Shown here: positions 1 through 64,000 of the stretch, in pieces
Position numbering within the stretch: the stretch's first letter is position 1
Layout: every line of letters begins with the position of its first letter
From: Escherichia phage vB_EcoM_SA35RD
Reading direction: 5' to 3' (one strand)
Length of the DNA: 64,000 nucleotides
Sequence record: OL960577.1
The notes under the pieces: generated by a model
Told to the model about the DNA's origin: nothing
What the model saw: only the letters and a program-made list of their open reading frames with translations
The model's database searches: none
Made by a program: the position numbers and the translations under genes

Positions 1-99
1 GAAGGCGAAGAACCTGAAGAAGAAAAGAAAGCTAAAGCTTCGGAAGACGACGCTGATGAAGGCGATGACGACGAAGACGAAGATGATGAGGACGATGAA
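1..99 (+). CDS. Prohead core protein gp67-like, C-terminal fragment (5' end outside window)
   Basis: Open frame from window edge to TAA at 97-99; highly acidic tail ([15 protein letters not shown]); stop overlaps next start (TAATG); position upstream of 68/21 as in T4. Confidence 0.4.
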
Positions 100-101
100 T
101 A

Positions 102-527
102 ATGTATCTTATCCCTGAATCTTATGAATTGGTACTCGAAAATGTCGAAGCACTTATTCCTGAAGCACAGGGCCGAATCGATGCATTGTCTTCTGCTCTC
201 GATATTGACGATATAAATACTATTATCGAGAACATGCTTGAAACTGAAACGGATTTAGCTGTTGCAATGGCTTCCATTATTAATGAAGAACAGTTAAATG
301 AGTTTATCGTTAAACATGTTTCTTCTCGTGGTGAAGTCACCCGCACTAAAGACCGTAAAACTCGTGAACGTAACGCGTTCCAAACCACCGGTCTTTCTAA
401 AGCAAAACGTAGACAAATCGCTCGTAAGGTCGTTAAAGCTAAAAAAGCTAACCCTTCAGGCCAAGTTAAAGGCTTGCGTAAGCGTAAAAAGGCTCTTAAA
501 CGTCGTAAAGCATTAGGATTAAGCTAA
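102..527 (+). CDS. 68: Prohead core protein gp68
   Basis: 141 aa ORF, same size and position as T4 gp68, immediately upstream of gp21; basic C-terminus. Confidence 0.7.
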
Positions 528-1168
528 TGAATAAACCCGAGTTACTTATTGAAACTTGGGGTCAACCCGGTGAGATTATTGATGGCGTTCCAATGTTGGA
601 ATCTCATGATGGAAAAGATTCTGGCTTAAAACCAGGGCTTTATATAGAAGGTATTTTTCTTCAGGCAGAGGTTGTTAACCGAAATAAACGTTTATATCCT
701 AAACGCGTTTTGGAAAAAGCAGTAAGTGACTATATTAAAGAACAAGTCGCAACCAAACAAGCCCTTGGAGAATTAAACCATCCACCTCGTGCAAATGTTG
801 ACCCTATGCAAGCCGCTATCATTATTGAAGATATGTGGTGGAAAGGAAACGATGTATATGGACGTGCTAGAATTATTGAAGGCGACCATGGTCCCGGCGA
901 TAAATTAGCTGCTAATATACGAGCTGGTTGGATTCCAGGTGTTTCCTCTCGTGGTCTTGGTTCTTTAACCGACACCAATAAAGGGTACCGTATCGTGAAC
1001 GAAGGATTTAAATTAACCGTCGGCGTAGATGCCGTATGGGGACCTTCTGCTCCAGATGCTTGGGTTACTCCTAAACAAATATCAGAATCAGAAAATTCGG
1101 TGGAAACCACCAAAAACAGTGCTGATGAAGCATTTAAAGCTCTCGCAGAGAGTTTAAAAGCATTATAA
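527..1168 (+). CDS. 21: Prohead core scaffold protein and protease gp21
   Basis: 213 aa; N-terminus [29 protein letters not shown] matches my recall of T4 gp21; position between 68 and 22. Confidence 0.9.
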   Translation: MNKPELLIETWGQPGEIIDGVPMLESHDGKDSGLKPGLYIEGIFLQAEVVNRNKRLYPKRVLEKAVSDYIKEQVATKQALGELNHPPRANVDPMQAAIIIEDMWWKGNDVYGRARIIEGDHGPGDKLAANIRAGWIPGVSSRGLGSLTDTNKGYRIVNEGFKLTVGVDAVWGPSAPDAWVTPKQISESENSVETTKNSADEAFKALAESLKAL

Positions 1169-1171
1169 ATA
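1164..1171 (+). promoter_or_regulatory. T4-type late promoter (TATAAATA) upstream of gene 22
   Basis: Exact TATAAATA about 30 nt upstream of the gp22 start codon. Confidence 0.5.
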
Positions 1172-1201
1172 ATAATGTAATCTAAACCACAGGACACTAA
1201 A

Positions 1202-2014
1202 ATGATCAAAGAACAACTTTTGAAAGAAGCTCAGAACATCGAGACTTCAGTTGCTCTTAATAGTGTTTTCGAATCAGTAGAACTGTCTCCGGACGTTAAA
1301 GCTAATTTCAGCACTGTATTCGAAGCCACCGTTAAGCAGGAAGCAGTCAAACTGGCTGAATCTCATATCAAAGCCATCGCCGAAAAGGCCGAAGAAGAAG
1401 TTGAAAAGGCTAAAGAAGATGCTGAAGAGAAAGCTGATAAAAAATTGGCTGAACAAGCTTCTAAATTCCTAGACCATCTTGCAAAAGAATGGCTCGCAGA
1501 AAACCAAATCGCAGTTGATAAAGGCATTAAAGCTGATTTGTTCGAATCCATGCTTGGTGGTCTGAAAGAACTGTTTGTTGAACATAACGTTGTTGTTCCA
1601 GAAGAATCTGTAGATGTTGTAGCAGAAATGGAAGAAGAGCTGGCCGAACATAAAGAAGAAACCGCTCGTTTGTTCGAAGAAGTTACCAAACGTGATGCAT
1701 ATATCAATTACGTTCAGCGTGAAACCGCTATTAATGAAAGCGTAAAAGACCTGACTGAATCTCAGAAAGAAAAAGTTATTGGCCTGGTTGAAGGTATGGA
1801 TTATTCTGACGCATTTGGTACTAAGTTAACTGCTATTGTAGAAATGGTTAAAGGTTCTACTAAAGAAGAAGCCGCTATTACCGAAAGTATAAATACAGTT
1901 GACAATGACGCTGCCGGTCTTAATTTTGTTGCCGAAGCAGTTGACACTACCACAACTCAGGTAGAACAGAATTCTAATGTAAGTTTATATGCGAAAGTCG
2001 CATCTCGTTTCTAA
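1202..2014 (+). CDS. 22: Prohead core scaffold protein gp22
   Basis: 270 aa, acidic coiled-coil-like composition, size and position as T4 gp22 (269 aa). Confidence 0.85.
   Translation: MIKEQLLKEAQNIETSVALNSVFESVELSPDVKANFSTVFEATVKQEAVKLAESHIKAIAEKAEEEVEKAKEDAEEKADKKLAEQASKFLDHLAKEWLAENQIAVDKGIKADLFESMLGGLKELFVEHNVVVPEESVDVVAEMEEELAEHKEETARLFEEVTKRDAYINYVQRETAINESVKDLTESQKEKVIGLVEGMDYSDAFGTKLTAIVEMVKGSTKEEAAITESINTVDNDAAGLNFVAEAVDTTTTQVEQNSNVSLYAKVASRF
1888..1895 (+). promoter_or_regulatory. Candidate late promoter (TATAAATA) for gene 23 inside 3' end of gene 22
   Basis: Exact TATAAATA about 140 nt upstream of gp23 start; motif could occur by chance in AT-rich DNA. Confidence 0.4.
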
Positions 2015-2031
2015 TTTAAAGGTTAACACAA

Positions 2032-3600
2032 ATGACTACTATCAAAACTAAAGCTCAGCTCGTAGACAAATGGAAAGAACTGCTGGAAGGTGAAGGCCTG
2101 CCGGAAATCGCTAATAGCAAGCAGGCTATTATCGCTAAAATCTTCGAAAACCAGGAAAAAGATTTCGAAGTATCCCCTGAATATAAAGACGAGAAAATCG
2201 CTCAGGCATTTGGTTCTTTCTTGACCGAAGCTGAAATTGGTGGTGACCACGGTTATAATGCTCAAAACATCGCAGCAGGTCAAACCTCTGGTGCAGTAAC
2301 CCAAATTGGGCCGGCAGTTATGGGTATGGTTCGTCGTGCTATTCCTAATCTGATCGCTTTTGATATTTGTGGTGTTCAGCCTATGAACAGCCCGACCGGT
2401 CAGGTATTTGCTCTCCGTGCAGTATATGGTAAAGACCCTATCGCTGCTGGTGCTAAAGAAGCTTTCCATCCGATGTATGCCCCAGACGCGATGTTCTCTG
2501 GTCAGGGTGCTGCTAAGAAATTCCCAGCTCTGGCTGCTGACACTACTACTGTTGTAGGTGATATCTATACTCACTTCTTCCAAGAAACTGGTACTGTATA
2601 TCTGCAAGCTTCTGCTATCGTAACACTTGATTCTGGTGCAACTGATGCAGCTAAATTAGATGCAGAAGTTAAGAAACAAATGGAAGCTGGTGCACTGGTA
2701 GAAATCGCTGAAGGTATGGCTACTTCTATCGCTGAACTCCAGGAAGGTTTCAACGGTTCTACCGATAACCCATGGAATGAAATGGGCTTCCGTATCGATA
2801 AACAAGTTATCGAAGCTAAATCTCGCCAGCTGAAAGCTGCTTACTCTATCGAATTGGCACAAGACCTCCGTGCAGTACACGGTATGGATGCTGATGCTGA
2901 ACTGAGCGGTATTCTGGCTACAGAAATTATGCTAGAAATCAACCGTGAAGTTGTTGATTGGATTAACTACTCAGCACAGGTTGGTAAATCTGGTATGACC
3001 CTGACTCCGGGTTCTAAAGCTGGTGTATTTGACTTCCAGGACCCGATTGATATCCGTGGTGCTCGTTGGGCCGGTGAAAGCTTTAAATCTCTGTTGTTCC
3101 AGATTGATAAAGAAGCAGTTGAAATTGCTCGTCAAACCGGTCGTGGTGAAGGTAACTTCATTATCGCTTCCCGTAACGTAGTTAACGTACTGGCTTCAGT
3201 TGATACTGGTATTTCTTACGCTGCACAGGGTCTGGCTTCTGGTTTTAATACCGACACTACTAAGTCTGTATTTGCCGGTGTACTTGGTGGTAAATACCGC
3301 GTGTACATCGACCAGTATGCTAAACAGGATTACTTCACCGTTGGTTACAAAGGCGCTAACGAAATGGATGCAGGTATTTACTATGCTCCTTACGTTGCAC
3401 TTACCCCACTGCGTGGTTCCGATCCTAAGAACTTCCAGCCGGTAATGGGCTTTAAAACTCGTTACGGTATCGGTGTTAACCCGTTTGCTGAAAGTTCCCT
3501 GCAGGCTCCAGGTGCTCGCATCCAGTCCGGTATGCCGTCTATCCTGAACAGCCTTGGTAAGAACGCTTACTTCCGCCGTGTATATGTAAAAGGCATCTAA
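2032..3600 (+). CDS. 23: Major capsid protein gp23
   Basis: 522 aa; MTTIKTKAQLVDKWKELLEGEGLPEIANSKQAIIAKIF matches T4 gp23 precursor; followed by strong terminator. Confidence 0.97.
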   Translation: MTTIKTKAQLVDKWKELLEGEGLPEIANSKQAIIAKIFENQEKDFEVSPEYKDEKIAQAFGSFLTEAEIGGDHGYNAQNIAAGQTSGAVTQIGPAVMGMVRRAIPNLIAFDICGVQPMNSPTGQVFALRAVYGKDPIAAGAKEAFHPMYAPDAMFSGQGAAKKFPALAADTTTVVGDIYTHFFQETGTVYLQASAIVTLDSGATDAAKLDAEVKKQMEAGALVEIAEGMATSIAELQEGFNGSTDNPWNEMGFRIDKQVIEAKSRQLKAAYSIELAQDLRAVHGMDADAELSGILATEIMLEINREVVDWINYSAQVGKSGMTLTPGSKAGVFDFQDPIDIRGARWAGESFKSLLFQIDKEAVEIARQTGRGEGNFIIASRNVVNVLASVDTGISYAAQGLASGFNTDTTKSVFAGVLGGKYRVYIDQYAKQDYFTVGYKGANEMDAGIYYAPYVALTPLRGSDPKNFQPVMGFKTRYGIGVNPFAESSLQAPGARIQSGMPSILNSLGKNAYFRRVYVKGI

Positions 3601-3624
3601 TCTTAATTGATTAAATCTTATTTT

Positions 3625-3642
3625 GGGAGACTTCGGTCTCCC
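3625..3642 (+). terminator. Intrinsic terminator hairpin after gene 23
   Basis: gggagaCTTCGgtctccc perfect 7-bp stem with UUCG loop, followed by aTTTTTgg. Confidence 0.7.
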
Positions 3643-3652
3643 ATTTTTGGTT

Positions 3653-3922
3653 TTATTTCTGTGCAATTTTGATGTAAGTTTTCAAAATATTTTGCCAATT
3701 AGGCATACCTTCTTGGACATACGCTGGAGAACCGTCTTTGTTTTTGAATGATGCAAGTTTATCAGTGGCCCAATAACCTTTAGCTCGAGCTTCAGAATCA
3801 ACTTTCATCCATACTTTGTTGAAGGCATTACCATTAACTTTTGCACCATATTTTTCTACTAACTTAACTGCTTCAGCTTCTAGAACTTTTAAAGTATCTC
3901 GTAAGAAACGTGCTTTAGTCAT
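3653..3922 (-). CDS. Hypothetical early protein (89 aa) in the gene 23-24 intergenic slot
   Basis: ORF with own early promoter and SD (GGAGTAAACAAA-ATG); antisense to flanking late genes; no family recognised. Confidence 0.6.
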   Translation of the reverse strand: MTKARFLRDTLKVLEAEAVKLVEKYGAKVNGNAFNKVWMKVDSEARAKGYWATDKLASFKNKDGSPAYVQEGMPNWQNILKTYIKIAQK

Positions 3923-3952
3923 TTTGTTTACTCCTCTGTAGTTGATAAGTCT

Positions 3953-3982
3953 ATAGTATCACATACCAAATACGTTGTAAAC
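3953..3982 (-). promoter_or_regulatory. T4-type early promoter
   Basis: Minus strand GTTTAC, 18-nt spacer, TACTAT; immediately upstream of the 89-aa ORF. Confidence 0.55.
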
Positions 3983-3988
3983 AATCTT

Positions 3989-3996
3989 TATAAATA
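3989..3996 (+). promoter_or_regulatory. Late promoter (TATAAATA) for gene 24
   Basis: Exact TATAAATA about 28 nt upstream of gp24 ATG. Confidence 0.6.
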
Positions 3997-4023
3997 ATCT
4001 ATATCACATAAGGAAAAAATGCA

Positions 4024-5307
4024 ATGAGTAAAATCCAAAAATTATTGCGTGAATCTACAACGTCTACTAGCAACTCAATTGGTCGCCCAAATCTCGTTGC
4101 TTTGACTCGCGCTACGACTAAATTAATATATTCTGACATTGTAGCAACACAAAGAACTAATCAACCTGTTGCTGCTTTTTATGGTATCAAATATCTTAAC
4201 CCAGATAACGAATTCACATTTAAAACTGGTGCTACTTATGCAGGCGAAGCTGGATATGTAGACCGAGAAAAAATTACTGAGCTCACAGAAGAATCAAAAG
4301 TCACACTAAATAAAGGTGATTTTTTCAAATATAATAATATCGTCTATAAAGTGTTAGAAGATACACCATTTGCAGATATTCAAGAAAGTGATCTAGAATT
4401 AGCTCTTCAGATTGCAGTCGTTCATTTAAAGGTACGGTTATTTTCAGATGCAGCGGTAACAAACAAATTTGAAAGCTCTGATAGCGAAATTTCTGATGCA
4501 AGATTCCAGATTAATAAATGGCAAACTTCAGTCAAATCTCGTAAACTTAAAACTGGCCTAACGGTCGAATTAGCGCAAGATTTAGAAGCGAATGGATTTG
4601 ATGCCCCTAACTTCTTAGAAGATTTGCTTGCTACTGAAATGGCAGATGAAATTAATAAAGATATTCTTCAGTCTTTAATTACTGTATCGAAACGTTATAA
4701 AGTTACTGGAATTACTGACACCGGATTTATTGACTTGAGTTATGCATCAGCTCCAGAAGCAGGTCGTTCATTATATCGAATGGTGTGTGAAATGGTATCA
4801 CACATTCAAAAAGAAACAACTTATACTGCAACGTTTTGTGTAGCCTCAGCCCGTGCAGCTGCTATTCTTGCTGCTTCTGGTTGGTTAAAACATAAGCCAG
4901 AAGATGACAAGTATCTTTCACAAAATGCTTATGGATTCTTGGCAAATGGATTACCTCTTTACTGCGATACCAACAGCCCGTTAGATTATGTTATTGTGGG
5001 TGTTGTAGAAAATCTCGGCGAAAAAGAAATTGTAGGGTCCATCTTTTATGCTCCATACACTGAAGGAATAGATTTAGATGACCCGGAACATGTCGGTGCA
5101 TTTAAAGTTGTAGTTGATCCAGAAAGCTTGCAACCGTCTATCGGATTATTGGTTAGATATGCGTTATCAGCAAATCCTTACACAGTAGCAAAAGATGAAA
5201 AAGAAGCGAGAATAATTGATGGCGGGGACATGGATAAAATGGCAGGACGTTCAGACTTGTCTGTTTTATTAGGTGTTAAACTACCAAAAATTATCATCGA
5301 TGAATAA
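4024..5307 (+). CDS. 24: Capsid vertex protein gp24
   Basis: 427 aa, same length as T4 gp24; gp23-paralog-like sequence; position after gene 23. Confidence 0.9.
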   Translation: MSKIQKLLRESTTSTSNSIGRPNLVALTRATTKLIYSDIVATQRTNQPVAAFYGIKYLNPDNEFTFKTGATYAGEAGYVDREKITELTEESKVTLNKGDFFKYNNIVYKVLEDTPFADIQESDLELALQIAVVHLKVRLFSDAAVTNKFESSDSEISDARFQINKWQTSVKSRKLKTGLTVELAQDLEANGFDAPNFLEDLLATEMADEINKDILQSLITVSKRYKVTGITDTGFIDLSYASAPEAGRSLYRMVCEMVSHIQKETTYTATFCVASARAAAILAASGWLKHKPEDDKYLSQNAYGFLANGLPLYCDTNSPLDYVIVGVVENLGEKEIVGSIFYAPYTEGIDLDDPEHVGAFKVVVDPESLQPSIGLLVRYALSANPYTVAKDEKEARIIDGGDMDKMAGRSDLSVLLGVKLPKIIIDE

Positions 5308-5314
5308 AACAAAA

Positions 5315-5330
5315 GGGACCTTACGGTCCC
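5315..5330. terminator. Bidirectional terminator hairpin between gene 24 (+) and rnlB (-)
   Basis: gggaccTTACggtccc flanked by A-run and T-run (aaaa...ttttttt). Confidence 0.6.
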
Positions 5331-5339
5331 TTTTTTTCG

Positions 5340-6338
5340 TTATGATACTAATTCAATCCATGCAGGACGCAGAACATCTTGCACCATTCGGACTAATTCT
5401 TTCTTAACAAGATTCGGATTATCAGATGATGTTAATACAATACCTTCACGAGAAGTTTCTTCCAGAATATCTTGAACAGTCAATCCCATCACTTTGCCAA
5501 AATCTTTTGGCGTTACAGTCCCAATCTTAGAAATCACATTATTAATACGATTTAATGTAACATAACAAGCTAGAACATCAAGCAAGTTTTTGTCAGTTTC
5601 GGTTAATGGAACCTGAGTTTTAATAGGCTTATCAGACTTTTTCTTTTCACTGAATTTAGAGTTCTTGCACTTAATAGCTACACGAGTACCGTTTGGCAGC
5701 CATTTAGGGAAACAGGGCTTCAGAACATAACCTTCTGCCGTATTATCACCAATAACATTAGCATCAAATACACAATTATTTGCTTCGACAAGGTCTTCTG
5801 ACGCAGTAGCATTATAAGCGGCTAAGACGGAATCAAGGTCATTTGGAATCATGATAAGAGAATCAAATGTTCCACGACCAAGCATTGGTGCCATTTTAAA
5901 ACCGAATTCATTACAGAAATCTTGCATTTCATAATCGGTCAAATACGTATTATCACCACTTTCTGTATTGATAAGGATATCGAACACATAAAAATCTTTT
6001 TCACCGTAGTCAACACCTTTCTGGATTCCACCACCGGCGAATTCACCGAATACTTGATATGATACAGCTCGAGCTGTGTACATGAATTCCTGAACGGCTT
6101 TAATAGCTTTATCATACTTCTTGAGTACGATTTCATAACCATAAAAATCTTCTGCTGGAAGAATAGGGCCTGTGCGCTTGGCGCATGTGACGTTGTCACG
6201 TTCAATTATTAACGAGAAGTTGGTCCCATGGATTTTCTCACGTGCTACCCAAACACCGGTAGTCAAACCATTAGTGTAGAGTTTTTCAATAAACTTAGAG
6301 TTGTAGTGGTTTTCAAGACTGCTGTATTTCTTAAACAT
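5340..6338 (-). CDS. rnlB: RNA ligase 2 (Rnl2)
   Basis: 332 aa; N-terminal nucleotidyltransferase motif EKIHGTN with the ligase lysine; size and position as T4 rnlB. Confidence 0.9.
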
Positions 6339-6457
6339 AAATCACCATTATAAATAATAATATCAAAATAATTAGCAGAGACTCTGTCTCCGACCAGATG
6401 TTTAATTTGAATGGATAGAACCTAGATTCATTATACCATCAAAAAATGTAAAGCATA

Positions 6458-6709
6458 TTAGAACTTGATTTCTATCCAATGACCATCACGCTGGTCGTGA
6501 TTAATTTTATACTGAAAGCCATTATCACGTAACCACTGCCCGACTTGCTCAGTGATAGTTAAATCGTTCTTTGACGGGTAGTACGTGAATTGTGTCTGGC
6601 CTTTATCAGCGGCTTTCTCTGCCATCACAGAGAAGTTAGTAATAAAATCACTCAACAAATTAGCTTTAGTGGCCAGTGCCCTTTCTCTTAATTCCTGTGC
6701 AAAACTCAT
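6458..6709 (-). CDS. Hypothetical protein (83 aa), 24.2-like position
   Basis: ORF overlapping the upstream gene by 4 nt; position equivalent to T4 24.2/24.3 region. Confidence 0.55.
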   Translation of the reverse strand: MSFAQELRERALATKANLLSDFITNFSVMAEKAADKGQTQFTYYPSKNDLTITEQVGQWLRDNGFQYKINHDQRDGHWIEIKF

Positions 6710-6906
6710 TTCTTCACCTTTTTGTTAATCAAACGTTTACGGTATACAACTTTTTCTTTTGCTTTAAACTTTGACCGAGCTGTCTCGGCTTTAGTCCATA
6801 GTAATCCAACTTCTTTAGGTTGTAAACCAATTTTTTGAGCAATTTCTACGAATGAAAATCCCGCCTCATGTAATGTATAAACTTCAACTTCAGCTCTCAT
6901 AATCAA
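6706..6906 (-). CDS. Hypothetical small basic protein (66 aa), possible HTH
   Basis: ORF with segment FSFVEIAQKIGLQPKEVG resembling a helix-turn-helix; basic C-terminus. Confidence 0.5.
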   Translation of the reverse strand: MIMRAEVEVYTLHEAGFSFVEIAQKIGLQPKEVGLLWTKAETARSKFKAKEKVVYRKRLINKKVKK

Positions 6907-6981
6907 TCCAGTATTATTTGGTTTGTGCCATTATATACATCAATCTCAAGATGTGTTTTGTATGCTTTAAAAACGAAGAAA

Positions 6982-6995
6982 GGGGCCGAAGCCCC
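6982..6995 (-). terminator. Hairpin downstream of hoc
   Basis: ggggcCGAAgcccc (GGGGCUUCGGCCCC on the minus transcript) followed by a U-rich tract. Confidence 0.45.
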
Positions 6996-7001
6996 TTACG
7001 A

Positions 7002-8132
7002 TTATGGATATGTATAGATGATACCAGTTTCCAAAGCAGTTTTATGGATGATGTATCCATTACGTGATTCTTGAACATCAACTTCCGGATAGTCTTTCAT
7101 CATCTTCTGAAGAGTGTAACGATGCAGGTAGTATTTACTATCTGGATCTTCAGTTTTCCAATCTTTACCTTCTTCAGTCATTTTTTGGATTTCATCCATA
7201 ACCCACCATCCGCACCAGATGTAAGCTGAAGTACGATGTGGAAGAGGATGAACATAAGGTAGTTCACCTTCTGGTTCTGGAGCAACTTTATCAGTTACCT
7301 GAACTTGACCTTCTGCTGTAATAGTTTTTCTATCGTAATCAGTTGCAGTAATAGTTGCAGTAACTTCAATAGTTTGACTTCCAATAGACGAGGTATCAAC
7401 GGTATATACATTAGTTGACCCTTCTACAGGAGAAGAATCTTTCTTCCATGAATAAGTAATTTGTGCTTCTGGTGGTGCATCAGTGACATTAGCAGTAAAT
7501 GTGGCTGAAGCGTCTTGCTGAACATTAATAGAAGGAGGGGTCAACGTAACCTGTGGATTCATTGTCTTCTTATTAACCGTTAATGATACTTCATTCGAAG
7601 TAACTTCCTTTGCATCATAATCTGTCGCAGTTACTTGGGCTACACATTTAATTCTTTTTACTCCATTTGTAGTTGGAGTATAATTAAATGTAGAGTTAGT
7701 TTCTCCACTAACTTGAGAACCGTCAACATACCATTGGTACGTAGCAGATGCACCTGATGGCTTCGAAGCCAAAGCAGCGGTAAATTTAACAGCTGTTCCA
7801 ATTACTCCTGCTGGAGGACTATTGGGAGTTACAGCTAAGGTAGTCGTTTGTGTCTTGTTTTGAACTGTGATGGTTGTAGAAGCTTCTGCTGTTTCAGCTT
7901 CAGCTTCTGGAACTGTATTTGTTGCAACTACTTTAATAGTCTTTTGACCGGCAGGTCCTTTTAGTACATAACTAAAAGTTGCTTCAGCTCCATCTTGCGG
8001 AACATCATCTACAGTCCAAGCATATGTAATAGTTCCACCTCCAGTTTCACCACTGGGAGTAGCAGTAAACTGCTTAGTCTCATCTATAACTCCAGTAGGT
8101 GTTTTAGGAGTTATATCAACTGTAAAAGCCAT
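7002..8132 (-). CDS. hoc: Highly immunogenic outer capsid protein Hoc
   Basis: 376 aa (same as T4 Hoc); repeated Ig-like segments (…TATITATDYD…); conserved C-terminal capsid-binding region. Confidence 0.9.
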   Translation of the reverse strand: MAFTVDITPKTPTGVIDETKQFTATPSGETGGGTITYAWTVDDVPQDGAEATFSYVLKGPAGQKTIKVVATNTVPEAEAETAEASTTITVQNKTQTTTLAVTPNSPPAGVIGTAVKFTAALASKPSGASATYQWYVDGSQVSGETNSTFNYTPTTNGVKRIKCVAQVTATDYDAKEVTSNEVSLTVNKKTMNPQVTLTPPSINVQQDASATFTANVTDAPPEAQITYSWKKDSSPVEGSTNVYTVDTSSIGSQTIEVTATITATDYDRKTITAEGQVQVTDKVAPEPEGELPYVHPLPHRTSAYIWCGWWVMDEIQKMTEEGKDWKTEDPDSKYYLHRYTLQKMMKDYPEVDVQESRNGYIIHKTALETGIIYTYP

Positions 8133-8141
8133 AAGTTATCC

Positions 8142-8810
8142 TTATTTTAATGTTACGAAAGAAGAATTACGAGTTTCACGAATTAGAACTGATCCATCGC
8201 GATTAATATAATAAATTAAGCTAAATAATGTTTGGTGAGCAGAAGCGTGCACAAAACTGGTTGGACGAGATTTCCAATCTGGGGTTTCGGCTATCCATTG
8301 ATAAATCCACCAAGGAACAGTAACATATCCTGGGGCTTTGCCTAATTTAATGAGTGTAGGACTAAAATTTTCAGGCAGAACAAAATTTACTTCTTTATTT
8401 ACTTCTGGCTCAGGCTCTTTTTCAGATTCAACAACCTGAGTAATTGCTTCTTCGAATTTATCATGGTCGAATTCTTTTTCTTGTTCGACAACTTCTAATA
8501 CTTCAACTTGTTCTGTTGGAGAATCAAACAACAGAATAGCTTCTTCTTTAACTTCTTCGTTGGTGAAATTAACACCGTCCACATCATCTGCGGCAGTAAT
8601 TAAATCGGTGATAGATAATCCATCAGTTTCAGGTAATGGTTCATCAGCCAGTGCGTTAAGAGCTTCTTCGATATCAATAACAATATTATCGAATGATTTT
8701 GTTTTCTTAACACTAATGCCAAATTGTTCCGCATATTCAAACAGTTTAGCTTTGGCTTCCTTTTTATCAGAAAGAGCACGTAACTCTTCAATATAGTCTT
8801 TATCGATCAT
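8142..8810 (-). CDS. inh: Inh-like protein (inhibitor of prohead protease)
   Basis: 222 aa acidic protein in the position of T4 inh between hoc and uvsW; assignment by size and synteny. Confidence 0.6.
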   Translation of the reverse strand: MIDKDYIEELRALSDKKEAKAKLFEYAEQFGISVKKTKSFDNIVIDIEEALNALADEPLPETDGLSITDLITAADDVDGVNFTNEEVKEEAILLFDSPTEQVEVLEVVEQEKEFDHDKFEEAITQVVESEKEPEPEVNKEVNFVLPENFSPTLIKLGKAPGYVTVPWWIYQWIAETPDWKSRPTSFVHASAHQTLFSLIYYINRDGSVLIRETRNSSFVTLK

Positions 8811-8823
8811 GATATTTCCTCAT

Positions 8824-8831
8824 TATAAATA
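8824..8831 (+). promoter_or_regulatory. Late promoter (TATAAATA) for uvsW
   Basis: Exact TATAAATA about 30 nt upstream of uvsW ATG. Confidence 0.5.
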
Positions 8832-8860
8832 TAGTTATATTTATTACATGGTAATTTGAC

Positions 8861-10375
8861 ATGACTGACATTAAAGTACATTTTTATGATTTTAGTCACG
8901 TGCGCATTGAATGCGACGAAAGTACGTTTTACGAACTTCGTGACTTTTTTAGCTTTGAAGCTGACGGGTATAAATTTAACCCAAAATATCGCTATGGGAA
9001 CTGGGATGGTAGAATTCGTCTTTTAGATTACAACCGTTTGTTACCATATGGACTTGTAGGACAAATAAAAAAGTTCTGTAACAATATGAGTTATTCTGTA
9101 TGGATTGACCCTAAAATCTTTGAGACTGAAGACCTTACCAGGGAAGATTTTGACTCATGGCTTTCTAAACAAGAAATTTATTCAGGCAACGCCAAAATCG
9201 AACCACATTGGTATCAAAAAGATGCAGTATACGAAGGACTAGTTAATCGTCGTCGAATTTTAAACCTTCCGACATCAGCAGGTAAATCACTAATCCAAGC
9301 ACTTTTAGCTCGGTATTATCTAGAGAACTATGAAGGTAAAATTCTCATTATCGTCCCTACAACAGCATTGACAACCCAGATGGCTAATGATTTTGTTGAT
9401 TATCGCTTGTTTAGTCATTCGATGATTAAGAAAATTGGCGGTGGTGCTGATAAAGCGGACAAATCTAAAAACGACGCTCCAATTATTGTTGGCACCTGGC
9501 AAACGGTAGTTAAGCAGCCTAAAGAATGGTTCTCTCAGTTCGGTATGATGATGAACGATGAATGCCACTTAGCAACAGGCAAAAGTATTTCTTCAATCAT
9601 CTCAGGATTAAATAATTGCATGTTTAAATTCGGTTTATCCGGCTCATTAAGAGACGGAAAAGCCAATGTAATGCAGTACGTAGGTATGTTCGGCGAAATC
9701 TTCCGTCCTGTTAGCACGTCTAAATTAATGGAAGACGGACAGGTAACTGAGCTTAAGATTAATAGTATTTTCCTTCGTTATCCGGACGAATTCACTGTTA
9801 AATTAAAAGGTAAAACATACCAAGAAGAAGTTAAAATTATTACCGGACTAAAACGTCGTACAAAGTGGATTGCTCAACTTTCAGTCAAATTGGCTAAGAA
9901 AGACGAGAACGCCTTTGTAATGTTTAAACACGTTACACACGGTAAAGAAATATTTGAAGCTATTAAAGAGCTTGGATACGAAAAAGTTTATTACGTATCA
10001 GGTGAAGTTGATACTGAAACACGTAATGCGCTTAAAGTCATGGCAGAAAATGGTAAAGGCATTATTATTGTCGCATCATATGGAGTATTCTCTACTGGTA
10101 TTTCAGTCAAGAATCTTCATCATGTTATTTTTGCCCATGGTGTTAAATCAAAAATTATCGTACTTCAAACCGTAGGTCGTGTGCTTCGTAAGCACGGTTC
10201 TAAAGCTGTTGCTACAGTTTGGGATCTCATAGATGACGCAGGTGTAAAACCTAAATCATTAAATACTAAAAAGAAGTATACTCATCTTAATTACTTGTTA
10301 AAACACGGTATTGATCGTATCCAACGTTACGCTGATGAGAAATTTAACTATGTAATGAAAACAATTAATTTATAA
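8861..10375 (+). CDS. uvsW: UvsW DNA/RNA helicase (SF2)
   Basis: 504 aa; N-terminus MTDIKVHFYDFSHVRIECDESTFYELRDFF like T4 UvsW; Walker A (PTSAGKS) and DECH box. Confidence 0.9.
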   Translation: MTDIKVHFYDFSHVRIECDESTFYELRDFFSFEADGYKFNPKYRYGNWDGRIRLLDYNRLLPYGLVGQIKKFCNNMSYSVWIDPKIFETEDLTREDFDSWLSKQEIYSGNAKIEPHWYQKDAVYEGLVNRRRILNLPTSAGKSLIQALLARYYLENYEGKILIIVPTTALTTQMANDFVDYRLFSHSMIKKIGGGADKADKSKNDAPIIVGTWQTVVKQPKEWFSQFGMMMNDECHLATGKSISSIISGLNNCMFKFGLSGSLRDGKANVMQYVGMFGEIFRPVSTSKLMEDGQVTELKINSIFLRYPDEFTVKLKGKTYQEEVKIITGLKRRTKWIAQLSVKLAKKDENAFVMFKHVTHGKEIFEAIKELGYEKVYYVSGEVDTETRNALKVMAENGKGIIIVASYGVFSTGISVKNLHHVIFAHGVKSKIIVLQTVGRVLRKHGSKAVATVWDLIDDAGVKPKSLNTKKKYTHLNYLLKHGIDRIQRYADEKFNYVMKTINL

Positions 10376-10387
10376 GGGCTTCGGCCC
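10376..10387 (+). other. GC-rich tetraloop hairpin after uvsW
   Basis: gggcTTCGgccc directly after the uvsW stop; no U-run, so possibly a stabilising or processing hairpin rather than a terminator. Confidence 0.35.
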
Positions 10388-10400
10388 TTAGGAGATAAAA

Positions 10401-10631
10401 ATGGTACTTGAATTTAAACAATTTTTATACGAAGCATCTATTGACGAATTCATGGGTAAAATTGCTAGTTGTCATACCTTAGAAGGGCTTGAAGAATTGG
10501 AAGCTTATTATAAGAAACGTATAAAAGAAACGGAATTAAAAGATACAGATGATATTTCTGTCAGGGATGCCTTAGCAGGTAAGCGTGCCGAACTTGAAGG
10601 CGATGATGAGGATGTGGAAGAAGACTTCTAA
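10401..10631 (+). CDS. uvsW.1: UvsW.1-like small acidic protein
   Basis: 76 aa ORF immediately after uvsW, same size and position as T4 UvsW.1. Confidence 0.7.
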   Translation: MVLEFKQFLYEASIDEFMGKIASCHTLEGLEELEAYYKKRIKETELKDTDDISVRDALAGKRAELEGDDEDVEEDF

Positions 10632-10640
10632 TTAAAAAAA

Positions 10641-10663
10641 GGCCCGACCTTTTTGGAAGGGCC
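10641..10663. terminator. Bidirectional terminator between uvsW.1 (+) and minus-strand early genes
   Basis: aaaaaaa-ggccc…gggcc-aaaaa inverted repeat flanked by A-runs on both sides. Confidence 0.4.
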
Positions 10664-10689
10664 AAAAACCATAGGCAAAAAAGGTAACA

Positions 10690-10857
10690 CTATAGTAAAA
10701 GTTGGGTTTCGTTCAATTGCTCTTCTGAACTTTCTGAAACCGGCAATTGTTGGACATAATTATAACAAGGACCAGGATGTGCTGGACCTTTGTCTGTTTC
10801 AACAACCAATGCAGAATCGATTGGAGTTTTACAGACAACACAAATCTTATCTGACAT
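10690..10857 (-). CDS. Hypothetical 55-aa Cys-containing protein (not in supplied ORF track)
   Basis: Hand-translated: MSDKICVVCKTPIDSALVVETDKGPAHPGPCYNYVQQLPVSESSEEQLNETQLLL; strong SD (AGGAGGCAATC-ATG); CxxC plus a third Cys. Confidence 0.5.
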   Translation of the reverse strand: MSDKICVVCKTPIDSALVVETDKGPAHPGPCYNYVQQLPVSESSEEQLNETQLLL

Positions 10858-10889
10858 GATTGCCTCCTAAGTTGAAATTACATATCTAT

Positions 10890-11114
10890 TTATACCACTC
10901 GCATGCACATATCGATACCCATATCTTTTGTATAAAAATACTCGTCGATGTACCCGGCAAACTTCCCTTTAATATAAAGGACGTCTTCGCCACAAGGATG
11001 GTCTGCCAGGATACGAATATCCTGACGTCGTAGACGATACTTTTCCATTAAGAATTTAATTTCTGTTTCAAATTCTTCATCATTATTAAAGGCATCTTCA
11101 ATTGAATAACGCAT
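10890..11114 (-). CDS. Hypothetical protein (74 aa) downstream of uvsY
   Basis: ORF abutting the uvsY stop; position of T4 uvsY.-1/-2. Confidence 0.6.
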   Translation of the reverse strand: MRYSIEDAFNNDEEFETEIKFLMEKYRLRRQDIRILADHPCGEDVLYIKGKFAGYIDEYFYTKDMGIDMCMRVV

Positions 11115-11527
11115 TATTGCCCCGCTTCAAATTCTCGCATATCCTGGATATGTTTAAGTGCAAAACTACGAGACTTAACTGCATCAAGTGCACCACTACA
11201 GAACTCAAGTAAAATTCCCCAGTATTGTAAAGTAGTCTCTATTTTAAGCACATCTTTATCAGCAGCCAGGACAGTTTTCATTTCAGATTTCTCGTATCGG
11301 TCCATACTGAATTCATCACCGTCACCTCGTCCCGAGTAGTAGTCTAATCTCGCTTTTAGAGCAGTTTTCTTCTGAGTCTCTATACGCAACATTTCTTTAC
11401 GAATAAATGAGTGCTTACGTAGCCATTTGCTGTATAACTTAACATTATTCGCTGTCTCATATTGCAACTTTGTCGTATCAATAGCTAAGTCTGTGTCTAA
11501 CTCTTCCTGTAAATCTTCCAGCTTCAT
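11114..11527 (-). CDS. uvsY: UvsY recombination mediator protein
   Basis: 137 aa from internal Met (MKLEDLQEEL…) matching T4 UvsY start and length; contains LDYYSGRGDGDEFSMDRYEKSEMKTVL; upstream Met rejected. Confidence 0.9.
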   Translation of the reverse strand: MKLEDLQEELDTDLAIDTTKLQYETANNVKLYSKWLRKHSFIRKEMLRIETQKKTALKARLDYYSGRGDGDEFSMDRYEKSEMKTVLAADKDVLKIETTLQYWGILLEFCSGALDAVKSRSFALKHIQDMREFEAGQ

Positions 11528-11607
11528 AATATTCTCTCTTTTAACTAATAATCTCCCGGCTGTATCGGAAGGACCTAAAACCATTATACATAGGTTGCCT
11601 TGAAGCA

Positions 11608-12006
11608 TTACACTCTATTGCTTGACGCTAACTGAAGTTTGATTTGTTCGATATCATCAGGGTTATCTACGACCGAAAATCTAATCTCTACTATAACTGT
11701 ATAGTCATCATATACTGGCGTTACACTTACAGAAAGTTTGTCGATGCGCGGCTCATAGTTACGGACGGCTGCCTGGATATTACGCTCAATCGTATCGGCT
11801 GTAAGTGGTGTCATGTTCTCGAAAAGTTCATCAACCAAATCGCATCCAAATTCAGGGTCGAAGGGGCGTGAGCCTTTTCTAGTTGTCACTATGCCAAGAA
11901 GACTATTTTTAATAGAACGAAGTCCTACAGAACGAGCAACGTCCTTGTTCCAATCCATACGCATTTCTGGGTCGATATCTGAATAAAGTTTATTGATATT
12001 AGACAT
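11608..12006 (-). CDS. 25: Baseplate wedge protein gp25
   Basis: 132 aa, same as T4 gp25; N-terminus MSNINKLYSDIDPEMRMDWNKDVARSVGLRSIKNSL. Confidence 0.9.
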   Translation of the reverse strand: MSNINKLYSDIDPEMRMDWNKDVARSVGLRSIKNSLLGIVTTRKGSRPFDPEFGCDLVDELFENMTPLTADTIERNIQAAVRNYEPRIDKLSVSVTPVYDDYTVIVEIRFSVVDNPDDIEQIKLQLASSNRV

Positions 12007-12632
12007 TATAGTAACTCAAAGAATTCTTTGAGGCCTCGTATTGTGTGAACGTGTGACGCCCCACATTTGGGACATTTAATAGGGGTTGCCAGATAAATTG
12101 ATGGCGATACCAAAAGATTTTTAATATTGATCATGTCATCTTCTGTTATAAGGCCGTAAAGGTCGTTTATTTCTGCTTCAGTTAAATCTTCAACAGGGAT
12201 GGACTCTCCATTGACAAAAACAGCCTCAATACATGAAGCAATCATTAATGCGATATTTTTATCGTCAAATAATTTAGGTTGACGGAACTTAATTTTAATA
12301 CCACTGAACGAATACCAGGGATCGGCCTGTTCATCTAATTGAGTGTGCAATAAATTCATATAGACTTGAAATGAATGCCCACAGGAACAATTCCAGGTGT
12401 GTTCTTGATTCACTTCACCTAATGAATGTGCCCACAGATTTACCAACAATAACTCGGCTTCTTGTTTAGACAAGTTTTTAGCGTTAGAGCAATTAGTGAT
12501 AATATTGTTCACTGCTGATTCAATAGTACCGGTAGCCCGCGCACCTATGAGTCCTAAATATTCTTTTAAAGTAAAGGCTCTACAATTCACTTCTTTATCG
12601 CCTAAACGTACGGTAAACGTATATTTGTACAT
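12006..12632 (-). CDS. 26: Baseplate hub subunit gp26
   Basis: 208 aa (as T4 gp26); start overlaps gp25 by 1 nt; divergent from gene 51. Confidence 0.85.
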   Translation of the reverse strand: MYKYTFTVRLGDKEVNCRAFTLKEYLGLIGARATGTIESAVNNIITNCSNAKNLSKQEAELLLVNLWAHSLGEVNQEHTWNCSCGHSFQVYMNLLHTQLDEQADPWYSFSGIKIKFRQPKLFDDKNIALMIASCIEAVFVNGESIPVEDLTEAEINDLYGLITEDDMINIKNLLVSPSIYLATPIKCPKCGASHVHTIRGLKEFFELL

Positions 12633-12650
12633 GTTAACTCCTTTATTGTG

Positions 12651-12662
12651 TATTTATAAATA
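12651..12662. promoter_or_regulatory. Divergent overlapping late promoters (palindromic TATTTATAAATA)
   Basis: 12-mer gives TATAAATA on + strand (12655-12662, gene 51) and on - strand (12651-12658, genes 26/25). Confidence 0.55.
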
Positions 12663-12679
12663 ATAGAAAAGGAGTAATT

Positions 12680-13432
12680 ATGGCTAATATAATTCGTTGT
12701 AAATTACCGGATGGTGTTCATCGTTTTAAGCCGTTCACTGTGGCGGATTATAGAGACTTTTTACTAGTTAGAAATGATATCGAACATCGTTCGCCGCAAG
12801 AACAAAAAGAAATAATTGCCGATCTGATTGATGATTATTTTGGCGAGTACCCTAAAACATGGCAACCATTTATATTCCTGCAAGTTTTTGCAGGCTCTAT
12901 AGGCAAAACAAAAGTTCCTGTTATTTTCACTTGCCCTAAATGCTCTAAAGAAAAAACTGCACCATTTGAGATATATCAAAAAGAACTAGTCGAACCTGAA
13001 CTTGATGTTGCTGGTATAAAAATACGTTTTTCTTTCCCTGAAAAGTTTTATGACAACAAGGCATTAATGATAAGTGAAAACATAAAAGAAATATACTATA
13101 ATGATGAATGGTACCCATGGAATGATTTGACTGAAGAGAACCAAATCCAAGTAATAGAAGCAATAGACATTGACTCGCTCGAGAAGGTTATTGCTTCTAT
13201 GAATCCTATTAATTTGACCCTTAGATTAGGTTGTTGTGAACGACATGTTAAAACATATACTGATATCTTAGAGGTTTTTAAATTGTTAGTTAACCCTGAT
13301 GAGATTTTTACATTCTATCAGATAAACCATTCACTGGTAAAGAGTCAATACACATTGGATTCTATTATGCAAATGATTCCTGTTGAACGTGGTATTGCTT
13401 TAACATTAGTAGAAAAGGACCATAAAAAATGA
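12680..13432 (+). CDS. 51: Baseplate hub assembly catalyst gp51
   Basis: 250 aa (T4 gp51 249 aa); position between 26 and 27; Cys pairs (CPKC…CCERH). Confidence 0.85.
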
Positions 13433-14601
13433 AAGTATTCCAACGTCCAGGATATCCTAACTTAAGCGTTAAATTATACCAAGATTATTCGGCTTGGCAA
13501 GAAAATAGATACGTTGAACTCGCAGCAACAATAACAACTTTAACCATGCGAGATTCGTTATATGGAAGAAATGAAGGGATTCTTCAATTTTATGACACTA
13601 AAAACATCCACACTAAAATGGACGGTAGACAGATAGTTCAAATCTCTGTTTCAAATTCAAACACGCCTCTCCAAGTTAGAACTCGAATTTATGGATGCAA
13701 ACATTATTCTGTGTCTGTGGACTCAAAAGGTGACAATATTATTGCAATTGAGCTTGGAACAATACATTCTATAGAGAACCTTAAATTTGGGCGACCATTC
13801 TTCCCGGACGCAGGCGAATCTATACGTGAAATGTTAGGTGTCATATACAAAGACCGTGCGTTAATTACTCCGCCAATAAACACTATTAATGCTTATGTTC
13901 CTGATATCCCTTGGACAAGCACATTTGATGATTATTTGGCATATGTCAGAGAATTAGGACTTGCTACAGCGAGTGATAAGTTCGTATTCGTATGGCAAGA
14001 TATTTTAGGCGTAAACATGATTGACTATGATACTCTTATTGGTCAGGAAGGCATTAAGATGATTGTAGGCGAGCCAAATACCGTAGGTCAGTATATTCAA
14101 GAGCTTGAGTATCCATTAGTATGGGATTTCACCTGGATGACTAAAGCTAACCAATTTACAAGAGACCCTATTAAAAACGCCACGATATTCGCTCATTCAT
14201 TTTTAGATACATCTATTCCGGTTATTGTTACAGGCGATGGTGATAATGCTATTGTTGTGTCAAGATCCGGTGGATATTCCGAAATGACCTATCGTAATGG
14301 ATTTGAAGAAGCAAGTCGTCTTCAGACAATGGCTCAATATGACGGATATGCTAAATGCACTACTACAGGTAATTTTAACATAACTCCTGCTACTAAAATT
14401 ATATTTGTTGACCAAAAGAACCAATTCAAATCCGAATTTTACGTAGATGAAGTTATTCATGAGTTATCAAATAACAACTCACAAACTCATCTGTACATGT
14501 TTACCAACTCAATGGTGTTAGAACCTGTTAACCCAGTTAAGGTTAAAAATGAACTTAAATCTGATTCTACCTCTAAAGAAAATAATTCTACCACAGTCTA
14601 A
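13429..14601 (+). CDS. 27: Baseplate hub protein gp27
   Basis: 390 aa (T4 gp27 391 aa); start overlaps gp51 stop (ATGA). Confidence 0.9.
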
Positions 14602-15082
14602 TAAAAAGGTAATGATTCCTAAATTAGGGCTCAAACATTATAATCTTTTAAAGGACGTTAAAGGTCCTGACGAAAACATGAAAATCTTAGCTGATTCTAT
14701 TTGTAAAAATATGAGTCCTGCAGATTTTGATTTTGCATGTCTACACATATTGGAATTTAATAACAAACTTAAGTCTGAAGTTGAAAAAGACGGATTCACG
14801 TATAAACTAGATGACGTCTATGTATGCCAACGAACAGAATTCCAATTCCAAGGCAATACTTTTTATTTTAGACCTCCAGGCAAATTTGAACAATTCGCTA
14901 CAATCAGTGAAATGCTATCAAATTGCTTAATAAAAGTTAATGACGAAGAGAAAGAAATTTCTTTCCTTGAGATGCCTGCTTTTGTAATCAAATGGGCAGA
15001 AGACCTTTCGACAACTATTGCTATTCCAGGCCCTAATGGCCCTATTAAGGGTATAGCAGAAATTATTGGATTGCTTGAATGA
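14549..15082 (+). CDS. 28: Baseplate hub distal subunit gp28
   Basis: 177 aa as in T4 gp28; overlaps gp27 3' end by 53 nt; alternative start at 14612 also has an SD. Confidence 0.75.
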
Positions 15083-16851
15083 AACCTGAAGAAATGAAAT
15101 CCATGCGTAGAAATAAGGTCATTGCCGATAATAAACCACAAAAAGTAGCTGCAACAGCAGCTACCGATTCATTAGAAGCATTGAATGACATTTCATCAAA
15201 ACTAGACGATGTCCAAGCCGCGTCTGAACTCACATCACAAAGTGTAGAAGATAAAGGCAATGGAATTATTGAATCAATTGGAGACTTAAAGAATTCGACA
15301 GATAATACTGCTGAAGGCACAGAGCTTATCGCAGAAGTTATTGAAAAACAAACTGAAGTCACTAAAAGTATAAACGAAGTTTCTAGTGCAATAAGCTCTA
15401 AGTTAGACCGATTAGCTACATTATTAGAGCAAAAATTACAAACATCTACCGCTATTCAAAATACAGGAGGCACCTCTCTTGAAGTAATTGAGAACGCAAT
15501 ACCTGTTAAAGTGGTTGAGAATGAAACTTCTGATGAGTTGTTTAAAGCATTACCTACACCTGAAAAGATTGATAATAAGCCAGACGAAGATTTCTTCCCA
15601 GCCCCGGTTCAAGAAAGTGCTAATTCTACTTCCGATTCTAAAGGCGGAATTAGCTTTAAATTGAGCGATAAAATTGCAATGCTCACCAAAACAGTTCAAA
15701 CCGGGTTTAATAAATCAATATCAATTTCGGACAGAATTGCTGGAATGCTTTTCAAATACACTATAACGGCCGCTATTGAAGCAGCAAAAATGGCCGCACT
15801 TATTCTTGGTATTGTTATCGGTATTGATTTATTGATAGTCCATTTCAAATATTGGACAGACAAGTTCACTTCTGCTTGGGATTTATTTGATGAAAACTTT
15901 ACTAAATTCTCTGATGAAGCTAAAGAGTGGGGTAAATTCTTAAGTGATATATTCACTTCTATTGACTCGATAAAACAATTGTGGGAAGCTGGAGACTGGG
16001 GCGGTTTAACCGTTGCTATTGTCAAAGGTGTAGGAACGGCATTAATGAACTTAGGTGAACTAATTCAATTAGGAATGGCTAAACTCTCCGCGTCTATATT
16101 GCGTGCTATAGGTTTTGGTGATACTGCGGACGAAATAGAAGGACGTGCTTTGGAAGGATTCCAAGAAACTACTGGGAATAAATTAAAGAAAGAAGACCAA
16201 GAGAAAGTCGCTAAATATCAAATGAAGCGTGACGATGGGGAATTAGGAACCGTTTCTAAAGGTCTTGATATGTTACAACGCGGCAAAACATTCGTTACTA
16301 ACTGGGTTCGTGGTAATGACAATAAAGAAGAGTTTAGTACAAGCGATGAGCGTGCTGCGGAATCAGCAAAATTAAAAGAGTTACCTGAAGAGGAGCGTAA
16401 AGAGGCATACATAAAAGCGAATGAAACTCGTGCGGCACTGGTTAGATTTGAGGATTATATCGATAAAATCGATATGACTAATCCGGAAAATGCTAAAAAC
16501 GTTGAGAAGTCTTATGCTGATTTAAGTAAACTTATTAAAGACCCTGAACTTAATAAAACTCCTGTTGTTAAAAAGGAATTAGATGCTAGATTTGAAAAGC
16601 TAAATAATAAAATGGCTGAAGCCAAAAAGGCTCAGACCACAGTTAAGCCTGAATCTTCGTCTAAATCTCCGGAAGCAAAACAAGTTCAGTCAATAGAGAA
16701 AGGACGTGCTTCTGAATCTAAACAACAGCAACCGGTAGCGGCGATTAGTAACACAAATAATGTCGTCAAAAAGAATACCGTAGTCCAGAATATGGCCCCT
16801 GTAACAAGTACAACGGCTCCTGGAATTTTCCATGCCACCGGTGTTAATTAA
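15079..16851 (+). CDS. 29: Baseplate hub / tail length tape-measure protein gp29
   Basis: 590 aa, same as T4 gp29; ATGA overlap with gp28. Confidence 0.85.
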   Translation: MKPEEMKSMRRNKVIADNKPQKVAATAATDSLEALNDISSKLDDVQAASELTSQSVEDKGNGIIESIGDLKNSTDNTAEGTELIAEVIEKQTEVTKSINEVSSAISSKLDRLATLLEQKLQTSTAIQNTGGTSLEVIENAIPVKVVENETSDELFKALPTPEKIDNKPDEDFFPAPVQESANSTSDSKGGISFKLSDKIAMLTKTVQTGFNKSISISDRIAGMLFKYTITAAIEAAKMAALILGIVIGIDLLIVHFKYWTDKFTSAWDLFDENFTKFSDEAKEWGKFLSDIFTSIDSIKQLWEAGDWGGLTVAIVKGVGTALMNLGELIQLGMAKLSASILRAIGFGDTADEIEGRALEGFQETTGNKLKKEDQEKVAKYQMKRDDGELGTVSKGLDMLQRGKTFVTNWVRGNDNKEEFSTSDERAAESAKLKELPEEERKEAYIKANETRAALVRFEDYIDKIDMTNPENAKNVEKSYADLSKLIKDPELNKTPVVKKELDARFEKLNNKMAEAKKAQTTVKPESSSKSPEAKQVQSIEKGRASESKQQQPVAAISNTNNVVKKNTVVQNMAPVTSTTAPGIFHATGVN

Positions 16852-16859
16852 GGATTATT

Positions 16860-17969
16860 ATGATTAGTGTAAAAGAAATAGTAGTAGATGCAAAGGATTT
16901 AAATAAAGCAATCCCAGTCTCAGAAAGTGCTGGGCAAAGCACTAAAACCGAAACAACTACTAAAACTTATGTTGCTCAATTTCCTACAGGAAGAGCAGCC
17001 GGAAATGACTCCACAGGAGACTTCCAGGTAACAGACCTTTATAAGAACGGATTATTATTTACCGCGTACAATATGTCTGCACGCGATTCAGGATCCCTCA
17101 GGAATTTACGTCCGGCGTATGCCGGAACTTCATCTAATGGTATCATATCAGATTTAACTGATAATGTGAAAGATGCAGTGACTAAATTCTCTAATGGGTT
17201 GCTTCCTGCCGGAGCTAATAAATCTACTATAAATAAAACTCCTGTTGCCAATATCCTTTTGCCACGTTCCAAATCTGACGTTGATACAACTTCACATCGT
17301 TTTAATGATATCGGTGATAGCCTTATTACTAAAGGTGGAGGTACTGCTACGGGTGTTTTAAGTAACATTGCTTCTACTGCAGTTTTTGGTGCATTAGATT
17401 CTATTACTCAAGGGCTTATGGCTGATAATAACGAACAGATTTATACGACTTCTCGTAGTATGTATGGCGGTGCTGAGAACCGTACTAAAGTCTTTACATG
17501 GGATTTAACTCCACGTTCAACTGAAGACCTTATGGCTATTATAAACATTTACCAGTATTTTAACTATTTCTCATATGGTGAGACCGGTAAATCACAGTAC
17601 GCCCAAGAGATTAAAAGTTATTTAGACGAATGGTATCGTTCAACGTTTATTGAGCCTATGACGCCAGATGATGCAGTAAAAAATAAGACATTGTTTGAAA
17701 AGATTACTGCGTCATTAACAAACGTATTAGTTGTAAGCAACCCTACAATTTGGATGGTTAAAAACTTTGGTTATACATCTAAATTTGATGGATTAACTGA
17801 CGTATTTGGCCCATGTCAAATTCAAAGTGTACGTTTTGATAAAACTCCAAATGGACAATTTAATGGTCTCGCTGTTGCTCCTAACTTACCATCAACATTT
17901 ACGTTAGAGATAACAATGCGAGAAATTATTACATTAAACCGTTCTTCACTTTATGCGGGGACTTTCTAA
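16860..17969 (+). CDS. 48: Baseplate tail tube junction protein gp48
   Basis: 369 aa; position and size as T4 gp48. Confidence 0.85.
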   Translation: MISVKEIVVDAKDLNKAIPVSESAGQSTKTETTTKTYVAQFPTGRAAGNDSTGDFQVTDLYKNGLLFTAYNMSARDSGSLRNLRPAYAGTSSNGIISDLTDNVKDAVTKFSNGLLPAGANKSTINKTPVANILLPRSKSDVDTTSHRFNDIGDSLITKGGGTATGVLSNIASTAVFGALDSITQGLMADNNEQIYTTSRSMYGGAENRTKVFTWDLTPRSTEDLMAIINIYQYFNYFSYGETGKSQYAQEIKSYLDEWYRSTFIEPMTPDDAVKNKTLFEKITASLTNVLVVSNPTIWMVKNFGYTSKFDGLTDVFGPCQIQSVRFDKTPNGQFNGLAVAPNLPSTFTLEITMREIITLNRSSLYAGTF

Positions 17970-18931
17970 TGTACTCTTTAGAAGAATTTAATAACCACGC
18001 TATAAATGCGGATTTCCAACGAAACAATATGTTTAGTTGTGTATTTGCTACTACCCCATCGACCAAATCATCTTCACTAATTTCGTCAATTGGTAGTTTT
18101 GCTTATAATAACTTAGGGTTGGATTCAGATTGGCTAGGATTGTCTCAAGGTGATATCAATCAGGGCGTAACAACCCTGATTACAGCAGGAACACAGAAAT
18201 TAATTCGAAAATCGGGTGCAAGTAAATATCTGATTGGAGCAATGAGTCAACGTACGGTACAAAGCTTGTTAGGTGAGTTCACAGTAGGAACTTATCTGAT
18301 AGACTTCTTCAATATGGCATATAATAATACAGGTTTAATGATTTATTCTGTAAAAATGCCTGAGAACCGATTATCTTATGAAACGGATTTCAACTATAAC
18401 TCCCCGAACATCCGAATTACCGGTCGTGAAATGGACCCGTTAGTAATAAGCTTTAGAATGGATTCCGAAGCATCTAACTTTAGAGCAATGCAAGACTGGG
18501 TAAACTCAGTCCAAGACCCTGTAACAGGTCTTCGTGCTTTACCACAAGACGTCGAAGCAGATATTCAGGTTAATTTACACGCACGAAATGGTTTACCGCA
18601 TACCGCTGTCATGTTCACCGGATGTATTCCTGTTAGTGTCTCTTCTCCTGAGTTAACGTATGATGGTGATAATCAGATAACAGTTTTTGATGTAACATTT
18701 GCTTATCGCGTTATGCAATCAGGTGCTGTAAATAGACAGGCTGCTTTAGAATGGTTGGAATCAGGACTTATTAGTAGTGTTTCAGGAATGTTTGGAAATA
18801 ATCAGAATGATTCTGGACTAGGAAGTGCAGTATCAAGACTTTCTAGATTAGGTGGGACTGCTGGTGGTGTGTCTAATATAAACACATTGACAGGTGTTGT
18901 GAATTCTGCGTCAAGAGTTTTAGGACTATAA
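17969..18931 (+). CDS. 54: Baseplate tail tube initiator gp54
   Basis: 320 aa, same as T4 gp54; overlaps gp48 stop. Confidence 0.85.
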   Translation: MYSLEEFNNHAINADFQRNNMFSCVFATTPSTKSSSLISSIGSFAYNNLGLDSDWLGLSQGDINQGVTTLITAGTQKLIRKSGASKYLIGAMSQRTVQSLLGEFTVGTYLIDFFNMAYNNTGLMIYSVKMPENRLSYETDFNYNSPNIRITGREMDPLVISFRMDSEASNFRAMQDWVNSVQDPVTGLRALPQDVEADIQVNLHARNGLPHTAVMFTGCIPVSVSSPELTYDGDNQITVFDVTFAYRVMQSGAVNRQAALEWLESGLISSVSGMFGNNQNDSGLGSAVSRLSRLGGTAGGVSNINTLTGVVNSASRVLGL

Positions 18932-18937
18932 GAAAAA

Positions 18938-18954
18938 GGGAGACGTTGTCTCCC
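18938..18954. terminator. Bidirectional terminator between gene 54 (+) and alt-region genes (-)
   Basis: gggagacGTTgtctccc flanked by aaaaa and ttt. Confidence 0.6.
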
Positions 18955-18963
18955 TTTAGGGGT

Positions 18964-19257
18964 TTATTTACGGAATGAAAGGAATGCTGGTGCTCGGAAT
19001 GGAGTATCATCTTTAGAGTATTTAACTAATACGACCATTGGTACCTCTGTTTCTAAATGACCTGTCACTACACCGATAAAAATTTGATCAGTGTGCTCAG
19101 GGTCACGAAAGTTTTTAAGAGGTTCCATAGCAATATGGAATGCACCTGGGAATACTCGATTCAATTCGTCAATCACAGCTTCGTTAAAAACATCATCCGC
19201 TGGGATAGCATCTTCAACTACTAGTTCTTGACCATTAAAGCGAAGCATAGATTTCAT
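18964..19257 (-). CDS. Hypothetical protein (97 aa), alt-downstream (alt.-1-like position)
   Basis: Start set at MKSMLRF with SD GAGGAAAACGTT; the longer ORF form would overlap its own promoter -10. Confidence 0.6.
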   Translation of the reverse strand: MKSMLRFNGQELVVEDAIPADDVFNEAVIDELNRVFPGAFHIAMEPLKNFRDPEHTDQIFIGVVTGHLETEVPMVVLVKYSKDDTPFRAPAFLSFRK

Positions 19258-19286
19258 AACGTTTTCCTCATGTTGTTGATGGGATG

Positions 19287-19316
19287 ATAGTATCACACAT
19301 CCATGTGTTTGTAAAC
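19287..19316 (-). promoter_or_regulatory. T4-type early promoter
   Basis: Minus strand GTTTAC, 18 nt, TACTAT; -35 overlaps the alt stop codon. Confidence 0.55.
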
Positions 19317-21403
19317 TATCCTTGGACAAATTTAAACGGAACTGATTCTAAATCCATTAAAGATGCTAACAATTTCAAACCTTTAGGTGCACTAGTTTTT
19401 TCTACAAATGAAGCAAAAGATACCGGCTCATCTGATTCGATTTCACCCGTCATAGCAACCACATCGCCTGTTTCCATGAGAACATCGCCATCGTAAATGA
19501 CAGCTTCGTCCAACTGGTCCGAGGACATGACTTCAGCTTGAATAAATTTAAGGTTGGATTCTAAACCTGCACCAGTATCAGATGACGCATCTGTAATTTT
19601 ATTTATCTGCAAGAGGATGCCTCTAGGCAAAATAATTTCTTGCTCATTAGGGTGATTACTCAACTGTCCTGGATAAATCACGTTAACTTTATGGGCACCA
19701 TCAATAGCCCATCCGACGTTAACACGGATTTGTTCTGGTGCATGTATAGCTGTTCTTACTTGACTAGGAGAAATAGTAACACCTTCGTCATTATTGTCAA
19801 TGTTAAGCTCTTTGCGAACTTCTTCAGGAGCAAGTCCAAGGGCAACGTTCTCTTTAAACCCACCGAAAATAATAGGAGCTAGTGAAGTGGAAACATAGTT
19901 TCTGAAGTAGAATACCTTATTTTTAACCATTGCTTCGTAAATAGGCATTCTGATAGACTGAGCTCTATATAACGTTAGTCCTTCAGGTAAACGGTCTCCA
20001 TTTAAAAACGCCGAATCAAGACCATCAATAGCGCGTTTAACTTCATCTTCATCCGCAACATCGTAAAAATCTGGTTTATAACGACCTAACAACATGTTAT
20101 TGATATCGGTATACGCAGAAGAGGCGTATTCACGAATAGCTCGTTTTTCAGCAACAGAGTATTGTTTAGGGTCCCGATTCATTGTTATATTAAAGGTGCC
20201 TCTAGCCGATTCTCGTGCATAAGTATACATCACATTAGACAAGAACGCTGATTTACGTTGTTTCCAAGTTCTTTCAGATACTTCAGCTAAAACGTCATCA
20301 GGCAGTTGGAAATTATCACGTCTAAAATCTTCAAACCATTCGTCTTTAATAGAGTCTGCAATTTCATTTGCAGCTTCAACAAAAGCAGCTAATGCTTTAA
20401 CAGATGTTGTTTTTTCGGTTTTAATTTTCTTAGCAAACTTTTCTAAAGTCGGCTTAATAACACTACCATAAGAAACTTCATCGGCAAATTTAAAGGATTC
20501 ATCAATACGATTATAAATCTTATTTTCGATATCAGCAACTAAAGTGCCTTTTGCTGTGGACGATGCTTGGGCTAGTACGATTTCATATGCTTCAGGAAGT
20601 AATTCGGCTGTAGCCGGGCCACTAACTTCTTTAGCAGAATTTTCGTATTTCTGGAATAACTCACCTTCTTGGCGGTCAGCTTCTAAAGATTGACTTGCTG
20701 CAATAGCACGACGAGAAATTTTAGTACGAGCAATAACAGGCTTATCTTTACGTTTTTCTTCTACAGCAGCAATAGAACCAGCGATAGCCGTTTCTTTGGT
20801 GACCTTTTCGCCGGTCTTTTTACTCACATAAACTTCGCCAACATCAGAATCTACTTTCGTGTACAACTCTGTGTTAATGTTAGGGATGCCTTTAATATCT
20901 TCAATGTTGGCATTTTTACGAACCATCATCACATAGGTGTGTTTACCTGTGAATTGATACATTGCCGACAATACTTTAAAACGACCACCGGTTTTAGTAG
21001 AAACTAAACGAGCAAGAAGAGTTTGAAGCTGTTGTCCACGTCCTTTCAATTTCTTGGTAGGGAACCGGAACAGAACTGCATCCATACGAAGAGCTTTAAC
21101 CTGTTCATATACTGTATTGAAAATAGTGTTGATTGCATCAATAGGAGCAGGGCCAAGGCCATTTTTCAATTCAGCGAGATTACCCTTTTCAGATAGACTC
21201 ATAATAACAACATGAGCGTATTTGTCGCCAAGTTTAACTTGTTTTACTGCGTCGCCTTCAGAAAGGTAAGAGAATAAGCGAACTACGATGTTTGTATCGA
21301 TATCACCAATTTTCCAGACTTGTGGAACTTTAGCTTTAGGGTTCAAATTGACGACAGGAAGACTGCCTTCAGATTCAAACACTTCATTTAATTGTTCAGA
21401 CAT
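19316..21403 (-). CDS. alt: Alt ADP-ribosyltransferase (packaged; modifies host RNAP alpha)
   Basis: 695 aa (T4 Alt 682 aa); position between ligase gene 30 and gene 54; assignment by size, synteny and overall similarity to my recall of T4 Alt. Confidence 0.8.
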   Translation of the reverse strand: MSEQLNEVFESEGSLPVVNLNPKAKVPQVWKIGDIDTNIVVRLFSYLSEGDAVKQVKLGDKYAHVVIMSLSEKGNLAELKNGLGPAPIDAINTIFNTVYEQVKALRMDAVLFRFPTKKLKGRGQQLQTLLARLVSTKTGGRFKVLSAMYQFTGKHTYVMMVRKNANIEDIKGIPNINTELYTKVDSDVGEVYVSKKTGEKVTKETAIAGSIAAVEEKRKDKPVIARTKISRRAIAASQSLEADRQEGELFQKYENSAKEVSGPATAELLPEAYEIVLAQASSTAKGTLVADIENKIYNRIDESFKFADEVSYGSVIKPTLEKFAKKIKTEKTTSVKALAAFVEAANEIADSIKDEWFEDFRRDNFQLPDDVLAEVSERTWKQRKSAFLSNVMYTYARESARGTFNITMNRDPKQYSVAEKRAIREYASSAYTDINNMLLGRYKPDFYDVADEDEVKRAIDGLDSAFLNGDRLPEGLTLYRAQSIRMPIYEAMVKNKVFYFRNYVSTSLAPIIFGGFKENVALGLAPEEVRKELNIDNNDEGVTISPSQVRTAIHAPEQIRVNVGWAIDGAHKVNVIYPGQLSNHPNEQEIILPRGILLQINKITDASSDTGAGLESNLKFIQAEVMSSDQLDEAVIYDGDVLMETGDVVAMTGEIESDEPVSFASFVEKTSAPKGLKLLASLMDLESVPFKFVQG

Positions 21404-21444
21404 AGTGTTTTCCTTTTAGTAATAATTTATATTTATGCCAAAAA

Positions 21445-21458
21445 GAGCCCGAAGGCTC
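21445..21458 (-). terminator. Terminator hairpin upstream of alt
   Basis: GAGCCUUCGGGCUC on the minus transcript followed by UUUUU. Confidence 0.55.
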
Positions 21459-21668
21459 TTAATCCACAATCGGAAGCAAAGTACGATAAACTTCAAAATT
21501 AGAGCCTTTTTCGTACTTATCGAAATTGTCCATAAAAATATGATAGGAATCGTTATTAGGAAAATCTAATATAATCTGAGAGCAAGAGGTGGAAACATCT
21601 CCACCATCCTTCTTAGCTACAATAACTGTTTCTAAATAAGCTTTCATTATAAACCTGTCTGGGACCAC
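21459..21668 (-). CDS. Hypothetical small protein (69 aa or shorter)
   Basis: ORF between ligase and the terminator; overlaps ligase stop by 22 nt; start uncertain (internal Met MKAYLE possible). Confidence 0.45.
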   Translation of the reverse strand: MVPDRFIMKAYLETVIVAKKDGGDVSTSCSQIILDFPNNDSYHIFMDNFDKYEKGSNFEVYRTLLPIVD

Positions 21669-23140
21669 GGTCCAAATACGTCTTCAAATGAATCCGCTTC
21701 TGTTTTATCAAAACGGAACCCTTTAATAATTGGAAGGAAAATACCTACAGTGCCTTCACGGCCTTTAGAATGAACCCAACCATTGCATTCACAATCAGCA
21801 ATACGTCCAATCAATTTACCTTCACGAGCTTCGGTCATTAATCGTTCACGGTCTAAATCATGACGCTCGTCTAAAGGAATAAGAACCTTTACACCGTCAA
21901 CTGTTTTATGAGTTGTATCTTTAAAACCTGAACCACAATCAGTTGTAATACGACGACAACGTGATACGAGTTCGACACCACCTAATTTGTTAGGGTCTTT
22001 AGAGTGTTCATAGTATCCTACAACTTCTAAAGCGATATCAATAACTTCTTTAAATTTAATTAGGTTCTTAGAGCGTTTGTTTTCCCAATATGAATCACGG
22101 TTTTTAAGGATAATACCTTCAAGACCTTGGTCAACATATTTTTTATAAACCACTTTAGCTTCGTCAAGATTACGAACTAACTGATTTTCAATTGGCTCAA
22201 TTCGCTTAAAGCCTTCAGCCATATTTTCAAGAGCAGCAAAACGAACATCGTATTTCTGACCTTTAATTTTGCCGTCAGAATAGACTTCATCTAAAGGAAC
22301 ATAGTCCCAGGCTTGAAGAACCATACCTTCCGCTTCTTTAGGAGAAATAGTCCCTTGAAGAGATTTATTTGCTAAACCGTTTGAAGTGCTACGGTCCGCA
22401 ACTTGTACTTCTTCGGATTCTTCATTATCACCAAATAAGAACGACAGGTCATTTCCTGAGCTCACAGCCTTTTTAATATCAAATGAATGATAAACTAATT
22501 CACCGTCGATTAAAACCCCATTAGGATGTCTTTCACGAGCTTCTTTAGTCATTTCCATCAGTTCATCCGCTAATAGAGTAAGACCATGATATTCGTTACC
22601 GGCACGAGAAAAGAATTGAACACCGTCATCGCGAACTTCAGCGAAACAACGAGCACCATCTGCTTTTAATTGGGCAAATGCAGGCCATTTAATATTTTTA
22701 GTAATCAATTTCTCATCATATGCAGATGCTAACATCTGTGGTTGCAATTGAATAAGTCCAGGCCACACCTTATTCGCGATAGACACTGAAGCACCTACTT
22801 CAAGGTCGCGCATCATTACACGACGAAGGACTTCTACATCATCAGGTTTACCGTCAGCGATATAACCCATGAGCTCTTTAATTGCAGCATTACCAGTGAG
22901 TTTACGAGTGGCTAATGTGAACTCAATAAAATCCAACATGTCATCTAATTCAAGAAGACCGTATGCTTGAGACCTTTCACCTGGCCCCGGCCATTTCTTA
23001 ATATAATACTGGATACCACGTGCATATGTTAAACGATACACACGTTCAAGTAATTTGTTGTCCTTATTTTTCTTAAGGATTTCTTGTTTTGTTTTAGTAG
23101 AACCGATCGCAGCTATTTGGTTTAAAATATCTAAAATCAT
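21647..23140 (-). CDS. 30: ATP-dependent DNA ligase gp30
   Basis: 497 aa; adenylation motif AQLKADGAR; N-terminus MILDILNQIAAIGSTKTKQEILKKN like T4 ligase. Confidence 0.95.
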   Translation of the reverse strand: MILDILNQIAAIGSTKTKQEILKKNKDNKLLERVYRLTYARGIQYYIKKWPGPGERSQAYGLLELDDMLDFIEFTLATRKLTGNAAIKELMGYIADGKPDDVEVLRRVMMRDLEVGASVSIANKVWPGLIQLQPQMLASAYDEKLITKNIKWPAFAQLKADGARCFAEVRDDGVQFFSRAGNEYHGLTLLADELMEMTKEARERHPNGVLIDGELVYHSFDIKKAVSSGNDLSFLFGDNEESEEVQVADRSTSNGLANKSLQGTISPKEAEGMVLQAWDYVPLDEVYSDGKIKGQKYDVRFAALENMAEGFKRIEPIENQLVRNLDEAKVVYKKYVDQGLEGIILKNRDSYWENKRSKNLIKFKEVIDIALEVVGYYEHSKDPNKLGGVELVSRCRRITTDCGSGFKDTTHKTVDGVKVLIPLDERHDLDRERLMTEAREGKLIGRIADCECNGWVHSKGREGTVGIFLPIIKGFRFDKTEADSFEDVFGPWSQTGL

Positions 23141-23406
23141 TTGATGTCCTCGATTTTGGTTACGGTTCTATTATAAGCCACTTCATCTAGAAGCGATTTC
23201 AGCGTTTTCTGATAAGTGGTAATCCATTTACCGAGACCTTCAACATAGTATTCTGAAATGTAGATGAACCCTTGTTCAACACACTCTTTAAATATTTCTG
23301 CGTCTTTTACTGAACGAAACAATGGCCAGTCTCGAAAGAACATGTTAACGTGACCGTAGTCACGTGTGGTATTTTTGCCATCTGTAATATCATGAACTAC
23401 AAACAT
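23137..23406 (-). CDS. Hypothetical protein (89 aa), 30.1-like position
   Basis: ORF with ATGA overlap to ligase start. Confidence 0.6.
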   Translation of the reverse strand: MFVVHDITDGKNTTRDYGHVNMFFRDWPLFRSVKDAEIFKECVEQGFIYISEYYVEGLGKWITTYQKTLKSLLDEVAYNRTVTKIEDIK

Positions 23407-23415
23407 AATTAACCC

Positions 23416-24231
23416 TTAACAATTTATAGACCAAGTCCATTTGGACGAATCTAAAGGAAAGTTTTGAATCGTCCACCATGGCTGCATATCGGTTGGTCCT
23501 GGGGTTCGCCAGGTATACGGATTCGACGGAGCGCCAATTTGATTAGGCCATGCGCCTGGACTTGTTGCACCAGATTCTTTAAGCAAATCCGCCAATCGTT
23601 TTAAAAGGTCTTCACGATCTGAATCTGAATTATGCTCGGGTGGAACCAAACGAGATTCAATATCATCCCACGTGTGTACACGTTGTGCAGTACGAGGAAT
23701 GGCATCACGTTCACCACGAGCCAACCAATAAATCGGTACATTAAGAATTTCTGCTGCATGGTCACAGTGATGAGCTAAATCGTCAACGTAACAAATCACG
23801 TTATATTTTGTTTTAGCTAGTTCAAATAATTGTTCTTTTGAAGAATCATGACCACACATCATTACTTCAGAGAAAGCGCCTGGGAACAAAGCATTCAAAT
23901 TAAATTGTCTATTCAATCGAGCATCAATTGAATCACCTAGCGCCGTCACAGCTACAAAATTATAGTCTTCTTTTAGTTTATTGATAACTCGAAGAGCATC
24001 CGAATAAGGCGCTAAGTAACGAATAAAATCAGAGCTATTATATTTTTCTATTAATTGTTTACCAAGGTTATCGTCGGTATTGAACAGTTTACCAGGAGAA
24101 ATAAATTTTTCGTCCTGAATCATTTTTAAAATATGTTCTAATGGAAGATTATATTTTTGGGCAAAATAAGGAAGTCCAGATTGCCAGCTTAAACATACAC
24201 CATCAATATCAGTCAAAATAGTAGGCTTCAT
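23416..24231 (-). CDS. HAD-superfamily phosphatase-like protein (30.2-like position)
   Basis: 271 aa; N-terminal HAD motif I LTDIDGV and motif IV-like VDDL; resembles 5'(3')-deoxyribonucleotidase-type HAD enzymes. Confidence 0.6.
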   Translation of the reverse strand: MKPTILTDIDGVCLSWQSGLPYFAQKYNLPLEHILKMIQDEKFISPGKLFNTDDNLGKQLIEKYNSSDFIRYLAPYSDALRVINKLKEDYNFVAVTALGDSIDARLNRQFNLNALFPGAFSEVMMCGHDSSKEQLFELAKTKYNVICYVDDLAHHCDHAAEILNVPIYWLARGERDAIPRTAQRVHTWDDIESRLVPPEHNSDSDREDLLKRLADLLKESGATSPGAWPNQIGAPSNPYTWRTPGPTDMQPWWTIQNFPLDSSKWTWSINC

Positions 24232-24695
24232 AAAGAGTCTCTTAATAGGTTTAACACATCAATAAATTCGGCTTCGGTTAATATTGTATCATCTTTTGTT
24301 AGGTGGCTGGCCATGCTGTGCTTCAAAATTTTTCCTTTAGAGGCTTGTAAGGCATCGCGAAACCCCTTGTTTTGGATCGCGGCTTCAAAATATGCATTTG
24401 TGTATAATTCTTTCCACGCTTCAGAGTATCTTGAAAATGGAACTCCTAACCAGAAGAGAGTCCCACGGTCCTGAGCTCTTGCGTAAGACCTTCCAGCTTG
24501 CTGTGCAGCCAATCCAGACAACCCAAATATATGTCTTTGTTGTTCAACATTTTTCACCTTACATCCTTGGAGAAATCCTTCAAGACCTCCGAATTGAATA
24601 CCATCCATAACAAAAGGCCATTGAGCAAAGTTACTTAATGCACATGACGGCCATTTGAAATTACTTCTTATTTCTAATTCAGACATCTTTAACAC
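24228..24695 (-). CDS. NADAR/YbiA-like (DUF1768) protein
   Basis: 155 aa; LSNFAQWPFVMDGIQF…EGFLQG…ALQASKGKILKHS parallels E. coli YbiA FSNFAAWPIKVDG…SEHYFQ…LLLATAPAKLVEH, but H of EHYFQ is replaced by G. Confidence 0.55.
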   Translation of the reverse strand: MLKMSELEIRSNFKWPSCALSNFAQWPFVMDGIQFGGLEGFLQGCKVKNVEQQRHIFGLSGLAAQQAGRSYARAQDRGTLFWLGVPFSRYSEAWKELYTNAYFEAAIQNKGFRDALQASKGKILKHSMASHLTKDDTILTEAEFIDVLNLLRDSL

Positions 24696-24897
24696 TTATA
24701 ATTTCAACATCAGCCCAATGTCCATATCCAGGTATACGGTCTTCGATAGATAAATTTCTGTCATTTTTAGGCATTTTAATTGACGTAACGTATGGTTCTA
24801 AACGGTTTTCCGCGTAATATGGAAAAACGTCGGTTACACGATAAGTAACTTCAATCATTTCCGTACCAAACAATTTCTGGATTAATTTATTCAACAT
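24679..24897 (-). CDS. Hypothetical protein (72 aa)
   Basis: ORF with short overlaps to both neighbours in the 30.x cluster. Confidence 0.5.
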   Translation of the reverse strand: MLNKLIQKLFGTEMIEVTYRVTDVFPYYAENRLEPYVTSIKMPKNDRNLSIEDRIPGYGHWADVEIISVKDV

Positions 24898-25084
24898 GTT
24901 TCAACCCTTTAATAGGAGATAACTCTTTACCCATACGTATGTCAGAAGTCCAATCAACCCATTGAACAGCATACGCTTCATTGATAATTCCAGCGGCGGT
25001 TTTAAATTCAGGGAGAACTTTAAAAATCACCCCAGGAATTCCAACACCTTTTAATTGGACTGTTTGTGCTATTAAAAATTTCAT
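24887..25084 (-). CDS. Hypothetical protein (65 aa)
   Basis: ORF overlapping the downstream gene start by 11 nt. Confidence 0.5.
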   Translation of the reverse strand: MKFLIAQTVQLKGVGIPGVIFKVLPEFKTAAGIINEAYAVQWVDWTSDIRMGKELSPIKGLKHVE

Positions 25085-25138
25085 ATTTTTCCACTTACTA
25101 AAGAAATCATTATACTCTAATCCGTCCTTGGATGTAAA

Positions 25139-25753
25139 CTACTTAATGAAATTAATTTCTACCGGATGAACAACAGGTTGAGCAGTGATATATTGAGTAA
25201 TTGCTTTCATGACTAGAGCTTCAGAGCCAGGATTTTTCTCAACGAATTCACGTGCTTGGTTATGAGCTTCAAGTTCACTTAGTAAACCACTTCGTTGACA
25301 TCCACGGTCTTGAGTACCCTGTTCAGATAAAAAGGCGACGATGTATTTTTCATCGTCATAAGGTTTAGGCAGTTGAGCAAATGTTCCTTTACTTCCAAAA
25401 GGAGAGTTATGACGCCACATCACGCCGTGAGGAGTTTCAACCTTCGTATATTCGTGTGGGCCATTTTTCTTAGTTTCTTGATGTGGAACTTCATGGACCT
25501 TAGGGTTAGGACATTCAATAAAATGCTCATCTAAATCAGTCGAGAATATTAAAGTAAAACAATTACTAAATTTACCAACACCTGCCTGATAAATTTTACC
25601 TTCAGACGTTCTAATTTCACAAACCGAGCCAGCATCAGTAACTTCTAAAACTTCAAAAGGCTCGATAAGATCATATGAGAACATGTTTTTAAGGCGTGGA
25701 GTAATATCCCCATTTTTAAAATTCATTTTATAAAAAGTATTAACTTTAAACAT
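25139..25753 (-). CDS. Hypothetical protein (204 aa)
   Basis: Long ORF with SD; no family recognised. Confidence 0.65.
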   Translation of the reverse strand: MFKVNTFYKMNFKNGDITPRLKNMFSYDLIEPFEVLEVTDAGSVCEIRTSEGKIYQAGVGKFSNCFTLIFSTDLDEHFIECPNPKVHEVPHQETKKNGPHEYTKVETPHGVMWRHNSPFGSKGTFAQLPKPYDDEKYIVAFLSEQGTQDRGCQRSGLLSELEAHNQAREFVEKNPGSEALVMKAITQYITAQPVVHPVEINFIK

Positions 25754-25765
25754 AATTTCCTCAGT

Positions 25766-25781
25766 GGGAGCCGAAGCTCCC
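25766..25781 (-). other. GC-rich tetraloop hairpin between genes
   Basis: gggagCCGAAgctccc; UUCG loop on the minus transcript; no clear U-run. Confidence 0.4.
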
Positions 25782-25788
25782 AGTTAAA

Positions 25789-26154
25789 TTAGATATCGAA
25801 TTCGTTAAGAACTACATCAAAGATTGCTTCGAGATGTTCAGGTTTAGCTCGGTTACTCAGGATATGACGAATCCAAGTTTTAACCAGAAGTTTACGATTA
25901 ACACCATTCCAGCAAGGATGAGTACCTAAATCACGTTGACGGAAATCATCATCTAATGCAATTTTGAAGTTGGAACCTTCCATCGTGATTGAAACCGTGA
26001 TGCCATTTTCAAATCGCATATAAACGTAATTAGGAGTCATGCACTGTTCGATTTCACAAACTGTACCGTTTTCGTGTTTCCATAAGCAAATAACTTCAGA
26101 AGAACCAGCGATACCATTAGAAACATATTTACGTTCGAAGTTGATGTAGTTCAT
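25789..26154 (-). CDS. Hypothetical protein (121 aa), CMTP-motif family
   Basis: ORF with own early promoter and SD (GGAGAATAAA-ATG); weak similarity to the neighbouring 122-aa ORF. Confidence 0.65.
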   Translation of the reverse strand: MNYINFERKYVSNGIAGSSEVICLWKHENGTVCEIEQCMTPNYVYMRFENGITVSITMEGSNFKIALDDDFRQRDLGTHPCWNGVNRKLLVKTWIRHILSNRAKPEHLEAIFDVVLNEFDI

Positions 26155-26195
26155 TTTATTCTCCAGATGTTTAGGTTGTTTGTTGATACAGGTCT

Positions 26196-26224
26196 ATAAT
26201 AACATAACCTGTACCAAAGTAAAC
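26196..26224 (-). promoter_or_regulatory. T4-type early promoter
   Basis: GTTTAC, 17 nt, TATTAT; 7-bp dyad (TACAGGT/ACCTGTA) flanks the -10. Confidence 0.55.
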
Positions 26225-26228
26225 TGTT

Positions 26229-26597
26229 TTATGCAACTTTAATCCAATTGTCTAAATTTAAAACACCTTTGGCTTTCATTTTTTCGATCAGGTTATCTGC
26301 TGTAATGCGTCCATTTTGATACCATGTAACATCTTCAGAGTAACCAGTTTCTTCGTCAACATATGTTTCTGAACGAATTTTACCGGTAATAATAGTTTTT
26401 AATTCGTATGTGTCACCTGTGAAAAAGTTTGCTAACACAATTTTCCAAGAGAAATCATCAGAAGGACCTTCAGGGGTCATACAACCTACGAACTCAAATT
26501 GCTCTTTGTATAACATCCACTGGAATTCTTTAATTTCGATAGCTTTATAACCATCGTGGTCTTTACATTTGATGTATGAGTTCAGATTGATTTTCAT
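26229..26597 (-). CDS. Hypothetical protein (122 aa), CMTP-motif family
   Basis: ORF with own early promoter; shares CMTP and W-x-NG motifs with the 121-aa neighbour. Confidence 0.65.
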   Translation of the reverse strand: MKINLNSYIKCKDHDGYKAIEIKEFQWMLYKEQFEFVGCMTPEGPSDDFSWKIVLANFFTGDTYELKTIITGKIRSETYVDEETGYSEDVTWYQNGRITADNLIEKMKAKGVLNLDNWIKVA

Positions 26598-26639
26598 TTT
26601 GTTCTCCAGGTTGTTTTATTGATTAGATGGTACAAGTCT

Positions 26640-26668
26640 ATAGTAACACATCCTACAGGAGAGTAAAC
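26640..26668 (-). promoter_or_regulatory. T4-type early promoter
   Basis: GTTTAC, 17 nt, TACTAT upstream of the 122-aa ORF. Confidence 0.55.
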
Positions 26669-26704
26669 ATCTTTTTAAACTTTTTCTGCCCTAAACGCAC
26701 AAAA

Positions 26705-26722
26705 GGGAGACCGAAGTCTCCC
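26705..26722 (-). terminator. Intrinsic terminator hairpin
   Basis: GGGAGACUUCGGUCUCCC followed by UUUU on the minus transcript; same element as after genes 23 and 35 (opposite orientation). Confidence 0.65.
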
Positions 26723-26727
26723 TAAAA

Positions 26728-26907
26728 TTATGCAACAACCTTTCCAAAACGAGAAGCATCATCTCGAAGAACTGCACGTGCTCTGCGCATGATCTTCTCA
26801 ACTGTTTGATTAATACGAGAGTTCGACCCACGCTTGTATCCAGCGCGTTTAGAGGTACCATCAACTTTCTTTTCAACTGCTTTCTTTGCTTTAGCTTGTT
26901 TTGCCAT
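26728..26907 (-). CDS. Hypothetical 59-aa Lys-rich basic protein (not in supplied ORF track)
   Basis: Hand-translated: MAKQAKAKKAVEKKVDGTSKRAGYKRGSNSRINQTVEKIMRRARAVLRDDASRFGKVVA; ends 5 nt before the terminator; modest SD. Confidence 0.45.
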   Translation of the reverse strand: MAKQAKAKKAVEKKVDGTSKRAGYKRGSNSRINQTVEKIMRRARAVLRDDASRFGKVVA

Positions 26908-27069
26908 TATAAATTCTCTTTAAATGAAAATGCAGGACTTATTGACATTGCCTGCGCAAGCCCTCAAGGGGAACATAGGTTTTGGATATTTAACGACAGG
27001 ATAACCATAAACCCGTCATCATACCACCAAGACTTACACAGCTAACCTTTTGCTGACGCATGATAGCAA

Positions 27070-27318
27070 TTATTTCAAAGTAATAACAAAATGACGAACT
27101 GCTTTACGTGCGGCAGAAGCCAGAGGCTTAGCATATTTCAATTCATCTTTAGCTTCCAGCGCAGCGGCCAGAGTAGCCTGAGCAGGATTCAGATGTTTGA
27201 AATATCGCAGGATTTCCAGTGCTTCGGCTTCAACATCAATCGACGCGCCGTAGTTTTCGTGACCGTTATTCCATGCGTTTCGTTGCAGTTCAAGAGCGTG
27301 TTGTAATTGTTTAATCAT
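27070..27318 (-). CDS. rIII: rIII lysis-inhibition accessory protein
   Basis: 82 aa as T4 rIII; position immediately downstream of gene 31; preceded by a late promoter. Confidence 0.7.
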   Translation of the reverse strand: MIKQLQHALELQRNAWNNGHENYGASIDVEAEALEILRYFKHLNPAQATLAAALEAKDELKYAKPLASAARKAVRHFVITLK

Positions 27319-27434
27319 TTTAAATTCTCAATTCGAGATAATATTTAGTAGCCACGTTCGTCTGAATTTCACCTTCTTTCGACAAGTCTCTCAGTTGTAG
27401 GCTACCGCTTAGAAGAGTGTTCTCTTCATATAGT

Positions 27435-27442
27435 TATTTATA
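27435..27442 (-). promoter_or_regulatory. Late promoter (TATAAATA on minus strand) upstream of rIII
   Basis: Exact TATAAATA on the minus strand in the 31-rIII intergenic region; a 6-bp stem hairpin (GAAGAG-AACA-CUCUUC) follows in the leader. Confidence 0.45.
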
Positions 27443-27775
27443 TCACTTATAAAGACACGGAATAGCTTTATAGTGGCATGTTACGAATTTCTGTTTAATT
27501 TCTTTAGGTTGTTTAAGTCCCAAAGCCACAAATGGATGTGGAACATTTCGAATTTGTCCAACTGGTAGTGGAGTCAAATCACCGACTTCAACAAAACCTT
27601 CAGGAACATCAGGACCTACAGAATGAACTACACATAGTTCAGGAACTTCACCTTGAACACGTTTACCAATCACAAGTCCTGATTCGGTAACTTCTTCATC
27701 ACCTGCTTGAGCGGGTTCAGAAACCAGAATGACATATTCACCAACAGCACGAATTGGGAGTTGTACTTCAGACAT
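27443..27775 (-). CDS. 31: Co-chaperonin gp31 (GroES analogue)
   Basis: 110 aa; [66 protein letters not shown] typical of T4 gp31. Confidence 0.9.
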
Positions 27776-27805
27776 CTTATTTCCTTGTTGTTTGACGATA
27801 GATTA

Positions 27806-27830
27806 ATAATACCATAATATTCGTAAAGCA
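27806..27830 (-). promoter_or_regulatory. Candidate MotA-dependent middle promoter for gene 31
   Basis: Minus strand TATGCTTTA (MotA box TGCTTtA) 12 nt upstream of TATTAT; motif-only call. Confidence 0.3.
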
Positions 27831-27832
27831 TA

Positions 27833-28141
27833 TTACATAAGAAGCAAACGTTCTACCGGAGTACCATCAACCGAAATTACTTTATCAAGGCGGAAAGAAC
27901 GCCACTGACCTAACTTGGTATCGAATGCTCGAACTGATTCACGAGGTTCAGAACGAACTTCTGTTGCCGGATTGTTATTTTCATATTTGACTTCAAGTTC
28001 ATCGCGAGAAGCAAACATAGTACGAACATCACCGTTAGCCTTTTCAAATACAACACAATGAACGCCTACAGACAGAATAGTTTTAATACGTTCACGAAGA
28101 ACCATAGTTTCTTGTTCAGTTAAAATCATATTATTCACCAC
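27833..28141 (-). CDS. Hypothetical protein (102 aa), 31.1-like position
   Basis: ORF overlapping the cd stop; position as T4 31.1. Confidence 0.6.
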   Translation of the reverse strand: MVNNMILTEQETMVLRERIKTILSVGVHCVVFEKANGDVRTMFASRDELEVKYENNNPATEVRSEPRESVRAFDTKLGQWRSFRLDKVISVDGTPVERLLLM

Positions 28142-28712
28142 AAAAGTTTCGGATTTGTTCCCAATTCAGAGAACGAAGATTATTACGAGAGTACTGAATT
28201 ACTTCAATACCGGCTTGTTTTAGAATGTCTGCCCAATTTTCAGGAGATCTGTCATATAATTCTGCGTATACAACCTTTTTAATACCTGACTGCGTAATAG
28301 CTTTAGTGCAATCAGGACATGGAGAAAGCGTCGTATATAACGTAGCACCTTCAATAGAATTACCTTTACGAGCTGCAAACAAAATTGCATTCAGTTCCGC
28401 ATGGATTTCGTTATTGGCAGACCATGCACTATGAGCGGCCCGATGTTCTTTAGCCAAAACAAAATTATCTACCCGTCCAAATGCTGTAGTGCCTTCTTTA
28501 TGTCCAGCAACGATGACTGGGATTGGTTTATTCTTCAACCAACCATTTTCAGATGCATGTTCGCAACAGTTAACGCCACCTGAAGGAGAGCCATTATAAC
28601 CTGTAGAAATAATGCGTCCATCTTTTTCAATGACGGCGCCAACTTTCCATGAACAACATTTTGATTCTTGAGAAATCAGATATGCAATCTGAAGGTATGT
28701 GCTAGCTTTCAT
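28131..28712 (-). CDS. cd: dCMP deaminase
   Basis: 193 aa; zinc-binding motifs HAELNAI and SPCPDC; same size as T4 Cd. Confidence 0.95.
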   Translation of the reverse strand: MKASTYLQIAYLISQESKCCSWKVGAVIEKDGRIISTGYNGSPSGGVNCCEHASENGWLKNKPIPVIVAGHKEGTTAFGRVDNFVLAKEHRAAHSAWSANNEIHAELNAILFAARKGNSIEGATLYTTLSPCPDCTKAITQSGIKKVVYAELYDRSPENWADILKQAGIEVIQYSRNNLRSLNWEQIRNFCGE

Positions 28713-29704
28713 TATTGAACCTTATTAATATAAGTTAACAGCTCTTTAGTTTGTTCCCAACTGATGCACGCATCGGTAACGGAAACGCCATAGGACATAT
28801 TATCAGAAATTTTTTGATTTCCTTCATGTAGGAATGATTCTATCATAATTCCTTTGACCAAATCATTAGCTGCTAAATTTTTACCAATACCAATTTGATT
28901 GCTATAATGCCCATCAGCGTTTGCATGGCTACAATCGACCATTACATAATGATTCAGACCTACTGCCCTTGCTTTGTTAGAAGCTTCTTGAATATCAGAA
29001 GAATGATAGTTCGGGCCGTTGGTCCCGCCACGCAATACGATATGCGTATTCTGATTACCTTCAGCTTCAACAATGCCTACAGTACCATCGACGTCCATAC
29101 CCATATACCGATGAGGCCAGGCGGCACTATACATCGCGTCTGTAGCTACTTTAATAGAACCATTGGTTGCGTTCTTGAAGCCTACGCACATCGGTAGACC
29201 TGAAGCAATTTCACGATGTGTCTGACTTTCAGTCGTACGGGCGCCAATAGCAACCCATGAGAAAATACCAGAAAGATACTTAATCGTGAATGGGTCTAAT
29301 ACTTCAGTTGCTAATGGAAGTCCCATACGTAGAAGTTTACGACACAATGTTCGTGCAACTATAAGACCGTGGTTCATATCAAAACTTCCGTCAAGATACG
29401 GATCATTTACAAGACCTTTCCAACCTACGGTAGTTCGAGGCTTTTCAAAATAAACGCGCATCACTAACAGAACATTAGGAAGACGAGTTTGAAGTTCAGC
29501 CAGACGTTTGCCGTATTCAACAGCAGCAATAGGGTCATGAATTGAACAAGGACCTACAACAATAAGTTTGCGTGGGTCTTCACCGTTCATAATCGAATTA
29601 ACTTGTTCGCGATGAGAAGCCACTTGTGATGCGTAAGCTTCCGACAAAGGAATAATCTCAGCTAGTTCTTTTGGAGAAATAAGTTTTCCGACGACAGGTA
29701 ACAT
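28712..29704 (-). CDS. 3-deoxy-D-arabino-heptulosonate 7-phosphate (DAHP) synthase, class I (AroG/AroF/AroH-like)
   Basis: 330 aa; GPCSIHDP, KPRTTVGWKGL, GARTTESQ, HIVLRGG, ESFLHEGNQ, VTDACISW align with E. coli AroG metal/PEP-binding motifs; stop overlaps cd start (TAATG). Confidence 0.9.
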   Translation of the reverse strand: MLPVVGKLISPKELAEIIPLSEAYASQVASHREQVNSIMNGEDPRKLIVVGPCSIHDPIAAVEYGKRLAELQTRLPNVLLVMRVYFEKPRTTVGWKGLVNDPYLDGSFDMNHGLIVARTLCRKLLRMGLPLATEVLDPFTIKYLSGIFSWVAIGARTTESQTHREIASGLPMCVGFKNATNGSIKVATDAMYSAAWPHRYMGMDVDGTVGIVEAEGNQNTHIVLRGGTNGPNYHSSDIQEASNKARAVGLNHYVMVDCSHANADGHYSNQIGIGKNLAANDLVKGIMIESFLHEGNQKISDNMSYGVSVTDACISWEQTKELLTYINKVQ

Positions 29705-29824
29705 AACAATCCTTAGGAGATATAAACAGATTCTGATTCAACAATACCTTTAACCGGATTAGACAGGCTAAGTTGGTAGTGCTCAGATTTATGACCATTC
29801 TCGATAGTAATGAGATAGCTCTCA

Positions 29825-30061
29825 TTATAGTGTTCCATATACTCGAGTTGCTTCAACAAGACCATCACTGCCTAATTTAAGATTAGTAATTTGGTCGCCA
29901 TCTTTAGGATTAACAATTATGAGAAAAGAACGTGGAGATTCTTGAATAACTCGTAATGTTGCATCCTTGAAACGTTCAGACACTTTATTTATGAGTGCTT
30001 GAGCAAATTCTTTTACTTTAATCTGAAATTCGTGCACTGTAATTGGGTTTTCACTTAGCAT
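29825..30061 (-). CDS. Hypothetical protein (78 aa)
   Basis: ORF with early promoter and SD (GAGGAAAACAGA-ATG). Confidence 0.6.
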   Translation of the reverse strand: MLSENPITVHEFQIKVKEFAQALINKVSERFKDATLRVIQESPRSFLIIVNPKDGDQITNLKLGSDGLVEATRVYGTL

Positions 30062-30090
30062 TCTGTTTTCCTCATTGTGTTGGTAGAGTT

Positions 30091-30120
30091 ATAGTATCAC
30101 AACTCTACCATGTTGTAAAC
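30091..30120 (-). promoter_or_regulatory. T4-type early promoter with 9-bp dyad flanking -10
   Basis: GTTTAC, 18 nt, TACTAT; perfect inverted repeat GGTAGAGTT / AACTCTACC around the -10. Confidence 0.55.
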
Positions 30121-30122
30121 CA

Positions 30123-30398
30123 TTAAATTGCTTTGCATTCAATTTTTTGTGTACCGAAATTGATATCGCATTGGATAACTAAATCGCCGTCAAGATCAAA
30201 TACCACTATGACGTGTGCAGACCCAGGGAGAAGAGTAATAGCAATAGAATCTACTTGGTCTGGGAGCAAAGCATTGAGTACATGAGTTAGTTGAGCATGA
30301 ACTCTGAGTTCGGCTGCATTATCAAGCACTTCAAACATATTATTAGCAATAATCTGACTGAAGACTACCTTTACAATTTCAGAATAAGTTGGGAACAT
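30123..30398 (-). CDS. Hypothetical protein (91 aa)
   Basis: ORF in cd-pseT intergenic cluster. Confidence 0.55.
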   Translation of the reverse strand: MFPTYSEIVKVVFSQIIANNMFEVLDNAAELRVHAQLTHVLNALLPDQVDSIAITLLPGSAHVIVVFDLDGDLVIQCDINFGTQKIECKAI

Positions 30399-30405
30399 AA
30401 TTACC

Positions 30406-30630
30406 TCAGTGTACAGTATTTACTTTAACTCGAACAACAAATCGCTCGGTCGGTTCACCTACAGGAACAAACTCTACATGATATTCACCTTTGTAACGAG
30501 TATTCAGATCATTACGAATTCCTGCGAGTTTGTTGATTAATGTAGGACTCATATTAAGTCCCACTAGTTTACGAAGCATTTTGTATGCTTCATCTTCGAT
30601 TTCATGATGTTTATCGTACATAGTTTTCAT
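30406..30630 (-). CDS. Hypothetical protein (74 aa)
   Basis: ORF in cd-pseT intergenic cluster. Confidence 0.55.
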   Translation of the reverse strand: MKTMYDKHHEIEDEAYKMLRKLVGLNMSPTLINKLAGIRNDLNTRYKGEYHVEFVPVGEPTERFVVRVKVNTVH

Positions 30631-30801
30631 TTAACCATTCAATTGCCTGGTCGACGTTATCAAATATACCGCCGTCCAACCATTCTTCATGTTCATAGTC
30701 CAGCACATCAATACCGAACCGTCCATTTACTAAAGGCCATACTACAAACAAATATTCTTTATGCTGTTCGATGGCCTCAATCACTTCATATAATCGTTTC
30801 A

Positions 30802-30802
<1 letters not shown>
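30611..30802 (-). CDS. Hypothetical protein (63 aa)
   Basis: ORF with 1-nt overlap to pseT stop. Confidence 0.5.
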
Positions 30803-31888
<1,086 letters not shown>

Positions 31889-31889
<1 letters not shown>

Positions 31890-32188
31890 TATTTTATTCC
31901 TAAGAAAATTTCAAGAATACGAATGTTATGCTCGCGCCGGTCTTTATTAATTTCAGCAACGTTTTTATTAATTGACGTACTTCTAACGTTTGAAGAAATA
32001 AATTTAATCATATGACTTTTGAGTTGTTGCAAATCCAACCCTTTTTCTTTAGCAGCTTTACGAAGAGCTTTACCTGCTTCATCTAGTGCCTTTGCTGCAT
32101 CTTTGTCATAATAGCCAAGTGACATTCCACGACAGATATCAATATACTCATCAGACCGTTTGATGTAATTCTCTAGTAATGTTTTCAT
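31889..32188 (-). CDS. Hypothetical protein (99 aa)
   Basis: ORF with early promoter and SD (GAGGAAATCTAA-ATG). Confidence 0.6.
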
Positions 32189-32215
32189 TTAGATTTCCTC
32201 AATTATCCATAGGAG

Positions 32216-32245
32216 CATTATACTCTGCTCCTGAGAGTTTGTAAA
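32216..32245 (-). promoter_or_regulatory. T4-type early promoter with dyad AGGAGC/GCTCCT flanking -10
   Basis: GTTTAC, 18 nt, TATAAT; near-identical to the ndd promoter except for compensatory arm changes. Confidence 0.55.
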
Positions 32246-32470
32246 CTATTTTACTAAAGATTCAATATACTCGTGAAGAGCTTTAGTCGCTACTGCCCAC
32301 TTATTCTGATATTCATTTTTCAGATTAGCACGAGACTGAACTAACAATCGGTCATTAGTCGGAGGCAAAGATTCTAATCGTTGAATCTGGCGCCCATAAA
32401 TCATAGCCGCCATTTCAGATTCATAGATAAGCCCTTTAATGTGTTCATGCTGTTCTTTAGTCATTGGCAT
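32246..32470 (-). CDS. Hypothetical protein (74 aa)
   Basis: ORF; start overlaps the upstream lipoprotein gene stop. Confidence 0.55.
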   Translation of the reverse strand: MPMTKEQHEHIKGLIYESEMAAMIYGRQIQRLESLPPTNDRLLVQSRANLKNEYQNKWAVATKALHEYIESLVK

Positions 32471-32751
32471 TTTTCCTCTTTTAAACCACTACGATAATAA
32501 CATAACATAGTCTTCTGGTCATGTACATATCTTTTTACGTCGTTTAACCAGATACGAAATTCTTGAGAGTCTTCAAATGGCATTCCAACCCACGGATTAC
32601 CATCAATAACCTTTACTTGCCATTTCTGGTTGTATTCAACAATAGATTCAGGCCATGGTGGATGTAAAGTTTCTTTAGGGCTTAAGGGCACATCCTGGGC
32701 ACATCCGGCCAAAATGCCAATAGATAATACAACTGCGGTTAATTTAATCAT
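32461..32751 (-). CDS. Predicted secreted lipoprotein (96 aa)
   Basis: N-terminus MIKLTAVVLSIGILAGC: hydrophobic signal peptide plus lipobox L-A-G-C; two further Cys near the C-terminus. Confidence 0.6.
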   Translation of the reverse strand: MIKLTAVVLSIGILAGCAQDVPLSPKETLHPPWPESIVEYNQKWQVKVIDGNPWVGMPFEDSQEFRIWLNDVKRYVHDQKTMLCYYRSGLKEEKCQ

Positions 32752-33104
32752 TCTGAGAGCTTCCTGAGGTCTTCTGCAAAGGAATCGAAGGACTTGTTGA
32801 TTTGTTTTTCGACCAATCCTGGTTTACTTGCCACCACGTTCTTCTTCTTCGAATCCTTACGGAGCTTTTCATTTTCAGCCTTAAGTTGGTCAACTAAAAC
32901 ACGATTCTTATAAGTCATTTCTTCGATTGATTGATATTGAGCTTTGAAGTCGTCTAATACTTTAGCATTGTTTTTAGCAGTCTCTTTAACAGAAGCTAAT
33001 TCAGTATTCAATGAATCAACTTTGTTGTTTAAGACCACTATTGTTATCGTAGAAACTAGAGCAAAAGCTGCTACTATAGCATAAATCGGATTTACTTTAA
33101 GCAT
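32748..33104 (-). CDS. Predicted membrane-anchored coiled-coil protein (118 aa)
   Basis: N-terminal TM helix (IYAIVAAFALVSTITIVVL) followed by charged heptad-like region. Confidence 0.6.
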   Translation of the reverse strand: MLKVNPIYAIVAAFALVSTITIVVLNNKVDSLNTELASVKETAKNNAKVLDDFKAQYQSIEEMTYKNRVLVDQLKAENEKLRKDSKKKNVVASKPGLVEKQINKSFDSFAEDLRKLSE

Positions 33105-33592
33105 GTTTTAATAATCTCAATGATTTCATCTCGGGATAAACCATTAATAAGAACGGTTTTCAAACCATCACACTGGATTTTGTACGATTCAAACAATACA
33201 CACAACTCTTCTGCTGTATGATATGGACTTGAAATTCCGAGGCGGTTGAATTTGTCTGTAAGAGGGTCGCAAATAATGTAGAATTTTATACCTGCGATAT
33301 GTACGTTTGGTTGACTAATATTAACGAAAACATTAGCGTCATATTTAGTCAAATTGTTTTGAAGAAATTCTACCATAGCATTAACTGCTTCCGGCATCGC
33401 TTCACGTTTCTCTTCGGTGTAACGTGTTGAATATTCCTTTTGCTTTAACTTCTTTTTAGCATTTTTCGCTAGAGTAGTACGAAGGTCTGTAAGATAACCA
33501 ACTGCACGGCCTTTCTTAAAGACCCGGATTCCATCTGTAGAATCACCAAATGCTGCCACAACCATATCGTTAGTAATCAATTGCATATTCAT
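33092..33592 (-). CDS. alc: Alc-like protein (host transcription unfolding/termination factor)
   Basis: 166 aa from Met with SD GAGGAG (T4 Alc 167 aa); position upstream of rnlA; the longer ORF start would overlap the promoter -10. Confidence 0.6.
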   Translation of the reverse strand: MNMQLITNDMVVAAFGDSTDGIRVFKKGRAVGYLTDLRTTLAKNAKKKLKQKEYSTRYTEEKREAMPEAVNAMVEFLQNNLTKYDANVFVNISQPNVHIAGIKFYIICDPLTDKFNRLGISSPYHTAEELCVLFESYKIQCDGLKTVLINGLSRDEIIEIIKTCLK

Positions 33593-33621
33593 AATTTTCT
33601 CCTCGTGTTGTTGATAAAGCC

Positions 33622-33651
33622 ATAGTAACACCATCCTTGGTGTTTGTAAAC
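33622..33651 (-). promoter_or_regulatory. T4-type early promoter
   Basis: GTTTAC, 18 nt, TACTAT; spacer contains palindrome ACACCA-AGGA-TGGTGT. Confidence 0.55.
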
Positions 33652-33653
33652 CA

Positions 33654-34787
<1,134 letters not shown>

Positions 34788-34804
34788 TCAGTTAGTTTTT
34801 TTAA

Positions 34805-34834
34805 ATTGTACCACAATCCTTGTGGTGTGTAAAC
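34805..34834 (-). promoter_or_regulatory. T4-type early promoter for rnlA
   Basis: GTTTAC, 18 nt, TACAAT; spacer palindrome CCACAA-GGA-TTGTGG. Confidence 0.55.
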
Positions 34835-35244
34835 TACTTTTTCTTATGTTGGATATTCCAAGGCGGGTTGAACTTTTTGATAAAAAGCGGTTCTTCAAGG
34901 TCCATTGTTGCGATGGTCATTGAACCAAGTTCGTTGGTGACTGAAAGGTCAAAACATTGGCGGGCCCAGAATTCAACCTTTTTGCCTTGCATTAAGGCAT
35001 CCAAAATCATAAGTGATTTTCTTGAATCTGAAGTCTGGTCTTTTCGATTTATGGCTGTTCGATAATAGTTAATGCGTTTCTTTAAATTCTTGGTTTTACC
35101 AATATACACAAGTTCGTCATCTATAGCAATAGCGTATATGACATTTTTCTTATTAGGGACATCAACTGTTTTAATTGTTGCATCTTCTAATAGCTCCAAT
35201 TCTGTATATTTAATAAAGGAATATTCAGCGGCGATATCTTTCAT
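34834..35244 (-). CDS. denA: Endonuclease II (GIY-YIG fold)
   Basis: 136 aa (as T4 EndoII); VIYAIAIDDELVYIGKTKNLKKRINYYR GIY-YIG-like core; C-terminus FNPPWNIQHKKK. Confidence 0.9.
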   Translation of the reverse strand: MKDIAAEYSFIKYTELELLEDATIKTVDVPNKKNVIYAIAIDDELVYIGKTKNLKKRINYYRTAINRKDQTSDSRKSLMILDALMQGKKVEFWARQCFDLSVTNELGSMTIATMDLEEPLFIKKFNPPWNIQHKKK

Positions 35245-35252
35245 AATAAAGT

Positions 35253-35266
35253 GGGACCGAAGTCCC
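35253..35266 (-). other. GC-rich tetraloop hairpin between nrdB and denA
   Basis: gggacCGAAgtccc (UUCG loop on minus transcript). Confidence 0.4.
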
Positions 35267-35270
35267 GTCC

Positions 35271-36449
35271 TTAGAAATATTTTTTGTATGAATTGATTAC
35301 ATTTTGGTCTACATCATTATCAATTTGTGCGACAAGATAAGAACTGATTTCAACTTCCTGAGGAGCTGCTTGAACTAAATCAGAGTTCAGATATTCACGA
35401 ATCCAAGGATACGGATGCTTGGTCGGAGCATCAGTGATTGGACACGGCAAACCACACTGTTTCATACGAGACACAGTCAAGTAATCAACAAAAGCACACA
35501 TACTCTGCGTATTGATACCTGGACATGTACCGTCTTTAAAGAGGTGTGCAGCCCATTCCTTCTCTTGTCTATTTACTTCCATAAAAATATCAACTGCTTC
35601 TTGTTCACATTCTTTAGCAATTTGAACCCACTCATCACCATCAGTACCAGATTGAAGTTGACGGATAATGTACTGAGTACCCTTGAGGTGGAGTTGTTCG
35701 TCACGAGCAATGAACTTCATAATCTTTGCATTACCTTCCATAATTTCCATATTTTTATGGAAGTTGAAAGTACATGCAAATGATACGTAAAAACGAATAG
35801 CTTCTAAGGCGTTGATAACATGCAAACAGAGATAAAGAGACTTCATTAATGCACGTTTACATTCTTCCACATGCATAAGACTATTTGAATATGCATCCAA
35901 ATCATATTCATTTTCGGAAAAACATTTAAAAATTTCTTTAGCATTTTCCCATTCACGTGTTTTAACTAGAACATCATCATAATATTTGCCGATTGATTCC
36001 GCACGTTTCATAATTGCTTCATCTAATACAATCTCATCAAATACCTTCGATGGATCAGTATAAAGATTTCGCATGATATGAGTATATGAACGAGAGTGAA
36101 TGGTTTCACTGAATGTCCATGTAGCAACCCATGTATCTAATGAAGGGTCGGAAAGCAATGCCATAAGTACCGCAGATGGTGCCCTGCCTTGGATAGAATC
36201 CAATAATGATTGATACTTAAGGTTGTTCGTAAAGATGTTCTGTTGGAACTGTGGAAGCTTATTGAACTGCGCAGAGTCCAACATCAAGTTTACCTCTTCA
36301 GGGCGCCAAAAAAACGACAATTGCTTTTCAATAAGCTCTTCAAAAACTTTATGGCGTTGAATATCGTAACGCGCAAGGCCAAGACCGGAACCAAAGAACA
36401 TTGGTTCATTCAAAACATCAACTTTTTGGGTATTAAAAACTGTACTCAT
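35271..36449 (-). CDS. nrdB: Ribonucleotide reductase class Ia small subunit
   Basis: 392 aa continuous ORF (no intron); di-iron ligand context (…EAIRFYVSFACTF…, …ARDEQLHLKGTQYI…). Confidence 0.95.
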   Translation of the reverse strand: MSTVFNTQKVDVLNEPMFFGSGLGLARYDIQRHKVFEELIEKQLSFFWRPEEVNLMLDSAQFNKLPQFQQNIFTNNLKYQSLLDSIQGRAPSAVLMALLSDPSLDTWVATWTFSETIHSRSYTHIMRNLYTDPSKVFDEIVLDEAIMKRAESIGKYYDDVLVKTREWENAKEIFKCFSENEYDLDAYSNSLMHVEECKRALMKSLYLCLHVINALEAIRFYVSFACTFNFHKNMEIMEGNAKIMKFIARDEQLHLKGTQYIIRQLQSGTDGDEWVQIAKECEQEAVDIFMEVNRQEKEWAAHLFKDGTCPGINTQSMCAFVDYLTVSRMKQCGLPCPITDAPTKHPYPWIREYLNSDLVQAAPQEVEISSYLVAQIDNDVDQNVINSYKKYF

Positions 36450-36499
36450 TATATTCTCTCAATAGTGACTCATCCATGAGTCAATTATAAACAAAATTC

Positions 36500-38755
36500 T
36501 TAAAGCTTACAAGCGGAGCAATCTTCAGCTTTAGGTGTTTCTAATTCATAGTCATCTGTACCAGAACCATCTCGAGTGTTATGATAGTAAAGGTTCTTAC
36601 CACCAAAGTACCAGAAGTAAAGCAAGTCATCAAGCATTACAGACATTGGCACTTTGCCTTTCTCAAAGACTGAAGGGTCGTAGTATGTATTAGCAGAAGC
36701 AGATTGGCACACCCATTTTAACATGATAACAACTTGTGTCAGATAAGGCTTATTACCTTTCTTAGCGAGTTTCCACGCATAGTCATAAAGACCCATGTTG
36801 TGTTCAATATTAGGAACTACTTGACGGAAATTACCTTCTTTAGATTCTTTAATACTTACCGGGCCACGAGGTGGTTCAATACCATTTGTGCTATTTGAGA
36901 CCTGGCTGCTTGATTCGCATGGCATGAGAGCACTGAGTGTACTGTTACGAATCCCGTGTTCTTTAAGTTCGGCTCGTAGTTCTTCCCAATCACATACATA
37001 GTTTGGGGCTGCGATTTGGTCAATCTTTTTATTGTACCAGTCGATAGGTAATTCGCCTCGAGACCATTTAGTGTCTGAATAATACTCGCAACGTCCTTTT
37101 TCTTTGGCGAGTTTGATTGATGCTTTGATAAGGCCATATTGCAATCTCTCAAACAATTCATGAGTCAAATCGTTAGCGTCTTCATATGAAGCGAAGTTAG
37201 AAGCTAACCATGCAGCATAGTTCGTAACACCAACACCAAGATTACGACGCTTTTTGGCTTTTAAAGCTTCTGGAACCGGATAATCTTGATAGTCTAACAG
37301 GTTATCAAGTGCACGTACTTGTACTTCGGCAAGTTCATTAATTTTATCTTGGTCTTGCCAATCAAATTTATCTAACACGAATGCAGATAATGTGCATAAA
37401 CCAATTTCAGCATCAGGACCATTCACATCATTAGTTGGAATAGCGATTTCACAACATAAGTTACTCTGACGAATTGGAGCTTTTTCACGAATAAATGGAG
37501 TGTAGTTATTCGTGTTATCAACAAACTGTGGATAAATTCGAGCAGTGCCAGAACGTTCAGTCATGAACAATTCAAAGAGTTCTAGTGCTTTGATTCTTTT
37601 CTTTCTGATTGTTGGGTCTTTTTCAGCTTTCTCATAAAGCTCACGGAATTTATCTTGATCTTCAAAGAACGAGTAGTATAGTTCGCCTGACATTTCGTGA
37701 GGGCTAAATAAAGTAATATAATCATTTTTACCAAGGCGTTCCATCATAAGGTCATTAATCTGAATTCCGTAGTCCATATGTCGAATACGGTTTTCATCCA
37801 CGCCTTTGTTATTTTTCAGAACTAATAGGTTCTCTACTTCTAAGTGCCACATCGGATAATACGCTGTAGCAGCACCACCACGAATACCACCTTGAGAACA
37901 AGATTTTACTGCAGTTTGGAAATGTTTCCAGAATGGAATAACACCCGTATGTCGAACTTCACCCACACCGATCTTAGAACCTTCTGCACGAAGCATACCA
38001 ACGTTGATACCGATACCAGCTCGTTTAGAAATATATTCAATAATTGATGCTGAAGTTTTGTTAATAGATTTTAACGAATCACCAGCTTCAATAACTACAC
38101 AACTAGAGAACTGGCGAGTTGGAGTACGAGCACCTGCCATAATTGGGGTTGGCAATGAAACTTGATGAGTAGAAACGGCATCATAAAAACGAATAATATG
38201 TTTCAAACGGTCATGAGTTTCGTCTTGGTGTAAGGCCATGCCAATAGCCATGATAGCAAACTGGGGAGTTTCATAAATCTTCCCAGTTGTTTTATCTTTA
38301 ACTAGATATTTTTCTTTAAGCTGCATAGCACCAGCATAAGTCAGGTCAAAGTCTCGTTCATGTTTAATCTGTGAATCGAGATAAATGATTTCTTCTGCTG
38401 AATATTGAGACAACAGCTCAGGGTCATATTTGCCTTCATTAACACAATAAGAAATATGGTCGATAAAAGCAGGCGGTTCAAACTGCCCATATACATCTTT
38501 ACGAAGTGCAAACATTAGCCCTTTGGCGGCGACATACTGATAATCAGGTTCTTCGACAGAAATCGAGTTAGCTGCAACTTTAATACAAATCTTCTGGATA
38601 TCTTTGGTGCTCATCCCGTCAACAAGATGGGTCTTAATTTCTTCGTACAATTCATATGGGTCAATTTGTGTTCCTTCACATTGCCAGGTCAGAACTTGGA
38701 TAATTTTCTGTGCATCAAAATTTTGGGATACGCCACTGCTCTTAGTTACTTGCAT
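36500..38755 (-). CDS. nrdA: Ribonucleotide reductase class Ia large subunit
   Basis: 751 aa; ATP-cone N-terminus, catalytic NLCCEI / C-terminal Cys pair (CSACKL). Confidence 0.95.
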   Translation of the reverse strand: MQVTKSSGVSQNFDAQKIIQVLTWQCEGTQIDPYELYEEIKTHLVDGMSTKDIQKICIKVAANSISVEEPDYQYVAAKGLMFALRKDVYGQFEPPAFIDHISYCVNEGKYDPELLSQYSAEEIIYLDSQIKHERDFDLTYAGAMQLKEKYLVKDKTTGKIYETPQFAIMAIGMALHQDETHDRLKHIIRFYDAVSTHQVSLPTPIMAGARTPTRQFSSCVVIEAGDSLKSINKTSASIIEYISKRAGIGINVGMLRAEGSKIGVGEVRHTGVIPFWKHFQTAVKSCSQGGIRGGAATAYYPMWHLEVENLLVLKNNKGVDENRIRHMDYGIQINDLMMERLGKNDYITLFSPHEMSGELYYSFFEDQDKFRELYEKAEKDPTIRKKRIKALELFELFMTERSGTARIYPQFVDNTNNYTPFIREKAPIRQSNLCCEIAIPTNDVNGPDAEIGLCTLSAFVLDKFDWQDQDKINELAEVQVRALDNLLDYQDYPVPEALKAKKRRNLGVGVTNYAAWLASNFASYEDANDLTHELFERLQYGLIKASIKLAKEKGRCEYYSDTKWSRGELPIDWYNKKIDQIAAPNYVCDWEELRAELKEHGIRNSTLSALMPCESSSQVSNSTNGIEPPRGPVSIKESKEGNFRQVVPNIEHNMGLYDYAWKLAKKGNKPYLTQVVIMLKWVCQSASANTYYDPSVFEKGKVPMSVMLDDLLYFWYFGGKNLYYHNTRDGSGTDDYELETPKAEDCSACKL

Positions 38756-39051
38756 ATGTCCTCTATATTAAATTCGTCTTTAAAAAGTTTATTAACCACT
38801 AGAGCTATTATATCACCATGACAGGCTTTTGGTTTACATGTGCATCCCAGACGCATACCACGTAAAGGTTCTAGATGAGCTTTTGTGATTTCTCCACACT
38901 TAATTCTCTTAATAAAATCCTTTTTGAAAAGCTCAATAGCTTCTTCTCGGGAAGAGGCATCCTTGCCTACATAATTTCCCCAGAATGTGCCACGATGAAT
39001 ATTAACATCAAAATCGGATTTATATTTATTCACAACGCGGCACATTTTCAT
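38746..39051 (-). CDS. Hypothetical protein (101 aa), possibly DUF4326-like
   Basis: Cys/His pattern (…GCTCKPKACHGD…); position as T4 nrdA.1; family call is tentative. Confidence 0.5.
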   Translation of the reverse strand: MKMCRVVNKYKSDFDVNIHRGTFWGNYVGKDASSREEAIELFKKDFIKRIKCGEITKAHLEPLRGMRLGCTCKPKACHGDIIALVVNKLFKDEFNIEDICK

Positions 39052-39305
39052 TACATGTCCTCTGCAATAATTTCTTCGTATTCTTTAGGAGTCAAGACCG
39101 TGATATTAAAATAAACCAACGGTTCTTTTTCTATACCGAATCCACCACAGAATTCACGATATTCATAAATTCGTTCATGTGAATAACAAATGAATCGTTC
39201 ACCTTTAACTGTGATTTCACTATTTGGTGAAGGGATATCCAGTTCACTTGGATTTTTCATTTCAAAAATTGTGGTGCCATATGAATTAATAAAACGTAAA
39301 ATCAT
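39051..39305 (-). CDS. Hypothetical protein (84 aa)
   Basis: ORF between td and nrdA.1-like; position as T4 nrdA.2. Confidence 0.55.
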   Translation of the reverse strand: MILRFINSYGTTIFEMKNPSELDIPSPNSEITVKGERFICYSHERIYEYREFCGGFGIEKEPLVYFNITVLTPKEYEEIIAEDM

Positions 39306-39306
39306 T

Positions 39307-40992
<1,686 letters not shown>

Positions 40993-40994
40993 AA

Positions 40995-41243
40995 TTATTT
41001 CCTCAGATTTTTCTTAACAACTTTCCAATCAGCTTTAAACGATTCAACATCAGAGTGGTGAATCCAGAATCCTGCGCTTTCACCATCTTCGTAGAGTGGA
41101 CATCCATCACATTCTTCGTTCCAACCCATTTCACGTAAAGCTTCTTCAGCTTGTTCAAGGAGTTCAGCGTCTTTACCAACTATGTTAAAGTACCATTTAC
41201 CTCTAACTTCAGAATCTTTGATGCTCTGGCGTTGCAATCTCAT
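40995..41243 (-). CDS. Hypothetical protein (82 aa)
   Basis: ORF in frd-32 intergenic cluster. Confidence 0.55.
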   Translation of the reverse strand: MRLQRQSIKDSEVRGKWYFNIVGKDAELLEQAEEALREMGWNEECDGCPLYEDGESAGFWIHHSDVESFKADWKVVKKNLRK

Positions 41244-41307
41244 TTTATTCTCCGCTTCACTTTTGATTTGATAGGGCTACTATAACATAACCCTATCCGA
41301 TTGTACA

Positions 41308-41712
41308 CTACTTTTTAAAAGTTTTTTGCAAAAGTTTGATGATTTCGTCGACGTTGGTTTCATCTACGATACAATGGATTTTTGTTACACCTAAAGTTAT
41401 ACCTTCGTTAGTAGGTTGAGGCTTTACTAAATCTACCTCAGTAAAGTACTCAATAAAGTATTTGAACTCGTCAGGATAAATCTCAAAATAAGTTTCAATT
41501 TCACCACCGGCAGAACATACAGTACCATCTTCCATAGTTACACTTACTACGTTTGACGTATCGCTATCATAATCAGGTTCCATTCCGTTTACAACAAAAC
41601 TAGGCCCGTGGAGTTCAATCAATTTTAACATCTTAGCGTTATTATGTGGTGCTTCTTGAACAAAGTCGTCTTTAAATAAAGGGTTAATGATATAAGATTT
41701 TCCGATTTCCAT
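41308..41712 (-). CDS. Hypothetical protein (134 aa)
   Basis: ORF with own early promoter and SD (GAGGAAATCAAA-ATG). Confidence 0.6.
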   Translation of the reverse strand: MEIGKSYIINPLFKDDFVQEAPHNNAKMLKLIELHGPSFVVNGMEPDYDSDTSNVVSVTMEDGTVCSAGGEIETYFEIYPDEFKYFIEYFTEVDLVKPQPTNEGITLGVTKIHCIVDETNVDEIIKLLQKTFKK

Positions 41713-41741
41713 TTTGATTTCCTCATGTTGTTGATAGGTCT

Positions 41742-41770
41742 ATATTAACACATCTAGGGAAGAAGTAAAC
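41742..41770 (-). promoter_or_regulatory. T4-type early promoter
   Basis: GTTTAC, 17 nt, TAATAT. Confidence 0.5.
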
Positions 41771-41801
41771 AACTTTTTCGGCAATTTACAGATACTCAAA
41801 A

Positions 41802-41819
41802 GGGAGACCGAAGTCTCCC
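41802..41819 (-). terminator. Intrinsic terminator after gene 32
   Basis: GGGAGACUUCGGUCUCCC followed by UUUUG on the minus transcript. Confidence 0.65.
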
Positions 41820-41825
41820 GATTTA

Positions 41826-42728
41826 TTATAGACCAGCTAACAGGTCATCGAGGTCGCCATCATCTGAAGATGAGGTAGAGCTCATGAAGTCATCTTCAGT
41901 TTTTGCAGAACTAAAGGCTTCCATGTCTTTATCAAAATCGTCAAGGTCAGAAGCAACTTTATCTGCAACAGAAGCTGCGGCAGCTGCTGCACCACCAAGA
42001 GCAGCAGTACCAAGAACCTTAGCGAAAGATTCATTTAATTTTTCAAAGGATTTGAACTGGTCTTTAGCCGTCAAAGTAGTAAGGTCTACCATCTGATCAT
42101 ATAGTTCTTTCTGGAATGCTTCGTCATTAATACGAGGAATTTCAGATTGACCTAAGAATTTAGATTCATCGTAGTTGCTAAAACCGGAAACCTGCTTAGC
42201 TTTCAGAACGAAGTTAGCACCTTCAAACGGACAAGTAACATCAACTGGAGTTTCACCCATTTCGGTATCAACAGCAATCATTGCATTGATTTTGTCCCAA
42301 ATCTTTTTACCGAAACGATATTTAAATACTTTACCTTCGTTATCTGGAGCTTGAGGGTCTTTAACAACCAGAATATTAGCCCAATAAGAAGTTTTACGTT
42401 TCAGTTGAGAATATTCAGTTTTGTTGGTATTGTACAGGTCATTTTTACTAATGTACTGACATACAGGACAAGAGTCGTAATCACCATGTGTAGAAGAGCA
42501 ATTTTCAATATACCATTTACCATTTTTCTTGAAACCGTGGTTAACAAGAATTGCAAATGGTAGTGCATCATCAGTTTTTGCTGGCAAGAAACGAATTACC
42601 GCTTGACCATTACCTGATGCATCTAGCTTCAGCTTCCATTCGCCTTTATCTTCTGAAGAGAAACCTTTGTTACCGTTCAGTTTAGCCATTTGAGCAGCGA
42701 GGTCAGCAGTAGATTTACGTTTAAACAT
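41826..42728 (-). CDS. 32: Single-stranded DNA-binding protein gp32
   Basis: 300 aa; [36 protein letters not shown]; zinc-binding Cys/His region; acidic C-terminus. Confidence 0.95.
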
Positions 42729-42815
42729 TATATTTACCTTTATTTAGATTATTTAATTTATTTACAGTTGGTTGCTACGACACTTATACCTCGTAGCTGG
42801 TATAATTTATTTATA
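42729..42815 (-). promoter_or_regulatory. Gene 32 5' leader: late promoter, hairpin/pseudoknot and A/U-rich translational operator
   Basis: Minus strand TATAAATA (42808-42815), stem GCUACGA/UCGUAGC (42774-42797), then unstructured AAAUAAAUUAAAUAAUCUAAAUAAAGGUAAAUAUA-AUG. Confidence 0.6.
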
Positions 42816-42844
42816 AAGTAATTTTAACACACAAGAAATAAAGC

Positions 42845-43498
42845 TTAATACTTACATGATTTGATTGTTTCTATGAACAATTTCTTAGCAACATTTCCAT
42901 CGATTTGAAGTATTTTTCGATATGCCTTTAATTTGGTAGAATAATTTTGCCAGACTAAGTTATCGGTGAGTTCGTCGTGCTTATCTATAATATTCAAAAA
43001 TGAGTCCAACAATAAGAAAGTTTCAAACGAAATTATATTGCTTTGTAGCAATTTAAATATGTAGCTCGACTGAACGTTGTTATTATAATCAAATATCTCT
43101 TGAAGCGCACTAACTTCAACTTTCTTACTGAAATAGTAGATGTTACGTACGTCTTCAGCAAACGTCTCTTTAGCTTGTTTGAGACGTCCAATATATTCCC
43201 TATAGAAAACTAATGCATCAGCGTCTGATATCTCACCAATCCATGCGTCTTGGTTAGCAACTAAGTTGCTTATGAATATCAAGGTGAGTTCCTTCAATTT
43301 ATATTTCTCTGCTAGTTTTTCAAAGAAATATTTATCTCGGCGTTTTTGATACGCATTATCCGAAACACGCATGCACCAGTTATATTTGATTACGTCATAC
43401 CGACCACCAAAGTGGTTTTTGCACATCAAGTATAGTTTATATACTGATTTACCATTAATATAACGTTCTCCATCAGGAGGCATGCGTATTTTAATCAT
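42845..43498 (-). CDS. 59: Helicase loader gp59
   Basis: 217 aa (same as T4 gp59); N-terminus MIKIRMPPDGERYINGKSVYKLYLMCKNHFGGRYD. Confidence 0.9.
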   Translation of the reverse strand: MIKIRMPPDGERYINGKSVYKLYLMCKNHFGGRYDVIKYNWCMRVSDNAYQKRRDKYFFEKLAEKYKLKELTLIFISNLVANQDAWIGEISDADALVFYREYIGRLKQAKETFAEDVRNIYYFSKKVEVSALQEIFDYNNNVQSSYIFKLLQSNIISFETFLLLDSFLNIIDKHDELTDNLVWQNYSTKLKAYRKILQIDGNVAKKLFIETIKSCKY

Positions 43499-44174
43499 AG
43501 TTCCATCCAGGCCATTTTGAAGATTTAAGTCTATATGTAACTAAAGACGCAGAAATATTAAAAACATTTGAAACTTCTTTACACGAGGCGTATTTTATAC
43601 CATCAATAATTATAGGTTTTTGTTTTTTAATAGTTCTTTCTTTAGAATGCGGCTTTGAATTTGCTATTCTAAGAGCTTCTTTGGTTGAATCAGGCATCGG
43701 CTTATTCGTTTTTCGCCCTTTTCGGACTTTACTCAAGGCCAATTTGTGAGCTTCAGATAGTTTCTTACCCTTATTAGGTGACGGTATTTTTCTTTCTAGT
43801 CTTGTTTTAGATACTTTAGCCTTAGTCTCTTCAGATCTAGGTTTACCTAATTTAGAAAGTGAAATAGACCTTTTAGCTTCATCACTTTGTTTTTTACCAG
43901 GACCACCTTTACCACCGGGAACTAAGTTATAAGTATCATCTCGCAAAACAAAATCTTCATTAACCAATTCTGCTTCTTTTTTATAGGCGTCCTTGTCATT
44001 ATCATATTCATAAAGAATTTCGGTATAAAAATTTTTTAGTCCATATTTAGCTTTGGCCGCTAATATAGCGCGGCCTGATCCAATATACCAATCTTTCTCT
44101 TTATGTTTTTTGTGTACGCCTATATAAATTTTACCATTTATTTTATTGGTAGTTTTATACACAACGTATTTCAT
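43491..44174 (-). CDS. GIY-YIG homing endonuclease (Seg-like), free-standing
   Basis: 227 aa; canonical N-terminal GIY-YIG (YVVYKTTNKINGKIYIGVH…R…E…N) and basic C-terminal DNA-binding region; overlaps ends of genes 59 and 33. Confidence 0.85.
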   Translation of the reverse strand: MKYVVYKTTNKINGKIYIGVHKKHKEKDWYIGSGRAILAAKAKYGLKNFYTEILYEYDNDKDAYKKEAELVNEDFVLRDDTYNLVPGGKGGPGKKQSDEAKRSISLSKLGKPRSEETKAKVSKTRLERKIPSPNKGKKLSEAHKLALSKVRKGRKTNKPMPDSTKEALRIANSKPHSKERTIKKQKPIIIDGIKYASCKEVSNVFNISASLVTYRLKSSKWPGWNYD

Positions 44175-44509
44175 AATAAGAAATCTAACGTATTAGTTTT
44201 TTCACCACGAGCAACTGATGGGCGAAGCATGTTTTCGTCAATTGCTTCGCTTGTAATTTTTTCAACAATTCCTGTAGGAATAAATTTAGCAAATTGTGTT
44301 TCTGGAATAGAATTTTCTTCCAAGAAAGCAGTTGTTGCTTCTAAATAAGACATACCAAATTGTTCAACCATGGATTCGATAATGAATCCGTTTTCTTGTC
44401 GGTCAAGTAATTTAGCGATATCATCTTTATCGTGTTTTACTGCTAATTCTTGTTCAGATAAACCGGCCTCATCAACCGGTTTAATATCACTTAGTGAAAA
44501 CTGTGTCAT
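44171..44509 (-). CDS. 33: Late transcription accessory protein gp33
   Basis: 112 aa (as T4 gp33); C-terminus …NTLDFLL. Confidence 0.9.
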   Translation of the reverse strand: MTQFSLSDIKPVDEAGLSEQELAVKHDKDDIAKLLDRQENGFIIESMVEQFGMSYLEATTAFLEENSIPETQFAKFIPTGIVEKITSEAIDENMLRPSVARGEKTNTLDFLL

Positions 44510-44756
44510 AAAGCTCGACTACCTCTTCGTTTTCAGCTTCAAATTGATCACGAGCGTCTTTATGATAAAGAGCTAACAAACGATTAAACATTTTTCCATC
44601 GACGCCAAGCTCTTCTTTAGCACGAGTACGAATGTCTTTAATCAGTTCATTATAACCAGAAATTTTAAGTTTGTTATCGGAAGCTTCCTTGACTAGTTTA
44701 GCCAGTTCTTCACCATGCACATCTTGATTAAATTCAACTGCTTCTTTCTTAGCCAT
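44487..44756 (-). CDS. dsbA: Double-stranded DNA-binding protein DsbA
   Basis: 89 aa from MAKKEAVE… with SD GAGGT (T4 DsbA 89 aa); upstream Met rejected. Confidence 0.75.
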   Translation of the reverse strand: MAKKEAVEFNQDVHGEELAKLVKEASDNKLKISGYNELIKDIRTRAKEELGVDGKMFNRLLALYHKDARDQFEAENEEVVELYDTVFTK

Positions 44757-44763
44757 GTTTACC

Positions 44764-45681
44764 TCAGAATTCATTAATTACACTTGTTAATTTAGAAAGA
44801 CCGGATTTTACAAAGTATGAATAAATCTTGCCTTTAGGTTGTTGTTTATACGAGTTATAATACTCTATAATGGTTGAAGCAATATTATCAGGGATATAAT
44901 CAAAATCAATGAGAACCAAATTTTCTTGATACCGTTTATATTCTTCTGCACTTAATAATACTTCAGCTTGAGAACGGTCGTTAGCAATTGCTTCAATAAT
45001 TGATGTTTTCATGCTTGGAGTTCGTTCACCTTCAACTCGAGTAAACCAGAAGTCACCACGAACTCGAACAGATGCAACACCATCCTTACGGTCACCTTTA
45101 AGAATTTTAGTCATGCAATCAATTTCAGCAGAACCGTTCTTAATTTTAACCCATTTTTTCTGTGGTGGCGACCACTGTTTAACGTTAGGATATTTGTGTA
45201 ATTGTGTAAAGTCACCATCTGATGCAACAATACATACCTTATGTCCAGCTAATGACAAATATTTAGTTAATACACCGATATGGTCATCCGCTTCATACTT
45301 GTCAATATCCATTACAACGTATGGCATGTATTTCTTAATCTCATCAACAACTTGATGGAGTGCAGTAAAATATCCTTCCCAATCCCACTTTGAAGCTTCA
45401 CGATCGGTTTTACGATTTTTCTTGTAATAGTAAGCAAAATCACGTCGCCAATAACCTGAAGTAGCATTATCCATACACAATACAAATTTTGTATAGCCTT
45501 GCTTACGGAACAACACGACGTTTTTACGAATTGAATTCAAGATTACATGGCGAACCATTGGAACAGTAATTTTATCACCGTCTTCAAAGTTGTTTAATGC
45601 GGCTGCCAACGCAATGTTACTAAAGTCGGCAAGTGCAATACCTTCTTTGTAATCTTCATCCAACATCATTTCTAAATCCAT
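44764..45681 (-). CDS. rnh: RNase H (5'-3' exonuclease / flap endonuclease)
   Basis: 305 aa (same as T4 RNase H); acidic catalytic clusters (DGDF, DDHIGVL). Confidence 0.9.
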   Translation of the reverse strand: MDLEMMLDEDYKEGIALADFSNIALAAALNNFEDGDKITVPMVRHVILNSIRKNVVLFRKQGYTKFVLCMDNATSGYWRRDFAYYYKKNRKTDREASKWDWEGYFTALHQVVDEIKKYMPYVVMDIDKYEADDHIGVLTKYLSLAGHKVCIVASDGDFTQLHKYPNVKQWSPPQKKWVKIKNGSAEIDCMTKILKGDRKDGVASVRVRGDFWFTRVEGERTPSMKTSIIEAIANDRSQAEVLLSAEEYKRYQENLVLIDFDYIPDNIASTIIEYYNSYKQQPKGKIYSYFVKSGLSKLTSVINEF

Positions 45682-45713
45682 ATGAACCTCTTGTTCAGTT
45701 AGTCAACTTGTCT

Positions 45714-45743
45714 ATAGTAACACACTCATTTGAAAGCGTAAAC
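45714..45743 (-). promoter_or_regulatory. T4-type early promoter for rnh
   Basis: GTTTAC, 18 nt, TACTAT. Confidence 0.5.
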
Positions 45744-45746
45744 TGG

Positions 45747-45754
45747 TATAAATA
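45747..45754 (+). promoter_or_regulatory. Late promoter (TATAAATA) for gene 34
   Basis: Exact TATAAATA about 30 nt upstream of gp34 ATG. Confidence 0.6.
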
Positions 45755-45784
45755 AGTATTATTGAAACAATAAAGGAAAAACGA

Positions 45785-48700
45785 ATGGCCGACATCAAAC
45801 GTAAGTTCAGAGCCGAAGACGGTCTGGACGCCGGTGGCGACAAGATTGTTAACGTAGCATTAGCCGACCGTACAGTAGGTACTGATGGCGTAAACGTTGA
45901 CTTCCTGGTACAAGAAAACACCGTTCAAGTATATGATTCTACGCGTGGATATAACAAAGGATTTGTTGTTCTTTATGACAACCGTTTATATCAAGCAATA
46001 AATGATATCGTGTCTCCTTCCGGGGCATTTAACCTTTTACAATGGCGTGCAGTTCGTACCGATGCACAATGGATAACTGTAGCTTCTGGGACTTATCAAC
46101 TTTCTTCAGGTGAATCGATTTCGGTTAACACTGGTGCCGGCAATGATATGGTTTTCACGTTGCCAAATGCGCCGGTTGATGGTGACACTATTGTTTTGGC
46201 TGATATTGGTGGAAGAACCGGGGCGGTTAAAGTACAGATTAACGCGTCTGTGCAGAGTATTTTAAACTTTAGAGGCGAACAAGTTCGTACAGTTTTAATG
46301 ACGCGTCCGCGTTCACAACTAGTGTTTGTGTTTAGTAATCGTTTGTGGCAGATGTATATCATTGATTACGGTAAAGAATCAATCACTGTTACACCTGCTA
46401 CACCATATCAAGCGCAAGCAAACGATTTTATTGTTCTTCGTTTTACTAGTGCAGCACCAATCAACATTACACTTCCACGTAATGCTAACAATGGTGATAT
46501 AATCAGCCTAGTTGATTTAGATAAATTAAACCCACTGTATCATACGATTATTAAAACATTTGATGATACAACGTCTATTGGCGAAGTCGGGACTCATATC
46601 GTCGAAGGTAGAACTTCTTCTGACGCGTTTTTTGTTTTTGATGCTGCAAATAGTTTATGGCGTATATGGGAAGGCGACCAGAAATCACGTCTTCGTATTA
46701 TCCGTACAGATTCAAATATTCGCCCAAATGAAGAAGTTCTTATTTTTGGTACAAATAACGCTACAGCAGAAACTATTAACCTTACGCTTCCTACAGGAAT
46801 TTTGACCGGTGACACTGTTAAAATTTCAATGAACTACATGCGTAAAGGCCAAACAGTAAAAATTAAAGCTGCCGAAGGTGATACAATTGCTTCTTCTGTT
46901 GCATTGCTTCAGTTCCCTAAACGTTCTGAATATCCACCTGATGCTCAATGGGTTTCTGTTACTGAATTGGAATTCAATGGTACTAATTCATATGTTCCTG
47001 TATTAGAATTAGCATATATTGAAGACACCGTTGCTGGTACACGTTATTGGGTTGTGCAACAGAATGTCCCTACAGTAGAACGTGTTGATGCTGGAACTGA
47101 TGCTACACGAGCTCGTTTAGGTGTTATTGCTCTTGCTACTCAAGCGCAAGCAAATGTTGATTTAGAGAATACTCCAGCTAAAGAAGTTGCTATTACTCCT
47201 GAAACGTTGGCAAATCGTACAGCAACTGAATCTCGACGTGGTATCGCTAAAATTGCTACAACGGCACAAGTTAATCAGAATTCCACAGCAGAATTTGTGG
47301 ACGATACTATTGTTACGCCTAAAAAACTAAATGAGCGTACAGCAACTGAAACTCGTCGCGGTCTTGCTGAAATTGCTACTCAGACTGAAACCGATGCTGG
47401 TCTTGATGACACAACGATTATTACACCTAAGAAATTGCAGGCACGTCAGGGTTCTGAAACACTATCGGGTATAGTTAAATATGTATCAACTACTTCTGCT
47501 ACTCCTGCTGAAACTCGTGGGGCCGCAGGCACTAACGTTTATAATAAAACCGTAAATAATTTAACTATTTCTCCTAAAGCCCTTGACCAATATAAGGCAA
47601 CTTATGCACAACAAGGTGCAGTAATTTTAGCTGTTGATAGTGAAGTAATTGCTGGTCAATCACAAGCAGGTTATTCTCACGCTGTAGTAACTCCTGAAAC
47701 ACTGCATAAGAAAACTTCTACTGATGGGCGTATTGGTTTAATTGAAATTGCTACGCAAACAGAAACTAATGCTGGGACTGATTATACGCGGGCAGTAACG
47801 CCTAAGACGTTAAATGATAGGAAAGCTACGGAAGGATTATCCGGCATAGCCGAACTTGCTACGCAAGTTGAATTTGATACTGGAACTGATGATACTCGTA
47901 TCTCGACTCCACTGAAAATTAAAACTCATTTTGATTCTTCTGACCGTACCAGTGTTAATTCTGATTCCGGACTTATTGAAGAAGGAACCTTGTGGAACCA
48001 TTATACTCTTGATATTTCTAAAGCAAATGAAACACAACGTGGTACACTTCGCGTAGCGACTCAGGCAGAATCTAATGCAGGAACTTTAGATGATGTTCTT
48101 ATTACTCCTAAAAAGCTTTTAGGGACTAAGTCCACTGAAACGTCTGAAGGTGTAATTAAGGTTGCTACTCGGGCTGAAACTGTAACAGGAACTTCTGCTA
48201 ATACTGCTGTATCGCCTAAGAATTTAAAATGGATTGTCCAGAATGAACCAACATGGGCTGCTACTACGGCAATTCGTGGATTCGTTAAAACTTCATCCGG
48301 TTCTATTACATTCGTTGGTAATGATACAGTTGGTTCAACACAACCTTTAGAATCATATGAAAAAAATAGCTATGCTATATCTCCATATGAATTAAACCGT
48401 GTACTTGCTAACTATTTGCCATTAAAAGCAAAAGCTGCTGACGCAAATTTATTAGATGGCATAGATTCATCTCAGTTCATTCGTAGGGATATTGCACAGA
48501 CGGTTAATGGTTCACTAACCTTAACGAAACAAACTAATCTGAGTGCCCCTCTTGTATCATCTAGTACTGCTACGTTTGGTGGGTCAGTTTCGGCAAATAG
48601 TACATTAACTATTTCTAATACTGAAACGGCAACTCGTCTGATTTTTGAGAAAGGACCTCAAACTGGAACTAATCCAGCACAGACGATGACTATCAGAGTT

Positions 48701-49660
48701 TGGGGAAATCAGTTTGGTGGCGGATCAGATACAACACGTTCTACTGTATTTGAAGTTGGTGATGAAACGTCTAATCATTTTTATTCTCAACGTAATAAAG
48801 ATGGGAATATAGCGTTTAGCATTAATGGTACTGTGATGCCAATAAACATTAATGCTTCTGGTTTGATGAATGTTAATGGCGTTGCAACATTCGGTCGTTC
48901 AGTTACTGCTAATGGCGAATTCATTAGTAAGTCTGCAAATGCTTTCAGAGCAATTAGTGGTGATTACGGATTCTTTATTCATAATGACGCTGCTAATACC
49001 TATTTTATGCTCACTGCATCAGGCGATCAGACTGGCGGATTTAATGGATTACGTCCTTTAGCTATTAATAATGCATCCGGCCAAGTAACGATTGGTGAAG
49101 GTTTAATCATTGCCAAAGGTGCTACTATAAATTCTGGCGGTTTAACTGTTAACTCGAGAATTCGTTCTCAGGGTTCTAAAACTGCTGATTTATACACTCG
49201 TGCTCCTACTGCTGATACAGTCGGATTCTGGTCAATCGATATTAACGATTCAGCCACTTATAACCAGTTCCCGGGTTATTTTAAAATGGTTGAAAAAACT
49301 AATGAAGTGTCTGGACTTCCATACTTAGAACGCGGTGAAGAAGTTAAATCTCCTGGTACATTGACCCAGTTTGGTAATACACTTGATTCGCTTTACCAAG
49401 ATTGGATTACTTATCCAACAACTCCAGAAGCACGTACAACCCGTTGGACTCGTACATGGCAGAAAACTAAAAATTCTTGGTCAAGTTTTGTTCAGGTATT
49501 TGATGGCGGAAACCCTCCTCAACCTTCTGATATTGGTGCTTTACCTTCTGATAATGCAACAATCGGAAACTTGACAATAAGGGATTTCTTAAGGATTGGT
49601 AATGTCCGCATTATTCCAGACCCTGTGAATAAATCTGTTAAATTCGAGTGGATTGAATAA
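45785..49660 (+). CDS. 34: Long tail fibre proximal subunit gp34
   Basis: 1291 aa (T4 gp34 1289 aa); first gene of the 34-38 tail fibre block. Confidence 0.9.
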   Translation: MADIKRKFRAEDGLDAGGDKIVNVALADRTVGTDGVNVDFLVQENTVQVYDSTRGYNKGFVVLYDNRLYQAINDIVSPSGAFNLLQWRAVRTDAQWITVASGTYQLSSGESISVNTGAGNDMVFTLPNAPVDGDTIVLADIGGRTGAVKVQINASVQSILNFRGEQVRTVLMTRPRSQLVFVFSNRLWQMYIIDYGKESITVTPATPYQAQANDFIVLRFTSAAPINITLPRNANNGDIISLVDLDKLNPLYHTIIKTFDDTTSIGEVGTHIVEGRTSSDAFFVFDAANSLWRIWEGDQKSRLRIIRTDSNIRPNEEVLIFGTNNATAETINLTLPTGILTGDTVKISMNYMRKGQTVKIKAAEGDTIASSVALLQFPKRSEYPPDAQWVSVTELEFNGTNSYVPVLELAYIEDTVAGTRYWVVQQNVPTVERVDAGTDATRARLGVIALATQAQANVDLENTPAKEVAITPETLANRTATESRRGIAKIATTAQVNQNSTAEFVDDTIVTPKKLNERTATETRRGLAEIATQTETDAGLDDTTIITPKKLQARQGSETLSGIVKYVSTTSATPAETRGAAGTNVYNKTVNNLTISPKALDQYKATYAQQGAVILAVDSEVIAGQSQAGYSHAVVTPETLHKKTSTDGRIGLIEIATQTETNAGTDYTRAVTPKTLNDRKATEGLSGIAELATQVEFDTGTDDTRISTPLKIKTHFDSSDRTSVNSDSGLIEEGTLWNHYTLDISKANETQRGTLRVATQAESNAGTLDDVLITPKKLLGTKSTETSEGVIKVATRAETVTGTSANTAVSPKNLKWIVQNEPTWAATTAIRGFVKTSSGSITFVGNDTVGSTQPLESYEKNSYAISPYELNRVLANYLPLKAKAADANLLDGIDSSQFIRRDIAQTVNGSLTLTKQTNLSAPLVSSSTATFGGSVSANSTLTISNTETATRLIFEKGPQTGTNPAQTMTIRVWGNQFGGGSDTTRSTVFEVGDETSNHFYSQRNKDGNIAFSINGTVMPININASGLMNVNGVATFGRSVTANGEFISKSANAFRAISGDYGFFIHNDAANTYFMLTASGDQTGGFNGLRPLAINNASGQVTIGEGLIIAKGATINSGGLTVNSRIRSQGSKTADLYTRAPTADTVGFWSIDINDSATYNQFPGYFKMVEKTNEVSGLPYLERGEEVKSPGTLTQFGNTLDSLYQDWITYPTTPEARTTRWTRTWQKTKNSWSSFVQVFDGGNPPQPSDIGALPSDNATIGNLTIRDFLRIGNVRIIPDPVNKSVKFEWIE

Positions 49661-49668
49661 GAGGTATT

Positions 49669-50796
49669 ATGGAAAAATTTATGGCTAAGTTTGGACAAGG
49701 ATACGTCCAAACGCCATTTTTATCGGAAAGCAATTCAGTACGATTTAAATTAAGCATAGCGGGCTCTTGTCCGCTATCAACATCTCCTGCTTATATTAAG
49801 TTCCAGGATAATCCACTTGGGTCCCAGGTTTTTTCTGTTGGATTAAACGTTCGTGTAATAAATCCTACAACAGGTGCAGTAGTTGAATCTAAGTCATATA
49901 ATTTCTCTACTGAAAACGACGCCACGTCAAGTGCATTTGTTACTTTCATGGACACATACGCTTCAAATTTTATATTTGCTCTTGTTACTAACGCTAAAAC
50001 AAACTTTCCGCCAGAAGTTCTTGCATGGTTTACCAAAGCTGGGAGTTCTGCTATTCCATTAGCTCAACAAGTTTTAAATATAGTGGACATTTCTTATTCG
50101 GCATTTTATATTTCTGGTAAGAATGCTATAGCGCTAGAACATATTAAGTATAGTAATAAGAAAACTTCAACCGACTATAGTACACCACTTGATGTTGTGT
50201 ACGACACGATCGATGATATTGGTGCGACCGGCTTCCCTAGACGTACGTATGAATCGACAGACACATTTTTATCTGCTGTTGGAGGTACTAATAACGAAAT
50301 TAAAAGGATGCCTACAACGTCCATTATTACACCTCTCGCTGGGTATAAATTGAAGCCTGGAGATTTCCTTTATATGAAATTCCAACTAATGGCTGATGCC
50401 GATTTGTTAGCACAAGGGACGACACGACTTTCTATTCGTTTCTTTAAATCTCCTTCTACTTCACCTATTTCATTTAAGGATACAAACTTTGATGGGGCTG
50501 CAGGTGAATGGAAGATATATGAAGACTACATAGAAATTCCTGCTGGTGCTGACGGGTTCACGATTTATTGTTATCGTACAGCTCCAGTCGGGCAAGGTGG
50601 ATTAAGAAACGTTATATTCACTGAAGTATCATGTAATGGAAGCGTTTCAAAACCTGCTGAGTTTGGTATAAATGGTATTCGTGTAAATTATGTTTCAGAA
50701 TCTTTAAGTGCTCCAGACATAATGACATTACCTACTCAATCTTCAACTGATACTGGTAAGGTATTTGGACAAGAATTTAAAGAAGCATCAGAATAA
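49669..50796 (+). CDS. 35: Long tail fibre hinge protein gp35
   Basis: 375 aa (T4 gp35 372 aa); position between 34 and 36. Confidence 0.85.
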   Translation: MEKFMAKFGQGYVQTPFLSESNSVRFKLSIAGSCPLSTSPAYIKFQDNPLGSQVFSVGLNVRVINPTTGAVVESKSYNFSTENDATSSAFVTFMDTYASNFIFALVTNAKTNFPPEVLAWFTKAGSSAIPLAQQVLNIVDISYSAFYISGKNAIALEHIKYSNKKTSTDYSTPLDVVYDTIDDIGATGFPRRTYESTDTFLSAVGGTNNEIKRMPTTSIITPLAGYKLKPGDFLYMKFQLMADADLLAQGTTRLSIRFFKSPSTSPISFKDTNFDGAAGEWKIYEDYIEIPAGADGFTIYCYRTAPVGQGGLRNVIFTEVSCNGSVSKPAEFGINGIRVNYVSESLSAPDIMTLPTQSSTDTGKVFGQEFKEASE

Positions 50797-50801
50797 ATTT
50801 A

Positions 50802-50819
50802 GGGAGACTTCGGTCTCCC
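50802..50819 (+). terminator. Intrinsic terminator after gene 35
   Basis: gggagaCTTCGgtctccc + aTTTTTg; identical to the post-gene-23 hairpin. Confidence 0.65.
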
Positions 50820-50826
50820 ATTTTTG

Positions 50827-50834
50827 TATAAATA
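50827..50834 (+). promoter_or_regulatory. Late promoter (TATAAATA) for gene 36
   Basis: Exact TATAAATA about 25 nt upstream of gp36 ATG. Confidence 0.6.
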
Positions 50835-50858
50835 TGGTATACATATAAGGAGACAACT

Positions 50859-51524
50859 ATGGCCGATTTAAAAGCTGGTAGTACAACTGGCGGTGCTGTT
50901 ATATGGCATCAAGGTAATTTCCCTTTAATGCCAGCAGGTGATGACGTCCTGTATAAAACGTTTAAACTCTATTCAGAATATAATAAACCGCAAGCTGCTG
51001 ATAACGATTTCGTTTCTAAAGCTAATGGTGGTACTTATGCATCAAAGGTAACATTTAACGGCGGCGTTCAAGTCCCGTATGCTGTAAACAACACAAACCC
51101 GTGCGGTATTTATCCAGGTAACGGTGATAATGCTACTTTTGCTGTAGCAAATATCGATATTGTTTCATGGAATGGTATTGGTTTTAAATCATCGCAAGGT
51201 TCAGCAGCCCGAACTGTTGTAATTAATGCACGTAATGGTGATATTAATACAAAAGGTGTTGTGTCTGCGGCAGGTCAAGTAAGAAGTGATGCAGCTGCTC
51301 CTATAGCAGCGAATGACCTTACTAGAAAGGACTATGTTGATGGACGAATAAATATTGTTACGGATAACGCAAATTCCCGTGTATTGCGTAAAGGCGATAC
51401 CATGACTGGTACTTTAACAGCACCAAACTTTTTCTCACAGAATCCGGCGTCTGAGGCTAATCATGTTCCTCGTTTCGACCAGATTGTAATTAAAGATTCT
51501 GTTCAAGATTTCGGCTATTATTAA
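50859..51524 (+). CDS. 36: Long tail fibre distal connector gp36
   Basis: 221 aa (same as T4 gp36). Confidence 0.85.
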
Positions 51525-51532
51525 GAGGACTT

Positions 51533-54500
51533 ATGGCTACATTAAAACAGATACAATTTAAAAGAAGCAAAGTGGCAGGAGTTAATCCTACTGCAGCACA
51601 ATTAGCCGAAGGCGAATTAGCGATAAACTTAAAAGACCGAACTCTTTTTACTAAAGATGACCTCGGTAATATTATTAGCCTGGGCTTTGCTAAGGGTGGG
51701 CAAGTTGACGGCAACGTTACTATTAACGGACTTTTGAGATTAAATGGCGATTATGTACAAACAGGTGGAATGACTGTAAACGGACCAATTGGTTCTACTG
51801 ATGGCGTAACTGCAAAAGTTTTCAGATCTACACAGGGTTCGTTTTATACAAGAGCATCAAACGATACTGCAAATGCCCATTTATGGTTTGAAAATGCCGA
51901 TGGCACTGAACGAGGCGTTATATATGCTCGTCCTCAAACTACAACTGATGGTGAAATACGCCTTAGGGTTAGACAAGGAACAGGAAGCACTACTAATAGT
52001 GAATTCTATTTCCGTTCTATAAATGGAGGCGAATTTCAGGCTAACCGTATTTTAGCATCAGATTCGTTAGTAACTAAACGCATTGCAGTTGATACAGTTA
52101 TTCACGGCGGCAAAGCCTTTGGTGTATATGATACGGATTCATTAGTTAACTATGTATACCCAGGCACCGGTGAAACGAATGGTGTAAACTATCTTCGTAG
52201 AGTTCGTGCCAAATCCGGTGGCACTATGTGGCATGAGCTTTGTACTGCTCAATTAGGCCAAGCTGATGAAATGTCTTGGTGGACAGGTAATACTCCACAG
52301 TCAAAACAGTATGGTATTCGTAATGATGGTCGAATGGCTGGCCGTAATAGCCTTGCATTAGGTACATTCACTACAGATTTCCCGTCTAGCGATTATGGTA
52401 ACGTCGGTGTAATGGGCGATAAGTATCTTGTTCTCGGTGACACTGTAACAGGTCTGAAATATATTAAACAAGGAGTTTATGATTTAGTTGGCGGTGGTTA
52501 TTCTGTTGCTTCTGTTACTCCTGACAGTTTCCGTAGTACTCGTAAAGCGTTATTTGGACGTTCAGAAGACCAAGGCACTACATGGATTATGCCTGGTACT
52601 AATGCTGCATTTTTATCAGTCCAAACTCAAGCGGATGTGAATAACGCAGGGGACGGTCAGACGCATATTGGCTATAACTCTGGTGGAAAAATGTCACACT
52701 ATTTCCGCGGTAAAGGCCAAATGAATATTAATACCCAAGAAGGTATGGAAATTAACCCCGGTGTTCTTAAACTAGTAACAGGCGCTAATAATGTAAGGTT
52801 TTATGCTGATGGCGGTATTACATCTGTTAAGCAGCTTTCAATATATAACGGCGTATATTTAGCAGCTAATAACTCAACAGCAGGTTTGACTTTTTCAGCA
52901 ACTACCACGATTGATGGCACCAAACAAATCCTTTGGGAAGGCGGCACTCGAGCAGGCCAGAATAAGAGTTATGTAACTGTTAAAGCATGGGGTAATGCCT
53001 TTAACGCATCTGGCGATCATTCCCGTGAAACAGTTTTTGAAGTATCAGATGGACAAGGTTACCATTTTTATTCTCAACGAGTTGCTCCTGGTGCAGGTTC
53101 TACTGTCGGACCTATTCAATTCCGAGTTAATGGCGGTTTATTAACTTCAGGTAGTATTGTTGCTTCTGGTTCTATTACAACTGAATCTTCTTTGAGTGTT
53201 AATAATGGCATGACAGTAAATGGCCAGGCTAAGTTTGGCGGAACTGCAGATGCGTTAAGAATTTGGAATGCTGAATATGGTGCTATTTTCCGTCGTTCAG
53301 AGGCGGCATTGCATATTATCCCGACTCCTAAAGATGCTGGAGAATCAGGTGGAATAAGCAATCTCCGTCCATTAAGTATTAGTCTTAATAATGGTATGGT
53401 ACAAATGCGCCATTCTGTCACGTTAGGCGATGATGGCGCTGGCGGTAATATGATTACTGTGGACAATGATAACAAACTTGTTGTTGTTACTAGTCATAGT
53501 CGTATTTCTCCTAATTACCGTATGCAGGTAGGACAAGCAGCTTATATTGATGCTGAATGTACTGACACCGTTCGCCCGGCTGGTGCAGGGTCTTTTGCTT
53601 CACAAAATAATGAAAACGTTCGTGCTCCGTTCTATATGAATATTAATCGCACAGATACAAGTACTTACGTTCCTATTTTAAAACAACGTTATGTTCAAGG
53701 AAATAGCTGTTATTCTTTAGGTACTTTAATAAATGGCGGTAACTTCAGAGTTCATTATCATGAAGGTGGAGACGGAAGTTCAACAGGCGCAACTATAAAA
53801 GATTTAGGCTGGGAATTTACACGTTCTGGTGATTTTATATCTCCTAAGCGCATTTCTGCTGGGGGTTCAGTTTATTTAGGTACAGACGGTAACATTACTG
53901 GTGGTTCTGGTAATTTTGCCAACTTAAATAGTACAATTGAATCACTTAAAACTGATATTGTCTCAAGTTATCCAATTGGTGCTCCGATTCCTTGGCCTAC
54001 TGATACACCTCCTGAAGGCTATGCCATAATGGAAGGTCAAACATTTGATGCTGACTTGTATCCTAAGTTAGCTGCAGTGTATCCTTCCGGCGCTCTGCCT
54101 GATATGCGTGGTCAGACGATTAAAGGTAAACCATCTGGGCGTGCTGTATTAAGTACAGAAGCAGACGGTGTTAAGTCACATAGCCATAGTGCAAGTGCAT
54201 CAAACACAGATTTGGGTACTAAGACCACTTCTAGTTTTGATTACGGTAGCAAAACGACTTCAAGCTTTGATTACGGTACCAAGACCAGTAATACCACTGG
54301 TAACCATAACCATACAGTGAGTGGTAATACTAGTTCCGCAGGAGCTCACCAACACGCGCGTTCAGGTCCACAGGTCACTGCTGCATGGGCAGACGATTTG
54401 TTTAGAGACGGGGTTACTACGATAGGTGCAAACTCATATGCTAAAATTAACTCAGGTATCACTGGTTCGACTTTAGCAACTAAGGTCGGTAAAACATCAA

Positions 54501-54724
54501 ATGACGGTGCCCATACCCATAGTTGGTCAGGAACTACTAGCTCTACGGGTAACCATGCTCATACGGTAGGTATTGGTGCTCATACCCATTCGGTAGGTAT
54601 TGGTGCTCATTCTCATACTGTTGCAATTGGTTCCCATGGACATACAATAACTGTAAATGCCGCAGGAAATACAGAAAACACTGTTAAAAACGTTGCTTTT
54701 AACTATATCGTTCGTTTAGCATAA
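51533..54724 (+). CDS. 37: Long tail fibre distal subunit / receptor-binding protein gp37
   Basis: 1063 aa; C-terminal His-x-His repeats ([42 protein letters not shown]) and terminal …NYIVRLA as in T4 gp37. Confidence 0.9.
54221..54280 (+). repeat. Tandem 30-nt in-frame repeat (2 copies) inside gp37 distal region
   Basis: aagaccacttctagttttgattacggtagc / aaaacgacttcaagctttgattacggtacc encode [10 protein letters not shown] / [10 protein letters not shown]. Confidence 0.8.
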
Positions 54725-54730
54725 GGAGAA

Positions 54731-54744
54731 GGGACTTCTGTCCC
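54731..54744 (+). terminator. Terminator hairpin after gene 37
   Basis: gggacTTCTgtccc followed by TTTTT. Confidence 0.6.
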
Positions 54745-54754
54745 TTTTTATAAT

Positions 54755-55306
54755 ATGAAACTCTATCACTATTATTTTGACACTAAAGAATTTTACAAAG
54801 AAGAAAATTATAAACCATTAAAAGGCGTAGGATTTCCAGCTCATTCGACACCAAAAAAACCTTTAGACCCTAAAGAAGGCTATGCTGTTATATTTGACGA
54901 ACGCGAGCAAGAATGGGTATATGTTGAAGACCATCGAGGAAAAACAGTATGGACATATGATAAGCAAAAAATTGTTATTGACACTCCAGGTGCTCTTCAA
55001 AATGTTACTACAGAAGAACCTGGTGAATTTGACATTTGGACCGACGACGGGTGGAAGGAAGATGAAGCATATAAACGAGTAGTTCAACGTGATAAGAAAA
55101 TTCATGAACTCTATAAATTATTCAGTGTTTTAAGTTCTCTTATTGACGCAGAGGTTGCTAATAGAGAAGAAAAACGAAAATTTAAAGAGCTCAAAAAATT
55201 CTTTGCCCTTTTAGAAAAACATGAACATCTTGGCGGCGAATTCCCTAAATTCCCTGACCTTGAAAACAAATCTATTATCAAAGCGATTATAAATATCTTT
55301 AAGTAA
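54755..55306 (+). CDS. 38: Tail fibre assembly chaperone gp38 (T4-type)
   Basis: 183 aa; MKLYHYYFDTKEFYKEENYKPLKG…FALLEKHEHLGGEFP matches T4 gp38 chaperone, not T2-type adhesin. Confidence 0.9.
   Translation: MKLYHYYFDTKEFYKEENYKPLKGVGFPAHSTPKKPLDPKEGYAVIFDEREQEWVYVEDHRGKTVWTYDKQKIVIDTPGALQNVTTEEPGEFDIWTDDGWKEDEAYKRVVQRDKKIHELYKLFSVLSSLIDAEVANREEKRKFKELKKFFALLEKHEHLGGEFPKFPDLENKSIIKAIINIFK
55288..55295 (+). promoter_or_regulatory. Late promoter (TATAAATA) for holin t, inside 3' end of gene 38
   Basis: Exact TATAAATA 20 nt upstream of the t start codon. Confidence 0.55.
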
Positions 55307-55315
55307 GGAGGTATT

Positions 55316-55975
55316 ATGGCAACACCAAAAGTGTCATTTTCACCTAGTGATATTCTATTTGGGTTGCTAGATCGTATTTTCAAAGATAACGCTACTGGAA
55401 AGGTTTTAATGTCCCGAGTAGCGGTAATTATTCTTTTGTTCCTAATGGCACTAATATGGTACAAAGGAAGTATTTTGCTGGATTATTATGTAAGAGCTAA
55501 GTATGATACTTATACTGAAATAATCCAAAAAGAACGAGCTTTACGTTTTGAATCTGCGGCTCTAGAACAACTGCAAATAGTTCATATCTCATCTGGTGCA
55601 GATTTTAGTGCTGTGTATTCTTTCAGACCTAAAAACTTAAATTATTTCGTCGACCTTATAGCTTATGAAGGCAAACTACCTAGCACAATTTCTGAAAAGT
55701 CCCTTGGCGGATTCCCGGTGGATAAAACGGCCAATGAATATATAATTCATTTAAGTGGCCGTCATTTCTCATCTAAATCAGAATTTGCATTTTTGCCTAC
55801 AAAATCTAAGACTGCTGAACTTTCTTATATGTATAGTTGTCCATACTTTAATTTGGATAACATCTATGCTGGAACTGTGACGATGTATTGGTATAAGGGG
55901 AGTAATATACTTGAGGAAGATCGCTTAGCAGCTATATGCAACCAAGCGGTCCGAATACTAGGAAGGGCTAAATAA
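55316..55975 (+). CDS. t: Holin T
   Basis: 219 aa; ISFSPSDILFG…KDNATGKVL…single TM then large periplasmic domain, as T4 T holin. Confidence 0.9.
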   Translation: MATPKVSFSPSDILFGLLDRIFKDNATGKVLMSRVAVIILLFLMALIWYKGSILLDYYVRAKYDTYTEIIQKERALRFESAALEQLQIVHISSGADFSAVYSFRPKNLNYFVDLIAYEGKLPSTISEKSLGGFPVDKTANEYIIHLSGRHFSSKSEFAFLPTKSKTAELSYMYSCPYFNLDNIYAGTVTMYWYKGSNILEEDRLAAICNQAVRILGRAK

Positions 55976-56248
55976 TTAGTTGTTAGAATACATCGCTAAA
56001 TGACGATAAATATTTTCAAAACCTTCATTGAATTCACTAATCAGTGTTTTCTTTTCTTCGGCAGTTAAATTTGTAATTAGTTTTCTGAACGAATTCTGAT
56101 TTAGCTGCCGACCATCTTTTTTAATTCCAATCTCATTCAAGAATCCGATGAAACTTGCTCGGTCTTCAACAATATCTTCCCTAGAGAATTTAATCAAAAT
56201 AGAAGCAATAGTAATAATTTCACGTACGATTTCAATGTCTTTATTCAT
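55976..56248 (-). CDS. asiA: Anti-sigma-70 protein AsiA
   Basis: 90 aa; MNKDIEIVREIITIASILIKFSREDIVE…LNQNSFRK… matches T4 AsiA. Confidence 0.9.
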   Translation of the reverse strand: MNKDIEIVREIITIASILIKFSREDIVEDRASFIGFLNEIGIKKDGRQLNQNSFRKLITNLTAEEKKTLISEFNEGFENIYRHLAMYSNN

Positions 56249-56294
56249 AACGTTTTATTCATTCCACTTAGTTGATATGGATATAGTACCATTA

Positions 56295-56456
56295 TCAGTG
56301 TTGATTGTAAATGGCTTTTTCTACGCTTTTAACGTAATTGGTATAGTCTTCCTGTTCGTACGAGTGTAAGGCTAAGAACAGAGCTAATAATTCATTATAG
56401 ACTAAGGCCTCACGCTCACGTTCGGCCTCTACTACGTTCTGAAGATTATGACTCAT
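56295..56456 (-). CDS. Hypothetical small protein (53 aa)
   Basis: Start set at MSHNLQ with SD AAGGAA; the longer 71-aa form would overlap the upstream gene more extensively. Confidence 0.4.
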   Translation of the reverse strand: MSHNLQNVVEAEREREALVYNELLALFLALHSYEQEDYTNYVKSVEKAIYNQH

Positions 56457-56745
56457 ATCGTTCCTTATAACTATCAATGTAATCCTGTATGTCAAAGAAT
56501 GACATTTCATATTCTAGGACATTAAGAGCCCGTTCTTCAGTATAGTCAGAACCAAAGACGATAGTGATTTCACCAGGCTTCATATGATTGAAATCGACAC
56601 TAAAAGGAATACGAGAACATACTTCGTCTGCCATATCTACGATAACACTACGACACACTTCTCGGTTAACCTGATAAAGCTCTGCAAGTTCTTCACATCG
56701 AATAACAAGTTCAGTGGCAGGATTTTCTTTGATTTTAGTAAGCAT
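56446..56745 (-). CDS. arn: Acidic small protein, candidate Arn (anti-restriction DNA mimic)
   Basis: 99 aa from MLTKIK… with SD AAGGGT; acidic composition; position next to asiA as T4 arn; a 128-aa upstream start is possible. Confidence 0.45.
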   Translation of the reverse strand: MLTKIKENPATELVIRCEELAELYQVNREVCRSVIVDMADEVCSRIPFSVDFNHMKPGEITIVFGSDYTEERALNVLEYEMSFFDIQDYIDSYKERYES

Positions 56746-56828
56746 AGTCTTTACCCTTATGTTTTTGTTTACGTTTAGATTGAAGTTCTGATTTCTTTTT
56801 GTCCTTATGGACGGAAGCCTTATTGAAA

Positions 56829-57047
56829 TCATGTTTTGCTACAAGATTGTTCATAATGCTTTATAACCTCGTTTAAACATTTACTAGTGAAAGAAAACTT
56901 TTTAGCCACAGAACATTCGATAATGTGCTCTTTCAAATCTTTAGAGTCGGTATAACCCATCTCAATAATAAAGTGGCGAATTAAAGCTTTATTCTTATCA
57001 TTAACAGAATTAAAATAATCTGCTTTAGAATCAATTATTCTCATCAT
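56829..57047 (-). CDS. Hypothetical protein (72 aa)
   Basis: ORF in arn-motA cluster with ATGA-type overlap to neighbour. Confidence 0.5.
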   Translation of the reverse strand: MMRIIDSKADYFNSVNDKNKALIRHFIIEMGYTDSKDLKEHIIECSVAKKFSFTSKCLNEVIKHYEQSCSKT

Positions 57048-57312
57048 CTAATTTCCTTAATTGATATTGCAACGAGCTAATAATTTCTTCATTCATTTTA
57101 ATATACATGTCACGCAAGAAAGGTTTTAATCCATCACGAATAATTGCTAACGTATCACCTTTACATAAATTAACCAAATAAGGATGGTCTAAAGCATCCC
57201 AACCAGGCTGATTAGCATACATACCATAATTTTCTTCCATCATAGCATTCAGGCGTTTGATATGATTAATGTGGGCTTCAATAGCATCAATCTGGAGTTG
57301 TTTAATATTCAT
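57031..57312 (-). CDS. Hypothetical protein (93 aa)
   Basis: ORF in arn-motA cluster. Confidence 0.55.
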   Translation of the reverse strand: MNIKQLQIDAIEAHINHIKRLNAMMEENYGMYANQPGWDALDHPYLVNLCKGDTLAIIRDGLKPFLRDMYIKMNEEIISSLQYQLRKLDDENN

Positions 57313-57773
57313 TAATAAAGGTCCTCTGAATAAAGCTCTTTTTCATTACCACCACGTTCAATACGTACCTGTCCAGCATACGTTGCAATAATCATTGCTT
57401 CTTCACGAGTCCAGTAATTAGAGTATTGATCAATAAAGCCTTGGTCGTCGCCACAAACTTGCTGCGAGACTAATTGAGGACCAACTATATCAAGTACTTC
57501 AGCCATATCTTTAGAGTAATGACGAGCACCTGGAATAATAAGAGTTCGTCCATCTTTTAATTTAAAACGATTAGCTGCACAGACAATTCGTCGTTGATAC
57601 TTTTGGTTTTCATCCCAATACAGAGTCTGCCAACAGATTTCAGGAACTTCATCTAAAACATTTTGTTCTGTATATTCACCGCCGTAAGAAGCTAATTTAG
57701 CAGCCAGACTTTCCGGAGTCTCACGAGATAAAGCTTTATCTAACAGAGCTAAACGTTCTTTAAAAGTTTTCAT
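57312..57773 (-). CDS. Hypothetical protein (153 aa)
   Basis: ORF with 1-nt overlaps to both neighbours. Confidence 0.6.
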
Positions 57774-58099
57774 TTAAACCATTCCTTAATACGTTGCCAA
57801 ATAGATTTTTGTGCTTGTTTATTTACACCAATCGAACGAATAACCGGTTGTGACTGCTGATATTCTTTATAATCTTCTTTATAGATTTCGTAAGCTGCAT
57901 CAACAAATGAACTGATCGCTGCCATGTAGTTTTTACGAAGGCCAAATGGCGCGTCATTATTTTCACGAATAACCGTATATTGGCCTGCTTTAATCTTTAC
58001 AATTGTCCCTAAATAAGCCCCGTGGTACCAAATATCCCATCCTTCCTGAGTAGGTTCTGCACATTTACGAAGTTCGTTAATAATATTCAGCTTATTCAT
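57770..58099 (-). CDS. Hypothetical protein (109 aa)
   Basis: ORF immediately downstream of motA with SD. Confidence 0.6.
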
Positions 58100-58109
58100 T
58101 ATGTATTCC

Positions 58110-58742
58110 TCACAGTACGTTAGTTACAAGGGTAATGATTTCTTTGGACACATTAGGGAAGTCAATGTAAGTATATTTACCACCGATCTTAATCTTAACA
58201 TCATTTTCAAGAGAAGTAAACAGCTTTGATTCAGTTTCTGTCATGTTGTATGCAAAGATTCTAAGAGAACCATCTCGACGAATTTCGATCTGACGAATAC
58301 CTAGAACTCGTTTTGCAAATCGAACTTCCAAGTTACTACGGTTTTCACCAATTTCTTTAACTTCAACTTTATCTTTAATATTTTCAAAAACAAAGTTTGC
58401 TAATTCATGCATTTCAGGAGTAACTCCACGTGCTTTTCTAGTGTTACGTTTCTGAAGAAGTTCTGGAGCATTTTCTTGAGCAAAGAGGTCTGCAGCTTTT
58501 TGGATAATATCCATTGCTTCGCCTGTTGCTACAAGTCCATCACCGGATTTTTCGACTAAACCTTTCTTAATCAATACACCAATGTTAGAGTTAACAACCG
58601 ATGCATTGTATTCTGCTTCCAGAGCTTCACGGACATTGGCAGCAGTGGTGAAGTTGTTCTTAATGATATAAACCATTATTGCAGCAGTTTTTTCATTCAG
58701 AGCGTTTTCAGAAGCTTTGATGATGTAAGTAACTTTAGACAT
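58110..58742 (-). CDS. motA: Middle transcription activator MotA
   Basis: 210 aa; MSKVTYIIKAS…VVNSNIGVLIKKGLVEKSGDGL…AQENAPELL matches T4 MotA N-terminal domain. Confidence 0.9.
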   Translation of the reverse strand: MSKVTYIIKASENALNEKTAAIMVYIIKNNFTTAANVREALEAEYNASVVNSNIGVLIKKGLVEKSGDGLVATGEAMDIIQKAADLFAQENAPELLQKRNTRKARGVTPEMHELANFVFENIKDKVEVKEIGENRSNLEVRFAKRVLGIRQIEIRRDGSLRIFAYNMTETESKLFTSLENDVKIKIGGKYTYIDFPNVSKEIITLVTNVL

Positions 58743-58808
58743 TTTATTTCTCCAAATTAGTATTTGTTTTGATAGGTCTATAATATCATGTTTGAAGCAA
58801 AAGTAAAC
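58734..58808 (-). repeat. Promoter-leader-start cassette, copy A (upstream of motA)
   Basis: About 75 nt near-identical to 59053-59129: early promoter, leader, SD and first three codons (ATG TCT AAA). Confidence 0.7.
58780..58808 (-). promoter_or_regulatory. T4-type early promoter for motA
   Basis: GTTTAC, 17 nt, TATTAT; spacer contains a TGCTTCA MotA-box-like sequence. Confidence 0.55.
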
Positions 58809-58845
58809 TTTATTTTGGGCTCTTTTTCAAAAGCCCTGGTAAAAT

Positions 58846-59061
58846 TTACAAACTCATTTCTTTAATAAGGCTAATAAGCTTTGCCTTTTTAGAACGAAGC
58901 TTTTCTAAATGATGTCCATTTGAACCGCGAACCACTAAAGAATTGATTTCAACTTCTAAGAAATTTAATTCTTCAACAAGTGCTTTACGTGGAGCATTCA
59001 TGCCAGGTTTAACTTTACCGAAACGAGTAGTTGTGTTTTGGGTTAATTTCATTTTAGACAT
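58846..59061 (-). CDS. Hypothetical basic protein (71 aa)
   Basis: ORF with duplicated motA-type promoter and leader; begins MSK like MotA. Confidence 0.6.
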   Translation of the reverse strand: MSKMKLTQNTTTRFGKVKPGMNAPRKALVEELNFLEVEINSLVVRGSNGHHLEKLRSKKAKLISLIKEMSL

Positions 59062-59129
59062 TTTATTTCTCCAATTTGGTTGTTTTGTTTTGATATGTCT
59101 ATAATATCATGTTTGAAGCAAAAGTAAAC
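59053..59129 (-). repeat. Promoter-leader-start cassette, copy B
   Basis: Near-identical to 58734-58808; last 45 nt differ at one position. Confidence 0.7.
59101..59129 (-). promoter_or_regulatory. T4-type early promoter
   Basis: GTTTAC, 17 nt, TATTAT; 6-bp dyad TGATAT/ATATCA around the -10. Confidence 0.55.
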
Positions 59130-59154
59130 TGTTTTGTGAGAAAAATGCACAAAA

Positions 59155-59170
59155 GGGAGCCGAAGCTCCC
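59155..59170 (-). terminator. Terminator hairpin after gene 52
   Basis: GGGAGCUUCGGCUCCC followed by UUUUG on the minus transcript. Confidence 0.6.
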
Positions 59171-59246
59171 TAATCATGTTTGTCTAACCAATACAGCCAA
59201 ATCACTAGTACAGCTATTGCACCGAGAAATCCTAAGGCTAGGGCAC

Positions 59247-60572
59247 TCAAAGTGCCTCCAAGTCTTTAGTGTACTCTGTCACAACATCAGTAGACTTCCA
59301 ATACTCATTTTCTTCTTTCTTAGCTTTAGCTTCTTCTGCTAGTTTACGTGCTTCGTCGGAAGTGATATGGAAGATGTTAAGACCTACCAGTTTATCGACA
59401 TGTTCTTTATACATTTCGATTTGTGCTAGCTCTTCAGTCAAAGCTTTACGAGTCTTGCCCTGAATCACAATTTCACCACTGATAACTTTTTTGATGAAGT
59501 GTGCCTTAGCAAAAGCAAGTTTAAATGCTTTTTCAGATTCAAGGATTTTGTTGTCAATACGTTTCTGAACGTAAGTCTTACGGACTTCAACAAAATCTTT
59601 GATTAAGTCCACTACGTTATCGTAGACAGCTAATTTACCCTTTTCATTAATCACTGTGATGTTTTGTGAACGACGTTCGATGAGACTAAAATCTTTCATG
59701 ATTTTTTCATGACGTAGCTCTTCATCATCAGGAAGCGAGTACTCTTTACGGAACTTCACCTTAAACCCAAAGCCGTGTTCACCGCAATCATCTTCCCATG
59801 AGATTAGACCTTTGTCTTCCAACGGGTCAAGAACCTTACTCACATACGTTTCACGGTCGAATTTATATGGGATTTCAGTTATCTGCATTTGAGTACGAGA
59901 TGTGAACTTATATGTTCCGTGAATCTCATAACGCCCATCAACTTCATGTACTTCACCACGGAATTCCGGGAATTCAACTTTTGGCTTAGTGACATTTTTA
60001 CCTTGAAGAGCTTGTAATACAGCCTTTTTTACCGATTTAAAACTATGAGGCAGAATATTTGTTGCGTAACCGGTTGCAATACCAGAAACACCATTCAAAA
60101 GAACTGTCGGAATAATAGGAAGATAGAATTTTGGTGGAATGTGTTCTTTATCTTCATGAGCTGGAGCATATTCAGTATCTTTATATACGTTATAGAAATT
60201 TTTACTTACACGAGCAAAAATATAACGAGATGCTGCAGCTTTTTGGACTGTTCTAGAACCAAAGTTGCCTTGGCCATCTAACAGTGGATAGTTGTTGTTC
60301 CACGTGTTAGCCATCAATGCACCTGCATCTTGTGCAGAAGATTCACCATGGTGATAACCTAAATCTGCAACACCTCCTGCAATTGACGCAAGTTTATGAA
60401 ATTTTTCTTTATTACCACGAGCCAAATCTAACGCACGATGAACCACAAAACGTTGAACCGGCTTAAATCCATCAATCATGTTTGGGATTGCACGGTTTTC
60501 AACGGTGTACATCGCATATGCTAAGGCTTCGTTATCAATAATACTTTTTAGATTACGAGAATTCAATTGCAT
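59247..60572 (-). CDS. 52: DNA topoisomerase II medium subunit gp52 (GyrA-like N-terminal domain)
   Basis: 441 aa (T4 gp52 442 aa); AYAMYTVENRAIPNMIDGFKPVQRFVVHRAL… with the GyrA-type catalytic Tyr region. Confidence 0.9.
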   Translation of the reverse strand: MQLNSRNLKSIIDNEALAYAMYTVENRAIPNMIDGFKPVQRFVVHRALDLARGNKEKFHKLASIAGGVADLGYHHGESSAQDAGALMANTWNNNYPLLDGQGNFGSRTVQKAAASRYIFARVSKNFYNVYKDTEYAPAHEDKEHIPPKFYLPIIPTVLLNGVSGIATGYATNILPHSFKSVKKAVLQALQGKNVTKPKVEFPEFRGEVHEVDGRYEIHGTYKFTSRTQMQITEIPYKFDRETYVSKVLDPLEDKGLISWEDDCGEHGFGFKVKFRKEYSLPDDEELRHEKIMKDFSLIERRSQNITVINEKGKLAVYDNVVDLIKDFVEVRKTYVQKRIDNKILESEKAFKLAFAKAHFIKKVISGEIVIQGKTRKALTEELAQIEMYKEHVDKLVGLNIFHITSDEARKLAEEAKAKKEENEYWKSTDVVTEYTKDLEAL

Positions 60573-60576
60573 ATTT

Positions 60577-60717
60577 TCACCATATTAATGAACGAATAAC
60601 CATTATAACATCTGAAATGAAAAGCACTACTTGGATTAGTCCAAACATCACACCATAGTACAGAACCGTAAGCAGCAACAAGAGCCCGAAGGCTCCTGCT
60701 AAGATTTTCTTAATCAT
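60577..60717 (-). CDS. Possible 46-aa hydrophobic peptide (uncertain)
   Basis: Hand-translated MIKKILAGAFGLLLLLTVLYYGVMFGLIQVVLFISDVIMVIRSLIW; start overlaps upstream stop (TAATGA); a GC hairpin (60682-60695) lies inside it. Confidence 0.25.
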   Translation of the reverse strand: MIKKILAGAFGLLLLLTVLYYGVMFGLIQVVLFISDVIMVIRSLIW

Positions 60718-60863
60718 TACTCGCCTTTTAACACGTTAAGAAGAGCTAAGACCGCTAAGGTACCTTGTGATACGGCCTGTTGAAATACTGTTGTTTCGCC
60801 TGTAACTAAAGTGTTAACGAATAAAAACGACCAACACAGCAATGCAATAATCCATGCTACCAT
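60717..60863 (-). CDS. Small membrane protein (48 aa), possibly Ac-like
   Basis: Hand-translated MVAWIIALLCWSFLFVNTLVTGETTVFQQAVSQGTLAVLALLNVLKGE; position of T4 ac between 52 and ndd. Confidence 0.4.
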   Translation of the reverse strand: MVAWIIALLCWSFLFVNTLVTGETTVFQQAVSQGTLAVLALLNVLKGE

Positions 60864-60915
60864 TTTAATTACCTCAAAAATAAATTAAAGGCCCAACTTA
60901 ATAGGCCCGTATAAA

Positions 60916-61362
60916 TTAATAACTCTGCAGAATGAATTTGAAGTTATCAGCCAGAAGACGGTTCATTTCAGTGAGTGTTTGATATTCTGATGTATGGTTG
61001 CGAGTGAATGCCAGAGCCAATTGACCTTTACCGTAACCAGTAGTCAGTGGTTTCATGTTCTTAGCTGCAACAAAGATTACATCATATTCAATATTGTTAG
61101 TGCCCATGGTACGAGCCAGTTGCGAACGGCCTTGACGAATGTGAGAAAGAATTGCATCCAACCCTTGTTTAGAACGTTGACGTCCTACAAAGAACCGTGC
61201 TGCTACTTGTCGCCAATCTGATGAACCTTTAACAAAGAAGTAAAAACCTTCACGAGAACGAAACTCTTTAGAAACTTCAGAACCATATTCGCCATTACGA
61301 ACTACTGCAACAACTTCACCGCCAACTGCCAGAAGGTCTTTACGAGTTAAATATTTGGACAT
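60916..61362 (-). CDS. ndd: Nucleoid disruption protein Ndd-like
   Basis: 148 aa (T4 Ndd 151 aa); position between 52/ac and denB; own early-type promoter; assigned by size and synteny. Confidence 0.55.
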
Positions 61363-61406
61363 GCTAATTTCCTCAATTGATTAATGTTTTTGTAATCCAT
61401 GAGAGC

Positions 61407-61436
61407 ATTATACTCTGCTCTCAAGAGTTTGTACAA
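61407..61436 (-). promoter_or_regulatory. Early promoter variant (TTGTAC -35) with dyad GAGAGC/GCTCTC
   Basis: Nearly identical to promoter at 32216-32245 but -35 is TTGTAC and dyad arms carry two compensatory changes. Confidence 0.45.
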
Positions 61437-61438
61437 TT

Positions 61439-61639
61439 TTATTCGGCTATATCAGAACGTTCAAAAAGCTCTTCAACAGTTAAACATTCAGTGTCATCCT
61501 CAATAAAGAATCGGGTCCAACACGTTGGGGCGATGCAGTTATGAGTTTGTCCGGCTATAGAAGCTACACGAATAAGCTGCTGACCATTATTCAGGACAAA
61601 TTTTTCACCAATTTCAACATCTTTAAAAAGCTTAGCCAT
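61439..61639 (-). CDS. Hypothetical protein (66 aa)
   Basis: ORF with early promoter and SD (GAGGAATACAAA-ATG). Confidence 0.55.
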   Translation of the reverse strand: MAKLFKDVEIGEKFVLNNGQQLIRVASIAGQTHNCIAPTCWTRFFIEDDTECLTVEELFERSDIAE

Positions 61640-61667
61640 TTTGTATTCCTCGTGTTTTGATAGGACT

Positions 61668-61697
61668 ACTATACCATAATCCTACCTTGATGTAAAC
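61668..61697 (-). promoter_or_regulatory. T4-type early promoter
   Basis: GTTTAC, 18 nt, TATAGT; dyad TAGGATTA/TAGTCCTA (7 of 8) around the -10. Confidence 0.5.
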
Positions 61698-61699
61698 AA

Positions 61700-61810
61700 T
61701 TAAATTACATTAAAATATGTTAAAGCCAACCATGTTCCAGTGAACGAACATGCGATGTAAAAACCTGTATCGCAAATTGTTCTTAGTACAATAAGAAGTG
61801 CATTTTTCAT
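61700..61810 (-). CDS. Possible 36-aa hydrophobic micro-protein (not in ORF track)
   Basis: Hand-translated MKNALLIVLRTICDTGFYIACSFTGTWLALTYFNVI; ATG overlaps stop of the preceding micro-ORF (TTATGA). Confidence 0.35.
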   Translation of the reverse strand: MKNALLIVLRTICDTGFYIACSFTGTWLALTYFNVI

Positions 61811-61893
61811 AAGTACCTCAACACAATTGAAAATATTATACAAATCATTGGGATACTAAGCAACCATATTCCGATCCACATTTTAGAGCTCAT
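61807..61893 (-). CDS. Possible 28-aa hydrophobic micro-protein (not in ORF track)
   Basis: Hand-translated MSSKMWIGIWLLSIPMICIIFSIVLRYL; ATG overlaps TGA stop of the 87-aa gene (ATGA coupling). Confidence 0.35.
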   Translation of the reverse strand: MSSKMWIGIWLLSIPMICIIFSIVLRYL

Positions 61894-62153
61894 ATCTCAA
61901 CTTCCGCGAGTTCCATATATCCTTTGTTGATAACCTCTTTAAGGTCTTTAGAAAGAATAACACCAAAATGGTCGTTCATATGTCCGTTAACTAAACGAGT
62001 TATTTCGGCTTCAGATGACATATAAGGCACGTCCGAGTCCCAGTGAGATAGACCTAAATGGGTATAAATCATCCCTTCGTCATCTGCGGTGTTGTACATT
62101 GAAACAAACTCACCTGTTACTTTATGTTTTGCGTAGAAAAATTTAAATTTCAT
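61890..62153 (-). CDS. Hypothetical protein (87 aa)
   Basis: ORF with early promoter and SD (AGAGGATAACATC-ATG). Confidence 0.6.
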   Translation of the reverse strand: MKFKFFYAKHKVTGEFVSMYNTADDEGMIYTHLGLSHWDSDVPYMSSEAEITRLVNGHMNDHFGVILSKDLKEVINKGYMELAEVEI

Positions 62154-62179
62154 GATGTTATCCTCTTTTAGATAGGACT

Positions 62180-62209
62180 ACTATATCATAGTCCTACTTA
62201 GTTGTAAAC
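62180..62209 (-). promoter_or_regulatory. T4-type early promoter with 8-bp dyad
   Basis: GTTTAC, 18 nt, TATAGT; perfect inverted repeat TAGGACTA / TAGTCCTA around the -10. Confidence 0.55.
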
Positions 62210-62221
62210 ACCTTTATGAAA

Positions 62222-62779
62222 TTAAAGATGAAGATACCACCCGTTGTAGTTGCTCTTACGGACGATTTTCTTTAGGTCTTCATGGTCTCCCACGAACTTT
62301 ATAGAATAAGAGAAGACGTCAGGTGAGGTTTCTTTGACATCTAATATAATAATGCAATCTGCGACTCGATGGTTCAAGAAGGGCCCTATATTGATTCCAT
62401 TACCACCCGGATAATCACCACTGTATCCTGTGGTAACCGAAATCCATTTAGAATCTATCTGGTGCGTCTTGACTTCGACACGCAACCCGCAGTATTTAGG
62501 ATGAGCTAACACGTCCCATGCATACGTGTACGGGTCTTCTACGTCTTCATTACCTTTATTAACATATCCATCTAGCCAATTTGCTACTACATACTCTGCA
62601 AAGATTGCAACCTTACAACGTCGAACTACATCTTCTTTGTTTTGGTCAGGATTTTGGCTCAACGAATACCGAGCAGTGTCAGCAATCTTCACCTTCATTT
62701 CACTAGTCAAAAACTCATTCGACAGGATAAATGTCGGAAGATTCTTCAGTCTCAACAGTCCCAAGTTCGTCTTTACCAT
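62222..62779 (-). CDS. denB: Endonuclease IV-like protein
   Basis: 185 aa from MVKTNL… with SD AGAGGT (T4 DenB 185 aa); position between ndd cluster and rIIB; assignment by size and synteny. Confidence 0.5.
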   Translation of the reverse strand: MVKTNLGLLRLKNLPTFILSNEFLTSEMKVKIADTARYSLSQNPDQNKEDVVRRCKVAIFAEYVVANWLDGYVNKGNEDVEDPYTYAWDVLAHPKYCGLRVEVKTHQIDSKWISVTTGYSGDYPGGNGINIGPFLNHRVADCIIILDVKETSPDVFSYSIKFVGDHEDLKKIVRKSNYNGWYLHL

Positions 62780-63002
62780 AGATACCTCTGATGTGTAGTT
62801 CGCCAAAATAAATGCGGTCACCTTCTTCAAGATATTCTGCATCTACCGGCGGAATTTCAATAACAACTTCGTCGCATTCTAACCAGCCGTAGTGTGCATC
62901 GCCAGGATGTTTTACCAATTTAGCACAATAAACTGATTTACACTTATGATGACCACGAAGATTAGCAATTTTGGATTCTGATACGTCAAATGGATGAATC
63001 AT
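62715..63002 (-). CDS. Hypothetical protein (95 aa), denB.1-like position
   Basis: ORF with SD after the rIIB terminator; 64-nt overlap with the denB start region. Confidence 0.5.
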   Translation of the reverse strand: MIHPFDVSESKIANLRGHHKCKSVYCAKLVKHPGDAHYGWLECDEVVIEIPPVDAEYLEEGDRIYFGELHIRGIYGKDELGTVETEESSDIYPVE

Positions 63003-63022
63003 AATTACCCCTAAAGAAAAAA

Positions 63023-63038
63023 GGGGACCGAAGTCCCC
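63023..63038 (-). terminator. Intrinsic terminator after rIIB
   Basis: GGGGACUUCGGUCCCC followed by UUUUUUC on the minus transcript. Confidence 0.65.
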
Positions 63039-63043
63039 AATTA

Positions 63044-63991
63044 TTATTCTGCAAACAATTCAGTAACGTCTGAAATTACTTCATAACGACATGTACGCAT
63101 CTTAGCATCACCATAGTCAACCGGGATGGATACAACATCACGTGGATGAACTTTAACCTTAACAACTTTATCTGAGCTTGAACCAAAGTGGCGAATATAA
63201 GATTTAGCACAAACGTGGAGACCGCGAGAACAGGTTTGCGTATCATCATCGTTAACACGAGTACGAGGCATTGAAACAACTTTACCTGGGGAGTTATCAA
63301 ATGTACCACTATAGCAGTCTAAATAGTCCTTACGAACTACTTTCCACGCATAGAAATACCCATCTTCAGTGATTTCAATATCATTTGCAACCAAGAAGTC
63401 GAATAAACGTTGTACAGCTTTTTCGCTTGGGTTTTCTAACAGGTTTTCAAGGAACGGCAGATAGAATTTAAAGTCTTCACCTTTTTCCATGGAATCAATA
63501 ATACGGTTAACCAGTCCTGAACGAATTTCTATACCTTGATAAAATAAACTACCACCTTCAATAGTAACATTACCATCAACAAACTTACTAATAGCTTTCT
63601 TGATGTTAATAAGTTCGACAGCTTTACTAAGGTTTCCTGCGACCAAATTAGCTTTAATTTCTTCAAAATTTGCATGACTTGATGGGGTCGCATTGTATGC
63701 TACGCGTCCTTCAATAATTGAAATAAATTTAGATGACGCGTTCCATACGATTTCAGGACGATGTCCGCCGATAATAGGTTCATCATTTTCTGGAACTTCT
63801 TCGATTACATAAGAGGCATCGTTTGCTTCAGGGACAACGCCTTCTGCTTTAAAATTCTTAACAATCTTACGAAGAGTATCTGTTGAAATGTCGAAGTAAT
63901 CGGCAATTTCTTTACGAGTCCATTTGCCTGATTCAACCATGCCGTAAGCTTCTAACTGTTCTTCTTGGGACAAGCATTTAATATTGTACAT
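63044..63991 (-). CDS. rIIB: rIIB rapid-lysis / membrane integrity protein
   Basis: 315 aa; MYNIKCLSQEEQ… and conserved C-terminal half (EDFKFYLPFLENLLENPSEKAVQRLFDFLVANDIEITEDGYFYAWKVV…) match T4 rIIB. Confidence 0.9.
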   Translation of the reverse strand: MYNIKCLSQEEQLEAYGMVESGKWTRKEIADYFDISTDTLRKIVKNFKAEGVVPEANDASYVIEEVPENDEPIIGGHRPEIVWNASSKFISIIEGRVAYNATPSSHANFEEIKANLVAGNLSKAVELINIKKAISKFVDGNVTIEGGSLFYQGIEIRSGLVNRIIDSMEKGEDFKFYLPFLENLLENPSEKAVQRLFDFLVANDIEITEDGYFYAWKVVRKDYLDCYSGTFDNSPGKVVSMPRTRVNDDDTQTCSRGLHVCAKSYIRHFGSSSDKVVKVKVHPRDVVSIPVDYGDAKMRTCRYEVISDVTELFAE

Positions 63992-64000
63992 AATGTTTCC

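Follow-up and report, generated by a model that had tools for sequence, protein, structure and literature searches.

Genomic location and coding sequence of adfN

The gene described here lies on the minus strand of the window, the 64,000-nucleotide stretch of the genome of Escherichia phage vB_EcoM_SA35RD (OL960577.1) that was analysed. The window derives from a T4-like (Tequatrovirus) genome, and the 3 kb surrounding the gene share 97–99% identity with many T4-like phages of Escherichia and Shigella. In the list of open reading frames of the window, the ORF spans 24695 to 24228 and, when begun at a GTG, comprises 155 aa. The ORF is real, and LSNFAQWPFVMDGIQF, EGFLQ and ALQASKGKILKHS are all present in its product; the E. 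coli YbiA peptides with which an earlier note on this DNA had compared the product are found in PDB 2b3w.

The same note had taken all 155 codons as the gene. The ORF is present as described, but translation most likely starts at the ATG at 24686, three codons after the GTG, so that the coding sequence (24228..24686, minus strand) would comprise 152 aa plus the stop codon and encode a phage-type NADAR domain. The gene is called adfN in the following. The ATG is the start annotated for T4 30.3 (X53848.1, CDS 175-633, 152 aa) and overlaps the stop codon of the upstream gene 30.4 (ATGTCTGA), which argues for the shorter product. The codons GTG-TTA-AAG (24687..24695, minus strand), which are included in the count of 155 aa, fall within the 3' end of gene 30.4 (24679..24897). 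They probably do not belong to the translated protein, since the T4 annotation begins at the ATG and full-length close homologues of the product are 152 aa long.

Further features known from T4 map inside the gene. The 3' end of adfN (24283..24308, minus strand) contains the counterpart of the T4 middle promoter PM30.2, which in T4 is annotated within 30.3 and would serve MotA-dependent transcription of 30.2; the sequence agrees with T4 over the 3' 20 bases, among them the TACAAT -10 element, and deviates at four of the six leading bases (AGCCAC vs AGTGGT). The small overlapping T4 ORF 30.3' (X53848.1, 311-538, 75 aa), located in another frame inside adfN (24323..24550, minus strand), is interrupted by an in-frame stop (codon 35) and is thus not conserved in the window.

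Gene order around adfN

The genes on the minus strand are arranged in the order 30.4 - adfN - 30.2 - 30.1 - DNA ligase (gene 30) - alt.1 - alt, as annotated in phage RB32. The DNA ligase (21647..23140, minus strand) and alt (19316..21403, minus strand) were assigned by PF01068 and PF03496, respectively, and the product of 30.1, encoded on the same strand, by the Pfam family DUF3045; Pfam also confirms 30.7 and 30.8 in this region. Directly downstream of adfN, gene 30.2 (23416..24231, minus strand) starts with an ATG that overlaps the adfN stop codon (ATGA). T4 30.3 is likewise flanked by 30.4 and 30.2 ahead of the ligase gene and shows the same 4-nt overlap with 30.2. Clustering of adfN with the ligase and alt genes, as described earlier, was found, and the distance to alt, given as about 2.8 kb, was measured as 2,825 bp. 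The gene is, however, not located downstream of the two: since all of them are on the minus strand, adfN precedes 30.2, 30.1, the ligase gene and alt in the direction of transcription.

A candidate sigma-70-type (T4 early-like) promoter, TTTACA-18-TATAAT (25109..25138, minus strand), is located in the gap upstream of 30.5-30.4-30.3. With 11 of 12 positions it is the top consensus match of the region (a match to the consensus only), while the total number of sigma-70-type sites in the region is not above that in shuffled sequences (17 vs 13.1 ± 3.8). The candidate promoter is consistent with early expression of adfN, and early expression of T4-like NADARs was also deduced by Iyer et al. 2022 (PMC9503650).

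Because alt is encoded in the same early region only 2.8 kb away, it is conceivable that AdfN reverses or tunes the modifications made by the phage's own Alt, ModA and ModB, which would explain the place of its gene. We read the proximity of adfN and alt as conserved Straboviridae gene order and not as evidence of a functional link, because the position is conserved across genera and neither a ligase homologue nor an annotated ADP-ribosyltransferase gene was found close by in two other phages. The position between gene 31 and the ligase gene, as present in the window, is also that of the 30.3 homologues of Lazarus-, Chryson-, Slopek- and Krischvirus (between gene 31/cd and ligase), and alt is encoded on the opposite strand in the relatives infecting Acinetobacter and Aeromonas. 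In neither Brevundimonas phage Gurke nor Vibrio phage PVA8 was a ligase homologue detected at a distance of up to 5 kb from the 30.3 homologue; the annotations of the same stretches leave most genes unnamed and list no ADP-ribosyltransferase. Moreover, the NADARs studied so far were shown to act on N-glycosidic ADP-ribose at guanine (some at cytidine) and not on arginine-linked ADP-ribose of proteins (PMC11125620, PMC11543638, PMC12945103), and the phenotype of the adfN deletion is specific for DarTG1 (PMC11825919). A functional link between adfN and Alt was therefore rejected, and the chance that Alt, ModA or ModB define the role of AdfN is considered very slim.

Relationship to T4 gp30.3

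The product of adfN matches PF08010 (Phage_30_3) over the full profile (1-138) with E=7e-69 and 230.4 bits against a cut-off of 36, and it belongs to PHROG 652. It has the same length as T4 gp30.3 and is 96.1% identical to it; by these matches the gene is identified as the orthologue of T4 gene 30.3, renamed adfN (anti-DarT factor NADAR). Its closest known counterparts are T4 gp30.3 (AdfN(T4)), Pfam PF08010 and the 'phage NADAR' family of Schuller et al. 2023.

For comparison within the family, 71 full-length homologues with 36–87% identity were aligned. The six substitutions that distinguish the product from T4 gp30.3 (R11K, R52H, P89E, V120I, I125M and G128H) are all located at non-conserved positions, none of them being invariant or near-invariant among these homologues. 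Compared to T4 30.3, 39 synonymous and six non-synonymous codon changes were counted, which points to purifying selection on adfN. With tblastn, the product was found in 1,509 phage records, nearly all of which label it as 'hypothetical protein', and in more than 500 of the phage records it is 95–99% identical. The gene has already been characterised via T4 30.3, and its presence is correctly recognised but ordinary for a T4-like phage; in the approximately 1,500 phage records in which it is mostly a 'hypothetical protein', it can now be named adfN.

A more distant homologue of the gp30.3 family (P0037, 39% identical, PF08010) is encoded at positions 6001-6468 of an ENA metagenome contig of 308 kb (L009). 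The homologue lies on contigs of 308–424 kb (L009 to L012) that are densely packed with small unannotated ORFs, and genes for NUDIX and Thg1-like proteins are located close by. No ADP-ribosyltransferase was found near P0037 in the one context that was checked for a bacterial DarT operon. The context looks like that of a jumbo phage, so the clade of His-type NADARs would extend beyond the Straboviridae. A gp30.3 homologue is also carried by Brevundimonas phage Gurke (321 kb).

Membership in the NADAR superfamily

The resemblance to NADAR/YbiA proteins, originally noticed from short motifs, is above chance, although the most obvious check, a PF08719 search with the single sequence, does not reveal it. 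The adfN product alone gave no match to PF08719 (NADAR) at E<=1, nor to NCBIfam, PADLOC or the PDB sequences (phmmer). The earlier note had regarded the lack of a significant NADAR profile match as sufficient to drop the assignment. Such a test misfires here: a separate Pfam family, PF08010, exists for the phage clade and accounts for the empty PF08719 search, and evidence at the level of the family places the clade in NADAR. Individually, 29 of the 71 homologues match PF08719 (best E=1.5e-7), and several of the 71 were named YbiA/DUF1768 by JGI. A profile built from the alignment retrieved E. coli YbiA (2b3w) from the PDB with E=0.005, whereas no other PDB sequence was found below E=6. When the alignment was compared by hhalign with YbiA and the NADAR of Phytophthora, a probability of 95% was obtained (E=3.5e-8, residues 14-122, 98 columns). 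Furthermore, the structure model of the adfN product (pLDDT 94.4) predicts the NADAR/YbiA fold, in which about five helices form a core bordered by small beta hairpins.

Membership in the superfamily is thus apparent only at the level of the family profile and the fold and not from the single sequence. Judged by these comparisons, the gp30.3 family clearly belongs to the NADAR superfamily, as was proposed by de Souza and Aravind 2012 according to the papers citing them for the phage gp30.3 proteins (PMC11125620, PMC11825919, PMC11543638).

Active-site residues and C-terminal helix

The motif of the active-site helix, E36-G-F-L-Q-G-C-K43, is encoded at 24558..24581 (minus strand), as read from the sequence. 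E36, G37, F38, Q40 and K43 as well as H123 are invariant in 71 of 71 homologues, down to an identity of 36%. E36 and K43 correspond to E48 and K55 of YbiA in both the profile and the hhalign alignments and to E43 and K50 of the Phytophthora NADAR (PnNADAR), the latter two of which contact ADP-ribose (PMC11543638). The conserved catalytic Glu and Lys, which contact ADP-ribose from the active-site helix, are hence present as E36 and K43, and exchange of either residue for alanine (E36A, K43A) impairs T4 AdfN (PMC11825919).

His123, encoded at 24318..24320 (minus strand) and located on the last strand, marks the phage NADARs. The hhalign alignment ends with K122 opposite V124 of YbiA, which puts H123 opposite E125 of YbiA. 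At this position, a His is found in the phage NADARs (gp30.3) (PMC11125620, PMC11543638, PMC12945103), while YbiA-type NADARs have a Glu and DarG1-type NADARs an Asp (PMC11125620, PMC11543638). With H123, the adfN product carries the His of the phage type in place of Glu or Asp. The replacement of the YbiA Glu by this His is the change highlighted in the literature, and it had been caught by the alignment of KHS with VEH in the earlier note. The exchanges V120I, I125M and G128H compared to T4 gp30.3 flank this catalytic His.

A different exchange, the Gly in EGFLQ in place of the His in EHYFQ of YbiA, had been put forward as a possible sign of altered activity or specificity, and it could also be taken to mean that the adfN product is a decayed and catalytically dead NADAR remnant. 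The segment following H123, which reads SMASHLTKDDTILTE, might be seen in the same light, as it does not contain the D-x-x-W-G present in YbiA and the Phytophthora NADAR; from the sequence, the loop after H123 appears about six residues shorter. The lack of a direct match to PF08719 fits decay as well. However, G37 is, together with E36, F38, Q40, K43 and H123, invariant throughout the clade, the active Phytophthora enzyme carries a Gln where YbiA has the His, and T4 gp30.3 with the identical EGFLQ motif was active in three independent studies (PMC11825919, PMC11125620, PMC12945103). The Gly is therefore to be regarded as a signature of the family and not as decay. The 39 synonymous to six non-synonymous changes relative to T4 and the full length of the product also speak against a remnant, so that a dead enzyme is barely credible.

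Full length is of importance in this clade. The C-terminal helix (residues 138-151 in the structure model, codons 24234..24275 on the minus strand) is intact in the 152-aa product, and the C-terminus is identical to that of T4 gp30.3. In RB69, by contrast, the same gene at the same locus is frameshifted by a T insertion at nt 411; the product is 15 residues short, has no C-terminal helix and provides no protection, and the phage is sensitive to DarTG1 (PMC11825919). Since the allele of the window is full length and includes the C-terminal helix, it should be functional. In its length of 152 aa, in E36, K43 and H123 and in the C-terminal helix, it equals T4 gp30.3 (AdfN(T4)).

Proposed function in resistance to DarTG1

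The prediction that the family is NADAR dates from 2012, its hydrolysis of guanine-ADP-ribose was reported in 2024, and in 2025 it was recognised as the main anti-DarTG1 factor of T-even phages. The resistance of T2 and T4 to DarTG1 was mapped to gene 30.3, which was then renamed adfN (Johannesman et al., Nat Commun 2025, PMC11825919). After deletion of adfN, T4 and T2 no longer form plaques on cells with DarTG1, whereas expression of adfN rescues RB69 on such cells; T4 AdfN is necessary and sufficient for the resistance of T4 and T2 to DarTG1 (PMC11825919). In vitro, T4 AdfN removes ADP-ribose from DNA, and the E36A exchange abolishes or impairs this (PMC11825919). The hydrolysis of guanine-ADP-ribose by the T4 protein has been reported in vitro on DNA (and RNA) in the literature on T4 gp30.3. 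Thymine-ADP-ribose is not hydrolysed by the T4 NADAR in vitro (Toxins 2024, PMC11125620) and cytidine-ADP-ribose is left in place (Toxins 2026, PMC12945103); in both studies, hydrolysis was specific for guanine-ADP-ribose. Against DarTG2, T4 AdfN is inactive, and the deletion phenotype is DarTG1-specific (PMC11825919). In the methods of one of these studies, the T4 construct is given as 'gp30.3; residues 1-208' (PMC11125620), as compared to the 152 aa of the T4 30.3 coding sequence.

A role in counter-defence against DarT-type ADP-ribosylation of DNA, as suggested in the earlier note, is supported by these data, given that the T4 protein with 96.1% identity is the published AdfN (PMC11825919). 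More precisely, the target is the guanine-ADP-ribose formed by DarT1 and neither the thymine-ADP-ribose formed by DarT2 nor cytidine-ADP-ribose. We consider it highly probable that the gene as a whole is to be explained as the orthologue of T4 30.3/adfN, the product of which counters DarTG1 by removing ADP-ribose from guanine. The adfN product would be a minimal N-glycosidase of 152 aa with the NADAR fold. It would act early in infection and remove the ADP-ribose attached by DarT1 from the guanines of the replicating phage DNA; replication of the phage DNA could then proceed and the phage would escape the DarTG1 toxin-antitoxin defence. In effect, AdfN would be an orphan copy of the enzymatic activity of the antitoxin carried by the phage. 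We infer that the allele of the window behaves as T4 AdfN does, and resistance to DarTG1 is predicted for the source phage, because the allele is full length and its catalytic residues are intact.

Alternatively, AdfN might be a scavenger of metabolites or signals, the main substrates of which are soluble ADP-ribose derivatives, immune signals derived from NAD or, as for YbiA, reactive riboflavin intermediates. From gene contexts, Iyer et al. 2022 (PMC9503650) argued that phage NADARs mainly target ADP-ribose derivatives of low molecular weight. The best relative among the PDB sequences, YbiA, is an N-glycosidase of riboflavin intermediates (PMC11543638), and the gene for the HAD-like phosphatase 30.2 is translationally coupled downstream of adfN. 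The T4 orthologue, however, hydrolyses guanine-ADP-ribose on DNA and its deletion has a phenotype specific for DarTG1 (PMC11825919). In addition, the phage clade is closer to the DarG1-type than to the YbiA-type NADARs (PMC11825919) and does not have the Glu of the YbiA type. A scavenger is therefore considered quite improbable, although AdfN may have a second, soluble substrate.

Comparison with other NADARs

DarG1, the NADAR antitoxin of DarTG1 (E. coli C7; Geobacter lovleyi, PDB 8BAT), is encoded adjacent to DarT1, whereas adfN has no adjacent DarT gene; no DarT/ART domain was found in the products of its neighbours 30.4 and 30.2. DarG1 has an N-terminal extension and a catalytic Asp on the last strand, while the adfN product consists of the core domain only and has a His at this position. 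The DarT1 neighbour, the Asp and the N-terminal extension of the antitoxin are thus all missing, and no match was obtained with PADLOC. Moreover, T4 AdfN cannot replace DarG1 in uninfected cells.

E. coli YbiA (PDB 2B3W; PF08719, NADAR/DUF1768) shares approximately 20% identity with the adfN product. It has Glu125 where the adfN product has His123, and a His after the catalytic Glu where the latter has a Gly. The segment after the last strand is longer in YbiA and includes D-x-x-W-G, whereas it is shorter and without this motif in the adfN product, so that the last-strand Glu followed by N-D-x-x-W-G, as found in the YbiA type, is not seen here. YbiA has a housekeeping function as an N-glycosidase of riboflavin intermediates and is encoded in a LexA-controlled operon (PMC11125620, PMC11543638).

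AdfN(Bas32) and AdfN(Bas60) of T5-like phages and Vequintavirinae are likewise orphan NADARs that counter DarTG1 via removal of guanine-ADP-ribose, but they fall into other clades (archaeal-like and bacterial stand-alone-like) and go back to independent acquisitions (PMC11825919). They work outside of a T-even infection, in contrast to the gp30.3 clade (PMC11825919).

Gene 30.2 and the T-even factor

The T4 NADAR fails to rescue E. coli from DarT1 (PMC11125620). T4 AdfN rescues non-T-even phages only weakly and reaches full activity only in a T-even infection, for which Johannesman et al. concluded that an additional T-even factor is needed (PMC11825919). The mechanism of T4 AdfN in vivo is incompletely understood and may involve a phage factor, because there is no rescue in uninfected E. 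coli and only a weak one in non-T-even phages. The identity of the T-even factor needed by AdfN is the question touching this locus that merits the attention of specialists.

The 271-aa product of gene 30.2 was described earlier as a HAD phosphatase-like neighbour of adfN. The gene is present in the cluster, and its HAD-like N-terminal domain is weakly supported by a DxD motif (DIDGV, residues 8-12), a weak match to the 5'(3')-deoxyribonucleotidase 2jao (E=0.12) and the HAD-like label given by other annotators in two related phage records. Pfam gave no match to gp30.2, which belongs to PHROG 420, and a single-sequence AlphaFold model reached a pLDDT of 38.5.

Gene 30.2 was matched in 1437 and 30.3 in 1509 phage records with a near-identical breakdown by host genus, the records being counted for each gene on its own. 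A 30.2 homologue is located downstream of 30.3 and before the ligase gene in Tequatro-, Slopek-, Lazarus- and Chrysonvirus; the two genes adjoin each other directly in Tequatro- and Lazarusvirus, while two small ORFs lie between them in Slopek- and Chrysonvirus. No 30.2 homologue was detected within 5 kb of 30.3 in Krischvirus Skers and Brevundimonas phage Gurke, and in Vibrio phage PVA8 it is located about 11 kb from the 30.3 homologue. The co-occurrence of both genes thus fits a link without being diagnostic of one, and gp30.2 as an obligatory partner of AdfN is not supported. That the translationally coupled gene 30.2 encodes the T-even factor is a long shot; as such a factor, gp30.2 might contribute to the stability or localisation of AdfN or process ADP-ribose after its release. 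As a weaker possibility, the exchanges V120I, I125M and G128H flanking H123 may shift the range of accepted ADP-ribosylated substrates.

The 30.2 gene of the window is mosaic. The first approximately 50 residues of its product are the same as in T4 and residues 1 to about 195 are well conserved, while the C-terminal approximately 75 residues are essentially unrelated to T4, and the product is shorter than that of T4 (271 vs 278 aa). This allele was found at >=95% identity in only 147 phage records, compared to 588 records with the T4-type allele (60–80% identity).

Other genes in the region

A gene encoding a 204-aa protein (25139..25753, minus strand; PHROG 17531, no Pfam match) occupies the place where RB32 and T4 have the 95-aa gene 30.6. 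Directly after the dCMP deaminase gene cd, a 330-aa DAHP synthase (phospho-2-dehydro-3-deoxyheptonate aldolase, aroF-like) is encoded at 28712..29704 (minus strand; PF00793, E=5e-75; PHROG 5045). In the T4-type phage RB32, the cd gene is surrounded by 31.2/cd.x genes, and a DAHP synthase gene is not present. By tblastn, the DAHP synthase was found in 211 phage records, in 138 of them at >=95% identity (e.g. E. coli O157 typing phage 3 and JS09). The gene is thus an auxiliary metabolic gene already known from some T4-like phages.

Follow-up and report, generated by a model that had tools for sequence, protein, structure and literature searches.

The 64,000-nt window analyzed here (record OL960577.1, Escherichia phage vB_EcoM_SA35RD) comes from an RB69-like T4-type phage of the genus Mosigvirus and carries a gene for DAHP synthase (3-deoxy-7-phosphoheptulonate synthase; DAHPS) directly upstream of the dCMP deaminase gene cd and downstream of a cd.2 homologue (Table 1). 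The ORF listing bore out the 330-aa frame claimed in the initial annotation, which is a single ATG-initiated ORF. The gene is located in the nucleotide-metabolism run frd-td-nrdAB...cd, and its wider flanks comprise cd, pseT, gp31, and rIII. As had been stated, only cd.1-cd.5 lie between cd and pseT in the T4 record.

Table 1. Features of the DAHPS locus, with coordinates in the 64,000-nt window
Feature	Position	Strand	Description and basis
cd, dCMP deaminase	28131..28712	minus	193 aa, directly downstream of DAHPS; Pfam dCMP_cyt_deam_1, E 3.6e-26; annotated cd in Shf125875
Right cassette junction	28703..28715	minus	ATAATGAAAGCTA; DAHPS stop and true cd start; RB69 alignment
TAATG	28710..28714	minus	DAHPS stop and cd start sharing one base; sequence
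DAHP synthase CDS	28712..29704	minus	Type I-alpha, AroF-like, 330 aa, ATG start
Altered allosteric-site residues of DAHP synthase			I141, K142, G146, P171, equivalent to AroG 150, 151, 155, 180
Shine-Dalgarno sequence	29710..29714	minus	AAGGA, 5 nt upstream of DAHPS ATG; read from sequence
41-aa ORF in 120-bp spacer	29713..29838	minus	phrog_15876; unannotated in Shf125875
Left cassette junction	29816..29828	minus	ATAATGAGAGCTA; cd.2 stop and copy of cd start region; RB69 alignment
cd.2 homologue, upstream neighbor	29825..30061	minus	78 aa; DUF7320, phrog_1504
Candidate early promoter upstream of cd.2	30091..30119	minus	TTTACA-N17-TACTAT, TG before; consensus match only

The DAHPS stop codon (TAA, 28714..28712) does overlap the cd start (ATG, 28712..28710), sharing one base with it, and an AAGG lies ahead of the cd ATG within the DAHPS 3' end. 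Such overlaps are ordinary: in the corresponding 13 kb of Shigella phage Shf125875, about 12 of 27 gene junctions overlap, four of them by the identical single base. Nor is the overlap conserved across genera. The two genes abut without overlap in CIP9 and PWKp18, and one or two ORFs lie between them in EcS1, X20, and phiP4-3. The translational coupling of DAHPS and cd proposed initially is thus putative, as it is deduced from an overlap of a type that is common in the genome and not conserved in other genera. Scanning revealed no promoter-like or terminator-like site separating cd.2, DAHPS, and cd, and the region was not enriched for such sites over shuffled sequence (13 promoters compared with 13.0 expected; 3 terminators compared with 2.5). 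Only the site upstream of cd.2 was retained as a candidate promoter, because it corresponds in position to the early promoter marked between cd.2 and cd.3 in the T4 record.

Alignment of the window with RB69 revealed a clean 1113-bp indel that accounts for the absence of DAHPS from RB69; thus, the gene is dispensable. Two further Mosigvirus isolates, JK42 and ECO111 5-P, also lack the cassette. The cassette junctions form a 13-nt direct repeat with one mismatch, which is present as a single copy in RB69. The 41-aa ORF in the spacer corresponds to the C-terminal half of cd.2-family proteins, and it resembles the cd.2 of Kanagawavirus and of Marfavirus more closely than it does the cd.2 encoded next to it in the window. 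It is probably, judging from these matches, the remnant of a donor's cd.2 that arrived with the cassette, which suggests import from another T4-like genus. We also considered whether the spacer duplicates the 5' end of cd, but rejected this reading: outside the 13-nt repeat at the junctions, the similarity is not significant (49 of 500 shuffles reached the same score).

The assignment to class I DAHP synthases made by the initial annotation is borne out by profile scores and by intact metal and substrate ligands. The protein matches Pfam PF00793 (DAHP_synth_1) with an E value of 5.2e-75 and 252.3 bits (cutoff 25.5), the NCBIfam aroFGH equivalog TIGR00034 with 427.7 bits (cutoff 173.2), and PRK12755 with 455.1 bits (cutoff 343). 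It does not reach the AroG-specific equivalog NF006723 (363 bits; cutoff 568) or the AroH-specific model NF009396 (386 bits; cutoff 463), and among solved structures E. coli AroF ranks first (6agm, E 5e-105). An AF2 model (pLDDT 92.4, pTM 0.91) shows a (β/α)8 barrel with the I-alpha-specific β6a/β6b hairpin at residues 198-203 and 209-214, and Foldseek superimposed this model on Neisseria meningitidis DAH7PS (NmeDAH7PS; 4hso) and AroG (1qr7) with a TMq of 0.96 and an rmsd of 1.4 Å.

All of the motifs quoted for the protein are present: GPCSIHDP (51-58), KPRTTVGWKGL (88-98), GARTTESQ (154-161), HIVLRGG (221-227), ESFLHEGNQ (289-297), and VTDACISW (309-316). One functional label has to be corrected. 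The histidine metal ligand had been placed in HIVLRGG; AroG H268 aligns instead with H260 in VDCSHAN, and HIVLRGG contains R225, the equivalent of PEP-binding AroG R234. The metal ligands C53, H260, E289, and D311 (AroG Cys61, His268, Glu302, and Asp326) are retained and are invariant among the phage homologues. Residues R83, K88, R90, T91, R156, K177, and R225, which correspond to the PEP/E4P residues R92, K97, R99, T100, R165, K186, and R234 of AroG, complete a set of 11 metal, PEP, and E4P residues of which 11 are conserved in the window protein and invariant across the phage clade. Also as described, both termini are shorter than those of AroG, the N terminus by 8 residues (the equivalents of AroG 2-9 are absent); the N-terminal extension, although retained, falls 8-9 residues short of those in AroG and AroF. 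Together with three small internal deletions, the total length is 330 aa compared with 350 aa for AroG. By sequence and model, the ORF encodes a full-length DAHP synthase of type I-alpha that belongs to the AroF lineage, and we predict that it is metal-dependent and catalytically competent.

The novelty implied for the gene was overstated, as both public records and PHROGs contain annotations of it. PI26_gp195 of phage Shf125875 and the window protein are 100% identical, and the latter matches phrog_5045 end to end (E 3.2e-182), a family that PHROGs lists under auxiliary metabolic genes. The identical protein is labeled DAHP synthase, aroF, or AroG in many of 211 phage records. The GenBank "phospho-2-dehydro-3-deoxyheptonate aldolase" of PhAPEC2, phiC120 ORF64, and Klebsiella phage KLB31 is the same gene, with no difference. 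The gene has been mentioned in passing, as an auxiliary metabolic gene or a DAHP synthetase domain (PMC8022965, PMC11845039), and in the searchable literature we found no functional study of any phage copy, be it an enzyme assay, expression data, or a phenotype. Identification of the gene is therefore already known; what is new is that the feedback pocket is rebuilt throughout the phage clade, as described below.

Survey of the cd locus in related phages showed that DAHPS occupies the slot between cd.2 and cd in at least six T4-like genera. The arrangement pseT-cd.2-[DAHPS]-cd was found in Mosigvirus, Kanagawavirus, Kagamiyamavirus, Marfavirus, Winklervirus, and Bragavirus and in one metagenomic T4-like contig. 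Consistent with the phage-like codon usage noted initially, RSCU values correlate at 0.87 with those of the window's ORFs compared with 0.26 for the E. coli aro genes. The GC content of 41.3% and GC3 of 29.6% compare with 37.9 ± 2.5% and 28.5 ± 4.7% for the window's ORFs (n = 47 long ORFs); E. coli aroF, aroG, and aroH have 52-53% GC and 50-57% GC3. The description of DAHPS as a long-resident operon member has to be qualified, since in Mosigvirus itself the gene is a presence/absence cassette, apparently imported.

In an NJ tree, the phage copies group into a single monophyletic clade (bootstrap 58/60), which was not found in 185,579 bacterial species genomes, where the top identity is 52%. 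Together with the shared slot and the phage-like composition, these results point to a phage gene under selection. No specific bacterial donor was found among the relatives, the nearest being diffuse AroF-like proteins of 48-55% identity from many phyla. Two more distant matches labeled as phage do not belong to the clade: the contig examined for Acinetobacter phage MD-2021a is bacterial, with cobS and cobT neighbors, and the copy in Aeromonas phage HJ05 is unrelated and distant. When the NJ tree is rooted on HJ05, the phage clade falls outside all sampled bacterial sequences, a placement that we treat as uninformative because long branches are possible and the bacterial sample is biased to top matches.

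Comparison with characterized enzymes places the phage protein closest to Tyr-sensitive E. coli AroF (6agm/6agl), with which it shares 51% identity over the full length, the Cys/His/Glu/Asp metal site, the KPRT and GARTTES motifs, the β6a/β6b hairpin, the fold, and the Gly at the Tyr-type specificity position. It differs from AroF in being phage-encoded with phage codon usage, in an N terminus 9 residues shorter (AroF residues 2-10, including N8, are missing), in the inhibitor-pocket changes P151→I, Q152→K, D156→G, and S181→P (AroF numbering), in deletions of 5 and 3 residues near the C-terminal third, and in a shorter C terminus. Identity to Phe-sensitive E. coli AroG (1kfl/1qr7) and N. meningitidis DAH7PS (4hsn/4hso) is 45-47%, with identical catalytic residues and close structural agreement (TM 0.96, rmsd 1.4 Å). 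In contrast to these two enzymes, the phage protein has Gly for Ser at AroG position 211, carries the pocket substitutions, and has no equivalents of D6/D7.

The Phe site is formed by the N-terminal extension and the β-hairpin (PMC9529685, PMC4735112). In AroG, Q151 and S180 touch the main chain of the inhibitor, and the substitutions P150L, S180F, and D146N abolish Phe inhibition (PMC9529685). The pocket segments also constitute the tight-dimer interface and run straight into the PEP-binding GAR motif (PMC4735112). Several features of the phage protein would suit an ordinary Tyr-sensitive isozyme of the AroF type, which would provide extra copies of the enzyme after host shutoff and retain feedback by tyrosine or another aromatic amino acid. 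AroF is nearest by both profile and structure matches, the regulatory β6a/β6b hairpin is kept in the AF2 model, and G202, at the position of AroG S211, is the Gly that marks Tyr-type enzymes. Residues D137, P138, L170, and V212, the equivalents of AroG D146, AroF P148, and AroG L179 and V221, are also preserved, and the pocket columns are under strong constraint. However, the residues that hold the main chain of the inhibitor are replaced: Gln151 (AroG numbering) is Lys in 30 of the 31 clade members, with Arg in one, and Ser180 is Pro in 31/31. Pro150 is Ile and Asp155, a salt-bridge partner, is Gly in 30/31 each. The N-terminal segment that holds AroG Asp6/Asp7 and AroF N8 is absent from all 31 members, which have 47-51 residues ahead of PCS compared with at least 57 in bacteria. 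Because single changes at several such sites abolish AroG inhibition (PMC9529685), we regard it as unlikely that the phage enzyme is simply an additional feedback-controlled isozyme.

The changes set the clade apart from almost all bacterial relatives that we examined. At 150/151/155/180, the full I/K/G/P set is found in 29 of the 31 clade members, the two outliers being P0020 (I/R/N/P) and P0022 (P/K/G/P). All three isozymes of E. coli carry P(V/G)/Q/D/S, as do about 90 bacterial relatives; every bacterial relative checked has Ser or Thr at 180, and nearly all have Gln at 151. At bacterial genome loci, P-Q-x-S was read in 67 of the 68 that were readable (61 being PQDS; the remaining one is PEDS), and the phage set in 0/68. 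The window protein thus lacks the sequence hallmarks of Tyr-, Phe-, and Trp-inhibited isozymes (Gln151, Ser180, Pro150, Asp155, and N-terminal residues 6-10). In being non-wild-type at P150, S180, and the inhibitor-contacting Q151, the phage clade resembles feedback-resistant DAHP synthases (PMC9529685), which include the engineered or selected AroG variants P150L, S180F, and D146N and Corynebacterium glutamicum AroF variants E154S and P155L/I. The replacement residues are different, however: the phage proteins have Ile, Lys, and Pro where the resistant variants have Leu, Phe, and the like, and they carry D155G and an N-terminal truncation in addition. The initial annotation had considered feedback regulation beyond judgment from sequence; the question is partly answerable in this way, as the inhibitor pocket is systematically altered and loss or re-tuning of Tyr/Phe/Trp feedback is predicted.

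Drift would be expected at a site that had simply been given up. Within the phage clade, however, conservation is higher in the pocket columns than in the protein as a whole (entropy 0.51 compared with 0.98), and the pocket may therefore still bind something. The pocket could have been re-specified and not merely lost, with the pattern F-T-I-K...G...I...P...S...Y-x-G and the trimmed N terminus forming a new effector site for a noncanonical ligand in place of Tyr, Phe, or Trp. Indeed, F139, T140, I141, K142, G146, I166, P171, S193, Y200, and G202 are near-invariant among sequences that are 56-77% identical overall, the hairpin is kept, and loss of the acidic N-terminal residues together with the Gln→Lys change would make the pocket more basic. 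A shikimate- or chorismate-derived anion, or a nucleotide- or folate-pathway metabolite, would be an example of such a ligand and would couple shikimate entry to phage metabolism, in keeping with the location of the gene among those for nucleotide metabolism. The ligand is purely putative, though, the neighborhood of a T4-like gene is a weak guide to its function, and the tight-dimer interface and adjacency to the GAR motif would also explain the conservation (PMC4735112), which may reflect the interface alone. We therefore consider a re-specified pocket quite doubtful.

Collectively, the observations are probably best explained by a competent enzyme of the AroF lineage, encoded by an accessory gene of Enterobacterales T4-like phages, that is expressed early and escapes feedback. 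DAHPS would be transcribed together with cd.2 and cd, probably early, from the candidate promoter upstream of cd.2, its timing being deduced from that site, and would probably be translated from its own Shine-Dalgarno sequence. During infection, the enzyme would catalyze the step that controls flux into the shikimate pathway, the condensation of PEP with erythrose-4-phosphate (E4P) to form DAHP, and the host's other shikimate enzymes would carry DAHP on to chorismate. From the clade-wide pocket changes and the missing N-terminal segment, we infer that the phage enzyme evades the Tyr/Phe/Trp feedback that limits host AroF, AroG, and AroH. As a phage-transcribed gene, DAHPS would escape TyrR and TrpR repression as well, and the pathway would then continue to receive carbon irrespective of how large the pool of aromatic amino acids is. 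The product that benefits the phage may be aromatic amino acids or chorismate-derived folate or quinones; a folate or aromatic supply for the phage, as suggested in the initial annotation, is speculation. Any benefit would be conditional, since RB69 and at least two further Mosigvirus isolates manage without the gene, and these natural deletion variants offer isogenic-like controls for when it pays off. The locus provides a clean case of a virulent enterobacterial phage carrying a flux-controlling enzyme of a host biosynthetic pathway, in a virus-exclusive clade whose inhibitor pocket is unlike those of nearly all bacterial relatives examined at the feedback-relevant positions. If truly feedback-resistant and fully active, the enzyme would reveal a way in which end-product control by the host is circumvented by T4-like phages and would be a ready-made deregulated DAHP synthase for strains producing aromatic compounds.

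Consumption of the substrates, and not supply of the product, could instead be what matters, in that removal of E4P (with PEP) would shift the non-oxidative reactions of the pentose-phosphate pathway in the direction of pentose phosphates for dNTP synthesis, in analogy to the pentose-phosphate auxiliary genes that cyanophages carry. Circumstantially, DAHPS is co-oriented with cd, shares a co-transcription context with it, and lies near pseT, nrdAB, td, and frd, and in the distant metagenomic phage L014 the DAHPS-cd pair likewise follows frd and td. However, a deregulated PEP sink would be costly, the sequence gives nothing that separates a sink from product supply, and T4, RB69, and most T4-like genera have the same DNA synthesis rate without the gene. 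We thus find a substrate-sink role improbable. Finally, an assembly artefact, host contamination, or a decaying pseudogene can be dismissed with near certainty, as the ORF is intact with all catalytic residues, phage codon usage, and at most 52% identity to bacterial genomes, and the same gene, identical or near-identical, occupies the same slot in 138 independent Mosigvirus genomes, with homologues there in five other genera.

All the motifs that the initial annotation quoted as marking a DAHP synthase are found in the translation of DAHPS, the 330-aa ORF lying directly upstream of the dCMP deaminase gene cd. The DAHPS product, the window protein, matches Pfam DAHP_synth_1 over residues 36–323 (E = 5.2e-75) in the profile search proposed there, and scores 427.7 bits against TIGR00034 (the NCBIfam aroFGH equivalog; cutoff 173.2) and 455 against the PRK12755 subfamily (NCBIfam; cutoff 343); it falls under the cutoffs of both the AroG-specific and AroH-specific NCBIfam models. 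Among solved structures, the top sequence match is the Tyr-sensitive E. coli AroF (6agm; E = 5e-105), followed by N. meningitidis DAH7PS and E. coli AroG. Alignment with K-12 AroG, AroF, and AroH, in which 11 active-site residues were checked, showed that all 11 are conserved: the metal ligands AroG C61/H268/E302/D326 correspond to C53/H260/E289/D311, and the PEP/E4P residues AroG R92, K97, R99, T100, R165, K186, and R234 to R83, K88, R90, T91, R156, K177, and R225. The entropy of these 11 residues is zero across the phage clade of 31 phage-type sequences. The same alignment relocates the metal-binding His, earlier placed in HIVLRGG, to H260 in VDCSHAN; HIVLRGG holds the PEP-binding arginine, R225. 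An AlphaFold2 model of the window protein, built with a 45-sequence alignment as input, is confident (pLDDT 92.4, pTM 0.91), keeps the Iα-specific β6a/β6b hairpin, and compares with solved Iα enzymes at a TM of 0.96 and an rmsd of 1.4 Å. Collectively, the sequence and the model make it very likely that the window protein is a functional type Iα DAHP synthase.

Public annotation and PHROGs already contain the gene, with its identity and its standing as an auxiliary metabolic gene. In PHROGs v4, the window protein matches phrog_5045, a family devoted to this gene (category "moron, auxiliary metabolic gene and host takeover"), with E = 3e-182. By tblastn, the gene is present in 211 phage records, 99 of them at an identity of at least 99%, and many of the 211 name it phospho-2-dehydro-3-deoxyheptonate aldolase, aroF, AroG, or DAHP synthase; PI26_gp195 of Shigella phage Shf125875 is 100% identical to the window protein. 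Two genome papers mention the phage gene in passing (PMC8022965, PMC11845039), and no functional study of it was found in the literature. What is new is the regulatory-site signature across the whole phage clade, the lack of the phage pocket variant in bacterial genomes, the indel relative to RB69 and the repeat at its junctions, and an apparent foreign cd.2 remnant. These points offer a cheap, well-posed experiment, though no great surprise to a specialist.

The signature lies in the inhibitor pocket. Of the 31 phage-type sequences, 29 read I/K/G/P at AroG positions 150/151/155/180, the variants being P0020 (I/R/N/P) and P0022 (P/K/G/P), and Pro180 is present in all 31. The same positions are P(V/G)/Q/D/S in E. 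coli AroF, AroG, and AroH and in about 90 bacterial relatives, and the 68 bacterial genome loci readable at the pocket comprise 61 PQDS, six other P-Q-x-S, and one PEDS, with the phage I/K/G/P set in none. The N terminus is also short: 47–51 residues precede the catalytic Cys motif (PCS) in 31/31 phage sequences, compared with at least 57 in bacteria, and the window protein, in common with other phage enzymes, has no equivalents of AroG residues 2–9, including D6/D7 and AroF N8. The inhibitor main chain is bound by Q151 (AroF Q152) and S180 (AroF S181), both termed conserved, and D155 forms a stabilizing salt bridge in the pocket region; AroG P150L and D146N confer complete feedback resistance, and S180F, L175D, L179A, F209A/S, and V221A are likewise resistant (PMC9529685). 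The N-terminal extension and β-hairpin form the allosteric machinery and Phe site (PMC4735112). Because of the clade-wide pocket signature and the short N terminus, read against these two studies, canonical Tyr/Phe/Trp feedback is predicted to be lost or strongly altered in the phage enzyme; we mildly favor outright insensitivity to all three. An abandoned pocket, however, should drift. Instead, within the phage clade, the pocket columns vary less than the protein does on average (mean entropy 0.51 vs. 0.98; bacterial set, 0.88 vs. 1.22), and the hairpin is kept. The pocket segments may be constrained because they form part of the tight-dimer interface and continue into the PEP-binding G-A-R motif, or a ligand, perhaps a different one, may still be bound in the phage pocket.

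The phylogeny that the initial annotation had suggested, here built by NJ from 131 sequences, unites the 31 phage-type sequences in a single clade (bootstrap 58/60), and no bacterial donor group stands out. A large protein search gave a graded series of homologues down to about 56% identity, and those members of the series that could be placed are all on phage-sized or T4-like contigs; below this level, bacterial AroF-like proteins from many phyla form a broad plateau (48–55% identity). Across 185,579 bacterial and archaeal species, one genome each, no match to the window protein exceeded 52% identity. P0022, a divergent clade member (57% identity) on two metagenomic contigs, one from a crustacean metagenome, has a different context, with no adjoining cd, a 394-aa gene upstream with faint likeness to Zeta_toxin, and a Phage_T4_Y05Q gene nearby. 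The 387-aa product of locus 4899–6062 in the unrelated 79-kb Aeromonas phage HJ05, annotated only as hypothetical, is a distant homologue of DAHP synthase (38% identity) and was probably acquired independently. The record "Acinetobacter phage MD-2021a" (CAKLQH020000056.1) is a bacterial contig in which aroF adjoins cobS, cobT, and an alpha-ribazole phosphatase gene; therefore, some DAHPS matches in the phage collection are mislabeled host DNA.

The window belongs to a Mosigvirus, an RB69-like phage of T4 type, and has the standard gene order alc, pseT.3–pseT.1, pseT, cd.4, cd.3, cd.2, [DAHPS], cd, 31.1, 31, rIII, with frd, td, and nrdAB ~7–11 kb upstream of DAHPS on the same strand. As annotated initially, the ORF that follows encodes a dCMP deaminase (Pfam dCMP_cyt_deam_1, E = 3.6e-26) and the DAHPS stop overlaps the cd start, the two sharing one base in TAATG in the raw sequence, where the cd ATG is preceded by AAGG. 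A survey of related phages showed that DAHPS fills the cd.2/cd slot in several T4-like genera. DAHPS and cd are separated by one or two small ORFs in EcS1, X20, and phiP4-3 and are contiguous but not overlapping in CIP9 and PWKp18; the overlap is therefore not a conserved feature. Gene overlaps are routine, at about 12 of 27 junctions in the homologous 13-kb stretch of Shf125875. The T4 record bears out that T4 has only the small cd.1–cd.5 ORFs up to pseT, with cd.1 occupying the DAHPS slot. The slot is variable: empty in RB69, it holds cd.1 (112 aa) in T4, DAHPS in the window, and DAHPS together with a ~112-aa ORF, which may be a cd.1 homologue, in EcS1, X20, and phiP4-3.

Features of the DAHPS locus in the window and of the corresponding slot in other phages
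Feature	Genome	Coordinates	Strand	Basis or remark
DAHPS ORF, 330 aa, ATG start	window	28712..29704	minus	sole such ORF listed in ORF scan
DAHPS TAA stop	window	28714..28712	minus	raw sequence
cd ATG	window	28712..28710	minus	raw sequence
AAGGA ribosome-binding site, 5 nt before DAHPS ATG	window	29714..29710	minus	raw sequence
Left cassette boundary ATAATGAGAGCTA	window	29828..29816	minus	RB69 alignment
Right cassette boundary ATAATGAAAGCTA	window	28715..28703	minus	RB69 alignment
Unannotated 41-aa ORF (MEHYNESYLITIENGHKSEHYQLSLSNPVKGIVESESVYIS)	window	29713..29838	minus	120-bp spacer at left cassette end, between cd.2 and DAHPS
Candidate promoter TTTACA-N17-TACTAT with upstream TG	window	30119..30091	minus	just before cd.2; sole plausible one
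DAHPS in slot	Kanagawavirus CIP9, PEi26			76–77% identity
DAHPS in slot	Kagamiyamavirus EcS1			
DAHPS in slot	Marfavirus PWKp18			
DAHPS in slot	Winklervirus X20			
DAHPS in slot	Bragavirus phiP4-3			59% identity
DAHPS in slot	uncultured T4-like contig			57% identity; DAHPS stop overlaps cd start there too
cd.1 in slot	T4	3197-3535		extracted-locus coordinates
Extra slot ORF	EcS1	3983-4318		extracted-locus coordinates
Extra slot ORF	X20	3998-4339		extracted-locus coordinates
Extra slot ORF	phiP4-3	3957-4295		extracted-locus coordinates

The AT-rich, phage-like composition first described holds, as the DAHPS GC (41.3%) and GC3 (29.6%) fall in the range spanned by the other long ORFs of the window, the GC3 being far from the 50–57% of E. 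coli aroF/G/H, and codon usage correlates at 0.87 with phage ORFs vs. 0.26 with E. coli aro genes. Phage-like GC, GC3, and codon usage rule out contamination as the source of DAHPS. The entire 2.8-kb query is spanned by 138 Mosigvirus records; in RB69, JK42, and ECO111 5-P it is matched in two pieces and the DAHPS gene is absent. Alignment of the window with RB69 shows a clean 1113-bp indel, the cassette, whose boundaries are a 13-nt direct repeat with one mismatch (ATAATGA[G/A]AGCTA). RB69 (locus ~1290–1320), JK42, and ECO111 5-P have a single copy of this repeat, and there the stop of cd.2 and the start of cd overlap (CTATAATGAAAGCTAGC in RB69). The 41-aa spacer ORF has a match in phrog_15876 (E = 1.9e-32) and a weaker one in the C-terminal half of the cd.2 family (phrog_1504, positions 44–76); its local BLOSUM62 scores are 71, 61, and 60 against Kanagawavirus/Marfavirus cd.2, compared with 30 against the window's own cd.2. 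It thus looks, from these matches, like a remnant of a donor cd.2 imported with the cassette. Read most simply, an RB69-type backbone gained the 3′ half of a foreign cd.2 plus DAHPS from another T4-like phage at the cd.2/cd junction; DAHPS is accordingly old in T4-like phages as a group and an accessory cassette in Mosigvirus. The view of DAHPS as long-resident must hence be qualified for Mosigvirus; RB69, which lacks the gene, shows it to be dispensable. A 55-aa out-of-frame ORF (29658..29825) starts at the left repeat and crosses the DAHPS ribosome-binding site and start codon. RB69 cd (locus 1307–1816) is annotated as 169 aa, vs. 193 aa in the window and T4, and a 77-nt gap separates it from gene 31.1; the short form could reflect a truncation or frameshift, or the way the RB69 record was annotated.

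No promoter-like or terminator-like sites were found by scanning between cd.2, DAHPS, and cd; the T4 record has an early promoter, between cd.2 and cd.3, at the place corresponding to the candidate promoter of the window. Because the scan overall showed no enrichment over shuffles, we only infer early cotranscription of DAHPS with cd.2 and cd. In our favored model, a phage-transcribed, predicted feedback-insensitive DAHP synthase would keep carbon entering the shikimate pathway during infection, however large the pool of aromatic amino acids and in spite of host shutoff, with the host's downstream enzymes finishing chorismate synthesis. Candidate useful products would be aromatic amino acids, to supply the burst of phage protein synthesis; folate made via pABA, for the td/frd/hydroxymethylase chemistry of the phage; and quinones. 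Alternatively, erythrose-4-phosphate consumption may itself be the point, pulling pentose-phosphate flux toward nucleotides, an idea drawn from gene neighborhood and analogy. Any benefit of DAHPS must be conditional, because T4, RB69, and most T4-like genera lack it. Downstream of cd, the gp31.1 homologue (window 27833–28141, minus strand) has a WYL_2/Sm-like SH3 domain (E = 1.5e-9), and its "tail fiber protein" label in several GenBank records looks like an annotation error.

Follow-up and report, generated by a model that had tools for sequence, protein, structure and literature searches.

Covarying stem-loops around the -10 box of early promoters in T-even phages and their likeness to promoter-early stem-loops

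Two predicted early promoter cassettes with a dyad around the -10 box

The window (the entire 64,000-nt stretch of phage DNA analyzed here) contains two closely similar promoter-like sequences in which the arms of a dyad around the -10 box differ by matched changes, and the question raised by this locus is whether the dyad is maintained by selection and, if so, what exactly is selected. The 3-kb stretch around the locus shares 97-98% identity with many genomes of Mosigvirus (the RB69/JS09/O157 typing phage 3 group), and the minus strand of the window is the early-gene strand. The first sequence (site A) is located in the neighborhood of pseT, pseT.1-3 and the Rz spanins, alc and rnlA; the second (site B) has ndd.1, ndd and topoisomerase gene 52 as neighbors. 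The 37-nt motif shared by the two sites occurs in the window at these two places only, with an expectation of 0.

Site A (32206-32246, minus strand), the predicted promoter of pseT.1, lies between a 74-aa pseT.2-like ORF, whose stop codon TAG (32246-32248) overlaps the first base of the -35 box, and a 99-aa gene that is annotated as pseT.1 in RB69. The -35 box is GTTTAC (32241..32246; equivalently, TTTACA with a 17-bp spacer). It is followed by the 5' arm of the dyad, AGGAGC (32227..32232), the -10 box TATAAT (32217..32222), which is found in the loop of the predicted hairpin, and the 3' arm GCTCCT (32211..32216), which occupies the discriminator just 5' of the expected transcription start; the fold adds a seventh pair, between A32226 and T32217. 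The right arm is directly followed by ATGGA, and the conserved leader ATGGATAAT, together with the Shine-Dalgarno sequence GAGG (32197-32200) and the ATG of the 99-aa gene (32186-32188, 28 nt past the -10 box), covers positions 32186..32210.

Site B (61396-61436, minus strand), the predicted ndd promoter, is located between ndd.1 and ndd. Here, the stop codon TAA of the 66-aa ndd.1 ORF (61439-61441) ends 2 nt ahead of the -35 box TTGTAC (61431..61436; equivalently, TGTACA with a 17-bp spacer), the 5' arm is TGAGAGC (61417..61423), the -10 box TATAAT (61407..61412) again lies in the hairpin loop, and the 3' arm is GCTCTCA (61400..61406). TGGA comes directly after the right arm, and the leader (TGGATTAC..., 61360..61399) continues through the Shine-Dalgarno sequence GAGG (61371-61374) to the ATG of ndd (61360-61362, 44 nt past the -10 box). 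The -35 boxes are assigned from sequence and promoter match and the -10 boxes from sequence, promoter match and fold; the arms of both sites are assigned from sequence, fold and the family alignment described below.

The match to the sigma-70 consensus extends to 11 of 12 positions in site A (TTTACA-17-TATAAT) and to 10 of 12 in site B (TGTACA-17-TATAAT), and the TGn extended -10 motif is absent from both. The GTTTAC-type -35 box, the 17-bp spacer, the TATAAT-type -10 box, the A/T-rich upstream region and the location on the early strand all correspond to the makeup of T4 early promoters (Pe), so that, judging from sequence, both sites are sigma-70-type early promoters with a predicted activity and a predicted transcription start. 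As RNA, site A is predicted to fold into a 7-bp stem (-12.2 kcal/mol, z = -2.8 against shuffled sequences) and site B into an 8-bp stem (-13.9 kcal/mol, z = -3.5). In both stems, the closing A-U pair takes the last T of TATAAT, and a third difference between the sites, C to T beside the left arm, makes the stem of site B one pair longer than that of site A.

Both promoter sequences on the minus strand, and the change of the -35 box from GTTTAC in site A to TTGTAC in site B, are as originally described; the identity between the sites, put at about 90% in the original prediction, is by count 34 of 41 positions, or 83%. The two differences in each arm are indeed exactly complementary, with A-T and G-C pairs of site A replaced by G-C and A-T pairs in site B. 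The contention that such paired changes are improbable by chance holds as well: when 7 random substitutions are introduced into the 41 nt of site A, the stem stays intact with two or more compensated pairs at P = 2.8e-4.

Covariation within the family and stems at other early promoters

Further members of the family were sought in the window, RB69 (1-50 kb), eight small loci and three whole genomes fetched without annotation, namely Tequatrovirus NIC06P2, Mosigvirus TH12 and Gaprivervirus TH44, with the relatives taken from the GenBank phage collection; in IMG/VR, no sequence matched the exact pattern of the motif, and protein-anchored locus searches identified only 4 near-identical loci. The family, which has the general form (G/T)T(T/G)TAC-aaactct-N7-agagTATAAT-N7-(t)gga, comprises 16 distinct sequences and spans four T-even genera, Mosigvirus, Tequatrovirus, Gaprivervirus and Dhakavirus. 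Two copies are present in the window, four in TH12 and four in TH44, and other members come from T4 motB, e.6 and Dhakavirus. The arms are TGGGACC/GGTCCCG in the region upstream of T4 motB, TGGGAGT/ACTCCCA at the T4-like e.6 and CGAGAGA/TCTCTCG at the ORF of the gene 55 region in RB69.

An alignment of the 16 sequences reveals an eight-pair helix in which 95% of the cells are paired and six of the eight pairs show a two-sided change, with up to five pair types per position. None of 500 column shuffles matches the observed covariation, and pairing falls to about 40% when the partner columns are slid by 1-3 positions. In an 11-sequence alignment, 93% of the cells are paired and six of the eight pairs are altered on both sides, again with 0 of 500 shuffles matching. 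Orthologous promoters, defined via homologous downstream genes, change in the same compensated manner: the ndd promoter of Gaprivervirus (TGGGGTC/GACCCCA) has three compensated pairs and no broken pair compared to Mosigvirus, the e.6 promoters of Mosigvirus and Tequatrovirus differ by two compensated pairs, and the promoters of the gene 55-region ORF in RB69 and TH12 differ by two compensated pairs and one G.U. A counter-example is the motB orthologue in TH44 (105945), with an uncompensated U.U in the middle of the stem. The alignment of homologous T-even promoters, which had been proposed originally as a check, thus comes out in favor of covariation; the dyad is real, non-random and under selection.

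Nearly all the variation in the family is confined to the arms, whereas the spacer, the loop and the leader are almost invariant across the four genera. That the arms outpace their flanks could reflect fast compensatory turnover, perhaps aided by template switching, or homogenization of the flanks by recombination.

The stems are not confined to this family. Candidate early promoters were identified as GTTTAC with at most one mismatch, a spacer of 17-19 nt, TAnnnT, and a Shine-Dalgarno sequence with a start codon downstream. The three whole genomes contain 36, 49 and 33 such candidates on the early strand and 0-3 on the other strand. For each candidate, the spacer was matched to the 14 nt that follow the -10 box, the longest perfect stem that the two can form was recorded, and chimeras that combine the left and right halves of different promoters served as the control; the stem scan was also run on the window and RB69. 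Stems of at least 7 bp bracket the -10 box in 6, 7 and 11 promoters, compared to 0.5, 1.2 and 1.6 expected from the chimeras (permutation p of at most 2e-4), that is, in 14-33% of the early promoters of the three genomes, each from a different genus, compared to about 1% of random positions with the same geometry. The real promoters are predicted to fold with energies of -7.3, -7.3 and -9.3 kcal/mol, compared to -4.4, -4.6 and -5.4 kcal/mol for the chimeras. The loop of the bracketing hairpins is mostly about 10 nt long, and the arms are unrelated between promoters (e.g., GGTAGAGTT/AACTCTACC, TAGGACT/AGTCCTA, TACAGGT/ACCTGTA and GATGGGATA/TATCCCATC).

Six other early promoters on the minus strand of the window have dyads that bracket the -10 box (62180-62209, 61668-61697, 41279-41308, 30091-30120, 26196-26224 and 19287-19316), with the arms TAGGACT/AGTCCTA, TAGGAtT/AGTCCTA, TAGGGtT/AGCCCTA (with a U.G pair), TGGTAGAGTT/AACTCTACCA (10 bp), TTGGTACAGGT/ACCTGTAtCAA (11 bp, one G.U) and GGATG/CATCC. 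[quoted passage not shown]

The strand on which pairing is maintained

The imperfections of the stems are asymmetric between the strands. Internal mismatches between Watson-Crick pairs comprise five G:T, one A:A and no A:C, and the family alignment includes seven G.U or U.G cells, with C.A cells at the outermost position only. When G:T pairs are allowed, the real stems in the three genomes become longer by 1.38, 1.05 and 0.76 bp, compared to 0.31, 0.33 and 0.12 bp when A:C is allowed instead; in the chimeras, G:T and A:C lengthen the stems to about the same extent. Because the flaws of the stems, read on the sense strand, are G:T with hardly any A:C, the conserved object is a sense-strand hairpin and not a DNA palindrome or operator. 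The proposal that the dyad is under functional selection is accordingly upheld with respect to pairing, the selection on which is apparent from the covariation, but not with respect to its object: what is selected is the sense-strand hairpin, most likely as RNA, rather than a double-stranded promoter dyad.

The same distinction applies to the alleles of site A. Equally frequent variants changed in a single arm had been named as evidence against the dyad, and such a variant exists: GGGAGC, with a G.U pair, is found in 69 database records, including RB69, and AGGAGC, with an A-U pair, in 52. This distribution counts against a DNA palindrome, but the G.U wobble keeps the hairpin; in a Gaprivervirus copy, the variable pair is G-C, which completes an A-U/G.U/G-C series.

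In a family member from TH12 (128459-128492, plus strand), the -35 box is lost (ACGCAC) and the 7-bp stem is kept with one G.U, which argues that the hairpin is maintained independently of the promoter. In the RB69 orthologue of this member, the -35 box is intact (GTATAC) and the arms differ by compensated changes.

An operator, at which a dimeric protein of the phage or the host would bind half-sites on either side of the -10 box and repress transcription from the early promoter, e.g., in the early shut-off of T4, would be compatible with the overlap between the dyad and the -10 box, a frequent site of repressor binding, and the mechanism of early-promoter shut-off is called unknown in a review. 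A protein that reads the sequence, however, predicts the opposite of four observations: the half-sites are not conserved (within one family, six of the seven arm positions vary with a matching change in the partner), other early promoters have the same geometry with unrelated arms, the imperfections are G:T on one strand only, and the more frequent allele of site A is no longer palindromic. The A/B family shows no conserved half-site that would be symmetric on both strands. Thus, a DNA operator is contradicted by these observations and is extremely improbable.

Complementary changes might also accumulate with no selection involved, if template switching within a quasi-palindrome copies a change from one arm to the other and gene conversion spreads the copies; mutagenesis at quasi-palindromes is the subject of a review (PMC7202029). 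Under the Ripley model of template-switch quasi-palindrome mutagenesis, which was reportedly first described in T4, a single step yields exactly complementary double changes; in general, the recombination and replication of T4-type phages would favor this process, and the arms do change faster than the invariant flanks. Template switching, however, makes the arms perfectly complementary, whereas stable G.U intermediates are common, as in the site A series, and the strand asymmetry is left unexplained. Furthermore, unrelated arms are enriched over the background at one and the same position in three genera, so that something must create and keep the dyads. Template switching as the sole source of the pairing is therefore highly unlikely, although it may speed compensation.

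The molecule that folds is most likely RNA; the G:T bias fits single-stranded non-template DNA equally. With the 3' arm located at -6 to -1, the promoter geometry implies that transcripts started at the embedded promoter should lack the hairpin and that read-through RNA alone should carry it. The literature search yielded nothing usable on transcript 5'/3' end maps for these phages.

Gene junctions, predicted role and comparison with known systems

[quoted passage not shown] In agreement with the association of PeSLs with insertions and deletions, the pseT.2/pseT.1 junction is found in three states. In Tequatrovirus NIC06P2 (L007, ~38130-38140, minus strand), the genes abut as TAAATG and the element is absent; Mosigviruses have the cassette alone; and Gaprivervirus TH44 (146945-147465) has the cassette together with a 153-aa ORF. 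Between ndd.1 and ndd, TH44 possesses an extra 114-aa ORF that is flanked by two family members. The ndd.1/ndd gap of NIC06P2 (~68540-68590, minus strand) contains no early promoter and has a G/C-rich hairpin, GGCCGTGtgtattCATGCGGCC, followed by a Shine-Dalgarno sequence and ATG. Elsewhere in the window, two cassettes of promoter plus leader, each about 85 nt long and nearly identical to the other (84-93%), lie 320 bp apart (58734-58817 and 59053-59138) and flank a 71-aa ORF (58846-59061, minus strand) just downstream of topoisomerase gene 52, an arrangement (58734-59138) that is as expected for an excisable PeSL cassette.

The location at such junctions is relevant to another reading, namely that a single-stranded sense-DNA hairpin or a cruciform is a target or pause site for phage recombination or replication, i.e., an active part of PeSL shuffling. 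Sense-strand DNA tolerates G:T as RNA does, and in the RB49 work the stem-loop is speculated to be a target of a recombination protein, with one crossover mapped inside the loop (PMC2839356). A cruciform, however, requires both strands to fold, which is hard to reconcile with the A:C mismatches that arise on the other strand, and stems of 6-8 bp with loops of 8-10 nt would be expected from general DNA physical chemistry to extrude poorly. Moreover, the orientation of the elements strictly follows the direction of transcription, and homology of the flanks alone is reported to be enough for T4 recombination (PMC2839356, citing Singer 1982). Taken together, an active DNA hairpin is an unlikely explanation.

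What is observed here, namely a promoter-like sequence, covariation in the hairpin, a bias toward the sense strand, a dispersed family and its association with indels, is best compatible with the hypothesis that sites A and B are PeSL-type cassettes in which pairing of the sense-strand hairpin is selected and which act, most likely, on read-through early RNA; we consider this hypothesis to be quite probable. Each cassette would comprise about 60 bp and span the gap between two early genes, in the order of an upstream stop in an A/T-rich stretch, a T4-type early promoter recognized by the host sigma-70 polymerase, the hairpin, a short conserved leader, a Shine-Dalgarno sequence and ATG. One arm of the hairpin, at about -23 to -17, would be part of the spacer and the other, at -6 to -1, part of the discriminator, with the -10 box in the loop, and, with the 3' arm ending at the expected start, the hairpin would form solely in transcripts begun further upstream. 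Selection on the sense strand would maintain pairing rather than sequence. The most likely job of the hairpin would be to act on the read-through early RNA, either by attenuation or pausing, as in the published PeSL proposal, or as a structure between cistrons by which RNA ends are protected or defined. At the same time, the conserved flanks might serve as homology patches by which phage recombination moves promoter-plus-gene cassettes.

Alternatively, the hairpin may control the promoter itself, by folding as the polymerase from upstream crosses it, with pausing or release at the embedded start and insulation from occlusion, or by presenting a folded sense strand that a phage factor reads in early-promoter shut-off. 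Such promoter control is very unlikely; if true, about one third of the early promoters in four T-even genera would share a control element that is based on structure and not on sequence.

Among the known systems, T4 early promoters, such as that of motB, share with the two sites the GTTTAC -35 box, the 17-bp spacer, TATAAT and the A/T-rich upstream region, and the motB upstream region is itself a member of the same 'aaactct-N7-agagTATAAT-N7' family. Reviews of T4 early promoters attribute the extra conserved positions to polymerase contacts and not to a hairpin, and the MotB paper is silent on the structure of the motB promoter.

T4 genes e, soc, 49 and I-TevI have hairpins with an internal promoter that hide the ribosome-binding site in long transcripts. 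As in sites A and B, the promoter lies inside the stem-loop, and the structure is present in read-through RNA and absent from internally started RNA. In the T4 genes, the 3' arm covers the Shine-Dalgarno sequence or the AUG, whereas at sites A and B the Shine-Dalgarno sequence is unpaired, about 10-25 nt past the 3' arm. Occlusion of the Shine-Dalgarno sequence by the hairpin was considered and is ruled out, given that the 3' arm ends at least 10 nt before it. A RegB target, suggested by the GGAG in the arm of site A, is ruled out as well because site B and most arms of the family lack GGAG.

With rho-independent terminators and REP-like intercistronic stabilizers, the two sites have in common a stable hairpin between cistrons of a polycistronic RNA; a stabilizing role would be conceivable. 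Unlike rho-independent terminators, sites A and B lack a U-tract and are not canonical terminators: no terminator-like site is detected at either of them, and of the 35 stems of at least 6 bp that bracket the -10 box, A and B included, not one has five or more T in the next 8 nt, the maximum being three. Thus, classical intrinsic termination is not supported and is doubtful for the T-even type, in which the hairpin may instead cause pausing or attenuation without release, or protect RNA ends. Searches of the 64,000-nt window identified no Rfam family at the gathering score and no tRNA gene.

The closest likeness is to PeSLs. [quoted passage not shown] The class was extended to T4/PST and KVP40/nt-1, with T4-group stems often of the form AGNA...TCNT and the T4/PST stem-loops placed just upstream of the promoter and not around the -10 box (Comeau 2014, PMC4122927). 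With the T4/PST stem-loops drawn in that position, the location bracketing the -10 box appears, within the available text of these papers, to be previously unreported for T-even phages proper. The notion, taken from a figure legend of 2014, that PeSL stem-loops are always upstream of the -35 box was dropped, given that the 2010 paper describes positions in the spacer and overlapping the -10 box; the class of promoters with a hairpin in the spacer corresponds to the subclass 'between -35 and -10'. Neither covariation statistics nor strand bias is found in the available text of PMC2839356 and PMC4122927.

At sites A and B, the cassette occupies the intergenic space between the stop codon of the preceding gene, in an A/T-rich context, and the Shine-Dalgarno sequence and ATG of the next, a sigma-70-type early promoter is predicted, a 7-8 bp stem has the -10 box in its loop, and copies of the family precede unrelated genes at non-orthologous intergenic sites; the three states of the pseT.2/pseT.1 junction and the extra ORF at ndd.1/ndd add the indel association. 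The published PeSLs and the elements described here are alike in being intergenic cassettes that are repeated genome-wide, tolerate G-T pairs, occur at indel or replacement junctions and enclose ORFs between two copies. They differ in that the RB49 and phi1 elements have stems of G-runs and C-runs and near-consensus TTGACA promoters, compared to the mixed-sequence arms and the GTTTAC type of sites A and B; with no U-tract after the A and B stems, the terminator role of PeSLs is only putative for the two sites. By all these sequence features, sites A and B are PeSLs in Mosigvirus, members of an already described class; the phenomenon is neither confined to the two sites nor new but is the PeSL architecture of T4-type phages, and the current understanding is not overturned. 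For annotation, such short intergenic cassettes are recognizable as promoter/hairpin modules that mark sites of small-gene gain and loss in T-even phages. What the T-even type adds to the PeSL picture is clean covariation, a strand bias pointing to RNA and the lack of U-tracts, which together make the role of the hairpin, be it attenuation, pausing or protection of RNA ends, easily testable.

Follow-up and report, generated by a model that had tools for sequence, protein, structure and literature searches.

The DNA analysed was a window of 64,000 nucleotides from Escherichia phage vB_EcoM_SA35RD (sequence record OL960577.1), a T4-like phage of the genus Mosigvirus (Tevenvirinae). An open reading frame (ORF) of 227 aa was found on the minus strand at 43491..44174, stop codon included, between two essential genes of the same strand. 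Upstream lies gene 33, encoding the late-transcription coactivator (44171..44509; Pfam Trans_coact, 3.5e-26), with a C-terminal TNTLDFLL that is kept across genera. Downstream lies gene 59, encoding the helicase loader (42845..43498; T4_Gp59_N, 1.9e-49, and T4_Gp59_C, 7.8e-44), which is likely part of the homing site discussed below. The products gp32, DsbA and FRD2 were also identified nearby by Pfam searches.

The ORF overlaps both neighbours, by 4 nt for gene 33 and 8 nt for gene 59, in line with the short overlaps described in the initial annotation. Its ATG (44174-44172) shares an ATGA with the TGA of gene 33 (44173-44171), located at 44171..44174 on the minus strand by alignment of occupied and empty sites. 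At the other end, gene 59 starts with its ATG at 43498-43496, so that the TAA of the ORF (43493-43491) falls 8 nt into gene 59. In this overlap (43491..43498, minus strand) the ORF ends in ..TAT GAT TAA and gene 59 begins with ATG ATT AAA, the stop codon of the ORF being built from codons 2-3 of gene 59. Where gene 59 begins with ATGATAACG, as in CHI14/L020 and L007, the inserted gene extends 26 nt into gene 59.

The deduced protein matched PHROG 314 ‘homing endonuclease’ (6.6e-56) and, over its full length, NCBIfam TIGR01453 ‘group I intron endonuclease’ (73.9 bits, cut-off 56.05). Homologs with an E-value of 1e-5 or less numbered 627. Residues 183-226 matched Pfam PF20987, I-TevI_DNA-bd (8.3e-12), and residues 175-225 matched the sequence of PDB entry 1i3j (E 7e-4). 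The Pfam SegE_GIY-YIG and NUMOD3 profiles scored below their cut-offs on this protein, with 22.4 bits (cut-off 25) and 18 bits (E 0.0027, cut-off 20.4) respectively. An AlphaFold model was obtained with a pLDDT of 87.3, and about 87-96 in the catalytic domain. In a Foldseek search, this model matched the catalytic domain (1mk0; TM 0.65, target-normalised) and the DNA-binding domain (1i3j) of I-TevI, both with a probability of 1.00; 1ln0 was matched too.

Three regions can be distinguished, all on the minus strand. The catalytic GIY-YIG domain (aa 1-88; 43911..44174) contains VVY6, IYIG17-19, H21, Y30-x-GSG, K43, E67, YN82-83 and GG87-88, which are invariant columns in a family alignment of 32-34 sequences. 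Its modelled topology is strand 2-10, strand 16-23, helix 35-44, strand 49-57 and helix 60-70; the GIY...YIG motif pair is present, with Y6, Y17 and G19 invariant and the first two strands modelled. It is followed by a basic linker (aa 89-186; 43617..43910), which shows NUMOD3-like repeats and lacks a zinc finger; 32 of its 98 residues are Lys or Arg (pI 10.9, 0 Cys), and helices are modelled at 98-108, 115-128, 141-151 and 162-173. The linker carries a separate C-terminal module, an I-TevI-type helix-turn-helix DNA-binding domain (aa 187-227; 43494..43616), assigned from PF20987 and from 1i3j by sequence and fold. Both the GIY-YIG endonuclease of 227 aa and the basic DNA-binding region of the initial annotation are borne out by these data. 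The gene is not intron-encoded as I-TevI proper is: neither flanking gene is interrupted, each overlaps the ORF, and the linker has no Cys. A free-standing GIY-YIG homing endonuclease gene (HEG) of I-TevI/Seg architecture is therefore supported. The GenBank label is already ‘homing endonuclease’, and no paper on a 33/59 HEG was found in the searchable corpus. The gene is a new, uncharacterised member of a well-known class, for which cleavage and homing are predicted by analogy.

An arginine equivalent to R27 of I-TevI was looked for by MAFFT alignment, with the family profile and in the model, and was absent. The ‘krwkrh’ segment of I-TevI, containing R27, was placed as an insertion by both MAFFT and the profile. 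The model has a single helix between strands 2 and 3 and the R27-bearing helix is missing; the family alignment has no conserved Arg column, R35 being variable. E67 and N83 are invariant and align with I-TevI E75 and N90, with a register slip of one residue. Of the Arg, Glu and Asn placed downstream of the motif in the initial annotation, Glu67 and Asn83 were thus recovered and the Arg was not. Lack of Arg or Glu had been named there as a reason to abandon the assignment; taken literally, this applies to the Arg and not to the invariant Glu. Alignment revealed the same Arg-less pattern in SegC of T4, a free-standing endonuclease listed as active (PMC2988022), so the missing Arg gives no argument for inactivity. 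As judged from the alignments, the pattern is a trait of the subfamily and not a lesion of the SA35RD copy.

Pairwise alignment with the HEG-less phage G53 gave one single gap of 676 columns. On the gene 59 side of the gap, three SNPs were present in the first 101 nt, and on the gene 33 side 125 nt were identical. The empty site reads ...TTATTATGA|TTAAAATACGC... and the occupied site is longer by exactly 676 bp. TATGA being present at both ends, the insert can be placed in six equivalent registers, of which 43499..44174 (minus strand) is used here. In HEG-less genomes, the ATGA of the gene 33 overlap both ends gene 33 and starts gene 59, and in G53 and T4 the two genes have a direct overlap of 4 nt. 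Among 22 diverse T4-like loci, 21 had no HEG at 33/59, and 19 of these showed the direct 4-nt overlap; the empty junction is therefore most simply the ancestral state. On this comparison, the HEG is a scarless insertion of 676 bp into the ancestral ATGA overlap. Its base composition gave no foreign signal, with a GC content of 0.327 and 0.334-0.343 in the flanks.

The HEG now uses the original translation initiation context of gene 59: the 125 nt upstream are identical, and it is coupled to gene 33 through the same ATGA. No T4 late-promoter motif TATAAATA was found on the minus strand from 42816 to 45700. Sigma-70-like sites upstream of and inside the HEG were not above chance (18, against 12.9 ± 3.7 in shuffled sequences), and RNA hairpins over either start codon were no better than in shuffled sequences (z from -0.7 to +0.15). 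The gene matches the class of promoter-less cassettes formed by segC, segF and segG (PMC2988022). As a compact example of its kind, the cassette brings along neither a promoter nor a start context nor a stop codon.

Of 169 matching records, about 150 at 95% identity or more, 27 carried the HEG, representing 24 distinct phages. In the HEG-less records the match was split in two and covered 65%. The ICTV species Mosigvirus mar005p1 includes phages with the gene (JK42 and WFbE185) and phages without it (MM02, APCEc01 and JK36). At the same junction the HEG is present in Dhakavirus LQ5 and absent from IME08, JS10 and MX01, and present in Winklervirus CHI14 and CBH8 and absent from X20. It was also found there in Karamvirus KMB20, where the 132-aa GenBank annotation suggested a decayed copy; an intact ORF of 199 aa was found instead. 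The homologs at 33/59 in these three genera are 46-61% identical, and the metagenomic contigs L005-L009 carry the HEG at this junction as well. Presence/absence polymorphism is clear in Dhakavirus and Winklervirus, and may tentatively be extended to Karamvirus. The comparison of the 59-33 junction proposed in the initial annotation thus revealed polymorphism, 27 of about 150 close records carrying the gene. The HEG does not, therefore, belong to the universal core, membership of which would have spoken against a mobile element; HEG-less close relatives exist.

With a probability of about 80%, the ORF is a Seg-type free-standing GIY-YIG homing endonuclease gene specific for the 33|59 junction of T4-like phages. 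By analogy with I-TevI and SegA-G, the protein would be produced from the rnh-dsbA-33-59 polycistronic message by termination-reinitiation. During mixed infection, the helix-turn-helix and the NUMOD3-like linker would bind the uninterrupted 33/59 junction of a HEG-less relative, and the tethered GIY-YIG domain would then make a double-strand break nearby. Recombinational repair from the HEG-carrying genome would copy the cassette, with a variable length of 33/59 flank, into the recipient. The site is split by the insertion itself, which probably renders the carrier genome immune; no flanking SNP separates genomes with and without the HEG. Marker exclusion may likewise affect genes 59/33/32, for which SegG and SegF offer a reasonable parallel.

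The search for SNPs marking co-conversion or immunity covered about 1 kb on either side in nine genomes with and seven without the HEG, and none was fixed. Polymorphisms common to both groups were found as near as 19 nt from the insert, and in the population data linkage to the HEG allele class was limited to the nearest 20-45 nt of gene 59. A CGGAG motif (CNNNG-type), 26 nt into gene 59, varies by the synonymous SNP 43472 and does not track presence of the HEG.

The foremost alternative, which we consider improbable, is that of an old resident, acquired at the 33/59 junction before several genera of the Tevenvirinae split from each other, which is no longer or rarely mobile and is inherited vertically. 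The patchiness would then stem from precise deletion via short direct repeats and from ordinary homologous recombination, and the gene would be maintained by purifying selection on a function unrelated to homing, such as shutting out competitors, a DNA-binding or regulatory role, or the coupling of gene 59 translation. Several data agree with this. A direct repeat brackets the insert, of 8-9 nt (ATGATTAAA) in other genera and of 5 nt in Mosigvirus, and could be a route to precise loss. No co-conversion tract was detected in the nine and seven genomes mentioned above. The HEG is as diverse as its flanks or more so (pi 3.5%; in Mosigvirus pS 0.12, against 0.04-0.11), which speaks against a sweep in recent times. 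Between genera, the HEG (52-61% aa identity) diverges in step with gp33 (58-72%). With this diversity and gp33-like divergence, long vertical residence and occasional loss could account for a large part of the distribution, and frequent homing would not be needed. Against immobility, most T4-like lineages, T4 included, are uninterrupted, with the 21 of 22 empty loci, and several flanking haplotypes that carry the HEG also occur without it. Contig L005 is a chimera: its catalytic half is 99-100% identical to the Karamvirus type, and its DNA-binding tail is 75% identical to the Dhakavirus type and only 47% to the Karamvirus type. HEG segments therefore cross genus-level lineages. In addition, every invariant of the catalytic core of the subfamily has been retained.

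It is very improbable that the ORF is an inactive or decaying HEG remnant, kept because its deletion would disturb the gene 59 start. The absence of the canonical Arg would fit, as would phage AV116, which was isolated as viable with a frameshifted copy, but the Arg-less site is a family trait common to the listed-active SegC, and the ORF is intact in eight of nine Mosigvirus copies and in all other genera examined. Moreover, gene 59 works without the cassette in HEG-less genomes. The dN/dS of the HEG is about 0.1 (0.11 as the mean over pairs, 0.078 for the window copy against SSE1), with 0.027-0.059 for the flanking genes, and the two main alleles differ by 25 synonymous and eight non-synonymous changes; the ORF is under purifying selection. 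A chance or mis-annotated ORF, non-coding or part of a neighbouring gene, can be dismissed in view of the profile match of 6.6e-56, the confident two-domain model, the 627 homologs and the purifying pattern at codon level.

Beyond the assignment as a homing endonuclease gene of the 33|59 junction, it is possible, and is put forward here tentatively, that the 33/59 HEGs form a distinct, long-lived Seg lineage for which all of the following would hold jointly. The target would be among the best-conserved short sequences in the Tevenvirinae and would join the clamp-binding C-terminus of gp33 to the gp59 start. The genes would move across genera, carrying 33/59 alleles along, and would be retargeted or adapted by swaps of the DNA-binding module, as in the L005 chimera. 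By taking over the gene 59 start, the HEG would have secured both its expression and its retention, gene 59 being translationally coupled to it. Finally, an Arg-less GIY-YIG domain would cut DNA, with His21 or Tyr30 possibly in place of R27.

The 33/59 HEG leaves the current understanding of HEG biology unchanged. In co-infections by T-even-type phages, free-standing HEGs act on essential replication genes by marker exclusion and co-conversion, and in this way influence both gene flow and competition; the 33|59 junction adds a defined, uncharacterised site of predicted homing. The gene is also a usable model of the Arg-less, SegC-type GIY-YIG active site. Natural pairs with and without the HEG have already been isolated (JK42 or WFbE185 with JK36, MM02 or APCEc01; CHI14 with X20), and cleavage mapping and crosses are therefore straightforward; Bas45 of the BASEL collection is also among the available material.

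The protein shares the overall design of I-TevI, in which a GIY-YIG domain at the N-terminus is joined by an extended linker to a helix-turn-helix at the C-terminus, and the tails align in sequence (..ISxxLVTYRxKSxKW..). The identity is only 27-30%. I-TevI is encoded in the td intron of T4, whereas the 33/59 HEG is free-standing; I-TevI has a zinc finger (Cys4) in its linker and a first helix with the catalytic R27, whereas the 33/59 HEG has neither, its linker containing 0 Cys.

In T4, segG lies between genes 32 and 59, and genes 59 and 33 overlap directly; segD and segE are located at 23/24 and inh/uvsW (PMC2988022). These places had been given correctly in the initial annotation, as had the lack of a HEG in all three slots of the window. 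The 32|59 slot is a gap of 116 nt and the inh|uvsW slot one of 50 nt, and the 23|24 slot (3601-4023) contained no HEG-like ORF and gave no tblastn match. No HEG remnants were found elsewhere in the window by tblastn with five HEG probes, which covered GIY-YIG types well and HNH types only via a shared DNA-binding tail.

SegG of T4, which cleaves gene 32 of T2, is found in the same neighbourhood, one gene away, in a slot (32/59) that differs from 33/59. Like the 33/59 HEG, it belongs to the 33-59-32 transcription unit as a cassette lacking a promoter; marker exclusion and co-conversion are known for SegG (PMC2988022). SegG is not an ortholog of the 33/59 HEG, as the identity in the alignment is about 21-22% and the C-terminal half is different. 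Dhakavirus LQ5 has a segG-like gene as well as the 33/59 HEG; the two are therefore independent elements. Of the earlier proposal of an independent or relocated insertion, independence from segG stands, and a relocated segG is ruled out by the identity of about 22% and by the presence of both genes in LQ5.

SegH of RB3 and other T-even-type phages shows a tblastn identity of about 33-35% over the full length; its match adjoins nrdG, and SegH and ‘SegD-like’ genes are found at loci other than 33/59. In GenBank, the Shf125875 copy has been labelled ‘SegH-like’ and the CHI14 copy ‘segD’ by the depositors; these names are based on similarity and do not denote orthology.

The nearest T4 paralog is SegC, with 43% identity over 120 aa and 40% in the alignment. 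Both proteins have the motifs YxGxH, D-x-Y-x-GSG, KYG..NF, E..V, YN and GG, and segC is likewise a promoter-less cassette overlapping its upstream ORF (PMC2988022). The sites differ, genes 5.1/5.3 for SegC and 33/59 for the HEG described here. The T4 SegC ORF is short (140 aa) and has no I-TevI-type helix-turn-helix tail, whereas the 33/59 HEG carries this tail.

A 227-aa ORF lies on the - strand of the window at 43491-44174, in the gene order frd.2 - 32 - 59 - ORF - 33 - dsbA - rnh, with gene 34 following on the + strand. Pfam assigned the neighbouring genes, with matches to gp59 (1.9e-49 and 7.8e-44), gp33 (3.5e-26), gp32 (9.8e-61) and DsbA (5.6e-37). The start of the ORF shares ATGA with the stop of gene 33, and its TAA falls 8 nt within gene 59. 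Coordinates, length, motif string and overlaps in the initial annotation were all found to be right on re-examination of the sequence. Its description of the ORF as a free-standing GIY-YIG homing endonuclease gene (HEG) was supported by matches to PHROG 314 ‘homing endonuclease’ (6.6e-56), to NCBIfam TIGR01453 ‘group I intron endonuclease’ (73.9 bits over residues 4-224, curated cut-off 56.05 bits) and to I-TevI structures in Foldseek. Residues 183-226 matched Pfam I-TevI_DNA-bd (8.3e-12), while Pfam SegE_GIY-YIG and NUMOD3 gave sub-cut-off matches only. Many GenBank records already label the gene, as ‘homing endonuclease’, ‘Seg-like’, ‘SegH-like’ or ‘segD’; a literature search returned no paper on a 33/59 HEG or on the target or distribution of one.

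The HEG is present in some Mosigvirus phages and absent from others. A megablast search with window 42700-44600 gave matches in 169 phage records, and in about 150 of these the identity was at least 95%. The whole query was covered in 27 records (24 distinct phages), the remaining records giving a two-piece match with 65% coverage, equal to 676 missing bp. HEG-containing phages belong to at least four ICTV species (mar005p1, utam, JS09 and 25307), and species mar005p1 is itself mixed, with the HEG in JK42 and WFbE185 and without it in MM02, APCEc01 and JK36. The presence/absence comparison proposed for the 59-33 junction thus revealed polymorphism (27 of 169 records with the HEG), which rules out a universal core gene at this position. 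Phage PaulHMueller/Bas45 (MZ501098) carries Tequatrovirus in its taxonomy line; in the 32-34 region, HEG included, it shares about 97% identity with Mosigvirus genomes.

The insertion is exact. In the HEG-less Mosigvirus G53, genes 33 and 59 overlap by ATGA, and alignment with the window gave a single gap of exactly 676 columns at ...TTCTTATTATGA|TTAAAATACGCATGCC.... On the gene 33 side 125 nt are identical, so the HEG sits behind the translation start context of gene 59 of HEG-less phages; on the gene 59 side there are 3 differences in the first 101 nt. The stop of the HEG is made from codons 2-3 of gene 59 (ATG ATT AAA, read ..T ATG ATT AA as TAT GAT TAA). In homologs from other genera the HEG start, ATGATTAA(A/G), is the same as the start of gene 59, and an 8-9-nt direct repeat therefore flanks the insert there. 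The Mosigvirus HEG copy has lost the ATT codon (MKY.. versus MIKY..), which cuts the repeat to 5 nt, TATGA. In phage CHI14 (and the identical locus L020) and in metagenomic contig L007, gene 59 starts with ATGATAACG; no stop is borrowed, and the HEG extends 26 nt into gene 59.

The same junction is occupied in other genera. The closest non-Mosigvirus homolog (56% identity) is that of phage LQ5 (OR677401), also between genes 33 and 59 with identical 4-nt and 8-nt overlaps, and every clade member examined on its contig, with 46-61% identity to the window protein, was found at this junction. LQ5 has in addition a 209-aa segG-like gene between 59 and 32 (locus L004, 4318-4947; MSILNIVYWLEF...YYYIGSK), so that differing GIY-YIG HEGs flank its gene 59 on both sides. 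The LQ5 flanks are Dhakavirus-like; among records with this type of flank, four contain the HEG and about 45, including JS10, IME08 and MX01, are without it at 93-95% identity. In Winklervirus, CHI14 and CBH8 have the HEG and X20 does not. Karamvirus KMB20 (Enterobacter phage vB-EclM_KMB20, OL828291) has an intact 199-aa HEG (locus L050, 597-1196) whose start overlaps the stop of gene 33; the GenBank entry under-calls it as a 132-aa ‘hypothetical protein’, an annotation error. KMB19 matched over gene 59 only, and its lack of the HEG is less certain. In a diverse T4-like sample of 22 IMG/VR loci, the HEG was present in one (L020). A direct 4-nt 33/59 overlap was seen in 19 of the 22, as well as in T4, and in loci L023 and L029 a few nt separate the end of gene 33 from gene 59.

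Across about 1 kb to each side of the insert, no SNP was fixed between nine Mosigvirus genomes with the HEG and seven without it, and polymorphisms common to both groups came as near to the insert as 19-50 nt (43472, 43454, 43451 and 43445). The cassette is therefore carried on several flanking haplotypes, and self-immunity cannot derive from a flanking substitution; most simply, the insertion would itself confer it by splitting the recognition site. The two main HEG allele classes differ by up to 6.5% in nucleotides and about 3% in protein. The dN/dS of the HEG was 0.11 as a mean over pairs and 0.078 for the window versus SSE1, compared with 0.059 for gp59, 0.038 for gp33 and 0.027 for rnh, and the ORF is kept by selection. 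HEG diversity in Mosigvirus is not below that of the flanks, which speaks against a single recent sweep and favours a prolonged presence at intermediate frequency. In phage AV116 (OR352946) a 1-nt insertion beside window 43866 shifts the frame after about residue 103, and GenBank annotates only a C-terminal ORF of 138 aa; this could be real decay or a sequencing error. Within 41826-42844, which spans gene 32 and the 32-59 spacer, gene 32 was far more diverse in the nine HEG-containing genomes (pi 6.5%, maximum 11.6%) than in the seven others (pi 1.0%), and alleles at 42705-42760 fall into separate classes; a sampling effect could account for this, as could a mosaic boundary close to the HEG.

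Between genera, HEG identity (52-61%) is similar to that of gp33 (58-72%) and below that of gp59 (72-81%), so a large part of its history could be old. The main rival explanation, which we regard as rather improbable, makes the HEG an old resident, now inherited mostly vertically and lost via the short direct repeats. The HEG on ENA contig ERZ14207130 NODE_4 (2501-3196) is a clear chimera: the first 96 or so residues, the catalytic half, have 99-100% identity to the Karamvirus type (KMB20 and metagenomic contig L008), and the last 48, the DNA-binding tail, share 75% with Dhakavirus LQ5 but only 47% with KMB20; the linker has one extra repeat. Segments of the HEG thus do cross genus-level lineages, and the chimera indicates that lineages exchange DNA-binding modules.

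The analysis shows the architecture, the exact insertion anatomy, the polymorphism, the fidelity to one site in different genera, purifying selection and the exchange of modules; for the homing mechanism that we prefer, I-TevI and T4 SegA-G serve as models (PMC2988022). The HEG would be expressed from the rnh-dsbA-33-59 message, coupled to gene 33; its helix-turn-helix and linker would bind the intact 33/59 junction, a double-strand break would be made nearby, and repair would copy the cassette plus flanking markers into the recipient. On the - strand no late-promoter motif was found between the late promoters of gene 32 (42808-42815) and gene 34, sigma-70-like sites were not in excess at the locus, and RNA structure at either start did not go beyond chance. 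On these searches the HEG fits the ‘promoter-less cassette’ class of segC, segF and segG (PMC2988022).

Within the 64-kb window vB_EcoM_SA35RD is HEG-poor. Neither segD nor segE is present at 2032-10375 (23, 24, hoc, inh, uvsW), and these T4 slots are empty, as the initial annotation had stated. The 23|24 spacer (3601-4023), where T4 has segD, holds on the opposite strand a - strand ORF of about 95 aa (MTKARFLRDTLKVLEAEAVK...) without similarity to the HEG probes, and the gene 24 late promoter TATAAATA at 3989-3996. At 35271-40167 (nrdB, nrdA, td), td is uninterrupted, the 50-nt gap between nrdB and nrdA holds no mobE-type gene, and no HNH gene adjoins nrdA. In the relatives AV116, F27 and a20, td contains an intron that bears an I-TevI-like ORF, and SSE1, a20 and AV116 have an HNH HEG beside nrdA.

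A confident AlphaFold2 model (pLDDT 87.3, from a 32-sequence alignment) had as top Foldseek matches in the PDB the I-TevI DNA-binding domain (1i3j) and catalytic domain (1mk0; TM 0.65, normalised to target), both with probability 1.00. Residues 89-186 are strongly basic (32 of 98 K+R, pI 10.9) and contain no cysteine; the zinc finger of I-TevI is therefore absent. Over 32-34 aligned homologs, Y6, T9, K15, Y17, G19, H21, Y30, G32, G34, A40, K43, G45, F49, E67, Y82, N83, G87 and G88 are invariant; Y6, Y17, E67 and N83 correspond to I-TevI Y6, Y17, E75 and N90, with a one-residue register slip at the Glu. The catalytic module had been called canonical, which holds for the Glu and Asn but not for the downstream Arg: neither MAFFT nor the family profile gave a counterpart of I-TevI Arg27, both placing the I-TevI ‘krwkrh’ segment as an insertion relative to the HEG family. 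In the model a single helix (35-44) separates strand 2 from strand 3, at the place where I-TevI has in its sequence an extra segment with R27, and R35 of the HEG is not conserved. The nearest T4 paralog, SegC (43% identity over 120 aa), has the same Arg-less motif set and is listed as an active free-standing endonuclease (Edgell/Gibb/Belfort review, PMC2988022), so the missing Arg is a trait of a SegC-type subfamily and no sign of a dead copy in the window. The 33/59 member is new to the literature as searched and belongs to a thoroughly known class of elements; its borrowing of both start and stop, its SegC-type core without the Arg and its fidelity to one site across genera are neat, unsurprising details.
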